Of a stretch of DNA of 32,000 nucleotides, positions 1 to 32,000 are shown in pieces. Position 1 is the first letter of the stretch. Each line of letters starts with the position of its first letter. This DNA is from Candidatus Saccharimonadota bacterium. GTDB lineage: Bacteria > Patescibacteriota > Saccharimonadia > Saccharimonadales > UBA4665. The notes beneath the pieces are model-generated. The model worked only from the letters and a program-made list of their open reading frames with translations. It had not been told where the DNA came from and made no database searches. The position numbers were made by a program, and so were the translations under genes. Where the stretch lies: the NCBI GenBank assembly GCA_016700375.1, contig CP065016.1, positions 720,001 to 752,000 of the forward strand, given 5' to 3'.

Positions 1-1733
1 GGGTTAATCTGGATACTTTCCACGCGAGGTGCGTATGGGCTCAGTTCTGCCCTCGGTTCGGCAATTGTTTCAAGCATGTGTGCGAGTATGAAGGCACGGC
101 CATCCTTGCCCTGCGCGAGTGCCTGTGCCAGTACATCGACAGACAAGCCGTGGACCTTCATGTCCATTTGCAGGGCAGTAATGCCTTTGCTTGTTCCGGC
201 AACCTTGAAGTCCATGTCACCCGCAAAATCTTCGGCGTCAGCGATATCGCTTAGAATGTACGTCTTGTCTCCGTCTACCATCAGCCCCATGGCAATGCCC
301 GATACCGGTGCCTTCAGCGGTACGCCAGCATCCATAAGGGCAAGGCAGCTACTGCAAGTTGCCGCCATAGAGGTTGAACCGTTCTGGCTCATAATCTCGG
401 TAACGCTGCGAATGGCATAGGGGAAAACCGCTTCATCGGGCAGTACGGCAAAAAGGGCGCGCTCTGCCAGGTAGCCATGGCCAATCTCACGGCGGCCGGG
501 GCTGCCGAGGCGGCGCACTTCGCCAACCGTATAGCCAGGGGCATTGTAGTGGTGCATGTAGCGGCGCTCTTCGTTTTTCTCCATGGTGTCTACGAGCTGC
601 GCGTACGATAGTGGTGCCAAGGTAACAATGTTCATGCCCTGTGTCATGCCACGCGTAAAGAGGCTCGAGCCATGAGCACGCGGCAGCAACCCAACCTCAG
701 AGCTCAACGGACGAATGTCGGTCAGCTTGCGGCCATCGGGGCGCGTGCCATCCTTGACTATGCCGGCGCGAACATCTTTGTGCAGTGCCATTTGAAAGGC
801 TTCATCGTACTGAGTGCGTACAACTGTGTAGAGCTCTTCACCTAGCTCTTCAGCAAATGCAACGTGGAACTGCTCTTTGAGCACGCCAATCATTTCGTTT
901 CGCTCTGGGTACGGCAATCGCAAGTCTTCGCCGAGCTTACCGGCCACCCATTTGTCTACAGCTGCTTGGATTTTTTCGTCTGGGAGGATTAATTCATATT
1001 CGGTGGCTTTCACCCCGACCTTTTTGGCAAGCTCAGCCTGCGCAGCGAGTGCGGGCTTTATAGCTTCCTCGGCAAATTTCAGTGCAGCCACCACTTCTTC
1101 TTCGGTGGCTTCGTTTGCACCGGCCTCAACCATCATGACACCACCTTCGCGGGCGGCTACAACAAGGTCGAGTTTGCTCGCGTTTAGCTCCTCAGCACTC
1201 ATAAATGCTCGGTACTCACCACCATCGGTCATGCCAACGCGCACACCAGCAACTGGACCGTCAAATGGTGCGCCGGTCAGCATAAGGGCTGCGCTCATGG
1301 CAATCATAGCGACCATGTCGGGGCGAAACGCCGGGTCCATACTAAGAACGCTTGCGATGCCCTGCACTTCATTGCGGTAGCCCTTCGGGAAGAGTGGGCG
1401 GATAGGGCGGTCTATAAGGCGGCCAATGAGGATAGCGTCGTCACTTGGGCGACCTTCACGCTTGATAAAACGGCTGCCGCTAATCTTCCCGGCCGCATAA
1501 AACTTCTCTTCGTAATCAATGGAAAGCGGGAAATAATCCATCCCCTGAATAGGCTTCCCTAGCATGGCAGTGCCAAGGACTACGGTGTCTCCGTAGCGCG
1601 CGAGAACGCTTGCGGTGGTGCGAAAGCCAACGCGGTTGACTTCGAGCGTCAGTGTCCGCCCGCAGAACTCTGTCTCGACAACCACAAGGTCTTTGCCGTA
1701 TGGATTGATAGTTTTGGTGGTAATTTGGCTCAT
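1..1733 (-). CDS. pnp: Polynucleotide phosphorylase (PNPase), N-terminal ~577 aa; 3' end runs off the left edge of the window
   Basis: Absent from the ORF track because no stop codon lies in the window. My own translation of the minus strand from ATG 1733-1731 (GGAGG 6 nt upstream) reads MSQITTKTINPYGKDLVVVETEFCGRTLTLEVNRVGF..DYFPLSIDYEEKFYAAGKISGSRFIKREGRP. It stays open to nt 1 and passes DGRKLTDIRP, GSSLFTRG, FPYAIRSVTEIMSQNGSTSMA and GDMDFKVAGT..GITALQMD (both RNase PH domains). The plus-strand ORFs 76..420 and 877..1380 are antisense shadows. Confidence 0.96.
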   Translation of the reverse strand, partial: MSQITTKTINPYGKDLVVVETEFCGRTLTLEVNRVGFRTTASVLARYGDTVVLGTAMLGKPIQGMDYFPLSIDYEEKFYAAGKISGSRFIKREGRPSDDAILIGRLIDRPIRPLFPKGYRNEVQGIASVLSMDPAFRPDMVAMIAMSAALMLTGAPFDGPVAGVRVGMTDGGEYRAFMSAEELNASKLDLVVAAREGGVMMVEAGANEATEEEVVAALKFAEEAIKPALAAQAELAKKVGVKATEYELILPDEKIQAAVDKWVAGKLGEDLRLPYPERNEMIGVLKEQFHVAFAEELGEELYTVVRTQYDEAFQMALHKDVRAGIVKDGTRPDGRKLTDIRPLSSEVGLLPRAHGSSLFTRGMTQGMNIVTLAPLSYAQLVDTMEKNEERRYMHHYNAPGYTVGEVRRLGSPGRREIGHGYLAERALFAVLPDEAVFPYAIRSVTEIMSQNGSTSMAATCSSCLALMDAGVPLKAPVSGIAMGLMVDGDKTYILSDIADAEDFAGDMDFKVAGTSKGITALQMDMKVHGLSVDVLAQALAQGKDGRAFILAHMLETIAEPRAELSPYAPRVESIQIN

Positions 1734-1857
1734 GTGTAGCCTCCTTTTTTCGGGTGAGCAACAAGGTTCAAGCATCCACTCTTTGTTAGCCAAAGTGGAA
1801 ACCTGTTCTTTATCACCCACCAATAGTTAATGTAGCTAGAATTGTAGGTTCTAGATC

Positions 1858-1884
1858 TTGGAATCTAGGTATCCTAAATTCCAA
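1858..1884 (-). promoter_or_regulatory. Hairpin in the rpsO-pnp leader (12-bp stem with one mismatch, 3-nt loop)
   Basis: TTGGAATCTAGG (1858-1869), loop TAT, CCTAAATTCCAA (1873-1884); the only mismatch is 1865/1877. It lies in the untranslated spacer between the rpsO stop (1909) and the pnp ATG (1733) on the transcribed strand. No U-run follows, so it is not a classical terminator. Confidence 0.4.
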
Positions 1885-1903
1885 CTTCCAACTTCTAAAT
1901 TCT
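1876..1903 (-). repeat. Heptanucleotide tandem array A: AGAATTT AGAAGTT GGAAGTT GGAATTT (read on the minus strand)
   Basis: Four contiguous 7-mers, each differing from its neighbour by one base, immediately downstream of the rpsO stop. Near-identical to the array at 21554-21581, which is on the opposite strand. Confidence 0.85.
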
Positions 1904-1908
1904 AAAGT

Positions 1909-2175
1909 TTAACGTCGAATACCAAGCTTTTTAATGAGGTTCAGATACGCCTGTCCGTCTTGCGCAGCAATGTACTGCAAAAGCCGCTTGCGCTTACCCA
2001 CAAGCTGTAATAACCCCCGGCGAGCCGCAAAATCTTTCTTATTCACCTTGAGGTGCTCGGTCAGCTCACGGATGCGCTCGGTGAATATGCCCACCTGCAC
2101 GGCAGCGCTGCCTGTGTCTTCCTTGCTCTTCTGCAAATCTTTCACAATTCCACTCTTTTTCTCAGCTGAAATCAT
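1909..2175 (-). CDS. rpsO: 30S ribosomal protein S15
   Basis: MISAEKKSGIVKDLQKSKEDTGSAAVQVGIFTERIRELTEHLKVNKKDFAARRGLLQLVGKRKRLLQYIAAQD..: typical S15 length (88 aa) and sequence. The track ORF starts at TTG 2196; I prefer ATG 2175. Classic position upstream of pnp. Confidence 0.94.
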   Translation of the reverse strand: MISAEKKSGIVKDLQKSKEDTGSAAVQVGIFTERIRELTEHLKVNKKDFAARRGLLQLVGKRKRLLQYIAAQDGQAYLNLIKKLGIRR

Positions 2176-2251
2176 ATATACAAACAATCCTTTCAAAACT
2201 TCCTTAGAGACTACTGATGGCGTTGCATGGGAGTATACCAGATGCCGACCC

Positions 2252-2938
2252 CTATTGCAATAGATCTGCTAGCTGGACTTGGCCCAACCGGCTCAACTGC
2301 GCGGCATTTGCCAGATCGTAATCACCCACTTTTGTACGGCGTAGGCCTGACATATACGCGCCCGTTCCGAGCGCCTCACCAACATCTGCCACCAGTGAAC
2401 GAATATACGTGCCACTACTGACATCACAGGTAAACCGAACCAGAGGGTATGAATATTTCATGTTTCTTATTTCATATATAGTTACTGGGCGCGGTTCAAG
2501 CTTCACCTCCTTGCCCTTCCGAGCCAAGTCATAGGCTTTCTGACCATTGATCTTAATGGCTGAATAGATCGGCGGGGTTTGCATGATGTTCCCGGTGAAT
2601 TTCTTGAGTGCCGCTGTGACCTCGTTTTCACCCGGGATACGCGAATTAACAGGGGTCTTCTCCCCCTCATCATCACCCGTGGTGCTTGTTTGACCCAGCT
2701 TCATCGTGACCTCATACGTTTTGTCGTGTTTGCTTAGCTCAGCAGCACGGCGAGTGTACTCCTTGCCCACCAGTATGACGAGCAACCCCGTAGCCAGCGG
2801 GTCAAGTGTGCCCGTATGCCCTACTTTACAGTTTTTAGGTTTCTTGCCCTCGGCCTGCGCAACAATTTTGCGCACGTAATTCACCACATCAAAACTCGTC
2901 CACCCAGCGGGCTTGTCTATAAGGAGTAATCCCTGCAT
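2252..2938 (-). CDS. truB: tRNA pseudouridine(55) synthase TruB
   Basis: MQGLLLIDKPAGWTSFDVV..KVGHTGTLDPLATGLLVILVGK..TKxYE: the catalytic-Asp motif HTGTLDP and truB-rpsO-pnp synteny. Confidence 0.95.
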   Translation of the reverse strand: MQGLLLIDKPAGWTSFDVVNYVRKIVAQAEGKKPKNCKVGHTGTLDPLATGLLVILVGKEYTRRAAELSKHDKTYEVTMKLGQTSTTGDDEGEKTPVNSRIPGENEVTAALKKFTGNIMQTPPIYSAIKINGQKAYDLARKGKEVKLEPRPVTIYEIRNMKYSYPLVRFTCDVSSGTYIRSLVADVGEALGTGAYMSGLRRTKVGDYDLANAAQLSRLGQVQLADLLQ

Positions 2939-2965
2939 AACACTTAGCGTACCACGTTCCGCTGC

Positions 2966-4954
2966 CTACGCATTCGGGAATATGGGAGGAGGCGGAACCG
3001 ACGGAGCGGCGGGCAAGGTAGCATCGGTCGGTCGCGATTGGGCAGTAGGGTTCGTTGTTATACCAGACTGAAAAGTTACGCCAGACGGAGGGGGTAGCGG
3101 CATATCAAGTGTTTGATCGGCTGGCGAGTTACCAGGAACTGGTTCACTGAAACCCGTATTAGTAGCCACACCAAAGCCGGGTGCAGGCTGATACACTATA
3201 TCGGGAACATTTCCTTCGCGTAACTGCGGACCAAGTGGTTGGGCATTGAGTGCTGCAATGGGGTCAGGCGCACCCTGTGTCGGTTGAGCCGCAAGTGCGT
3301 CCTCTACCGCTTTTCGAGCCACATCGACGTCTCCTTCTGAACCTGTGTTGTTCACTCCTCCATCCGCGGCAGCTAGATGGGGACTGTCGACAACGTGCTC
3401 TATATCACTCAGTGTTTGCCGTGAGGTATCTATGTACTCATCATCTTCGTATTCATCTGTTGAGCTAGGGGCTGGCATGGCGGACGGGCTCGGTACAATA
3501 GGTGGTGACACGGGTGGCTGAGGGCTAGGTTCTGGCACTAAAGCCGCAACGTTCGGCTGCTGAGCTGTAGCCGAGACAATATCCTGGACTGACGGTACTG
3601 GCGTAGGGGGAGGTACAGGTGATGCTGCCGGCATCTGAGGCGCAGCAGATTCTTGGCGCGGAAGCGGTGGTAGTGTCGTGGGCTCCAACTGGGCAGGATG
3701 TTTCTTTGGTTCGGGAATACTATTATTTGGCGCAGGGGTTATGGTTCGTTCATTATGAGAAAGTATGGGCGTCTGCTGAGATGGCGCTGTCAGATTCTCT
3801 GCTGGCTCACCAAGACCCTCTTCGTTAGTATTTGCGGTCAACTCCCCACCAAGCATAGGCGGTTCGAGTACACGTTCTCGGGTGACTGCCGAGTGCGCTC
3901 CACCATCATTCGATAAGGGGTTTGTTTGACCATGTACCACGCCTATTCGGGGGTGATTGCCCTCATCTGCGGTTATAAGTTGGCCGTTTTCGTCGACTTG
4001 GATTTGCGGTGCTGCCGGTTCAGGAGGTACCGGTAACTCCACTTCATCCGGATCATCTTGGGCATCTGCGTCTGATTGTGTTCTCGAAGGTACTGGTGGT
4101 AACTCGGCAGTTGGGCTTGGCTCGCTATGATCAATTGCAAGCATACCGGGGTCGACGTGAGCGTCCTCTACAGCGGGTTGAGTGGCGCTCAGCCGTTTCG
4201 GTTCTGGGATAATTTCTGCATCCAGTTCTGTTGCAATAAGTTGCTGGTTTGCTCCGGCCGACATAAGAGACGCACTTATGCTCATTGTCTCCGGGCTGGT
4301 TCGGTCATTACTAAACCGTTCGGTCATGGCAACAATACCAGTCAGCAAAGCCGTTGCAATCTGCATATCCAATATGGATTTGTCGAGATTTTGCACCAGC
4401 TTGGTGACCATTTCTGACAAGCTACTTGCCTTCGAGTTCACAATATTGAGCGTGCCTAAATCTGAGTTGCCATCTATAGATAATGTGGACACCACCGCGT
4501 CGTGCAAAATACGTCCATGCGCGCTAATCGCTTCGTCTAAGTCTGTCTGCTCTTTTACGCCCAGCGCAATAACGACGTCAACATTAAAATCTCCCTGGCT
4601 AAATTCGAGGTCGTTTTCGGAAATAGACGTCCGGTACGGTGTTATAAAAATCCGAACGACTTGGTCTTCAACCTTATACCGTAGCTTGTCGGCCTTGGAT
4701 TTATCGAGTGCAATAATGAAATCGCGCAGACTGTCGGTATTTGTTTCTAGGGTTTCTTTGGGCTTCAAAAACTCTATGGTACTGGGTGTCTGGCCGCTGT
4801 AAACCGCCGTGGCATGCTTGTCGAGTTTATTGAGTGCCAGCGTCAAACCAATAGCAGCAGCTAGCTGGTCTACCGAAGGATTTTTGCTCACCGTCACTAA
4901 TACGTTCTGGGCGTCTTTGAGCTTGGCTACAAGTTGTTTTTGCTGTTCATCCAT
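2966..4954 (-). CDS. DHH-family-like protein with degenerate catalytic motifs and a ~420-aa Pro/Ala/Ser/Gln-rich low-complexity C-terminus
   Basis: The N-terminal ~240 aa look like an NrnA/DHH fold (VLVTVSKNPSVDQLAAAIGLTLAL.., VDVVIALGV, ..ATALLTGIVAMTERF). The canonical H-x-x-DGD and DHH residues are replaced by SKNPSVDQ and SAH. The remainder (approx. nt 2969-4234) is proline-rich low complexity. It sits where a DHH protein often sits upstream of truB. Confidence 0.7.
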   Translation of the reverse strand: MDEQQKQLVAKLKDAQNVLVTVSKNPSVDQLAAAIGLTLALNKLDKHATAVYSGQTPSTIEFLKPKETLETNTDSLRDFIIALDKSKADKLRYKVEDQVVRIFITPYRTSISENDLEFSQGDFNVDVVIALGVKEQTDLDEAISAHGRILHDAVVSTLSIDGNSDLGTLNIVNSKASSLSEMVTKLVQNLDKSILDMQIATALLTGIVAMTERFSNDRTSPETMSISASLMSAGANQQLIATELDAEIIPEPKRLSATQPAVEDAHVDPGMLAIDHSEPSPTAELPPVPSRTQSDADAQDDPDEVELPVPPEPAAPQIQVDENGQLITADEGNHPRIGVVHGQTNPLSNDGGAHSAVTRERVLEPPMLGGELTANTNEEGLGEPAENLTAPSQQTPILSHNERTITPAPNNSIPEPKKHPAQLEPTTLPPLPRQESAAPQMPAASPVPPPTPVPSVQDIVSATAQQPNVAALVPEPSPQPPVSPPIVPSPSAMPAPSSTDEYEDDEYIDTSRQTLSDIEHVVDSPHLAAADGGVNNTGSEGDVDVARKAVEDALAAQPTQGAPDPIAALNAQPLGPQLREGNVPDIVYQPAPGFGVATNTGFSEPVPGNSPADQTLDMPLPPPSGVTFQSGITTNPTAQSRPTDATLPAAPSVPPPPIFPNA

Positions 4955-5058
4955 ATTGTTTTTATTTGGCTACAGAAAGTCCGCATAAATGGTACCATAA
5001 GCGTAAAGAGCTGTCGAGTGTTTTTACCACTTTTTTGACGAAAGGATGTCTCTACTCC

Positions 5059-5087
5059 TTTACAACAGAGATGGTATGCGGTATAGT
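5059..5087 (+). promoter_or_regulatory. Sigma70-type promoter for rpsT: TTTACA-17 nt-TATAGT
   Basis: TTTACA 5059-5064, 17-nt spacer, TATAGT 5082-5087. A ~41-nt leader with AAGGA lies upstream of ATG 5129. Confidence 0.5.
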
Positions 5088-5128
5088 TGACACCGAGCAA
5101 ATACTAACTCTAGGTAAAAAGGAACTCT

Positions 5129-5494
5129 ATGCCCATTATTAAATCAGCAAAAAAACGTGTGAAAGTTGCTACTAAGGCTACCGTTCGCAATAGCAAAACC
5201 AAGCGAAGCCTGAAAGCCGCTGTGAAAGCTTTTGGTTCGGCCCTCGCTGCTACTGACAAAAAGAAGGCAGTCAAGGCGCTCGACAAAGTCCAGAGCGAGC
5301 TAGACCGAGCTGCCAAAAAAGGCATTTTGCACAAAAACAAGGTCGCTCGCAAAAAGGCTCAAGCCGCTCGTAACGCCCGTAACGCTGGCGTTCCCGCTGG
5401 CGTCAAAAGCGACAAAGTAAAAGCCACCTCTGTTAAAAAAGCATTCCCGGTGAAAAAAGCTGCCCCCGCAAAGAAGCCAGCAGCCAAAAAATAG
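5129..5494 (+). CDS. rpsT: 30S ribosomal protein S20 with a Lys/Ala/Pro-rich C-terminal extension
   Basis: MPIIKSAKKRVKVATKATVRNSKTKRSLKAAVKAF..KKGILHKNKVARKKA is canonical S20. It is followed by ~35 extra residues (..VKSDKVKATSVKKAFPVKKAAPAKKPAAKK). Confidence 0.93.
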   Translation: MPIIKSAKKRVKVATKATVRNSKTKRSLKAAVKAFGSALAATDKKKAVKALDKVQSELDRAAKKGILHKNKVARKKAQAARNARNAGVPAGVKSDKVKATSVKKAFPVKKAAPAKKPAAKK

Positions 5495-5630
5495 TTTCCT
5501 TTCGATAAGAAAATGAATCTCTGGCGGTCTAGCAGCCGGGGAACTCTTGCCCCGCGACTCCAATATCCGGTCGTACTTCCGGCTGCGGCAGGTAAAGGGC
5601 TTGTTTATTAACAATACAAGTTGGTCAGAC

Positions 5631-5660
5631 TTGACTAGACCATGTTGGTCAAGTTATAGT
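5631..5660 (+). promoter_or_regulatory. Promoter of the phd-vapC operon: TTGACT-18 nt-TATAGT, only 6 nt from the ATG (leaderless geometry)
   Basis: TTGACT 5631-5636, TATAGT 5655-5660, ATG 5667. A direct repeat GTTGGTCA at 5620-5627 and 5644-5651 flanks the -35 and is a possible operator. Confidence 0.55.
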
Positions 5661-5666
5661 AGGAAC

Positions 5667-5954
5667 ATGAGTAAAGTCTATACAATTTACGAAGCGAAGA
5701 CGCACCTGAGCAAGCTTGGTAAACGAGCTGCCGCCGGAGAAACAATATACGTCGGCGCCTACGGCACAGCCCAGTTTATGCTTACACCTATCCATGTCGC
5801 CAAAACGCCGCAAAAATCTTTCCGCAAAATCGGTGTTTGGGATCACAAGGCTATTCCTGACGCATACGACTATGCATCGCTAGTTGGCCCCGATACCGAG
5901 CTGAATGCCCTGATAGAAGAAAGCATAGACAGACCTTTTCCTGGTACAACATGA
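5667..5954 (+). CDS. Phd/YefM-family type II antitoxin
   Basis: MSKVYTIYEAKTHLSKLGKRAAAGETIYVGAYGTAQFMLTP.. is a typical Phd N-terminus. ATGA overlap with the downstream PIN toxin. The track ORF start at 5547 is an upstream extension across the promoter. Confidence 0.8.
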   Translation: MSKVYTIYEAKTHLSKLGKRAAAGETIYVGAYGTAQFMLTPIHVAKTPQKSFRKIGVWDHKAIPDAYDYASLVGPDTELNALIEESIDRPFPGTT

Positions 5955-6334
5955 CCATTCTCATTGATTCTCATATCTATATTTGGCTGCTGTTCGAGTC
6001 GTATCGCTTTAGCCCAGCCACTAAGCGTACACTGCAGACAGCAGAAGAGCTATATGTCTCTATCGCAAGTCTCACTGAACTCACATTCAAACACGGCTCT
6101 GGAAAGCTCAAGTACAATCCTGCCAATTTGTGCCAGGGCCTAGCCGAAGCGAATATCCATCTTCTTGCCATAACTAACCGCCACCTAGAGAAGTACGCTG
6201 AAATATCCTTGAGCCATAAAGACCCGTTCGATCGTCTACTCATCGCCCAAGCTCAGTGCGAAAACCTGCCACTTCTTACCGCTGATCAAACCTTACTCGA
6301 CTCATCCTACCCCACTATCGACGCCCGCAAATAG
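5951..6334 (+). CDS. vapC: PIN-domain toxin VapC
   Basis: MTILIDSHIYIWLL..SIASLTEL..HKDPFDRLLIAQAQCENLPLLTADQ: acidic PIN residues in the usual order. 4-nt overlap with the antitoxin. Confidence 0.85.
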   Translation: MTILIDSHIYIWLLFESYRFSPATKRTLQTAEELYVSIASLTELTFKHGSGKLKYNPANLCQGLAEANIHLLAITNRHLEKYAEISLSHKDPFDRLLIAQAQCENLPLLTADQTLLDSSYPTIDARK

Positions 6335-6371
6335 CATTCTCATTTTGGATACGTCTGTATAAAAAATGAAA

Positions 6372-7292
6372 TTATCTTGTGATGGTCAGCAGGTAGTAGC
6401 GAACGGCTTCGTCGGGGATGATGCTCTCTGTTTTGGTGCGCAGGTCAAACTCGCGGAGTCGGGTTATGAGTTCTTTGAGCCGCGCGAGGGTAATGTGTCT
6501 CACCAGACCCTGCGTTTTTCGCACCACAAAGGGGTTCAGTTTGGCTTCGCGGGCTATGTCGTCAACACTGCGCTGTTTCGCAGTTTTCACGACAGCCAGC
6601 ACATGCAGCTGCCAAGCCAGCATGGCAATAACCTGCTGCGGCTCAACCTTTAGCGCCCGTTGCTCGTCGTAAAGACGCATGGTACGTTTAGTGTCACCAG
6701 TAAATGCTGCGTCGAGCAGTTCGAATATAGTACTTTGAGGTGTTTTTTCAGTTAGGTTTTCTATAGATTGCTCGGTAATTTTCGGGTCAAAAACGAGCAG
6801 CTTATCGAGCTCCTGCTGCAAGCCAAGCTGGTTTGTACCCACGCGCTCAACAAGCATACGCGCAGCACCGCTCGAAATACTGCCACCCCGCTCTTTTATG
6901 TATTCAACTGCAAATCGCGCCAATCCACCCGCATCCAGCACGGCAAACTCTTTGAACGCTGTCAGTTTTTTTAGCTGTTTGTAGTAGGTCAGCCGCTTGT
7001 CTAGCTTTGGCTCTACGATTATGACGTCGTTTGTATCTGAAACGGCTTCCATAAACGCTGCGAACTTTTCAGTAAATTCTTTGTTTGCGCCAGGCGCGCG
7101 CAGTACCACGAGCTTCCGTGCCGCCAAAAACGGCAAACTCTGTACCGCCTCCTCCATGCGCTCGTAGGGCGCCTCTTCCCCGTCTAGCCGTTCCACCGCC
7201 ATATCACCATACTCTTTTTCAAACTCAGCAACGGCACAGCGCAAAGCCGCCCCCCGCTCCACATCATTCTCTCCCGTCAGCGTGGTTATCAC
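6372..7292 (-). CDS. holA: DNA polymerase III subunit delta
   Basis: 306 aa; ITTLTGEND..LPFLAARKLVVLR.. and C-terminal ..FELLDAAFTGDTKRTMRLYDEQRALKVEPQQVIAMLAWQL are typical HolA. GTG start 9 nt after the upstream toxin stop. Confidence 0.85.
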   Translation of the reverse strand: MITTLTGENDVERGAALRCAVAEFEKEYGDMAVERLDGEEAPYERMEEAVQSLPFLAARKLVVLRAPGANKEFTEKFAAFMEAVSDTNDVIIVEPKLDKRLTYYKQLKKLTAFKEFAVLDAGGLARFAVEYIKERGGSISSGAARMLVERVGTNQLGLQQELDKLLVFDPKITEQSIENLTEKTPQSTIFELLDAAFTGDTKRTMRLYDEQRALKVEPQQVIAMLAWQLHVLAVVKTAKQRSVDDIAREAKLNPFVVRKTQGLVRHITLARLKELITRLREFDLRTKTESIIPDEAVRYYLLTITR

Positions 7293-7301
7293 AGTTCTAT
7301 T

Positions 7302-7568
7302 TTACCCATACAACTGGCTGTGTGTCCCTATAAAGCCAAAAACTACTACATTTGTGCCTTCGTAGTAGAACAATGCGAGAATGTCTCCGGTTACATTCAT
7401 GCTTAAGTAGCCCTTGTACTCAGCCTTCAGGGCATGCACCCGCAACGTAGGGTTATCTGGCCCAATAATCAGAAGTTTTATTCTCTGCTGAAAACGTGCT
7501 TGCACAGAAGACGGAAGCTTCTTGTACTGCTTTTTGAACCGAGGGTGATACTCGATACTCACAGTCAT
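7302..7568 (-). CDS. RelE/YafQ-family type II toxin (mRNA interferase)
   Basis: 88 aa; ..FKKQYKKL..HALKAEYKGYLSMNVTGDILALFYYE..FGFIGTHSQLYG resembles the YafQ/RelE C-terminal signature (GTH..LYG). ATGA overlap with the antitoxin. Confidence 0.8.
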   Translation of the reverse strand: MTVSIEYHPRFKKQYKKLPSSVQARFQQRIKLLIIGPDNPTLRVHALKAEYKGYLSMNVTGDILALFYYEGTNVVVFGFIGTHSQLYG

Positions 7569-7855
7569 TTCTCTAGGTCGGCTATAAATTCCTCGACTGT
7601 CTCGAACGGACCGATGGTCTTACCTTCTTTGCGCTCAGCTTCAATCTCGGCGATAATTTTTTCCATCTGCGGCGTGGCCACCTCGACCGCTGGAAAATAC
7701 ACTTGCCCGGTCAAAACCAACTGATGCATATACGCATTCAGCAAAGTCCCCAGCGGTATGCCATACTGCCCGGCCACCGCTTGTGCTTTTGCCTTCAGGT
7801 CTTTCTTCACCTTCACACTCATAACAGTTGTATCGGATGCTTTTGTAGTACTCAT
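7565..7855 (-). CDS. DinJ/RelB-family (RHH) antitoxin
   Basis: MSTTKASDTTVMSVKVKKDLKAKAQAVAGQYGIPLGTLLNAYMHQLVLTGQV.. matches the DinJ-type ribbon-helix-helix pattern. Start chosen at ATG 7855 because a full promoter sits directly upstream; the track ORF extends to 7951. Confidence 0.75.
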   Translation of the reverse strand: MSTTKASDTTVMSVKVKKDLKAKAQAVAGQYGIPLGTLLNAYMHQLVLTGQVYFPAVEVATPQMEKIIAEIEAERKEGKTIGPFETVEEFIADLEK

Positions 7856-7862
7856 ACTACCA

Positions 7863-7890
7863 AGTATATACTTTGTAGTTTCCCTGTCAA
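7863..7890 (-). promoter_or_regulatory. Promoter of the dinJ-like/relE-like operon: TTGACA-16 nt-TATACT, 7 nt from the ATG (leaderless geometry)
   Basis: Minus strand: TTGACA 7890-7885, TATACT 7868-7863, then TGGTAGT, then ATG 7855. Confidence 0.6.
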
Positions 7891-7916
7891 TCCCAGTCCA
7901 ATATAACTTACACGGC

Positions 7917-8993
7917 CTAGGCCGCTTCAGACTCCTTAGCTTCAAGTTCATTACGGTGTATCTTAGAGAATCTACGATGTTGAAGAACCTGCTGCTGAAT
8001 AGGTGTCAACATACCATTAACGGCATTTTCTCCCAGGTACTTGGCAACCACCCTATCTCTAATGTGAAGTTCCTCGTAAGCCTTACCCTCTATTGGGGAG
8101 ATTGACGCTACGAGGCCAGTAGGAGATTCAACAAGCAGAGCCTGCAAGTATCGTCGTACATTTGCCGCTTTTTGTTTGCGAAGAATTCCTAGGATTTCTT
8201 TAGCATTCGCTATGCCGCCATTTTCATCTGCGACTATCTCTTCCAGAAACCTGTCTCCACTAAGTACTTTTCTGCCTTCGACTTCTTGTGTGCAGTTGTT
8301 AAGCCGGGAACCTATTGTCTGCCTGTGATTTTCAATAAATTCCCTCAGGGCAGCATTTTTGTACAAACTATTTGCCACAATTCCACCTAAAGCATCTTCC
8401 CCTTCACCCGCAAATTGGAATTCCCAGTCAATATCATCTGGTTGATTACCTTTATATTCTTTTCGCGAAGGCAATCTTAAATTAACAGGAGAAACTTCCC
8501 ATCCACCTGCGCCACTTGACTGACCTACGATTCCAGAAATAGCGGCTTCATCTGTAGGGCCGCGAGCAATGAGAAAGGAACTTATGCGACTCGTTCTGCC
8601 GTTACCATCGATAAAAGGATGGGCAAGCAACACCCCCCCCGCTACCGCGAGCGCAGCTCGCTCAAGCGCATCCGCATCCGATAGGCTTCTGTCATGCAGG
8701 AATTCCCGAGCAACATCCCAAGTCTCATATAGGAGCGCCTGCTTCTCGCGCTGGTCAGGAACTTCATGTCCCATGAGTCCTACTTTTTCACCATCAAATG
8801 CTTGTCTTGCTTCGCTGTCTCCAGTACGCACAACTGATGCAGTCTGTTGAAGAAAGTCGATGAAGCCATCACCATTCATGTGTTCAAAATAATCACGCCG
8901 TAGAATTGGGTCGTTAAGAGCCTCATTCGAAGCCATGAATGCCGAGATTTCACCAACATTATTTGTACTGTGAGCGACTGCTTCTTGGGACAT
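7917..8993 (-). CDS. fic: Fic-domain protein (putative AMPylase / adenylyltransferase)
   Basis: Canonical Fic motif HPFIDGNGRTSR (nt 8586-8621). Start taken at ATG 8993 (MSQEAVAHS..) because the track's TTG start at 9041 lies inside the predicted promoter. Confidence 0.92.
   Translation of the reverse strand: MSQEAVAHSTNNVGEISAFMASNEALNDPILRRDYFEHMNGDGFIDFLQQTASVVRTGDSEARQAFDGEKVGLMGHEVPDQREKQALLYETWDVAREFLHDRSLSDADALERAALAVAGGVLLAHPFIDGNGRTSRISSFLIARGPTDEAAISGIVGQSSGAGGWEVSPVNLRLPSRKEYKGNQPDDIDWEFQFAGEGEDALGGIVANSLYKNAALREFIENHRQTIGSRLNNCTQEVEGRKVLSGDRFLEEIVADENGGIANAKEILGILRKQKAANVRRYLQALLVESPTGLVASISPIEGKAYEELHIRDRVVAKYLGENAVNGMLTPIQQQVLQHRRFSKIHRNELEAKESEAA
8633..8640 (-). repeat. G8 (C8 on the plus strand) homopolymeric tract inside fic
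   Basis: ccccccc c run at 8633-8640. It encodes ..A-G-G-V.. four codons upstream of the Fic-motif His codon (8619-8621). Confidence 0.9.
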
Positions 8994-9031
8994 ATGGACT
9001 AACCTTTTTTGTTTTTCATTGAACGATATAT

Positions 9032-9060
9032 ATCTTAGCAAAAAGCTTGTGATTTGTCAA
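9032..9060 (-). promoter_or_regulatory. Promoter of fic: TTGACA-17 nt-TAAGAT
   Basis: Minus strand: TTGACA 9060-9055, TAAGAT 9037-9032. A ~30-nt leader with AAAGG lies before ATG 8993. Confidence 0.5.
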
Positions 9061-9129
9061 GATTTGTTGTTTTGTATGAATGTTTGCGAAGTGTGCTACA
9101 GCGGGCCGGAGGATTATGTGCGATAATGT

Positions 9130-11313
9130 ATGTACATGCCGAGAGTTGTGATTGTTTCCAACCGGCTGCCGGTGAGCGTGAAAAAGGTGGACGGCAAGCT
9201 AGAATTTTCCCCTTCGGCCGGAGGGCTAGCGACTGGTTTGTCTTCATACGCCACAACTGGCGCCAATCGCTGGATAGGCTGGCCCGGTATAGCTAGCGAC
9301 GACCTCACCGACGGCGAACGAAAGCATATTACGGTCGAGCTTCGCAAACACCATTGCTACCCTGTTTTCCTTACCCAAAAACAACTAGATGGTTTCTATA
9401 ACGGCTACAGCAACAGCGTGCTCTGGCCGCTCTTTCACCACATGAAAGTCGACGCAGGTGACACGCCCTCAAACTGGCGCTCATATAAAGAGGTAAATAA
9501 ACTATATGCCGAGGCCACTTTATCACTTAGTCGCGAAACTGACCGACTCTGGCTGCACGACTACCAGCTTATGCTACTCCCAGAAATGCTCCGTATTGCC
9601 CGCCCCAAAAGTCACATTGGCTTTTTCCTTCATATCCCCTTCCCTTCGAGCAATATATTTCTTGAGTCGAAGCACGCAGCCGAGCTGACAAAAGGACTTC
9701 TGGGCGCAGACCTTATTGGCATGCATACATCTGCTTATGTAGAAAACTTTCTGTCATGCAGTCGTGAACTGCAGATTGGGTTAGTAGCACCCAAAAAAGT
9801 AGTACTCCCGGAGCGCGTTGTACGCGTGACTGACCTTCCCATTGGCATCGATTACCGCAAGTTTGCCGATGCTAGCCGTTCGCTCGAAGTCACTATTGAA
9901 CACAAAAAGTTACTCTGGAAATACCTAGGGAAAAAAGTCATTCTTACTATAGACCGACTCGACCCATCAAAAGGCCTCCTAGGCAGGCTAAAGGCCTACC
10001 GCATGCTGCTTGCAGAAAATCCGAAACTTCGCGGTAAAGTAGTTATGGTCATGCAAGCCATGCCATCACGTACAGAAGTAGCCGCCTACCAGAAGCTCAG
10101 GGTCGATGTCGAAAAACTGGTTGAGCAAATTAACTCCCAGTTCGGTACGCGCCGTTGGCAACCGGTAGAAACTATTTTTTCACCGCTACCATTTGCACAG
10201 TATGCTGCCCTCTATCAACGCGCCGATGTTGCCTTCATTGCCCCTATACGCGATGGCATGAACCTCGTCGCCAAGGAATATTTGGCAAGTCACCCGAAAA
10301 GCGATGGCATACTCATTCTCAGCGAAACCGCTGGTGCTGCCGAAGAACTGAAAGATGCTGTACTGGTTAACCCCTACAAATTACGCAGCCTTGTCACCGG
10401 CTTAACCGACGCGCTCAACATGACCCCGAGTGGCTTTCTGCGTCGTACCCGCAAAATGCAACGTATACTGCGCCGAAATACCATAGACAAGTGGGCTGCT
10501 GGTTTTATTGACTTACTCGAGCATCCAATCCCAGTTCCAACCATTCGCATAACCCGTACGCTGAGCGAGTCGTTACAGCGTCATCTCAAAGCACAACATA
10601 AATACGCCCATAAAAGGTTATTCCTTTTTGATTATGATGGCACACTTCAACCTATAGTACAGAGACCAGAGCAGGCGAAGCCATCTAGTGAAACTATTGC
10701 ACTGCTCCGAAAGCTCGCAAAAAACCCAAAAAATCATGTCGTTGTCATTAGTGGGCGCGAAAAAAATAACCTCCACACATGGCTGGGTCATCTTCCAATC
10801 ACCCTGGTGGCGGAACATGGCGGATGGATTAGGTTCCATGACCATAAAAGCTGGAGGCAGACGACCCAGTCGTCTTTGTTATGGAAAGACGAGGTAGAAA
10901 AAATATTTAATCAGTATACTAAAAAAACGCCTGGCTCAATGACAGAGCAAAAAACTTATAGCATTGCTTGGCACTACCGGAATGCAACGCCATTTTCGGC
11001 ACAAAAAAATCTCATCGCACTAAAGCAACTTCTCAGACCACTCGCACAGAACCATGGGTTACGCATAAAAGACGGTAAAATGGTGCTAGAAGTTCACCCG
11101 CTAGATATTAGCAAAGGTCATGCTGTGCAAGAATGGCTTATAGGGTCAGAATATGATTTCGTTATGGCCATAGGCGATGACACCACCGACGAAGACATGT
11201 TTGCAGCGTTACCGCCTACCGCCTACACTATTAAAGTCGGCCGCGGCCGTACTCTGGCTAACTATCGCCTCCCAAACCCAACCACCGTCCACCAACTACT
11301 GCGAAAACTATAA
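9130..11313 (+). CDS. otsA/otsB: Bifunctional trehalose-6-phosphate synthase (GT20, OtsA-like) / trehalose-6-phosphate phosphatase (HAD, OtsB-like) fusion
   Basis: N-terminus: VVIVSNRLPVSV..GGLATGL.., GFFLHIPFPSSNIF..LLGADLIGMHT (OtsA). C-terminus: LFLFDYDGTL..VVVISGR..IGDDTTDEDMF (T6PP HAD motifs). One continuous 727-aa ORF; ATG 9136 is an alternative start. Confidence 0.92.
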   Translation: MYMPRVVIVSNRLPVSVKKVDGKLEFSPSAGGLATGLSSYATTGANRWIGWPGIASDDLTDGERKHITVELRKHHCYPVFLTQKQLDGFYNGYSNSVLWPLFHHMKVDAGDTPSNWRSYKEVNKLYAEATLSLSRETDRLWLHDYQLMLLPEMLRIARPKSHIGFFLHIPFPSSNIFLESKHAAELTKGLLGADLIGMHTSAYVENFLSCSRELQIGLVAPKKVVLPERVVRVTDLPIGIDYRKFADASRSLEVTIEHKKLLWKYLGKKVILTIDRLDPSKGLLGRLKAYRMLLAENPKLRGKVVMVMQAMPSRTEVAAYQKLRVDVEKLVEQINSQFGTRRWQPVETIFSPLPFAQYAALYQRADVAFIAPIRDGMNLVAKEYLASHPKSDGILILSETAGAAEELKDAVLVNPYKLRSLVTGLTDALNMTPSGFLRRTRKMQRILRRNTIDKWAAGFIDLLEHPIPVPTIRITRTLSESLQRHLKAQHKYAHKRLFLFDYDGTLQPIVQRPEQAKPSSETIALLRKLAKNPKNHVVVISGREKNNLHTWLGHLPITLVAEHGGWIRFHDHKSWRQTTQSSLLWKDEVEKIFNQYTKKTPGSMTEQKTYSIAWHYRNATPFSAQKNLIALKQLLRPLAQNHGLRIKDGKMVLEVHPLDISKGHAVQEWLIGSEYDFVMAIGDDTTDEDMFAALPPTAYTIKVGRGRTLANYRLPNPTTVHQLLRKL

Positions 11314-12180
11314 CGACTGACAAACTTCGCAAAAGTGGGTGCCGCGGGCGGCGACACGGATTTTGGTGATGGTTGTGCCGCAGCGCGGACAGGGCTGGCC
11401 GTCACGCCGGAACACATTCGCAAAGCTCAGGTAGCTCCCTTTTTTGCCTTCGGCATTCACATAGTTTTTGTCGGTACTGCCGCCCTTTTCTATGGAAAGC
11501 TTCATAACGGCTTTGATTTCAGATGCTAGGCAGTGGATACTTGCTGCGGATACGTTTTTAACGAGTGTTTTTGGGTGTATCTTCGCCGCCCACAGTGACT
11601 CATCTGCGTAAATATTCCCAACCCCAGCCAGTACGGTCTGGTCAAGAATAGCTGCTTTAATCGACGTATTTTTTCGCCGCTGCAGTCGCTGGTACAGCAC
11701 CTCACCCGTAAATGAACTTTCTAGCGGTTCGGGGCCAACTTTTTTCATAAAATCCATGTTTTGTATTTCGCTCGTAGGATACAGTTTCATCCAACCAAAT
11801 TTACGAAGGTCGTTAAAATACATACGGGTACCGTCGGTGAAGTCAATGTGCTCACGAGTGGTATTGTCTGGCAGTTCCCGCACAAAACTATCGTTTGGAT
11901 GCCCCGCTCCCCACCGCTCGTGATCACTCACTACAATAATCTGCCCTGTCATTTTCAAGTGACATGCTAGCGTATAACCACTTGAAAGCTCGATGAACAA
12001 CATCTTTGCCCTTCGCCACACTCGCGAGACTGTTGCCCCCACCAGAAACTGCTTAACATCCGCTGGTACGTTCGGAAAACTTTTTAGACTCCCGTAGTTA
12101 TGAACGCCGCATACGGTCTTTCCGACAAGCAGTGTCGTAAGCCCGCGGCGTATGGTTTCTACCTCTGGTAGCTCTGGCAT
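11308..12180 (-). CDS. mutM: Formamidopyrimidine-DNA glycosylase (Fpg/MutM)
   Basis: MPELPEVETIRRGL.. (catalytic N-terminal Pro) and a C-terminal zinc finger CPRCGTTITKIRVAARGTHFCEVCQ. Start set at ATG 12180, not the longer track ORF. Its 3' end overlaps the otsA/otsB 3' end by 6 nt. Confidence 0.95.
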   Translation of the reverse strand: MPELPEVETIRRGLTTLLVGKTVCGVHNYGSLKSFPNVPADVKQFLVGATVSRVWRRAKMLFIELSSGYTLACHLKMTGQIIVVSDHERWGAGHPNDSFVRELPDNTTREHIDFTDGTRMYFNDLRKFGWMKLYPTSEIQNMDFMKKVGPEPLESSFTGEVLYQRLQRRKNTSIKAAILDQTVLAGVGNIYADESLWAAKIHPKTLVKNVSAASIHCLASEIKAVMKLSIEKGGSTDKNYVNAEGKKGSYLSFANVFRRDGQPCPRCGTTITKIRVAARGTHFCEVCQSL

Positions 12181-12289
12181 GCTCCCATTGTACACCTCCC
12201 CAACCTCAAGATGTTTCAATAATCCGAACGTACAGTAAGCTTATTAGGATATTGCAGGCAACCTTGCCGTACTTGATACTTAACCATTA

Positions 12290-12547
12290 ATGCCAGATAC
12301 TTATAGCTCTATGGACGGTCTTGCAGACATACTCAGCAACAAGGATTTTGATATTCCCCCCGAAGCGCAGGCTATAAAAGAATACGTCCGGCGACACTAT
12401 GACCATGAGGTGACAGTCACAATCCAGCAACGTACGATTCTCATTGCCGCGCGAAGCGCAGCGCTCATTGGTACGCTACGGTTAAATGCACCAGCCATTC
12501 AAAAGTTTGCTCAAACAGAGAAAAAACTACTGTTTCGCGTCTCTTAG
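12290..12547 (+). CDS. Small conserved hypothetical protein, possibly DUF721/DciA-like
   Basis: 85 aa; ..IKEYVRRHYDHEVTVTIQQRTILIAARSAALIGTLRLNAPAIQKFAQTEKKLLFRV follows my recollection of the DUF721 pattern (beta-strand, 'SSAwaqELr', ..i.FRV). Not verifiable without a profile search. Confidence 0.4.
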   Translation: MPDTYSSMDGLADILSNKDFDIPPEAQAIKEYVRRHYDHEVTVTIQQRTILIAARSAALIGTLRLNAPAIQKFAQTEKKLLFRVS

Positions 12548-13111
12548 CAATGCGTTCAAATCGTCCGTAAACTGAACAAAATCCGTATACACGACTGCCT
12601 GCATGCCTGCCTGGCGCGCCGCCTCACAAAAATCCGGTTTGTCGTCGGTAAATACACACTCGTTCGGCAGCACACCCAACCGCTCAGCCGCAATACCATA
12701 CGCTCTGGCATCGGGTTTTATATACCCAATTTCGGCAGAGGCAATAACCGCATCAAAATAGCGCGCAAGCTCGTTATTCGGAAATCGCCTGTCTAAGCTG
12801 CCCATCGCCACGTTCGATAGCATACCGGTTTTGTAGTGTTTTCGAAGGACGAGAATATAGTCCAAAAGCTGTTGATTGCGCACTTCTCCTGCGCGTACTT
12901 GAGCCCGGAAATCTTCGACGTCCATACCAAGAATATTGGCTATTCTCGTATTTGATTCTTGAGGCTCTATCAATCCCCTATTATTTGCGGCGACAATGTC
13001 CTTTACCTCAAGAGCAGCTACAGGATTTTCGCGCGCCAGCGAAGCACGAATCTCCTGAAGCGAATCGGTGAGCACCACGCCAAAGCAGTCAAAAATAATG
13101 GCCTTAATCAT
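12527..13111 (-). CDS. HAD-superfamily hydrolase (subfamily IA-like)
   Basis: MIKAIIFDCFGVVL (motif I with DxF), ..MLSN (motif II), ..KPD.., ..FTDDK (motif IV). Confidence 0.8.
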   Translation of the reverse strand: MIKAIIFDCFGVVLTDSLQEIRASLARENPVAALEVKDIVAANNRGLIEPQESNTRIANILGMDVEDFRAQVRAGEVRNQQLLDYILVLRKHYKTGMLSNVAMGSLDRRFPNNELARYFDAVIASAEIGYIKPDARAYGIAAERLGVLPNECVFTDDKPDFCEAARQAGMQAVVYTDFVQFTDDLNALLRDAKQ

Positions 13112-13682
13112 CGGCTAGCATACCCCGTAGGTCCTGTATGGTCTGCTCGGCCGTTTGGTATAGAACACCTCGCATGCCCATAGTTTCAGCAGCCAGCAGG
13201 TGCGTAGATTTGTCATCAACCATCACGCAAGCCTCTGGCTCCACGTCTAGTTCGCGGCACATCAGTACAAACATTGCCGGGTCTGGTTTTGTCAGGCCAA
13301 CGGCAAATGAACCTATAGCGGCATCAAATAATGCATACTGCTCAGCAGAAAATATGCTTTGAAATACGTCGTGACTCGTGTTGCTCAATAGTCCAATCTT
13401 GTACGCTGGCTTGAGTTCACCAGCAATGTAATCTAGCAAAGGTGTATTAACCCGGGTATGTTCAAACTGATGCCGAATTGTTCGTTCACTTTGTTTAGTC
13501 GCTGCAGCTAAAGCCTGCACAAACTCCTCTTGGGTTGCTAACCCTGCGTCTGCCCGCTGTCCCAGCCGTCGTAGGCGCTCCCATTCGTCGGAACGCTCAG
13601 AAAAATGTTCTGCTTTAAACTGTTGCCAGCCATTAAGGCCAAGCACTCCGTATAAGTCAAATACAACCGCACGTATTTTCAT
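13104..13682 (-). CDS. HAD-superfamily hydrolase (subfamily IA-like), tandem paralogue
   Basis: MKIRAVVFDLYGVL, ..LLSNTS, ..KPDP.., ..MVDDK. 8-nt overlap with the downstream paralogue. Confidence 0.8.
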   Translation of the reverse strand: MKIRAVVFDLYGVLGLNGWQQFKAEHFSERSDEWERLRRLGQRADAGLATQEEFVQALAAATKQSERTIRHQFEHTRVNTPLLDYIAGELKPAYKIGLLSNTSHDVFQSIFSAEQYALFDAAIGSFAVGLTKPDPAMFVLMCRELDVEPEACVMVDDKSTHLLAAETMGMRGVLYQTAEQTIQDLRGMLADD

Positions 13683-13700
13683 ATGCTTTATTGTAGCAAG

Positions 13701-14288
13701 TTAACGCACAGTCATGCCGCGGGTAAACTCGCTGTACGTCACAGGAGGGATTTGGCGCTCAAAAAGTTGCCTCACCGCATCTCGCTTCCCGCCAAAACTA
13801 CCGGTGCCGCACGAAGTAGACCAGTACCGGAGCACGTCGCTGCCATTGTTTTTCAGCGAGTACACATAGCGGCTCTGGAGCGGACACTGCCCGCGTTCGT
13901 CCTTTAGGGTCGTTTTGTTCCCTTTTGTAAAGCCCAGCGTATCTAAACCTTTGAGGAAGTTAAGATATCCGTCTTGTGTGTTGGGGAAAACTTCTTGGCG
14001 TATAACTTGGCCCTCATAACCGCTCATGAGCTCAATCTTGCTCTGAGACGCTTCGACTGTAATTCGTATGCTGCGGTGGTTCTGGTTGACGACTATCGGC
14101 CCGTCTATGAGGAATTCGGCTGCCGTGCCACTGTGCGCATATGAGCTCAACTTTGTCGTTACGATAGGTGCATTCTGATTACCGCCACTAAACACCTTAC
14201 TAAAGAGAAGGATAATGAGCCATATAAGACCAATAACAATTAGCAAAAATACGATGATTCGGATGATTCGCGGACTGTCATTCACCAT
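13701..14288 (-). CDS. Hypothetical membrane-anchored protein (one N-terminal TM helix, ~150-aa extracytoplasmic domain with two Cys)
   Basis: IIRIIVFLLIVIGLIWLIILLF is a TM segment. I recognise no family. A near-consensus promoter lies directly upstream. Confidence 0.6.
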   Translation of the reverse strand: MVNDSPRIIRIIVFLLIVIGLIWLIILLFSKVFSGGNQNAPIVTTKLSSYAHSGTAAEFLIDGPIVVNQNHRSIRITVEASQSKIELMSGYEGQVIRQEVFPNTQDGYLNFLKGLDTLGFTKGNKTTLKDERGQCPLQSRYVYSLKNNGSDVLRYWSTSCGTGSFGGKRDAVRQLFERQIPPVTYSEFTRGMTVR

Positions 14289-14297
14289 AATGTAAGC

Positions 14298-14326
14298 ATT
14301 ATAGCATAAATGCTTTAATTTTGCAA
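14298..14326 (-). promoter_or_regulatory. Near-consensus promoter TTGCAA-17 nt-TATAAT, 9 nt from ATG 14288
   Basis: Minus strand: TTGCAA 14326-14321, TATAAT 14303-14298. It overlaps a 7-bp inverted repeat AAGCATT/AATGCTT (14294-14300 / 14309-14315). Confidence 0.6.
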
Positions 14327-14349
14327 TGCTTCCTCGTACCGAGCAGTGA

Positions 14350-15474
14350 TTAACGCCATTCGCCTGTTACAGCAGGAGTTTGCGACGGGTTAATCCCCTC
14401 TACATGCCGCGTGCCGTTTTCTTCGTACCACTCGTAGTAGGTACCACACTTACTATCGTCAATACATATGGCGTTACTGCCCACTTTAATGTAGCCGTCA
14501 TTGCGATTCGCAAAATCGCTAATACTTTCACCATATATAGCACCAAACGTAAGCACACTAAAGAGCGCAATGGTCCATAATACGACGGTAGTAATGTTTA
14601 AGACACGGGAATCGTTATGGCCACTTTCTCGTTTCGGGTGACTCACACTGTCAAACAGCCGGTACAGCCAGAATAGTGGCAAAGCAAGTAGCACATATAC
14701 CGCCCCAAAAAATGCTATTTGTTTCCACGGTGTTATGACCGCCAACGTCCCACTCATCTTGAGCTCATCGAGTAGCGCCGCCCATACTCCCGCGACCAGA
14801 AAACCAGTCAACACCACAAGGCCAATGACTATCAGGACAATGGCAATATTTGCCACGACTTTCGCGATAGTGGTTATAACCGAACCAACCCGTGCAACAT
14901 TGTCCTTATCTGTAGCCACTTGCTTCATCTTACCAACGATTTCTTTCGCCGTATCGGGCCTCCCGTAGGCTGCCGCGACCTCTTCAGGCCTTTTGGCCTC
15001 TGGCATCGCAATAGCAAGTATCAAATACACGAGAATCATGAACCCTTGCGTAACAAAAGTAAGAACCACAAATAGTAGCCGCATAACGGTCACGTCTGTG
15101 CCAAAATAGGCTGCCAGCCCGGCACAAACGCCCGCAATCTTGCCATCTTTTGGCAAGCGGTAGAGTTTGCGTTGCTCTTGCTGCGTTGAAACTTCTACTT
15201 TCTCGTCGTCATAATCATCGGTTTCGTGAACAGGCCCAACCTTTTCCAAGATGTCTTGCACGACTCGTGCAGACACAACGTTTTTTCCACTCGTTAGCTC
15301 AGCATCGCACTTATCGGCAATAGCTTGCTCAATATCGTTCACAATATCTTCTTTATCGGGGTTATGAGCGAGTGTTTTCTCTGCTTTGTCCAGATAGGCC
15401 TTCAGGGCTTCATACCCTTCTTCTTCAACCTGATAGGCCCGCCCGTTCAAATTAATAGTAGTCACCTTTTTCAT
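14350..15474 (-). CDS. PspC-domain membrane protein with an N-terminal helical (HAAS/DUF1700-like) module
   Basis: PspC core: KLYRLPKDGKIAGVCAGLAAYFGTDVTVMRLLFVVLTFVTQGFMILVYLILAIAMPEA. N-terminus: ..YEALKAYLDKAEKTL..DIVNDIEQAIADK... Several further TM helices. 4-nt overlap with the upstream padR-family gene. Confidence 0.85.
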   Translation of the reverse strand: MKKVTTINLNGRAYQVEEEGYEALKAYLDKAEKTLAHNPDKEDIVNDIEQAIADKCDAELTSGKNVVSARVVQDILEKVGPVHETDDYDDEKVEVSTQQEQRKLYRLPKDGKIAGVCAGLAAYFGTDVTVMRLLFVVLTFVTQGFMILVYLILAIAMPEAKRPEEVAAAYGRPDTAKEIVGKMKQVATDKDNVARVGSVITTIAKVVANIAIVLIVIGLVVLTGFLVAGVWAALLDELKMSGTLAVITPWKQIAFFGAVYVLLALPLFWLYRLFDSVSHPKRESGHNDSRVLNITTVVLWTIALFSVLTFGAIYGESISDFANRNDGYIKVGSNAICIDDSKCGTYYEWYEENGTRHVEGINPSQTPAVTGEWR

Positions 15475-15845
15475 TGCTTGCCTCCTAGCTCCTCAAGGCT
15501 TTTATATAAATCGTTCCAGTACACGTGCAGCTCCGTCAGGCGCGCCTTGCCTGCTGGCGTTAGACTGTAATACTTACGTGGCGGACCAGCTTCGCTCTCT
15601 GCCCACTCATACGCCAGATATTCATCGCGTTTGAGTCTTGAAAGCAGCGGGTACAGTGTGCCCTCACTGGTGGCAAACGGCGTACTAAGCAACCGTTCAA
15701 GGATGTCTGCTGCGTATACCTTGCTCCGAGAAACTGTACTGAGCACAGCAAACTCAAGCAGCCCTTTGCGTAATGGGGCGAAACTGTCATCTATTTTTTC
15801 TTTGTCCGGCATGTTCAAAGCTACCTTTCTATACCAAGGTACCAT
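15471..15845 (-). CDS. PadR-family transcriptional regulator
   Basis: ..LLEFAVLSTVSRSKVYAADILERLL..SEGTLYPLLSRLKRDEYLAYEWAESEAGPPRKYYSLTPAGK is a textbook PadR wHTH. Start uncertain: ATG 15845 has TAATAT 6 nt upstream; ATG 15812 is the alternative. Confidence 0.85.
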   Translation of the reverse strand: MVPWYRKVALNMPDKEKIDDSFAPLRKGLLEFAVLSTVSRSKVYAADILERLLSTPFATSEGTLYPLLSRLKRDEYLAYEWAESEAGPPRKYYSLTPAGKARLTELHVYWNDLYKSLEELGGKQ

Positions 15846-15899
15846 GTCAAAATATTATTGTCAATATATTTTAATCACCTACCCGTTTTACGCAGGGGT

Positions 15900-16172
15900 T
15901 CAGTTTTTGCAGTAGCCACTGCCGCTGAGCACACTGTTTTTACATAAGTCGTCTTTTACATTCAGCGTGTTCACTGTTTTTTGCCGCAGGTCACTCACCT
16001 TTTGTTCGGTACTTTGCACGTACGTTACAACCTTAAAAACAAGGAGCCCGAGCATAAGCAGCGTGATAACGATAATGCTTCCGAACAAGCTAATCCAGAA
16101 ATTAATAATCTTTAGCTGGCGAGTAAGTTCACGCGCGAGTTTATCGTCTATGAGTGGTCGTTGCTGTTCCAT
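15900..16172 (-). CDS. Small hypothetical single-pass membrane protein
   Basis: MEQQRPLIDDKLARELTRQLKIINFWISLFGSIIVITLLMLGLLVF.. with C-terminal CKNSVLSGSGYC. It overlaps the 3' end of the upstream 308-aa gene. Start uncertain (16172 or 16238). Confidence 0.45.
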   Translation of the reverse strand: MEQQRPLIDDKLARELTRQLKIINFWISLFGSIIVITLLMLGLLVFKVVTYVQSTEQKVSDLRQKTVNTLNVKDDLCKNSVLSGSGYCKN

Positions 16173-17067
16173 ATGTGTCCAGTATAGCGCGGATTGCCTT
16201 TCCAAGCTCGGTAGTGTCAGTAAAACTAAACCCTGCAATTTCGCCGTACCGTTCCTTTTCTATTCGCCACAATATAACTTCGGTACGTTCACCGCCGTGG
16301 CCGTTCATTTCGCCTATGTAGCCCAGCATTTCCGCCGCTGTCACCTCCTCTGCGGTGAGTCTGCCCTCGCGCAGTAGGTCGTAAATACGATGACGGTAGG
16401 CACTTGGGGCTTTGCAGTCAATGTTTACGTATTTTCCGGTTGCTCGGTCCGTGATAATCATGTCAATCCCCAGGGCGTCGCTTGCCCGGCTGGTCATTGA
16501 TGCAGCAAAGCCTTCCTTTTGCACACCGCGGTACACAGCTATTTCGCGACTGAGCCCCTGCACAATAGCCTGGTACTGCTCGTCGCTAAAGGCCCGTACG
16601 CCGACTCTTTTGCAAAACCAGTCCATGAGCCGTTTCGCTTCGTCGCTAAACCCCGCCAACAGCGGTTCGTCGAGCGCCAGCACCGTCGAGACAAAGGCGT
16701 CATTAAAGTCTATAAGCTCGTACAAACGCTCCCCCCGACTATGGTACCCGTGGGGGTGCTTGTCCATTTGCCCCTGTGCCAATGCCGCCTGCGGCGCTTG
16801 CAGTACCAGTGCCCGCAGCCAGTGCCATGCCTTTGCACCACTCAGGTTTGCAGAAGACTCTATGTCATTAGCCTCTTTTTTGGCCTGTTCGATAAGTGGT
16901 TTCAAACGCTGCACATCGGGCTGCCCGCGCCAACGACGACTCGCTATGGGCACTTCGTTGCGCAAACTAACCTGCACATCTTCATACACCGTCCGCGCAC
17001 CCGAACTCTGCTTTCGCACCCTTCTCCCTGCCCGATAGTCCCCAAATTTCTGCCACACTGCGATCAC
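16141..17067 (-). CDS. Hypothetical 308-aa protein with a C-terminal PD-(D/E)xK nuclease-like motif arrangement
   Basis: ..SREIAVYRG..(E) ..ALGIDMIITD (D) ..GKYVNIDCK (DxK; nt 16411-16470). This is the E / hydrophobic-strand-D / (D/E)xK spacing typical of restriction-endonuclease-fold and NERD-like proteins. The GTG start overlaps the toxin stop (GTGA). Family not recognised. Confidence 0.5.
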   Translation of the reverse strand: MIAVWQKFGDYRAGRRVRKQSSGARTVYEDVQVSLRNEVPIASRRWRGQPDVQRLKPLIEQAKKEANDIESSANLSGAKAWHWLRALVLQAPQAALAQGQMDKHPHGYHSRGERLYELIDFNDAFVSTVLALDEPLLAGFSDEAKRLMDWFCKRVGVRAFSDEQYQAIVQGLSREIAVYRGVQKEGFAASMTSRASDALGIDMIITDRATGKYVNIDCKAPSAYRHRIYDLLREGRLTAEEVTAAEMLGYIGEMNGHGGERTEVILWRIEKERYGEIAGFSFTDTTELGKAIRAILDTYGTATTTHRR

Positions 17068-17336
17068 TCCCCGTACACCTGTGCATGTGTGCCGACATCC
17101 GTAAAAACATACGCTTCGTCTGTTTCGTAGTAAATAACCCTCACATCGCCACTAACCGAAAAAGCGCGAAACCCCAGCATACTCCCACCGAGCGCATGGT
17201 CAAATAAGGGAGCGCTGCGTTCACCGCTCTGCCATTGTGCAAAACGCAGACCAAAACGCTTTTTGAGTTTTTGGTCATGTACTATACGTTTTTTGTACGC
17301 TTTTATGAAACTTTTATCAAACTCAATCGGCTTCAT
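17064..17336 (-). CDS. RelE/YafQ-family type II toxin (paralogue of 7302..7568)
   Basis: MKPIEFDKSFIKAYKK..FDHALGGSMLGFRAFSVSGDVRVIYYE..FTDVGTHAQVYGE. Same architecture as the other toxin. ATGA overlap with the antitoxin. Confidence 0.75.
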   Translation of the reverse strand: MKPIEFDKSFIKAYKKRIVHDQKLKKRFGLRFAQWQSGERSAPLFDHALGGSMLGFRAFSVSGDVRVIYYETDEAYVFTDVGTHAQVYGE

Positions 17337-17635
17337 AGAGAGTTCAGGTACTCTAGAGCGTCGTCGGAGCTTGTAAAGCTTTTGACGACCCCCCTCGCTT
17401 TGTCTCTTTCATGTTCTACAGCATTTTGTCTCCACCGTTCGACGACATGCTGTGGAGGCGAACCCCAGCTGTCTTCTACTTCCCCAAAATCAACCCGGCG
17501 CCCGTCCACCAGCGCCCTTCCCACATATCGGAACATAGCCTGGATAGAATCAAACCCTAGGCTGCTCGCTTTTAAAGCAAGTTGACTGCGAAAGTTTTCA
17601 TCGACCGGTATAGTTATGCGTGATGTGCTATTCAT
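17333..17635 (-). CDS. RelB/DinJ-like (RHH) antitoxin
   Basis: MNSTSRITIPVDENFRSQLALKASSLGFDSIQAMFRYVGRALVDG.. plus an acidic C-terminal tail like the antitoxin at 7565..7855. Start at ATG 17635 is supported by the promoter directly upstream. Confidence 0.65.
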   Translation of the reverse strand: MNSTSRITIPVDENFRSQLALKASSLGFDSIQAMFRYVGRALVDGRRVDFGEVEDSWGSPPQHVVERWRQNAVEHERDKARGVVKSFTSSDDALEYLNSL

Positions 17636-17642
17636 AGCGATA

Positions 17643-17671
17643 ATGGTATCAAAATACATCTAGAATGTCAA
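17643..17671 (-). promoter_or_regulatory. Promoter TTGACA-17 nt-TACCAT, 7 nt from ATG 17635 (leaderless geometry)
   Basis: Minus strand: TTGACA 17671-17666, TACCAT 17648-17643. It is bracketed by a 10-bp inverted repeat GTATCAAAAT (17646-17655) / ATTTTGATAC (17692-17701). Confidence 0.5.
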
Positions 17672-17704
17672 CTAGGTGTCCTCTGCATGACATTTTGATA
17701 CACA

Positions 17705-18820
17705 TTACAAATAACCGAAAATGACTATGGCGGCAAAGAAAACTGCGATAAAAATGCTTTGCAGCAAGGCAAAACGCTCGTGCATGCCTTTTATGCCCCA
17801 AAATATTCCGAGTAACGTTGCCTGTATGGCTATTGCCAGCAGAGCAAGGTAGCCGCCCATTGTGCCCAAGTTTTCAAGCGCATGCAGCAGCAAAATAACA
17901 GGCATGATAACAACCATCGCCCATGAAATCGCAACGTGGACTCTCCCCTGCCACTTGCCTTCGTAGTGCGGGATTGCCGCCAGTAAAGCCAAACACGTTA
18001 TAGTCGCTCTAAGGGCATACCGCAGCGCAACACCGTAGTCATACTTCGGTATGAGCCAGCCCTCAAAATACACTGCTAGCAGCGCCGTTGCGATAAACAT
18101 GGCACCGCCGAAAACAAATGTTGTATCTCGCCGCGCGGAAGCATGCAGGCTAATTGACCAGTGTTTACCAAACGGCTCTCGCCGAAACACATACCCCAGC
18201 GCCGGTGCCATCACCACGGCACCCAGTAACAAATTTTCCCTAGGTAAAATAGCCAGGTGTGTATTCGCCAGATATGATTTATAGGCCACAAATCCCATCA
18301 TTAGCGAAGTGAGCACAAAAAAGACCATTTGCGCGAGCCAAAAATTAGCAAATCGAGTCAGGTAATTCCATATTGCAACCAAAAGAAGCGCAGCGAGGTA
18401 CCCGCTGACTAGCACCAAAGGAACATGCTCGTGAATGGCAAAAAGCAGACAAAACAACATATAGCCTGCCGCCATTGCCCATGCCAGTAGTTGGTGAGGG
18501 TCGTGAAGCTTAAAAGGACTATGATCGGTTCTTTGGTTTAGATGAACGACCTGCAAAATATCAAATACGGCCGCAGCTATAAGCACCCCAACGCTCATCC
18601 CTAGTGAGTCATAAGAACGTAAAGCAAAAGCAATAAAACACCCTGCTCCCAAAATGTGTATTATGCGATGACAGCGTAGCAGCTTCGTACTCACAACTGC
18701 AGACTCACTGATACTCGCATACGCTCCTGTTTTCAACTTTGCGGTATATAGCAAAATAGCATGCCATATGTTTACTCCAAAAAGTGGCAACATGAGAAAC
18801 AAACCTTCCATGAGAGTCAT
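17705..18820 (-). CDS. Hypothetical polytopic membrane protein (~10-12 TM helices)
   Basis: 371 aa, almost entirely hydrophobic helices. No family recognised. Confidence 0.65.
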   Translation of the reverse strand: MTLMEGLFLMLPLFGVNIWHAILLYTAKLKTGAYASISESAVVSTKLLRCHRIIHILGAGCFIAFALRSYDSLGMSVGVLIAAAVFDILQVVHLNQRTDHSPFKLHDPHQLLAWAMAAGYMLFCLLFAIHEHVPLVLVSGYLAALLLVAIWNYLTRFANFWLAQMVFFVLTSLMMGFVAYKSYLANTHLAILPRENLLLGAVVMAPALGYVFRREPFGKHWSISLHASARRDTTFVFGGAMFIATALLAVYFEGWLIPKYDYGVALRYALRATITCLALLAAIPHYEGKWQGRVHVAISWAMVVIMPVILLLHALENLGTMGGYLALLAIAIQATLLGIFWGIKGMHERFALLQSIFIAVFFAAIVIFGYL

Positions 18821-18870
18821 TCTAACCTAATCTCTCATGATGTTCATCTTCTCCTTACAACCAAACTCTG

Positions 18871-19536
18871 TTATCTGATTGCAATTTTCTTTGCAACAAG
18901 CTGTATGAGATCGTCTTTGTGAGTCGAAAGTATATCTCGCTCAAAACCAAACGCGAGTGCTTCTTTTACGTGGGTCAGTTCATCTATCACAAATCCGTGC
19001 CTTGTTAATACATCTGTTATCGAATCATCTGAGTGAAAATACCGGCGTGATGTGACAGTGGGGCGGTCGATAGTATGATACGTAGTCATGCATGTCGTTG
19101 AGTCGTACAGCGACTTGGGGTCTTTCGCTTCTAAGCAGTCCGTCGACCGAACAACGACAAATAGTTTACCGCCACCATGGACTACCCTGGCAATATTTTG
19201 CGCCGCTTTCTCTAGCTGCTGTTTTGGCAAATAGTGAAGAACCAGTCGAGCGTATATAAAATCAAATGTTTCGTCTGCATATGGAAGATCGCTTGCGATA
19301 TCCTCTAAACGTACCTCTACTTGGTCAGAAACGCCAGCGTTTTTCACTGCGTCTTGAGCCAGACCAACGCCCGACCTATCAATAGTCGTGGCAATGATAC
19401 GACGCTCAGATAACCGCTGCGCCATCTGTATTTCTGCTGCACCAGCCGTTGAGATGCCAACACTCAACACTGACTTATCAGCCTCTGTTAATAAACCTAG
19501 TCCATACTCTTCGGTTAGTGAATACAGCCTCTCCAT
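18871..19536 (-). CDS. Class I SAM-dependent methyltransferase-like protein
   Basis: ..VLSVGISTAGAAE (degenerate motif I), ..IIATTID (acidic motif II), ..FDFIYARLVLHYL.., ..GGGKLFVVV. The ATG lies 6 nt after the vapC stop with AAGAG upstream. Confidence 0.65.
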   Translation of the reverse strand: MERLYSLTEEYGLGLLTEADKSVLSVGISTAGAAEIQMAQRLSERRIIATTIDRSGVGLAQDAVKNAGVSDQVEVRLEDIASDLPYADETFDFIYARLVLHYLPKQQLEKAAQNIARVVHGGGKLFVVVRSTDCLEAKDPKSLYDSTTCMTTYHTIDRPTVTSRRYFHSDDSITDVLTRHGFVIDELTHVKEALAFGFERDILSTHKDDLIQLVAKKIAIR

Positions 19537-19542
19537 AACTCT

Positions 19543-19935
19543 TTATTCTACTAGTTCAACATTGGGTAATTGACGAGCAAGTTTTTTATCAAATGTAAGC
19601 AACGGTATAGCACCGTTCAGTTCAGCATGCACCGCTAGGCAACAGTCAACAAACGATAACGCAGTATGTTTTTCATACAGCGGCAATGCTCCGGAGAGTA
19701 CTGACCTATTGCAGTTTACATTTGCCTGCGCCATGATGGCGCGGAAATTGTTTGCTACCATGCTACGAGGCAGCCCCATTACCCTTTCCATGACGTATGC
19801 AATCTCTTCAAGTACCATGTCCGCGACATGCAAAATGTCTTTGCCAGACATAACCCTGTCCGTCAAAGCTTGTTGAGTGGGCACATCACCCAAAAGCCAG
19901 CGAAGCAAGAAGTTTGCATCGAGTGATTTTTGCAT
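19543..19935 (-). CDS. vapC: PIN-domain toxin VapC
   Basis: ..LDANFLLRWLLGD..VADMVLEEIAYVM..SFVDCCLAVHAELNGAIPLLTFDKKL. ATG 19935 is preferred; the track ORF uses GTG 19947, which overlaps the antitoxin. Confidence 0.8.
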   Translation of the reverse strand: MQKSLDANFLLRWLLGDVPTQQALTDRVMSGKDILHVADMVLEEIAYVMERVMGLPRSMVANNFRAIMAQANVNCNRSVLSGALPLYEKHTALSFVDCCLAVHAELNGAIPLLTFDKKLARQLPNVELVE

Positions 19936-19936
19936 A

Positions 19937-20212
19937 CTATGCTTCACCTAACGCATATTTTTGGCGATACTCAGCTATTTTAACAGCATCAATCTGCTCT
20001 TGCGTCGGCACCTGTACAATGTGCTGGCGCATGTATTCCCTATTTTCTGTTCGAACAGTCTCAATGCTCACAGGAGCTAAAATAGTCAATTGATTACCAT
20101 GCATACGTATTTCTACCCGCTTCCCGGGCTGTAGTTTCATGGCTGTCCGAAATGCTGCCGGCAAGGTAATCTGCCCCTTGCTTGTCATGGTAGATGTCGC
20201 ATATGTTTTCAT
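19937..20212 (-). CDS. vapB: AbrB/SpoVT-fold antitoxin (VapB/MazE type)
   Basis: ..TSKGQITLPAAFRTAMKLQPGKRVEIRMHGNQLTILAP is the swapped-hairpin AbrB motif. It lies directly upstream of the PIN toxin. Confidence 0.8.
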   Translation of the reverse strand: MKTYATSTMTSKGQITLPAAFRTAMKLQPGKRVEIRMHGNQLTILAPVSIETVRTENREYMRQHIVQVPTQEQIDAVKIAEYRQKYALGEA

Positions 20213-20219
20213 GGTAAGA

Positions 20220-20258
20220 AATATACCATACGTAATACTTTTTGTAAATGTATTACGT
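20220..20258 (-). promoter_or_regulatory. Promoter TTTACA-17 nt-TATATT, 7 nt from ATG 20212, overlapped by a 9-bp inverted repeat (operator and/or polA terminator hairpin)
   Basis: Minus strand: TTTACA 20248-20243, TATATT 20225-20220. Inverted repeat ACGTAATAC 20230-20238 / GTATTACGT 20250-20258. Confidence 0.55.
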
Positions 20259-20287
20259 TGGAATCAATATCGCGACACACCTAGGAG

Positions 20288-23008
20288 CTACAGTTCGCCC
20301 CAGTTGTCGCCTATGGAGGTGTCTACTGCAAGTTTTACAGGGAGATCCGGGTAAATGGCTTCCATGGTGGTTTTGAGTATGTCTGCCACTTTTTCAGCAT
20401 CTTGCTCGGCACATTCGACAAGGATAGAGTCATGTATCTGAAGCAGTTGCTGGGGCTTACTGGCGAACTGTGCAAGGTCAGACCTTCCAGGCTGCACTTT
20501 TTGAGAGGTCTGACCTTGCACAGTTCGCGCCTCAAACGCCCTTTCCACCGCCACCATTGCCAGTTTCATCAGGTCTGCTTCGGTGCCCTGAATAGGCATG
20601 TTCATTGCCGCGCGGGCGGCGGCTTGTCGCACAATGAAATTGCTCGAATGTATGTCTGGCATCGGGCGGCGGCGGCCCAGCAGTGTCTCGACGTAGCCAT
20701 CTTTTTTGGCCTGTTCCTTCAGGCCGTTTAGGTAGCCGAGGAGCGGCGCGCGTACCTTGAAATATTCGTCTATAAACGACTTAGCCTGTGTAAAATTCAT
20801 ACCTGTTGCAGCCGCCAGCCCGTGCGGGCTCATACCGTACAGCACACCAAAATTAATGGTTTTTGCCGCTGAACGCATCTGTTTGGTGACATCTTCGGGG
20901 CTTCGACCATACACTTCGGCCGCTGTGGTCAGGTGAATATCTGCGCCGCGATTAAACATACTCACCATCTCGCTATCGCCACTCATGGCTGCGGCAAGGC
21001 GTAGTTCAAACTGGCTGTAGTCGGCGCTCACGAACTTCCTGCCCTTGCCCGCCACAAACGCCGCCCGGATATGCTTGCCTAGTTCTGTGCGCACCGGTAT
21101 ATTTTGCAGGTTTGGGTCGGTGCTGCTGAGTCGGCCGGTCTGGGCAATGGTGAGGTTAAATGTGGTGTGCACACGGCCATGGCCGTCGACCAGTTTTGGC
21201 AGCGTATCAACATAGGTATTTTTTAGCTTCGTCACCTCACGGTACTGACTAATAAGGTCAATTATGGGGTGAGCTACGCGCAGTTTATCCAGCTCGCTTG
21301 CCGCTGTACTGTAGCCAGTCTTACCCTTTTTCACACCCGCTGTTGGCAACCCAAGTTTGTCAAAAAGTATAGTCGCAAGCTGCGCCGGACTGGCAATGTT
21401 AAACTCGGCATCAGCATGACCATAAATTTGTTGTTCAAGGTCGGAGATGCTGTCCTCGATTTGTTCAGAAAACTGTGCCAGGTACAATGTGTCGAGCTGA
21501 ATCCCCGCGTACTCCATACGTGCGAGTACCGGTATAACGGGCATATCGACAGTAGAATTTAGAATTTGGAATTTGGAATTTGCCTGAAATTCTTCGCGCT
21601 GTTTAGCGACTATGGCTCGTATTACGGCCACAATTTCAGCACCGCGACCAAGCAGTTCCTCGTCGCTCATATTTTCAAAAGATGAGCCGTCGTATCCGAG
21701 TACGTCAGCGGCAAGATCGGTCAATGTTTGCGCACGAATCAGGCTATTGAGCGTAAACGCCGCAACCAGTATATCGTGTGCGACTTCGGGCAGTTTCTCC
21801 ACCCCCATACCGAGCAGTGTCTTTAGGCTAGACTTCACGTCGTAGCCAATGAATCTTGAATCTTGAATTTTGAATTTTGAAAAGACTTTTGCAGCATCAA
21901 CTTTTGCTAGGTCAAACACATAAGTCAGCTTGTCGTCTGCCGATACTATGAGCACTTTCGGGTCACGCCCCGCTACTCCAGCCGAGCGCCCGTACACTAC
22001 CAGCTCCGCCCCATTTGGGATTTTTACAGAAGCCAGTTTCACCTCATCGTCGATGATACGGTTCTCTCCAACGGTAAATCCATGATTCGTAATGCCAGAT
22101 TCATGATGCTGCAAATCCACGTGTAAAATCTCGGGTAGCTGGCGGGCAAGGCTCCTAAATTCAAGCTTTTCGAGTAACTCAACAATCTTTACTGGGTTTG
22201 CACCCATATGTCCGTCCATCCGCTCGAGGTCGAGCGGCACGGGCGCATCCAACCACAGCGCGGCAAGTTTTTTACTCATGTAAGCGCTTTCTTTACCAGC
22301 TTCGAGCTTTTTGCGCACGCTGTCTTTCACCTGCCAGAGGTTTTCATACACGCCGTCCATGGTCTTGTAGTCCTGCAGCAGCTGTATAGCAGTTTTTTCA
22401 CCTATGCCCGGCACACCCGGGATGTTGTCTGAGCTGTCGCCTTTGAGCGCTTTGAGGTCAAGAAATTGTTCGGGCTCTATGCCGTATTTGGCCGTAAAAC
22501 TTTCTGGCGAATACAATTCTATGTCGCTTAAACCCTTTTTCAGCCGGTACATTTTGGTTAGCGGCCCGACGCACTGCAGCGCATCCATATCACTGGTAAT
22601 AAGCAGCGTTTCTATACCCTTTTTGCTCGCTTCGTGTGCGAGTGTGGCCATAATGTCATCTGCCTCGTAATCATCGAGTTCGTACAGCGGCCAGCCAAAC
22701 GCATCGAGAAGTTCGTGCAGCACCGGGATTTGTTCATAAAAGTCTGGTGGTGCTGGCTTGCGCCCTGCTTTGTACTCTGGGTATATGGCAAGCCGCGAGC
22801 GAATGTTCGTTTTTGGCTTGTCCCACGCCACCGCTACATAGTCTGGCTTGAGGCGACGAATGACCTCGAGCGCCATGGTTGCAAACCCAAACACGCCGCC
22901 CGTAGGCGTGCCGTCTTTGGTACTGAGGTTTGACATAGCGTAGTACCCACGGTAAAAGACCGACTTTCCGTCAATCACCGCCAACCGTTTCCTCTGCTCC
23001 TCAGCCAT
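20288..23008 (-). CDS. polA: DNA polymerase I (5' nuclease + exo-like + family A polymerase domains)
   Basis: 906 aa. N-terminal 5' nuclease (LAVIDGKS..YKAGR..GIGEKTA). Motif A DYSQFELRL, motif B RSAAKTINFGVLYG, motif C QIHDS. The ExoI DxE motif is absent (VVYGRSAG), so the proofreading domain is probably inactive. TATAAT (23021-23016) lies 7 nt upstream of the ATG. Confidence 0.98.
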   Translation of the reverse strand: MAEEQRKRLAVIDGKSVFYRGYYAMSNLSTKDGTPTGGVFGFATMALEVIRRLKPDYVAVAWDKPKTNIRSRLAIYPEYKAGRKPAPPDFYEQIPVLHELLDAFGWPLYELDDYEADDIMATLAHEASKKGIETLLITSDMDALQCVGPLTKMYRLKKGLSDIELYSPESFTAKYGIEPEQFLDLKALKGDSSDNIPGVPGIGEKTAIQLLQDYKTMDGVYENLWQVKDSVRKKLEAGKESAYMSKKLAALWLDAPVPLDLERMDGHMGANPVKIVELLEKLEFRSLARQLPEILHVDLQHHESGITNHGFTVGENRIIDDEVKLASVKIPNGAELVVYGRSAGVAGRDPKVLIVSADDKLTYVFDLAKVDAAKVFSKFKIQDSRFIGYDVKSSLKTLLGMGVEKLPEVAHDILVAAFTLNSLIRAQTLTDLAADVLGYDGSSFENMSDEELLGRGAEIVAVIRAIVAKQREEFQANSKFQILNSTVDMPVIPVLARMEYAGIQLDTLYLAQFSEQIEDSISDLEQQIYGHADAEFNIASPAQLATILFDKLGLPTAGVKKGKTGYSTAASELDKLRVAHPIIDLISQYREVTKLKNTYVDTLPKLVDGHGRVHTTFNLTIAQTGRLSSTDPNLQNIPVRTELGKHIRAAFVAGKGRKFVSADYSQFELRLAAAMSGDSEMVSMFNRGADIHLTTAAEVYGRSPEDVTKQMRSAAKTINFGVLYGMSPHGLAAATGMNFTQAKSFIDEYFKVRAPLLGYLNGLKEQAKKDGYVETLLGRRRPMPDIHSSNFIVRQAAARAAMNMPIQGTEADLMKLAMVAVERAFEARTVQGQTSQKVQPGRSDLAQFASKPQQLLQIHDSILVECAEQDAEKVADILKTTMEAIYPDLPVKLAVDTSIGDNWGEL
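20463..20528. repeat. 66-nt palindromic element (perfect 22-bp arms, 22-nt loop) in frame within polA
   Basis: GCGAACTGTGCAAGGTCAGACC (20463-20484) and its exact reverse complement GGTCTGACCTTGCACAGTTCGC (20507-20528). The element encodes ..RTVQGQTSQKVQPGRSDLAQFA... It also produces the mirrored peptides seen in track ORFs 20335..20535(-) and 20402..20731(+). Confidence 0.95.
21554..21581 (+). repeat. Heptanucleotide tandem array B: AGAATTT AGAATTT GGAATTT GGAATTT (inside polA, antisense to it)
   Basis: Four perfect-phase 7-mers, followed by GCCTG AAATTC, which can pair with the last unit. Encodes ANSKFQILNS in polA. Confidence 0.9.
21851..21885 (+). repeat. Heptanucleotide tandem array C: GAATCTT GAATCTT GAATTTT GAATTTT (GAAAAGA) (inside polA, antisense to it)
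   Basis: Same 2+2 organisation as array B, starting 297 nt (99 codons) away. Encodes SKFKIQDSRF in polA. Confidence 0.9.
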
Positions 23009-23046
23009 AGGTGTTATTATACGCGAGAAAGAGAGATTTGGTGAGG

Positions 23047-23349
23047 CTAGGCCACTTTACCCCAAGGATGAAGCTCGAGACAACTCGTAGTTGCGGTAGG
23101 CCCCACAACAACCGCAACCTCTCCTTTTGTAGTGACGGGAACATTTTGGCCAACTTCAGGAAGTACTGGCTCTTCCATCACATCACATGGCGTAGCGTTA
23201 TCAAAATCTGCAAGCCGTGCCATCCGGCCTAGGTGAAGTTCAAACACCCCCTTACCGCCTACCGAACTCGAGAGTACTTCATGTGGCAGGCCGTCCGTAA
23301 CCCGAGGACAAGCAATGCCGGTATACGGACATCGTGGGATTGTTTTCAT
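23047..23349 (-). CDS. Hypothetical 100-aa protein
   Basis: Strong Shine-Dalgarno (AAGGAAGG, 6 nt before the ATG). MKTIPRCPYTGIACPRVTDG... No family recognised. Confidence 0.55.
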   Translation of the reverse strand: MKTIPRCPYTGIACPRVTDGLPHEVLSSSVGGKGVFELHLGRMARLADFDNATPCDVMEEPVLPEVGQNVPVTTKGEVAVVVGPTATTSCLELHPWGKVA

Positions 23350-23459
23350 CTTATACCTTCCTTTTTGTAATATATCTTACAATTTAGTGTACCATGTCGT
23401 AGCAAGTAGTCCCAAGTTAACCTCTGTTCTTTTGCACTAAAAAAGTTATACTTAATACT

Positions 23460-26294
23460 ATGAACACGGTGGGGGAAGACAAACAGCTACATTATTACCG
23501 GTTGAGCCCAGCAGAGGTACTGAAGCAGGTTCAGTCGGACGAGCAAGGAATTAGCGCACACGAAGCGGCGGAACGGTACGAGCAACTCGGGCCAAACGCA
23601 CTCGATGTCAAAAAGAAAGAATGGTGGGTCATGGGCTACGCCCGCCAGTTCCGCGACTTCATGATACTACTCTTGGTTGCAAGCTCTGGCTTGGCATTTT
23701 ACTTAGGCGATAGCCGAGCGGGCATTGTGCTACTCGCCCTCGTTTTCTTCAACACTATGATTGGCTATCTTCAAGAATTCAAAGCCGAAAAACTCATAGA
23801 ATCACTGGAAAAACTGGTTGTGGCAAAAGCCAAGGTGCAGCGCGTAGGCAAAGAGGTGGAAATTCCCTCGTACGAACTGGTTGTGGGCGATGTTGTCCGT
23901 ATAGAGGCTGGCGACAGCGTACCGGCCGACCTGCGAGTACTGCGCGAAGACGAACTCACCACCAATGACTTTGCCCTCACCGGCGAAAGCAACCCAACGC
24001 GCAAGTTCAAACACGCCCTATCCGGTACCGTTCCCCTTTCTGCCCGCCAAAATCTGGTCTTCATGGGCACCACCATTGCTACCGGCGAAGGGTACGGAGT
24101 GGTTGTCGCGACCGGCATGCATACCGAGCTCGGGCGTATTGCCAGCCTCAGCCAAGAAACCAAAAAATCTCTCAGCCCGCTCCAAATGGAAATGAATAAC
24201 ATTGCTACAAAAGTCACCTGGGGCACCGTGCTACTCTGCACTATTCTGCTGCCAATAGCCATTGGTGCCGACCTTGGCATAAAAGACGCCATACTTTTTG
24301 CCATAGGCATTGCCAGTTCCCTGATTCCGCAGGGGCTGCCCGCCGAAATCAATACTGCTCTGGCCGGAGCAGCCGGCAAGCTCGCCCGCGCCCGTGCCCT
24401 CGTGAAAAAACTGAGTGCTGTTGAAACGCTGGGCGCAACCAATGTCATCCTTACCGACAAAACCGGCACCCTTACCAAAAATGAAATGACCGTCGAGCAA
24501 ATTCTCATAGGAAAGACAGAATACGGGGTCACCGGCACTGGCTACGAAACAAATGGAGTTGTCACTAACAGAGACGGAAAGCCAGTCCCAGGTAAAAAAC
24601 TCGAAGAAATGCGAATATTTTTTGAAACCGCCGCTCTCGCTAGCAACGCTCAAGTCAATCCACCCGACGACGAACATGCTACCTGGCATGTCATTGGCGA
24701 CCCAACTGAGGGCGCCCTCATTACCCTTACCCGCAAAGCTGGGGTAGAACCAACCACGCTCAATACTTCCTACCCCGAAACCAAAGAATACGCCTTTGAC
24801 TCCGCCCGCAAACGCATGAGCAGTGTGCGCGAATACAACGGCAAGCAATATTTGTTCGTGAAAGGCGCGCCTGAAAGCGTTATAGAGCTTTCGACAAAGC
24901 TCTGGGACCACACCTTCACGCGTACAATGACTGAGAATGACACCAAACGCCTGCTAGCCTACCATGAAGAGCGCGCTGCTGCGGCCCAGCGAAACCTAGC
25001 GCTCGCCTACCGTGAACTGCCCAAAGGTTTTGAGGCTCATAAACACCCCTTAGAGGATGCCGAGAAAGAGCTGACGTTCCTGGGTATGGTGAGCATGATT
25101 GACCCACTGCGCGATGAAGTCCCTGCCGCCATGGTTGCCGCACGCGAGGCACACATGGCTATTTCTATCATTACCGGAGACTTCGCTACAACCGCCCGCG
25201 CCATAGCTGTGCGCGCCAAACTCGCCGACAAACCAGAACACCTGACGGTGGTAGCTGGCGAGGATCTTCCCGAACTCAGTGACGAACAAATTTTGGCTCA
25301 CGTAAGACGCGGTGGCACCATTTTTTCCCGTGTAGCTCCCGAAGACAAACTCCGCATAGTCGAGCTAACCCAAAAAAGCGGCATGGTAGTGGCCGTAACA
25401 GGCGATGGCATAAATGACGCGCCCGCCCTCAAGCGCGCCGATATAGGAGTCGCAATGGGCGTTACTGGTACCGATGTGGCCAAACAGTCGGCCGATATCA
25501 TCCTACTCGACGACAGCTTTCATACCCTTGTCGGCGCCGTGCAGCAAGGCCGCACTATTTTCCGCAATATCCAAAAGGGAACGCTCAGTTGCTTCACCAG
25601 TAACTCCGCAGAGCTTGTCGCAAACCTTGCCAGCCTCGCGGCGGCAGCCGCATTTCATATACCGCTTGCTATTACCGTCATGCAAATTCTAGCTATAGAC
25701 CTCATAGCCGAATTATTTCCCATAGCCGCACTCGGCCGCGACAAAGGCGAGGGCAAGCTCATGAAAGAACAACCGCGCAAGCTCAATCACCACATACTAA
25801 ACCGCGTCAGCATAACCGACTTAGTGTGGGCAGGCTTGCTTATGGGCTTGCTCGCCTTTGGCAACTACCTGTTTTACTATTGGCGACATGGCCTGTCTGC
25901 TTCGCACATAGAACCAGGCAGTCTCATACATATGGGGGCCACTAGCATGACCTACCTTTCGATTGCGCTTATACAGCTCGCTAACATCTTGCAGCGACGC
26001 AGCGAACACGGCCTGTTTACGCGCTACCAGTTCCATAACCGCACTCTGTGGGGCGCCTACGCCCTTTCGCTGACACTCGTCTGCCTCATCATTTACAGCC
26101 CCATCAACCACTATTTTGGTAGCGCGCCCCTAGGTTTCCTTGACTGGATGTGGGCGCTCGTTGCGGTCGGCATTTTTGTGTTCATACGCGAGCTTCACAT
26201 TCATGCCCGCAAACACTCGCGCACCGCTCTATTTACCCATCATGGTCACGACACCATTCGCAAGCATTTGTCTGCTGCGCGCACCAGCAAATAG
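23460..26294 (+). CDS. Cation-transporting P-type ATPase, P2 subfamily (ion specificity unresolved)
   Basis: TGES (LTGESNP), DKTGTLT (D333, nt 24456), KGAPE, MIDPLRDE, TGDGINDAPALKRADIGVAMG; Cation_ATPase_N-like N-terminus; 10-TM topology. TM4 reads IPQGLPA instead of PEGLP. Confidence 0.96.
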   Translation: MNTVGEDKQLHYYRLSPAEVLKQVQSDEQGISAHEAAERYEQLGPNALDVKKKEWWVMGYARQFRDFMILLLVASSGLAFYLGDSRAGIVLLALVFFNTMIGYLQEFKAEKLIESLEKLVVAKAKVQRVGKEVEIPSYELVVGDVVRIEAGDSVPADLRVLREDELTTNDFALTGESNPTRKFKHALSGTVPLSARQNLVFMGTTIATGEGYGVVVATGMHTELGRIASLSQETKKSLSPLQMEMNNIATKVTWGTVLLCTILLPIAIGADLGIKDAILFAIGIASSLIPQGLPAEINTALAGAAGKLARARALVKKLSAVETLGATNVILTDKTGTLTKNEMTVEQILIGKTEYGVTGTGYETNGVVTNRDGKPVPGKKLEEMRIFFETAALASNAQVNPPDDEHATWHVIGDPTEGALITLTRKAGVEPTTLNTSYPETKEYAFDSARKRMSSVREYNGKQYLFVKGAPESVIELSTKLWDHTFTRTMTENDTKRLLAYHEERAAAAQRNLALAYRELPKGFEAHKHPLEDAEKELTFLGMVSMIDPLRDEVPAAMVAAREAHMAISIITGDFATTARAIAVRAKLADKPEHLTVVAGEDLPELSDEQILAHVRRGGTIFSRVAPEDKLRIVELTQKSGMVVAVTGDGINDAPALKRADIGVAMGVTGTDVAKQSADIILLDDSFHTLVGAVQQGRTIFRNIQKGTLSCFTSNSAELVANLASLAAAAAFHIPLAITVMQILAIDLIAELFPIAALGRDKGEGKLMKEQPRKLNHHILNRVSITDLVWAGLLMGLLAFGNYLFYYWRHGLSASHIEPGSLIHMGATSMTYLSIALIQLANILQRRSEHGLFTRYQFHNRTLWGAYALSLTLVCLIIYSPINHYFGSAPLGFLDWMWALVAVGIFVFIRELHIHARKHSRTALFTHHGHDTIRKHLSAARTSK

Positions 26295-26304
26295 CCTCTT
26301 ACTC

Positions 26305-26880
26305 TTATGAGCCAAATACTCGTGCGCGAAGCAAGAATAGACGGCTGAGCAGTATGGGGATAAATACATGTATCCCCCCGCATACGACAAGCAGAATACC
26401 CGAAATAACATCACCAGAAACTACTAGTTCTTTGCCAAGTTTATCGAGGTAAGGGATGGCAAAGGAAAGACTCAATACAACCCAAACAATTAGTCCTGCA
26501 AGCGCAATCGAACGTACGAGCAAGCGAATCACTTCCACTCGATGCGCCTCCCCAGCTGATTTTGATGACATAGGGGCAATATATTGCTTAAAATCCAGCT
26601 CTGAACGAAAAGAATGTACAAGAAAAACCAGCAGCCCGGCAATCGCATAACCCAGAGCTCCTACCAATGCCCAAAACAAAAAAACTCCAAAACCATTCAC
26701 CGCATCATTGTCTAACCGATACCCAACCATTGCAACGTACCCAAGCGCAATGTCGCCCGAATCAGTCGAAAAGAATCTCTGACGTATCAACGTGACATTT
26801 GCCAGGGCAGTAAGTAAGAGCACCAGGAGCGGCAGCCCGATGCATTGTATGGCAGTTGGTAAATATATTTTGGGTTTCAT
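26305..26880 (-). CDS. Hypothetical membrane protein (~4-5 TM helices)
   Basis: 191 aa, hydrophobic segments throughout. It lies 9 nt downstream of the PBP gene on the same strand. Confidence 0.55.
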   Translation of the reverse strand: MKPKIYLPTAIQCIGLPLLVLLLTALANVTLIRQRFFSTDSGDIALGYVAMVGYRLDNDAVNGFGVFLFWALVGALGYAIAGLLVFLVHSFRSELDFKQYIAPMSSKSAGEAHRVEVIRLLVRSIALAGLIVWVVLSLSFAIPYLDKLGKELVVSGDVISGILLVVCGGIHVFIPILLSRLFLLRARVFGS

Positions 26881-26889
26881 AATGCTTCG

Positions 26890-28038
26890 TTATTGTATCA
26901 CTTTGTGGTGAGTCAAAGTAGCCACTAACTGTGCCCAAACATTCGCAGCTGCCCTGCTCGCATAGCTCTGCGTAATTGGGTTTGTAAGCCGGACCAGTAG
27001 AATATACTCTGGCTCATCCTTCCCATAGTAGCCTATGTATGTTCCATTATTACTATCCGGATTATAGGTCCCTTCGCTCTGGGCAATAGGCGCCGTGCCA
27101 CTCTTACCGCCAGAGATGTGCCCTGGAATACTTCCACCAGGGTTACTAACTAGGAGAGCTTTCTGCAGCAAAAATCGCATCGAGTCAACCGTATGCTGAG
27201 ACATAATCCTAGAACCCTTATGTAAAGTGCTGTTTGTATCTTCGCACAGAAACGGACGACGATAGTTTCCATCACCAACTACCGCAGCATATGCGGCACT
27301 AAGTTGCGCCGGCGATATAGTGAGACCAATCCCGAATGCTGTTTGCGCATACCGGTATCGGGCATCTGGTATGCCTACGGGCGGGACGGTGCCAACTTTA
27401 TCTATCCCTTCCACCGCAAATCCAGCCGTGCCAAAATTGTAACGATCTGTCAGATAGTCATGCCACAAACCCCTTGTTTGTGCTCCCAGGCTATCCCCTC
27501 CCATTCTCTGAAGCACATGCACTGCCCCGGTATTAAGTGATAGCACAATAATATCTTCCAAGCTTTTGTGTCCAGTACCATGAGCGACTGCATTGACGAT
27601 TGTCCTGCCGTCGACGGTAACCTTATCTGCGTCATAATACGAAAATGACGGTGTAATCTTTCCTTCGTTAAGTGCCGCCGCAACAAGGAGTGGCTTCATG
27701 ACCGAGCCAACCTCATAGGGGGTGCCGGCTTCTGCCATTGCGCTGCTCGTTTTCCCTTCGACATAATCCGAGGCGGCAACTATCGCACCGGACCGAACAG
27801 ACATAATCATAATGAAACCAGCCGGTGCGTGATACTCCCTTACTGCCTTCTGTAAGGCTACGGCGGTTGCCGACTGTATCCTGTCGTTGATTGTCGTACC
27901 TAGTGCGCCACAGGACAAACTCTGAGCTTGTAGCGCAGCGTTATGCACGCGTATTGGGAGCAATACGCTTACCGCTACGCCGGCTACCAGCACACATGCC
28001 GCCCCTCTACCGATATTTTTATGTAACTTTCGACGCAT
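26890..28038 (-). CDS. Penicillin-binding protein, transpeptidase domain only (N-terminal TM anchor, no pedestal/dimerisation domain)
   Basis: SxxK = SVMK (..YEVGSVMKPLLVAAAL), SxN = SLN, KxG = KSGTA. Only 382 aa. Confidence 0.85.
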   Translation of the reverse strand: MRRKLHKNIGRGAACVLVAGVAVSVLLPIRVHNAALQAQSLSCGALGTTINDRIQSATAVALQKAVREYHAPAGFIMIMSVRSGAIVAASDYVEGKTSSAMAEAGTPYEVGSVMKPLLVAAALNEGKITPSFSYYDADKVTVDGRTIVNAVAHGTGHKSLEDIIVLSLNTGAVHVLQRMGGDSLGAQTRGLWHDYLTDRYNFGTAGFAVEGIDKVGTVPPVGIPDARYRYAQTAFGIGLTISPAQLSAAYAAVVGDGNYRRPFLCEDTNSTLHKGSRIMSQHTVDSMRFLLQKALLVSNPGGSIPGHISGGKSGTAPIAQSEGTYNPDSNNGTYIGYYGKDEPEYILLVRLTNPITQSYASRAAANVWAQLVATLTHHKVIQ

Positions 28039-29236
28039 GTCTATCTGCTAGTTTAGTAGGGCAAAAGGCTGCAAATAAAACCATAAAGTATAACAAGGTC
28101 AGCTCAAGGCTCGGCGTATTGCATAGAGCATTTGCTATCAAAATGCCAAACAATGCCAACATGAAATAGCCACGTCTACGCACGTATCTATGCACTGCAA
28201 TAATCGTAAGTACCATCAAACTAACAGAGGTTACAAGACCAAAGTAATACGCAACGTCAAAGTAAAGACTGTGGGTGGACATAAAGAGCTCACCTGTGCG
28301 TAGGCTTTTCTTTATATCTTCTGGGACCTCATTTTGATTATTGATGGCAGGAGGAAGACTGTTCGCCCCGTTCCCGATAACGCTGTTGTGTTTTACGATA
28401 TCGAGTCCCGATGTTTTGTATAAACTCAGTCGATACGAAACACCACGGTTTACGCTTGAAGCCCCAAAACGATCAAAATAATTGGTTTCTAGTCTAGGCA
28501 AAACAGAAACAGCCAGCAGTGTGAACAGTGCAATTCCGACGACAATCTTACTTCGTTTCCACGCCACCATAACTGCTCCTGCCGAGAGCACGGCCAAGAC
28601 AAAATAGCTAATCCTTGACTGTGTCAAAACCACCGTAGCAGCAGCCACGAACGCAAGCGCACAGCTCATCCCTTTCCAGAAAAGTTGTCTGTGCACCGAA
28701 ATGGACTTCAGGCCAATAGCATACGCAATACTCGCAAACATACCCATTGATGTTGCCTGTAGCAACAATCCACTGACACGAAAGCCGTATCGTATATAGA
28801 ACTGATTGATATACAGTGAGCCAAGCATACAAACAATCATGACGAACAAAGTTATCTTCGATCGCACAGCTTTCTGAGCAATATCCATAAGACCTATCGC
28901 CAAAGTTAAAAATGAAACCCAGGTCACTAATCCTAGATACTCCGGGGTGAGCCCAAACAGACGAACTTCTACGATATCTGGCGAACGCACGGTCGAAAAC
29001 ACCATCATAACGGTCATAAACGTAGTCACGTACCGGACAAGCTTCGGTAGGCCATACCAGTTCTGAACAAGCTGGTGTCGCATACTGGTGCTCACCACAA
29101 ACAATGCTGCAAGCAACAAGACAGAAAACCGTATTGCCCGGCTCACAAGCGGCTGATCTATGACATAGAAAAGTGGCAGAGCAAGAAGCGTACAAAATAA
29201 AAGCAGCCTCAAGTCGACTGCTTTTATTTTTTTCAT
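28019..29236 (-). CDS. O-antigen ligase / Wzy-like polytopic membrane protein
   Basis: ~10 TM helices. ..LTQSRISYFVLAVLSAG.. and ..RLSLYK..IVKHNSVIGNGANSL....STHSLYFDVAYYFGLV follow the Wzy_C pattern (SRGa.., GxGxGxF, HN.yl....G..G). 20-nt overlap with the PBP gene. Confidence 0.55.
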   Translation of the reverse strand: MKKIKAVDLRLLLFCTLLALPLFYVIDQPLVSRAIRFSVLLLAALFVVSTSMRHQLVQNWYGLPKLVRYVTTFMTVMMVFSTVRSPDIVEVRLFGLTPEYLGLVTWVSFLTLAIGLMDIAQKAVRSKITLFVMIVCMLGSLYINQFYIRYGFRVSGLLLQATSMGMFASIAYAIGLKSISVHRQLFWKGMSCALAFVAAATVVLTQSRISYFVLAVLSAGAVMVAWKRSKIVVGIALFTLLAVSVLPRLETNYFDRFGASSVNRGVSYRLSLYKTSGLDIVKHNSVIGNGANSLPPAINNQNEVPEDIKKSLRTGELFMSTHSLYFDVAYYFGLVTSVSLMVLTIIAVHRYVRRRGYFMLALFGILIANALCNTPSLELTLLYFMVLFAAFCPTKLADRHASKVT

Positions 29237-29254
29237 GCTACCTAACACGTCGGA

Positions 29255-29665
29255 CTATTTAGAGCAGGAGTAGCGAATTCCGCAGCCACTGGCAAGCTTA
29301 GCCCATGTTTTGTCGCCGACAACTCCATCGGGATTTAGACCCTGACGTTCCTGGAACCGCTTTACCGCATCTAGCGTCTTTCCCCCGAAACTACCATCAA
29401 TTACCAGCTTTGAGATTGGGATACTCTGGTATGATATCCACTGATTCAGCGCATATTGCAGCGCCTTCACGCAGTTCCCTGTACTCCTATATCGAAGAGT
29501 TGGTGTTGGATCCTGATTACATGTATACGGTGTAGAGCCGCTCATGTAGCTGTAGGCACTACTTTTCATTGCCAAGTAAGTACCTATCCCACCGACAACA
29601 AACACAGCAATTATTGGGATTACCAAATGGTGGCTGAAACCTTTTTGGTTCAATTTAATAAACAT
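29255..29665 (-). CDS. Peptidoglycan-binding (PG_binding_1) domain protein with an N-terminal TM anchor
   Basis: ..VKALQYALNQ..IDGSFGGKTLDAVKRFQERQGLNPDGVVGDKTWAKL. Start at ATG 29665 with GAGGAG upstream. Confidence 0.8.
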   Translation of the reverse strand: MFIKLNQKGFSHHLVIPIIAVFVVGGIGTYLAMKSSAYSYMSGSTPYTCNQDPTPTLRYRSTGNCVKALQYALNQWISYQSIPISKLVIDGSFGGKTLDAVKRFQERQGLNPDGVVGDKTWAKLASGCGIRYSCSK

Positions 29666-29796
29666 TATTTTCTCCTCTCGGTATTGATTGTTTCGATACG
29701 TTCTAAGCATAAGTTCAACAGCGTACAAAGTCAATATTGAATAAATATATTACCGAACGGATCGTCGTTATGACTCCCTAGTGCTAAAATACTGGT

Positions 29797-30360
29797 ATGA
29801 AAGATGTAACAATTATTGCCCTCGTGGGTATGCCAGGTGCTGGTAAAGGTCTGTGTGTTGCATATCTCGAGCAAAAGGGCTGGCCAAGCGTATACCTGGG
29901 CGGAATTACCGTAGATGAAGTTAAGCGCCGCGGCCTAGAGGTCAATGAAGCAAATGAAAAGATGGTGCGCGAAGAACTCCGCACAAACGAGGGCATGGAC
30001 GTCATGGCCAAGCGCATATTGCCCAAAATAGACGCGCTAGTGAGCGAGGGTGCACGTACTGTTATAGCCGACGGTATATATAGCTGGGCAGAATACAAAG
30101 TGTTCAAGGAGCGGTACGGCAAAAATGCTGTCATTATCGCCGTGGCGAGCGCGCGCCAGACACGACACGAACGTCTGCGTAACCGCCCCGTTCGGCCGCT
30201 AAATGAAGAGGAGGCCACCGCACGCGAATACGCCGAAATAGAAAATAGCGATAAGGGCGGCCCCATTGCAAATGCCGACCATACCGTCATCAACGATTCC
30301 TCTCCCGAGGAAACATACGCTCAGCTCGAAGCCATTCTCCGTGCGCACAGTCTTGCCTAG
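29797..30360 (+). CDS. P-loop nucleotide kinase-like protein (dephospho-CoA kinase / NMP kinase-like)
   Basis: Walker A: IIALVGMPGAGKG. Size and layout of small nucleotide kinases. Extended -10 TGcTAAAAT (29782-29790) 6 nt upstream of the ATG. Confidence 0.6.
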   Translation: MKDVTIIALVGMPGAGKGLCVAYLEQKGWPSVYLGGITVDEVKRRGLEVNEANEKMVREELRTNEGMDVMAKRILPKIDALVSEGARTVIADGIYSWAEYKVFKERYGKNAVIIAVASARQTRHERLRNRPVRPLNEEEATAREYAEIENSDKGGPIANADHTVINDSSPEETYAQLEAILRAHSLA

Positions 30361-30419
30361 GAAAAGTGGAACGAGGTAAAACTATTCTCTGTTAATTTCG
30401 CATCCCAGACGAAATAGCA

Positions 30420-31196
30420 CTACAAGTTAATCCCGAGGACAGCGGCAAAATCAACGTAAGAATCACGGATTATATCGGGCTGATAATCAGCAGTCGCTAG
30501 GCCCTCGGGAGCGAACCGCGAGGTAATGCCGCACGCGTACAAGCCAGCTTGTTTGGCAGATGCAATGCCTTTCGGGTCATCTTCGAACGCCAGTACCTGC
30601 AGCCTGTTTTCATCTGCCAAACCGAGCGTGTCGAACGCTGATTCAAAAGACTCGGGGTCTGGTTTGGCATGCACGAAATCCTGTCTGGTAATAACCCGGT
30701 GTTCTGTAAACAACGTATCGAGCTTAGTCATTCGCAGAAATGCCCATACGTCTGCCCGCTGCGCGCCACTGGCTATAGCAATTGCGCCGTCCGTCAGCAC
30801 ATACACTGCCTTCACAAACTCCACCGCCATCGGCAGCGGCGCTCCAAACTCATGTAAAACCGGCTCGTATAGTTCGTGTTTACGCTGCGCAATTTCCTGG
30901 AGCAGGGCATGTTTGTGGTCAATAACCGGTGATTGAACCAGGCCAAGCTCATAAAACAGCTGCCATATGCCACCCTCTATACTATGCTCACGAGCGCGCT
31001 GTATGACGTGCTTGTTATGTTCCTCTGTCGTTTCAGCCAGCTCACGAATACCGTACTTCTCACCAACTTCACGCAGGGCAAGTAGCCGTGCATATTCGTG
31101 CAGGCCAAGGTTATGAGTCTTCGGGTAGTTGTCGAGAAGCGTGTCGTCTATGTCAAAAATAGCGCCAAGCGGCTGGAACGGAAGCATGTCAGACAT
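30420..31196 (-). CDS. HAD-superfamily hydrolase (DxDxT type)
   Basis: AIFDIDDTLLDN (motif I), ..IASGA.., ..KPDP.., ..FEDDPKGIASAKQAG. Its ATG shares one base with the upstream gene's TGA (TGATG). Confidence 0.8.
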   Translation of the reverse strand: MSDMLPFQPLGAIFDIDDTLLDNYPKTHNLGLHEYARLLALREVGEKYGIRELAETTEEHNKHVIQRAREHSIEGGIWQLFYELGLVQSPVIDHKHALLQEIAQRKHELYEPVLHEFGAPLPMAVEFVKAVYVLTDGAIAIASGAQRADVWAFLRMTKLDTLFTEHRVITRQDFVHAKPDPESFESAFDTLGLADENRLQVLAFEDDPKGIASAKQAGLYACGITSRFAPEGLATADYQPDIIRDSYVDFAAVLGINL

Positions 31197-32000
31197 CAGA
31201 GTGAGCTAGTTGCTTTGGCTTGTGCAAACGCAACAAGCCCGCCGATAGCGATGAGTAACACCGCCCACACGAACGACCACGCGCGGCGGTAGCTTTTTAT
31301 AGGTTTTTGCCCCTGTATTTCCATACGTTGCAGCACGAGTGCCGAGGCAATACTGCGGTAAAACCAGCCACTGGCCGCTGCTTGCTGCCCAAGCAGTTTC
31401 TTCACCTTTTTCAGGGCAAAAAACAAGTTGCCAAAGAAGCTAAAAACCGAGTGATAATCCATAAAAATCAAACCAGTTTTGTCCTGAAACATCAGGTCTT
31501 CGCCAAAAACATAGCCAGGCACACCACGCCCAACAGGCGCACCTGTGAGGGCTACTGCTTTACCGCGCAGTGGCGAGGCGTATGGGTTACGCATTTCGTC
31601 TAGTACAGTCGTTTGTACTGGCTGCGCCGATGGGTAGCGGTATAGTGTTTTTGCAATCAGCCCAGCACCAAATACGGCGAGCCCGACACCAAAATTCCGT
31701 GTCGAGAAACCCGCGCCTATCCCGGCCGCGTACGGCAGTAGCATAATACCAAGATCGCTCCACAGCACCGACCACAGCCGACTCTTGTCGAGCATGACGC
31801 GACTCGCTGCAGCCTCGACATCGTAGCTAAAGATTCTCCCAGACTTGCTTGGCATTTTACTCAAATGCTGCACACGACGCCCCGTGAGGGGATGAGTCGA
31901 GTTTAGCTCTATCAGTTTCGCCCACGGGCTGTACGCATCGAATAGCATTGCTTCGGTCACCGCATGCCTGTCGTTGTTTGTAATATACGAAACACCTCCC
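31196..32000 (-). CDS. M48-family (HtpX/Ste24-like) peptidase, C-terminal part with membrane segments; 5' end off-window
   Basis: The frame stays open upstream of the track's GTG 31960 to nt 32000 (..GGVSYITNNDRHAVTEAM..). ..LNSTHPLTGRRVQHL matches the M48 C-terminal STHPp..eRi..L signature. The HExxH motif would be off-window. Confidence 0.55.
   Translation of the reverse strand, partial: GGVSYITNNDRHAVTEAMLFDAYSPWAKLIELNSTHPLTGRRVQHLSKMPSKSGRIFSYDVEAAASRVMLDKSRLWSVLWSDLGIMLLPYAAGIGAGFSTRNFGVGLAVFGAGLIAKTLYRYPSAQPVQTTVLDEMRNPYASPLRGKAVALTGAPVGRGVPGYVFGEDLMFQDKTGLIFMDYHSVFSFFGNLFFALKKVKKLLGQQAAASGWFYRSIASALVLQRMEIQGQKPIKSYRRAWSFVWAVLLIAIGGLVAFAQAKATSSL

Follow-up and report, generated by a model that had tools for sequence, protein, structure and literature searches.

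A YafQ-type toxin-antitoxin pair flush against a conserved, probable nuclease gene near polA in Saccharibacteria

Four minus-strand genes that follow each other with overlapping ends behind one promoter-like sequence were recognised in a genome of Candidatus Saccharimonadota bacterium (contig CP065016.1), within a stretch of 32,000 nucleotides that was analysed as a whole and is termed here the window. The first two genes resemble a toxin-antitoxin pair, the third encodes a 308-aa protein and the fourth a small membrane protein. The earlier note on this DNA regarded the toxin as hard-wired to a nuclease and a membrane component, and the cassette as a candidate for an undescribed system. Do the four genes constitute one functional system, or do they belong to separate units that merely abut in this lineage? 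The question was approached through the gene layout, the family membership of each protein and the neighbourhoods of their homologues. The features are collected in Table 1.

Table 1. Coordinates of the four genes and of the putative control elements (positions in the window)
Feature	Position	Strand	Description
Gene 1, antitoxin	17333..17635	-	100 aa from ATG 17635; ORF spans 17333-17659
Gene 2, YafQ/RelE-family type II toxin	17064..17336	-	90 aa; Pfam YafQ_toxin
Gene 3, probable Mg-dependent nuclease	16141..17067	-	GTG start, 308 aa; invariant residues, AlphaFold models, weak fold matches, polA synteny
Gene 4, single-pass membrane protein	15900..16172	-	ATG start, 90 aa; conserved downstream of gene 3
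Promoter-like site TTGACA-17-TACCAT, TG before -10	17643..17671	-	10/12 positions matched; promoter of the toxin-antitoxin pair
Perfect 10-bp inverted repeat GTATCAAAAT / ATTTTGATAC, 36 nt apart	17646..17701		brackets the -35 hexamer, overlaps the extended -10

Gene layout and the toxin-antitoxin pair

The four genes, their overlaps and the promoter-like sequence were all found in the DNA as previously described. Genes 1 and 2 overlap at 17333-17336 (ATGA, 4 nt), genes 2 and 3 at 17064-17067 (GTGA), and genes 3 and 4 at 16141-16172, where the 32 nt are counted from the ATG start of gene 4. Brief overlaps of start and stop codons are frequent in bacterial operons and are unremarkable alone. An alternative reading frame of gene 4 begins with TTG (15900-16238); the ATG start is supported, since homologues of the protein begin with MEQQRPL. 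The start of gene 1 is most likely ATG 17635, because only the N-terminus M-x-x-T-x-RITIPVD is conserved among homologues; the first in-frame ATG, at 17659 (108 aa), lies within the promoter spacer. Gene 3 could alternatively start at the in-frame GTG 17058, which is preceded 8 nt upstream by GGGGAG, and with this start a gap of 5 nt between the gene 2 stop and gene 3 would replace the 4-nt overlap.

Among the 6 promoter-like sites in 2.6 kb, TTGACA-17-TACCAT ranks first; shuffled sequences contain 2.4 such sites on average. The ATG of gene 1 is situated 7 nt past the -10 hexamer and lacks a Shine-Dalgarno sequence, and the transcript is probably leaderless, starting at or near this ATG. The same layout (TTGACA-17-TACAAT, 6 nt, ATG) precedes an orthologous pair at a diverged locus, L014; the promoter travels with the toxin-antitoxin pair. 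The inverted repeat listed in Table 1 can be taken as a lead to a candidate operator for the antitoxin, with about 0.5 such repeats expected by chance per 1 kb (an estimate); it is not obviously conserved at L014. A scan of the DNA between genes 2 and 3 found no terminator-like site.

The assignment of gene 2 to the RelE/YafQ-like toxins is well founded, as the protein matches Pfam PF15738 (YafQ_toxin) with E = 3.7e-8 and 34 bits (cut-off 30), an alignment that joins residues 4-87 to model positions 3-86 of 88. A RelE-like toxin of PHROGs was matched as well (E = 3e-5), and the NCBIfam models TIGR00053 and TIGR02385 gave scores below their cut-offs. The toxin is predicted to be a ribosome-dependent mRNA endonuclease. 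Its C-terminus is of the GTHAxxYG type, which presumably resembles that of E. coli YafQ and may serve as a lead. The pair had also been considered paralogous to the one at 7302-7855; this holds for the toxins (34% identity to the product of 7302-7568, E = 1e-13) and not for the antitoxins, which are not detectably related (E = 22).

The ribbon-helix-helix label of gene 1 fared less well. A putative pattern of this type is present at the N-terminus, and Pfam RHH_1 was detected at E = 0.043 in just 2 of 6 family members. The protein belongs to a rare family without annotation (five homologues), and itself gave no match in Pfam, NCBIfam, PADLOC, PHROGs or the PDB; a profile search with the antitoxin alignment against PDB sequences returned noise alone (CdiA, E about 0.45). 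In every context checked (L014, L084-L086) a gene 1 homologue is followed by a YafQ-like toxin gene, and the combination with a 90-aa YafQ_toxin gene occurs in three distinct neighbourhoods (L014, L084/L085 and L086). Gene 1 is the antitoxin of the gene 2 toxin, and the two genes are a self-contained, mobile and ordinary type II toxin-antitoxin module.

The module shares with DinJ-YafQ and RelB-RelE of E. coli the arrangement of two small genes with a 4-nt overlap and the antitoxin first, the full-length match of the toxin to YafQ_toxin, and the promoter located directly upstream of the pair together with a candidate inverted-repeat operator. It differs from them in that the antitoxin comes from a rare, unannotated family with a faint RHH_1 signal, the toxin stays under the NCBIfam cut-offs and the transcript is probably leaderless.

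A probable nuclease and a small membrane protein

That the 308-aa product of gene 3 belongs to no recognised family was borne out: no family was found in Pfam, NCBIfam, PADLOC or PHROGs, and none of its 399 homologues carries a Pfam domain. The family is confined to Saccharibacteria and close relatives, and searches of viral contigs and phage genomes gave no match. It had been proposed that the C-terminal half shows the E...D...DxK arrangement of the restriction-endonuclease fold. Residues E175, D202, D217 and K219 proved invariant in 45 homologues, and when a sister family of about 20% identity was added, the first three were still invariant and K219 was more than 90% conserved. The sister family keeps E175, D197, G200, D202 and D217, and most of the N-terminal motifs of gene 3 (QAPxAAxAQxQMDKHPHGYH, ELIDFNDAF) are absent from it. 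Within Saccharibacteria the conservation of these motifs equals or exceeds that of the C-terminal core.

The AlphaFold models are confident (pLDDT 88.3 for the full length and 92.6 for residues 160-308) and show a helical N-terminal domain (about residues 25-185) and a C-terminal core (about 160-300). The predicted elements (H162-184, E188-191, E203-206, E212-219, H221-233, H239-248, E250-255, E262-268) follow the order alpha(E175)-beta-beta(D202)-beta(D217-x-K219)-alpha-alpha-beta-beta. This includes the alpha-beta-beta-beta-alpha-beta core of PD-(D/E)xK nucleases such as the SPARDA subunit, archaeal Hjc, VRR-NUC and the Mrr catalytic domain, and the conserved residues take the corresponding places, the first helix carrying the Glu, the beginning of strand 2 the Asp and strand 3 the D-x-K; the modelled topology is restriction-endonuclease-like.

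The fold search gave matches to PD-(D/E)xK nucleases only, all of them weak and none significant. The best PDB match of the isolated domain in Foldseek was the SPARDA nuclease subunit 9qcc (E = 0.011, probability 0.87-0.97), followed by weak matches to Hjc resolvase, R2 endonuclease, VRR-NUC and DdmDE; no match to gene 3 reached E = 0.001. The Pfam model Mrr_cat_2 aligned to residues 193-220 with E = 0.012 and 15.9 bits (cut-off 22). When the gene 3 alignment was used as a profile against PDB sequences no match was obtained, and a profile search with the combined alignment of close and distant members found only the unannotated gene 3 family among the best 120 matches listed. The suggested likeness to NERD proteins extends to the general restriction-endonuclease-like motif pattern, and hmmscan gave no NERD match at E <= 0.1. 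Gene 3 further differs from the known PD-(D/E)xK nucleases by its helical N-terminal domain of about 160 aa with invariant motifs of its own, and by its fixed position beside polA, not among restriction-modification or defence genes.

Since every fold and profile match remains below significance and the N-terminal motifs are so well conserved, it may be argued that gene 3 is not a nuclease, so that the core would bind nucleic acid or catalyse another hydrolysis, or the likeness would be fortuitous, with the real function residing in the helical N-terminal half. We consider this unlikely, though it deserves to be kept in mind. The acidic residues are retained even in the sister family that has lost most N-terminal motifs, the order of secondary structure elements fits the canonical core exactly, and the weak matches are repeatedly bona fide PD-(D/E)xK nucleases. 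Gene 3 is therefore most likely, as judged from the model, a metal-dependent PD-(D/E)xK nuclease whose helical N-terminal domain is lineage-specific.

Gene 4 was described as encoding a single-pass membrane protein of about 90 aa with a C-terminal Cys pair; this was confirmed, and the Cys pair is conserved. The conserved motifs are RQLKIxNFWIT-FG and LNVKDDxC...YC, and no family was found in Pfam, NCBIfam, PADLOC or PHROGs. By tblastn, 23 of 80 species-level loci have gene 4 immediately 3' of gene 3, distant ones included (40-52% gene 3 identity), so that it accompanies gene 3 often, not always.

Neighbourhoods of gene 3 and of the pair

The position of gene 3 was compared across 80 species-representative Saccharibacteria loci, with 3 kb or more of upstream sequence available in 68. 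In 66 of the 80 polA lies upstream of gene 3 and shares its strand; HAD genes come after gene 3 in 56 and fpg in 36. Its immediate upstream neighbour (75 loci) is NUDIX in 12 cases, polA in 10, HAD in 10, dUTPase in 7, dCMP deaminase in 3 and PIN in 1. The backbone order reads polA ... gene 3 - (gene 4) - (PadR-PspC) - membrane protein - HAD - HAD - fpg, and the locus of the sister family is polA-NUDIX-dUTPase-HAD-[gene]-small ORF-fpg-holA. By these comparisons gene 3 appears to be a near-universal syntenic backbone gene beside polA and not an island gene. Since the neighbours are polA, NUDIX, dUTPase, dCMP deaminase, HAD, fpg and holA, guilt by association points to a probable role of its product in DNA repair or recombination.

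Saccharibacteria have reduced genomes with few recognisable repair nucleases. The 308-aa protein defines an unannotated family (no relative in Pfam, NCBIfam or the PDB) that occurs throughout Saccharibacteria and keeps a fixed place near polA amid nucleotide-sanitising and base-excision-repair genes. In it a novel helical domain is joined to a probable PD-(D/E)xK active site. Within the locus this family is the part worth following, since it may reasonably be considered for the role of a repair or recombination enzyme specific to the lineage.

The distribution of the pair is a different one. Do homologues of the 308-aa protein always follow a RelBE-type pair, as a fixed cassette would imply? 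They do not, as 77 of the 80 species-level loci have no toxin-antitoxin neighbours. Homologues of genes 1 and 2 stand upstream of gene 3 in three loci only. Two of these, L004 and L005, share 96-97% identity with the window; in the third, L014, the identity to the window is 63% for gene 1 and 58% for gene 2, and the junction with gene 3 reads TAActATG. The pair is missing from L006-L013 and L017 (gene 3 identity 71-84%), which are as close to the window as L014 or closer. In the closest complete genome, CP064992.1 (84% gene 3 identity), the order is membrane gene - 22 nt - gene 3 - gene 4 - PadR - PspC, and the pair is absent. Conversely, at L084 the pair directly follows polA and is separated from gene 3 by about 4 kb, and at L086 it is located within a type IV pilus locus. 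The claim of hard-wiring thus fails on both sides, and none of the four proteins matched a PADLOC family at E <= 0.1. The proposal of a four-gene undescribed system has to be abandoned, and the locus holds no new defence or toxin-antitoxin architecture.

In the window the interval from polA to gene 3 holds a VapBC pair, a methyltransferase, a membrane protein and the YafQ-type pair. The 371-aa membrane protein upstream proved not to be an internal duplication. Across the loci compared the interval is variable, and accessory genes, toxin-antitoxin pairs among them, have landed there repeatedly, which is useful to know when 'operons' at this place are interpreted in these small genomes. The DNA of the pair gave no plasmid match, and the flanking repeats that might be insertion scars are just short, chance-level ones. 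In GC content the pair is indistinguishable from its flanks; gene 3 is the GC-richer segment (about 56% against about 45-50%). Neither Rfam nor tRNA scans gave a match anywhere in the window, and a literature search on toxin-antitoxin systems in Saccharibacteria turned up nothing relevant to this locus.

One cassette or two abutting units

The cassette is quite probably a juxtaposition of unrelated units, a toxin-antitoxin module having been inserted into the variable polA-to-gene-3 interval. In the first unit the toxin, as expected from its family, would cleave translated mRNA on the ribosome; the labile antitoxin would bind and neutralise it and would repress the module's own promoter, probably via its N-terminal ribbon-helix-helix. 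This promoter would be strong and of the leaderless type. The second unit, genes 3 and 4, is a piece of the conserved Saccharibacteria chromosome backbone. Since in this lineage the module directly abuts gene 3 at its 5' end, read-through from the module's promoter into genes 3 and 4 is probable, co-transcription being suggested by the spacing. Such read-through is an outcome of the insertion site and no evidence for a four-component system. What counts against juxtaposition is that the junction between the pair and gene 3 is very tight both in the window lineage and in the diverged L014: either the adjacency was long kept or the same site was hit twice, and both leave some room for a functional link.

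Such a link could have arisen by co-option, in that within a small clade the module would now regulate the conserved nuclease and membrane-protein pair; stress would degrade the antitoxin, the promoter would be de-repressed, and genes 3 and 4 would be raised along with the toxin. The tight junctions with no terminator in between are consistent with this, as is the adjacency in three species-level genomes, that of the diverged pair of L014 included. Moreover, relatives without the pair appear, on reading by eye, to have an extended -10 element of gene 3 (TGgTAGAAT) just upstream of its ATG. This element is missing in the window, so that expression of gene 3 here must come from upstream. Yet the loci without the pair named above are as related as L014 or closer, the pair stands alone at L084 and L086, and there is no sign that the changed regulation is adaptive rather than incidental; we hold co-option to be improbable. 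Less probable still is the bolder proposition that the clade domesticated a mobile YafQ-type module as a stress-responsive promoter and regulator of a conserved, hitherto undescribed PD-(D/E)xK nuclease and its membrane partner, with the flush junction in the window and L014 reflecting selection and not chance. If it were true, toxin activation would be coupled to induction of the nuclease.

The idea that all four genes serve abortive infection or defence, the RNA-cleaving toxin and the nuclease as two effectors beside a membrane component, draws on tight gene packing and the nuclease-like fold only, and is very improbable: gene-neighbourhood analysis has largely refuted it, as the components are together in 3 of 80 loci and gene 3 is a backbone gene beside polA, and the empty PADLOC search, the absence of gene 3 from phage and viral collections and the lack of a plasmid match for the toxin-antitoxin DNA likewise speak against it.

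Toxin-antitoxin operons with a co-transcribed extra gene are exemplified by mazEF-mazG and relBE-relF(hokD) of E. coli, the extra gene of relBEF encoding a small membrane protein. The juxtaposed units resemble these operons in that transcription from the toxin-antitoxin promoter probably continues into genes outside the core pair, and relBEF in particular in that a small membrane protein, that of gene 4, is encoded downstream of the pair. Unlike relF(hokD), gene 4 has no similarity to Hok-type proteins in Pfam and NCBIfam. The two E. coli operons further differ from the locus in the window, where the genes that follow the pair are conserved in related species, 77 of 80 of which have no toxin-antitoxin pair upstream of them, and the pair itself is found elsewhere separately from genes 3 and 4.

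Conservation of the gene order around the 308-aa gene

The four ORFs called at 15900-17659 in the window lie head to tail on the minus strand and encode an antitoxin (gene 1), a toxin (gene 2), a 308-aa protein (gene 3) and a small membrane protein (gene 4). An earlier note proposed them as one translationally coupled cassette, and the overlaps it described are present: ATGA at 17333-17336, GTGA at 17064-17067 and 32 nt at 16141-16172.

Features discussed in the text, in positions of the window
Feature	Position	Strand	Remark
polA	20288-23008		backbone
MazE/AbrB-PIN (VapBC) pair	19543-20212	minus	Pfam
371-aa multi-pass membrane protein	17705-18820	minus	just upstream of genes 1 and 2
Gene 1	17333-17659	minus	ORF call
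Gene 2	17064-17336	minus	ORF call
Gene 3	16141-17067	minus	GTG start, 308 aa
Gene 4	15900-16238 or 15900-16172	minus	ORF call; TTG or ATG start
PadR	15471-15845		backbone
PspC	14350-15474		backbone
195-aa membrane protein			backbone
Two HAD genes			backbone
fpg	11308-12219		backbone
Third pair, antitoxin	7565-7951	minus	weakly RelB-like
Third pair, toxin	7302-7568	minus	YafQ/ParE-like
holA	6372-7292		backbone

The gene 3 alignment was scanned against one genome per species (GTDB representatives), which identified 80 loci. Nearly all of these carry the label Saccharibacteria or Patescibacteria. Their neighbours were surveyed by tblastn with the proteins of the window. Only three loci have homologues of genes 1 and 2 ahead of gene 3, namely L004 and L005, which are 96-97% identical to the window, and L014 (80% identity for gene 3, 63% for gene 1 and 58% for gene 2). 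Gene 3 is thus not tied to a RelBE-type pair, being without it in 77 of the 80 species, and the pair also occurs separately. At one locus (L084) it directly follows polA, and gene 3 follows about 4 kb later, past genes that include a methyltransferase and a VapBC pair; at another (L086) it lies within a type IV pilus gene cluster. In the closest complete genome, CP064992.1 (gene 3 84% identical), a membrane gene is followed after 22 nt by gene 3, gene 4, PadR and PspC, with no toxin-antitoxin pair. The 'cassette' is therefore a juxtaposition, and the four-gene system was rejected as a real unit. PADLOC gave no match for any of the four proteins.

We propose that a self-contained type II toxin-antitoxin module with its own promoter was inserted flush against the 5' end of gene 3, and that transcription from this promoter probably continues into genes 3 and 4 in the window lineage. 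We regard such read-through as incidental, because genes 3 and 4 exist without the promoter of the pair in nearly all species surveyed. Genuine co-option of the pair with gene 3 would agree with the same flush junction in two diverged lineages (the window and L014), but the pair is missing from L006-L013, species of closer or similar relatedness, so that the pair must have been lost several times or have entered one site more than once; we consider co-option improbable. In L086, a 56-aa T2SSF fragment (4565-4735) adjoins the pair; the insertion, or some event linked to it, may have broken up the pilus platform gene.

Around gene 3 the backbone is conserved. polA lies upstream on the same strand in 66 of the 80 loci, and only 68 of the 80 extend 3 kb or more upstream of gene 3. 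HAD hydrolases (56/80) and fpg (36/80) lie downstream, and gene 4 adjoins gene 3 in 23 loci, distant lineages (40-52% gene 3 identity) included. The window shares this order: polA, gene 3, gene 4, PadR, PspC, a membrane protein, HAD genes, fpg and holA. In CP064992.1 (L001/L006, 2364-5096), a 'complete' metagenome-assembled genome, polA is split over several ORF calls; these breaks probably stem from frameshift errors of the assembly and not from a true pseudogene.

polA and gene 3 are separated by a variable hot spot, which measures about 0 to more than 4 kb depending on the species (L004-L084). In L031, L065 and L067 gene 3 begins only a few bases from the polA stop. The content varies as well and comprises NUDIX, HAD, dUTPase, dCMP deaminase, methyltransferase and membrane protein genes as well as toxin-antitoxin pairs. 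When the ORF immediately 5' of gene 3 was extracted from 75 loci and scanned against Pfam, NUDIX (12), polA (10), HAD (10) and dUTPase (7) were the most frequent, followed by dCMP deaminase (3) and a PIN toxin (1). In the window this interval (17068-20287) contains, besides genes 1 and 2, a VapBC pair and genes for a methyltransferase and a membrane protein, and homologues of these accessory genes come and go at the same place in relatives. The VapBC pair consists of a 91-aa MazE/AbrB-type antitoxin (PF04014, E = 3e-9), whose gene overlaps that of the 134-aa PIN-domain toxin (PF01850, E = 1e-9); homologues occupy the interval in L005, L007, L011, L016, L024, L063 and L084. The 371-aa membrane protein matches no Pfam family, and most relatives (L006, L007, L009) carry at that position only a ~175-aa homologue of part of it. 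An internal duplication was considered and discarded, as the two halves of the window protein show no mutual similarity (E = 0.3).

The toxin-antitoxin pair and its promoter

Gene 2 is a YafQ/RelE-family toxin, as had been recognised: it matches the whole Pfam YafQ_toxin model (E = 3.7e-8, 34 bits against a cut-off of 30) and a PHROG RelE-like toxin (E = 3e-5), and scores under the NCBIfam cut-offs. The suggested paralogy with the third pair of the window holds for the toxins (34% identity, E = 1e-13) but not detectably for the antitoxins (E = 22). A Fic-domain gene (7917-9041, minus strand) immediately precedes that pair, and holA follows it; of the two genes of the pair, only the toxin is paralogous to gene 2.

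Gene 1 has five homologues among 5.8 billion proteins searched and no relatives found in Pfam, NCBIfam or PDB. Its N-terminus (RITIPVD followed by two helices), together with weak RHH_1 matches in two of six family members (E = 0.043), makes a putative ribbon-helix-helix domain plausible. The pair is of a familiar kind, and its antitoxin belongs to an unannotated family. The mode of action of the pair is most likely that of DinJ-YafQ or RelBE: the toxin would cleave mRNA on the ribosome, and the antitoxin would neutralise it and repress the promoter of the module.

The promoter-like TTGACA-17-TACCAT is indeed found at 17671-17643, with 10 of 12 positions matched and TG ahead of the -10 hexamer, and it ranks best among six promoter-like sites in a 2.6-kb region. 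For gene 1, ATG 17635 is almost certainly the start codon (100 aa), since only that N-terminus is conserved in homologues; the upstream ATG falls inside the promoter spacer. This start codon lies 7 nt past the -10 hexamer and lacks a Shine-Dalgarno sequence, which makes leaderless transcription plausible; the orthologous pair of L014 has a matching layout (TTGACA-17-TACAAT, 6 nt, ATG). No terminator-like site was found between genes 2 and 3 in a scan of the region, so co-transcription of genes 1-4 in the window genome is likely. A perfect 10-bp inverted repeat (17646-17655/17692-17701) brackets the -35 hexamer and is a possible antitoxin operator, although chance alone would give about one such repeat in 2 kb, which is the level seen here, and no counterpart is evident in L014.

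In CP064992.1, which lacks the pair, gene 3 is preceded by TGgTAGAAT, 7 nt and ATG (L006, 5975-6003) with no Shine-Dalgarno sequence, which resembles an extended -10 promoter from which gene 3 would be transcribed without a leader; such starts may be frequent in these genomes.

Genes 3 and 4

All of the 399 gene 3 homologues that carry a source name come from Saccharibacteria or Patescibacteria; essentially all are ~300 aa long and none contains a Pfam domain. The AlphaFold model is confident (pLDDT 88, pTM 0.85; 93 pLDDT for residues 160-308 modelled alone). Its first half is helical, and helix 162-184 is followed by strands 188-191, 203-206 and 212-219, two helices and two further strands. 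With E175 on the first helix, D202 opening strand 2 and D217-x-K219 on strand 3, the modelled placement corresponds to the canonical PD-(D/E)xK arrangement, and these four residues are invariant across 45 homologues and still conserved after a sister family (~20% identity) is added. Fold searches gave no significant match, and the weak top matches were repeatedly PD-(D/E)xK nucleases: the SPARDA nuclease subunit 9qcc (E = 0.011, probability up to 0.97, not significant), Hjc resolvase, R2 endonuclease, VRR-NUC, DdmDE and phage PD-(D/E)xK proteins. The sole Pfam match was Mrr_cat_2 (residues 193-220, E = 0.012). Of the earlier NERD-like assignment the E...D...DxK arrangement stands, without a match to NERD itself.

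We hold the PD-(D/E)xK nuclease fold to be likely, and nuclease activity somewhat less so. From the fold, the conserved acidic/lysine signature and the neighbourhood, which consistently holds repair and nucleotide-sanitising genes, our best guess is a metal-dependent nuclease with DNA as its substrate and a role in repair or recombination. No relatives were found in viral contigs or phage genomes. The family is a probable, undescribed PD-(D/E)xK superfamily member with a novel N-terminal domain, conserved over a phylum-level lineage of reduced-genome bacteria; it is mildly interesting and directly testable, its kind being in itself unsurprising.

Gene 4 starts at ATG 16172, since its orthologues begin MEQQRPL. 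As described previously, the 90-aa product contains one hydrophobic stretch and a C-terminal Cys pair; the Cys pair is conserved (LNVKDDxC...YC), and no known family was found in Pfam, NCBIfam, PADLOC or PHROGs.

The sister family (L087, 5001-5963; proteins P0164-P0197) retains E175, D197, G200, D202 and D217. A member lies in the order polA-NUDIX-dUTPase-HAD-[gene]-small ORF-fpg-holA, and as polA and fpg of this locus are 49% and 59% identical to those of the window, it is a fast-diverged positional orthologue of gene 3; gene 3 thus evolves far faster than its neighbours in some lineages. The small ORF downstream encodes a 73-aa, Cys-rich protein that is not membrane-spanning and is unrelated to gene 4.

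Follow-up and report, generated by a model that had tools for sequence, protein, structure and literature searches.

A perfect 66-nt palindrome read in frame in polA of a Saccharibacteria genome, with a probable origin by local inverted duplication

The polA gene in the 32,000-nt stretch of DNA analysed here (the window) contains a perfect palindrome of 66 nt, which is read in frame and gives DNA polymerase I 22 extra residues just before motif C. We consider it probable that the palindrome arose as a local inverted duplication, by template switching or fold-back of a strand within a permissive loop, and that it is a young allele spread by recombination.

A perfect palindrome in frame within polA

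The product of polA, encoded on the minus strand, is 100% identical to P0001, ‘DNA polymerase I [Candidatus Saccharibacteria bacterium]’. It has the Pfam domains PF02739, PF01367 and PF00476 and aligns to the Taq and Klenow structures, and Q857, H859 and D860 are invariant in the PolA alignment. By its domains and motif C it is a family A DNA polymerase (Pol I). A repeat finder placed the two arms of an inverted repeat at 20463–20485 and 20506–20528, each of 23 nt and 100% complementary, with a gap of 20 nt, and the reading frame stays intact through the 66 nt. The first-pass annotation had described a perfect palindrome in frame within polA, laid out as 22 + 22 + 22 nt. Sequence, repeat finder and translation all confirm the palindrome and its total length, but each arm is one base longer on its inner side (23 + 20 + 23). 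The features, all on the minus strand, are as follows.

20288–23008, minus strand: polA coding sequence, DNA polymerase I, 906 aa, with 5′-nuclease domains and a family A polymerase domain (ORF list and translation)
20546–20587, minus strand: helix Q codons, GTEADLMKLAMVAV (G808–V821), conserved, before the loop; aligns to Taq ...QGTAADLMKLAMVKL
20441–20543, minus strand: hypervariable loop-coding block from helix Q to the motif C strand, unaligned against L084 (blastn)
20506–20528, minus strand: 5′ arm of the palindrome (coding sense), GCGAACTGTGCAAGGTCAGACCT, encoding (A)RTVQGQT(S); candidate ancestral arm
20486–20505, minus strand: 20-nt spacer, the hairpin loop, encoding (S)QKVQPG
20463–20485, minus strand: 3′ arm of the palindrome (coding sense), AGGTCTGACCTTGCACAGTTCGC, encoding RSDLAQFA; candidate new reverse-complement copy
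20429–20440, minus strand: motif C codons QIHD (Q857–D860) with the catalytic aspartate, directly after the loop (alignment to Taq)

In the protein the palindrome is read as R828–A849, RTVQGQTSQKVQPGRSDLAQFA, preceded by ...KLAMVAVERAFEA and followed by SKPQQLLQIHD. Four of the six reading frames of the element are open, and a fifth is readable in part before its stop codon. With the spacer inverted the frame would stay open as well, giving ...TFQAALFER....

A chance origin of the palindrome is excluded. With up to three mismatches allowed, the arm had no match elsewhere in the window and none in 100 shuffles, which upholds two earlier statements, that the match is beyond chance and that the window holds no second copy. 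The arm pair is also the longest perfect inverted repeat across 985 kb of scanned Saccharibacteria DNA. Folding, proposed earlier as a check, gave a very stable hairpin, at −59 kcal/mol for RNA (z = −6.5) and −31.7 kcal/mol for DNA (z = −5.7).

Position of the insert in the polymerase

Alignment to the Taq structures puts 31 PolA residues between the conserved blocks, from helix Q to motif C, where Taq Pol I has 9. The difference is exactly the 22 residues counted in the first-pass annotation. In the AlphaFold model (mean pLDDT 87.5) a helix predicted for residues 791–833 extends into the insert, residues 840–848 have a pLDDT below 50, and a strand follows at 853–858. The insert is accordingly modelled as a helix extension and a disordered surface loop just before motif C, as the earlier placement in a surface loop had anticipated. 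The prediction also goes part of the way towards showing that the loop between helix Q and the motif C strand is permissive to insertion.

Carriers of the element

Two further strains carry the element. L097 (Logan assembly of ERR12982542) matches the window at every one of the 66 nt; L003 (JGI metagenome 3300046786) has one substitution, in the spacer (CCT to TCT), and this is the sole change in the element among the three strains. The polA DNA around it differs from the window by 5–6% in both. A search for C-terminal fragments gave one more carrier, P0123, and many other expanded loops; it found no intermediate allele of the palindrome.

None of the 46 arm sites varies among the three strains, whereas 8.7% of sites do in what remains of the 3′ end of polA (P ≈ 0.015); of 627 control windows, only 7 were equally conserved. 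The ∼15 third-codon positions within the arms are likewise all unchanged. This unusual conservation counts against the explanation that we prefer; it is explicable by youth and recombination or by selection for pairing.

Variability of the loop among relatives

One loop of Saccharibacteria PolA, the one that holds the insert, is a hotspot of indels and recombination. Its length in PolA homologues ranges from 13 to 52 residues, and loop types are non-monophyletic, being scattered on the PolA tree with similar types in separate clades. The closest relatives (94–97% protein identity) have different, non-palindromic loops of 19 and 26 residues. Against L084, a 91.5%-identical strain, the sole part of polA left unaligned by blastn is 20441–20543, a block of 103 nt in the window versus 73 nt in L084; the loop diverges completely while the remaining gene is more than 91% identical. 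Recombination is apparent as a mosaic in polA, the window and L001 showing 0–1 differences per 150 nt in columns 901–1500 and ∼10 per 150 nt elsewhere.

Analogous events are found in polA of relatives. Where the same PolA loop begins, L063, L061 and L047 each have a perfect hairpin of 12 bp closed by a 4-nt loop, with arms that differ in all three; the downstream arm in L063 is a cluster of substitutions in place of the usual residues. The polA genes of L076 and L077 contain a perfect repeat of 16–17 bp in which the second arm substitutes for an ancestral segment of equal length. The same loop of L100 contains a 28-nt repeat that is unrelated to the palindrome and in decay, its arms being 79% complementary with small indels, and it has a nested 9-bp hairpin. 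A 7-nt tandem periodicity is seen in 10 of 16 expanded loops. That hairpin inserts recur in the same loop of several lineages is a second observation against our preferred explanation, as it could mean selection for structure.

Perfect inverted repeats of at least 11 bp are about equally dense in polA and in other ORFs. We rejected an enrichment across polA because 12 of 43 such repeats fall in this gene, which makes up 25% of the scanned sequence; it is the loop site alone that stands out. Other ideas were also dropped. The variation is by indels, without the adenine-specific substitutions or the template repeat that a target of a diversity-generating retroelement would have; the motifs of an intein or intron remnant are absent, and translation runs in frame through the element; and no conserved slippery sequence lies upstream that would mark a programmed frameshift site.

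Probable origin by local inverted duplication

One arm of the palindrome repeats the other, on the same molecule, exactly as its reverse complement (23 of 23 positions, 20 nt apart); the palindrome is local and single-copy within the data searched, and comparable events have occurred in polA of relatives. These observations are consistent with a model where a strand being synthesized, in replication or in the repair of a break, changed template or folded back on itself and copied ∼23 nt of existing loop-coding sequence as its reverse complement. One such event would produce the perfect stem. The copy would by chance have been in frame, so that the result is translated, and the surface position between helix Q and the motif C strand would have allowed the insert to be tolerated. 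The young allele would then have been exchanged among close strains by homologous recombination, and we suggest that the arms are still perfect because of this youth and mode of transmission. The model does not require a function for the hairpin; any slowing of ribosomes or RNase III sensitivity of the polA mRNA would be a side effect, and the palindrome itself may well be neutral. Template switching is known to give perfect stems from a single event and to homogenize repeat arms, coding sequence included (PMC8794818; PMC8604942; PMC5941160).

The direction of copying was sought by aligning the loop, globally and codon by codon, with L001, L084, L098, L099 and L088 and by removing parts of the element. 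Removal of the 3′ arm, alone or together with the spacer, aligned best for four of five relatives, with small score differences on diverged loops, and removal of all 66 nt aligned worse than removal of one arm for every relative tested. The alignments hint that the 5′ arm may be ancestral and the 3′ arm the new copy. The ancestral arm is not firmly identified because the closest relatives have loops that diverge too far, with roughly 45–65% of bases matching in a manual comparison. An allele lacking the 3′ arm alone would read ‘VAVERAFEARTVQGQTSQKVQPG-SKPQQ’.

Alternative explanations

The strongest rival, which we nevertheless regard as unlikely, is that the 23-bp stem is functional in the polA mRNA or in single-stranded DNA and is kept perfect by selection. 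Its role could be in RNase III or other processing, in pausing translation ahead of motif C, in binding a protein or in forming a cruciform. The extreme stability of the hairpin in RNA and DNA would be expected of such an element, as would the invariance of the arm sites and of their third-codon positions, and the same loop also forms hairpins, of different sequence, in other lineages. A perfect 23-bp duplex is moreover long enough to be an RNase III substrate. However, only one tight cluster of strains has the hairpin, the loops of relatives at 94–96% protein identity being entirely different and non-palindromic, and with arms identical in every carrier covariation is not scorable. The independent L100 palindrome is decaying, and the even density of inverted repeats in other ORFs likewise gives no special status to polA. 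Rfam searches at a relaxed threshold returned only generic, miRNA-precursor-like matches of 16–30 bits, below the gathering scores of 60–104. A scan of 19900–21000 gave no terminator-like site, and the sequence after the stem, CAGUAAGCCCC, has no U-tract. As regards a conserved cis-regulatory RNA, none of the diverged orthologues compared has the hairpin and no curated family matches it above threshold.

Less probable again is diversifying selection on a PolA surface loop, imposed by an antagonist such as a phage or host factor or a toxin, with the hairpin being incidental. Selection would favour novel alleles of the loop, the palindrome included, however they had arisen, and recombination would exchange them. 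This would account for the discrete loop types that are scattered on the PolA tree and alike in separate clades, for the clear recombination in polA, and for a loop that is wholly diverged in a gene otherwise more than 91% identical. On the other hand, dN/dS is not computable on unalignable loops, the loop has no known interaction partner, and a permissive, indel-rich loop gives the same pattern without selection.

We are slightly more doubtful of a broader proposal, that Saccharibacteria repeatedly evolve and retain polA hairpins and 7-nt tracts upstream of motif C for the use of the nucleic-acid structure. Such structures could tune PolA output through RNase III cleavage or ribosome stalling, could act as a slippage-prone on/off switch of the polymerase that spares the 5′-nuclease, or could be protein-binding DNA sites. 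If this were true, the 23-bp palindrome would be the most extreme current form of a programmed element and no mutational accident.

The first-pass annotation had likened the palindrome to the Rickettsia palindromic elements (RPEs), mobile elements that enter genes in frame. A miniature mobile palindromic element of this type (RPE-, MITE- or REP-like) now seems very unlikely. It was an attractive idea in view of the perfect palindrome, the four open frames out of six and an excess over Taq Pol I of exactly 22 residues, and in the source genome the copy searches covered the window alone. Yet a second copy was found neither there nor in any of the other collections searched. In the Saccharibacteria loci (∼1 Mb), with up to five mismatches in an arm and four in the spacer, only the orthologous polA sites and chance single arms matched. 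An 18-mer of the arm gave four single-arm matches in 185,579 species genomes, all in unrelated taxa (Acidimicrobiia, Bathyarchaeia, Pseudomonas); the source genome lies outside this collection, as judged from its own polA site, which gave no match. The same 18-mer gave two single-arm matches and no full element in viral contigs, and a 91-nt query returned no significant match among phage or plasmid sequences, with no E-value better than 0.7. The peptides that the element can encode in its readable frames, on both strands, were joined into one query (the four fully open frames and the part of the fifth before its stop codon), which matched only the PolA fragment P0121 among 5.8 billion proteins, in a search of imperfect sensitivity, since P0001 and P0002 contain the peptide and were not listed.

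The site itself also argues against transposition. The palindrome is flanked by GAGGC and CAGTA, with no target-site duplication, and the close relatives offer no clean empty site, as their loops have 19 or 26 residues and the differing block exceeds the palindrome. At 66 nt the element is less than half of the ∼150 bp of an RPE (PMC10969869), and its sequence has nothing in common with the hairpin inserts that other lineages have at this site. The annotation had also envisaged relatives with a homologous 22-residue segment encoded by non-palindromic DNA; this case did not occur.

An assembly or amplification artefact is hardly credible: perfect palindromes can arise from fold-back chimeras and the gene call of fragment P0123 begins within the spacer, but the 66 nt recur with their frame intact in three independent assemblies from different sources, two of them additional to the window and with backgrounds that differ by 5–6%, which disposes of the chimera that the annotation had allowed for.

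Implications

If local inverted duplication is the true explanation, a single replication error was enough to give an essential enzyme 22 new residues and its gene a long perfect hairpin, and polA provides a clean natural case in which the mutational signature is still intact. The palindrome could be used in teaching, or as a benchmark, for the detection of template switches in bacteria. The PolA loop hotspot also bears on alignment, on phylogeny and on judgements of MAG quality, the last because palindromes can break contigs. Our data do not extend selfish elements of the RPE type to the Candidate Phyla Radiation, whose members, Saccharibacteria included, are ultra-small and have reduced genomes; such an extension would have been the surprise.

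Comparison with known systems

RPEs are ∼150 bp long and form families with dozens of copies in unrelated genes and a conserved peptide (PMC10969869). The polA element resembles RPEs and intragenic MITEs in being palindromic DNA in frame, translated, at a position that should spare the fold and in a host with a reduced genome. It differs from RPEs in its 66-nt length and in having no family and no second copy in the collections searched, and from both RPEs and MITEs in lacking a target-site duplication and an empty site in relatives.

Inverted duplications associated with quasi-palindromes in bacteria are reportedly explained by the Ripley/Lovett model, and Löytynoja and Goldman are said to have described template-switch mutations, which are also the subject of Mönttinen and Löytynoja 2022 (PMC8794818) and, in coding genes of yeast, of PMC8604942. 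Like these, the polA element is a perfect nearby reverse-complement copy, apparently made in one step, local and single-copy. The clustered multi-base changes that perfect arms in relatives, and the new protein sequence that results, are further features which Saccharibacteria polA shares with template-switch cases. It departs from them in that the event is not reconstructed and the donor arm is weakly identified, and also in the length of its stem (23 bp) and in its place within the coding region of an essential polymerase, where it is translated into 22 extra residues.

As in other lineage-specific insertions into surface loops of family A polymerases, the extra residues lie between conserved motifs and leave the catalytic residues and the fold intact. 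What sets the polA loop apart from these is its turnover among strains that are more than 94% identical, together with a mutational signature, the perfect palindrome, that is still present in the insert.

The palindrome and its place in PolA

The polA gene of the window carries a perfect inverted repeat between the codons for helix Q and those for motif C (LLQIHD). It had first been described as two 22-nt arms around a 22-nt spacer; the total of 66 nt stands, but each arm is one base longer on its inner side.

polA and its palindrome in the window
20288-23008, minus strand: polA ORF, 906 aa; 100% identical to a Candidatus Saccharibacteria bacterium protein named DNA polymerase I (contig of 1.26 Mb)
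20463-20485 and 20506-20528: inverted-repeat arms, 23 nt each, 100% complementary, 20 nt between them (sequence and repeat finder)

This is the sole perfect inverted repeat of at least 16 nt in the window and the longest among the 985 kb of Saccharibacteria sequence scanned. The region folds with −59 kcal/mol as RNA (z = −6.5) and −31.7 kcal/mol as DNA (z = −5.7), and the element is open in four of its six reading frames.

The 66 nt are translated as R828–A849 (RTVQGQTSQKVQPGRSDLAQFA), preceded by helix Q (GTEADLMKLAMVAV) and followed by motif C. In a structure alignment with Taq Pol I the flanking conserved blocks match and 31 query residues face nine in Taq, which confirms the earlier count of exactly 22 additional residues. 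In an AlphaFold model built with 73 homologues, of good overall confidence (mean pLDDT 87.5), helix 791–833 reaches into the beginning of the insert and residues 840–848 have pLDDT < 50; the strand bearing motif C (853–858) comes next. Given this helix and the low-confidence stretch, the extra residues look like a helix extension and a disordered surface loop. Q857, H859 and D860, the catalytic residues, are intact and invariant.

Loop variation among relatives

The loop is hypervariable in Saccharibacteria PolA; its length is taken here from the residue that follows the conserved ...KLAM through the one preceding LLQIHD. Most lineages have 13–16 residues; other lengths are 19, 24, 26–27, 33, 36 (the palindrome allele) and 52, with 39–44 in additional fragments. 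Three unrelated alleles occur side by side in the tight cluster to which the window belongs (94–97% protein identity), and they are interleaved on the PolA tree.

Loop alleles in the cluster
Allele 1: palindrome allele, 36 residues
Allele 2: VAVQRELEKQFAQTAQPQQ, 19 residues
Allele 3: VAVERKIEEFVQRQETRDMSHDGTQQ, 26 residues

The polA genes of the window and of the related locus L001 show 0–1 differences per 150 nt in columns 901–1500 (about window 21510–22110), compared with ∼10 per 150 nt elsewhere. Judged from the sequences, polA is clearly a recombination mosaic. Against the related locus L084 (91.5% identical), the only part of polA that cannot be aligned is 20441–20543, 103 nt opposed to 73 nt in L084; the divergent block thus exceeds the palindrome and this alignment contains no clean empty site. 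In-silico removal of all 66 nt gave the worst loop alignment to each of the five relatives tested, whereas removal of the coding-sense 3′ arm alone, with or without the spacer, gave the top score for four of them. This hints that loop sequence already in place gave rise to the 5′ arm, of which the 3′ arm would be a copy.

Repeats in polA of other lineages

Repeats in polA of related loci (L numbers denote DNA loci of related strains or lineages)
L063 5489-5516: 12-bp perfect hairpin, 4-nt loop, start of PolA loop
L061 6995-7022: 12-bp perfect hairpin, 4-nt loop, start of PolA loop
L047 2880-2907: 12-bp perfect hairpin, 4-nt loop, start of PolA loop
L083 about 6146-6167: 9-bp perfect hairpin, 4-nt loop, start of PolA loop
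L077 4351-4414 and L076 7143-7204: 16-17-bp perfect inverted repeat, 30-nt spacer, exonuclease-like domain
L077 5664-5731: 15-bp perfect inverted repeat (TTGCCGGCCGGCGCC), 38-nt spacer, across motif C in a minimal-loop lineage
L100 123-217: 28-nt inverted repeat of 79% complementarity within the PolA loop, an independent palindrome
L065 8422-8571, L061 6964-7083, L047 2849-2971, L084 12422-12550, L063 5458-5583, L080 8449-8574, L088 9328-9450: expanded loops with 7-nt repeats

Where helix Q ends, the four short hairpins occupy one and the same register, but each has its own arm sequences. Conserved residues that close the helix (MVKI, MVKL or MIKV) are encoded by the upstream arm; the downstream arm, an exact reverse complement of it, alters the protein to match (I/N, L/Q and V/H pairs). 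Compared with its sister lineage L067, the L063 downstream arm has seven clustered substitutions in 12 nt, every one of which creates pairing; most other loci have 2–6 of 14 pairs in the same register. These hairpins fit either homogenization of the arms by template switching or selection for the stem. In the exonuclease-like domain of L076 and L077, the conserved VGYDV is encoded by the first arm, and the second (DIVAHQ) has taken the place of an equally long ancestral segment; this reads as a textbook template-switch footprint common to two sister lineages. L100 belongs to a different lineage, in which the loop has 44 residues; its palindrome (z = −5.9) encloses a second, perfect hairpin of 9 bp, has no sequence in common with the window element and is decaying.

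Tandem periodicity of 7 nt was found in 10 of 16 distinct expanded loops (lag-7 identity 0.38–0.51; controls 0.25 ± 0.05), the units varying by lineage (GAAACAA x4 then CAGTTCC x3; GGTGACA/GGTTACA x4; AATGGAG x4; AGAGACA x3; AGCTNNN x5). Over its full length polA is not enriched in perfect inverted repeats of at least 11 bp (12 of 43 repeats, polA being 25% of the scanned sequence), but the repeats do cluster at the helix Q–motif C loop. We describe the loop as permissive: slippage and template-switch errors are often fixed there and remain recognizable because turnover is fast.

Neighbourhood of polA

Other features of the window
14331-14344 (about): compared with syntenic L084, ∼1 kb absent, holding an rve-family integrase gene in L084 (19638-20597)
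23022-23447, upstream of polA: AAA_14 ATPase gene of L084 (8520-9956) absent
20230-20258: 13-nt inverted repeat, 92% complementary, 3-nt loop, ∼30 nt past the polA stop codon; overlaps a promoter-like site, 20248-20220, minus strand
29194-29230: perfect inverted repeat (AAAATAAAAGCAG) of 13 bp around an 11-nt loop, right where a Wzy_C-family gene begins; kept in L084 and L085

The integrase and ATPase differences beside polA are a matter of strain-level gene presence or absence. Downstream of the 20230–20258 repeat lie a PIN-domain (VapC-like) gene and a YafQ-family toxin gene, assigned by synteny with L084 and the related locus L085. The 29194–29230 repeat may be an intergenic terminator or regulatory hairpin.

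Origin of the palindrome

Template switching during replication yields a perfect stem in one event and also homogenizes the arms of existing repeats, coding sequence included (PMC8794818, PMC8604942 and PMC5941160). A local template switch or fold-back is the best-supported origin of the polA palindrome. Such an event would have added a reverse-complement copy of some 23 nt of the loop-coding DNA, the reading frame being retained by chance, and the insert would be tolerated because the loop lies on the protein surface. The allele would be young and spread through recombination, leaving its arms without variation.

Two independent assemblies besides the window carry the element: L003 (JGI metagenome 3300046786), with one substitution, in the spacer, and L097 (Logan assembly of ERR12982542), identical at 66/66 nt. 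At about 379–385 of L097, polA is broken into two gene calls, with one additional A in an A-run (CTACCTAAAACGG versus CTACCTAAACGG); an error of assembly or sequencing is the probable cause, rather than a pseudogene. A further carrier is the 69-aa Logan fragment P0123, whose gene call begins at a GTG within the palindrome spacer (MQPGRSDLAQFASKPQQ...), suggesting that its contig ends in or near the hairpin.

Among the three strains 0 of 46 arm sites vary, whereas 8.7% of sites do so in 757 nt of neighbouring sequence (P ≈ 0.015); such conservation is reached in just 7 of 627 control windows. The invariance would fit selection for pairing, and is accounted for equally by a young allele spread by recombination. 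Nothing in the sequence points to a defined RNA function: conservation is confined to strains with identical arms, no curated RNA family matched and no terminator was found. That selection or a programme maintains hairpins and repeats at this site of polA is a reading we consider improbable.

The first-pass annotation had proposed an insertion resembling the Rickettsia palindromic elements (RPEs), a proposal that is not borne out, although its observation that the window holds no second copy is upheld (no further arm match at up to three mismatches; 0 in 100 shuffles). With up to five mismatches allowed, related loci from Saccharibacteria (∼1 Mb) had no other copy either. An 18-mer of the arm gave four single-arm matches (Acidimicrobiia, Bathyarchaeia and Pseudomonas) and none in Saccharibacteria among 185,579 species with one genome each, a collection that lacks the source genome (its own polA site had no match), so that the other 1.2 Mb of that genome lie outside this search. 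Viral contigs gave two matches, both single-arm, and phage and plasmid records no significant match to the element. Peptides of all readable frames, compared with 5.8 billion proteins, recovered only a PolA fragment, in a search of incomplete sensitivity given that window PolA (P0001) and the homologue P0002 were unlisted. Target-site duplication is absent because the flanks, GAGGC and CAGTA, differ. These sequence searches yielded no evidence for a mobile element. A fold-back assembly artefact is excluded because the element recurs in L003 and L097, whose polA DNA is 5–6% different from that of the window.

Comparison with known elements

RPEs measure about 150 bp, form families and number in the dozens, spread over unrelated genes (PMC10969869). 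The polA palindrome shares with them only that it is palindromic, in frame and translated; in size, family membership and multiple copies in unrelated genes, every defining feature that can be tested, it differs. It has the testable features of template-switch or quasi-palindrome mutations, apart from the donor arm, which is only weakly identified, and we regard it as a new example of this known kind of event. Its noteworthy points are the size of the 23-bp stem, its position in an essential polymerase just ahead of a catalytic motif, and the repeated restructuring of this loop across Saccharibacteria.
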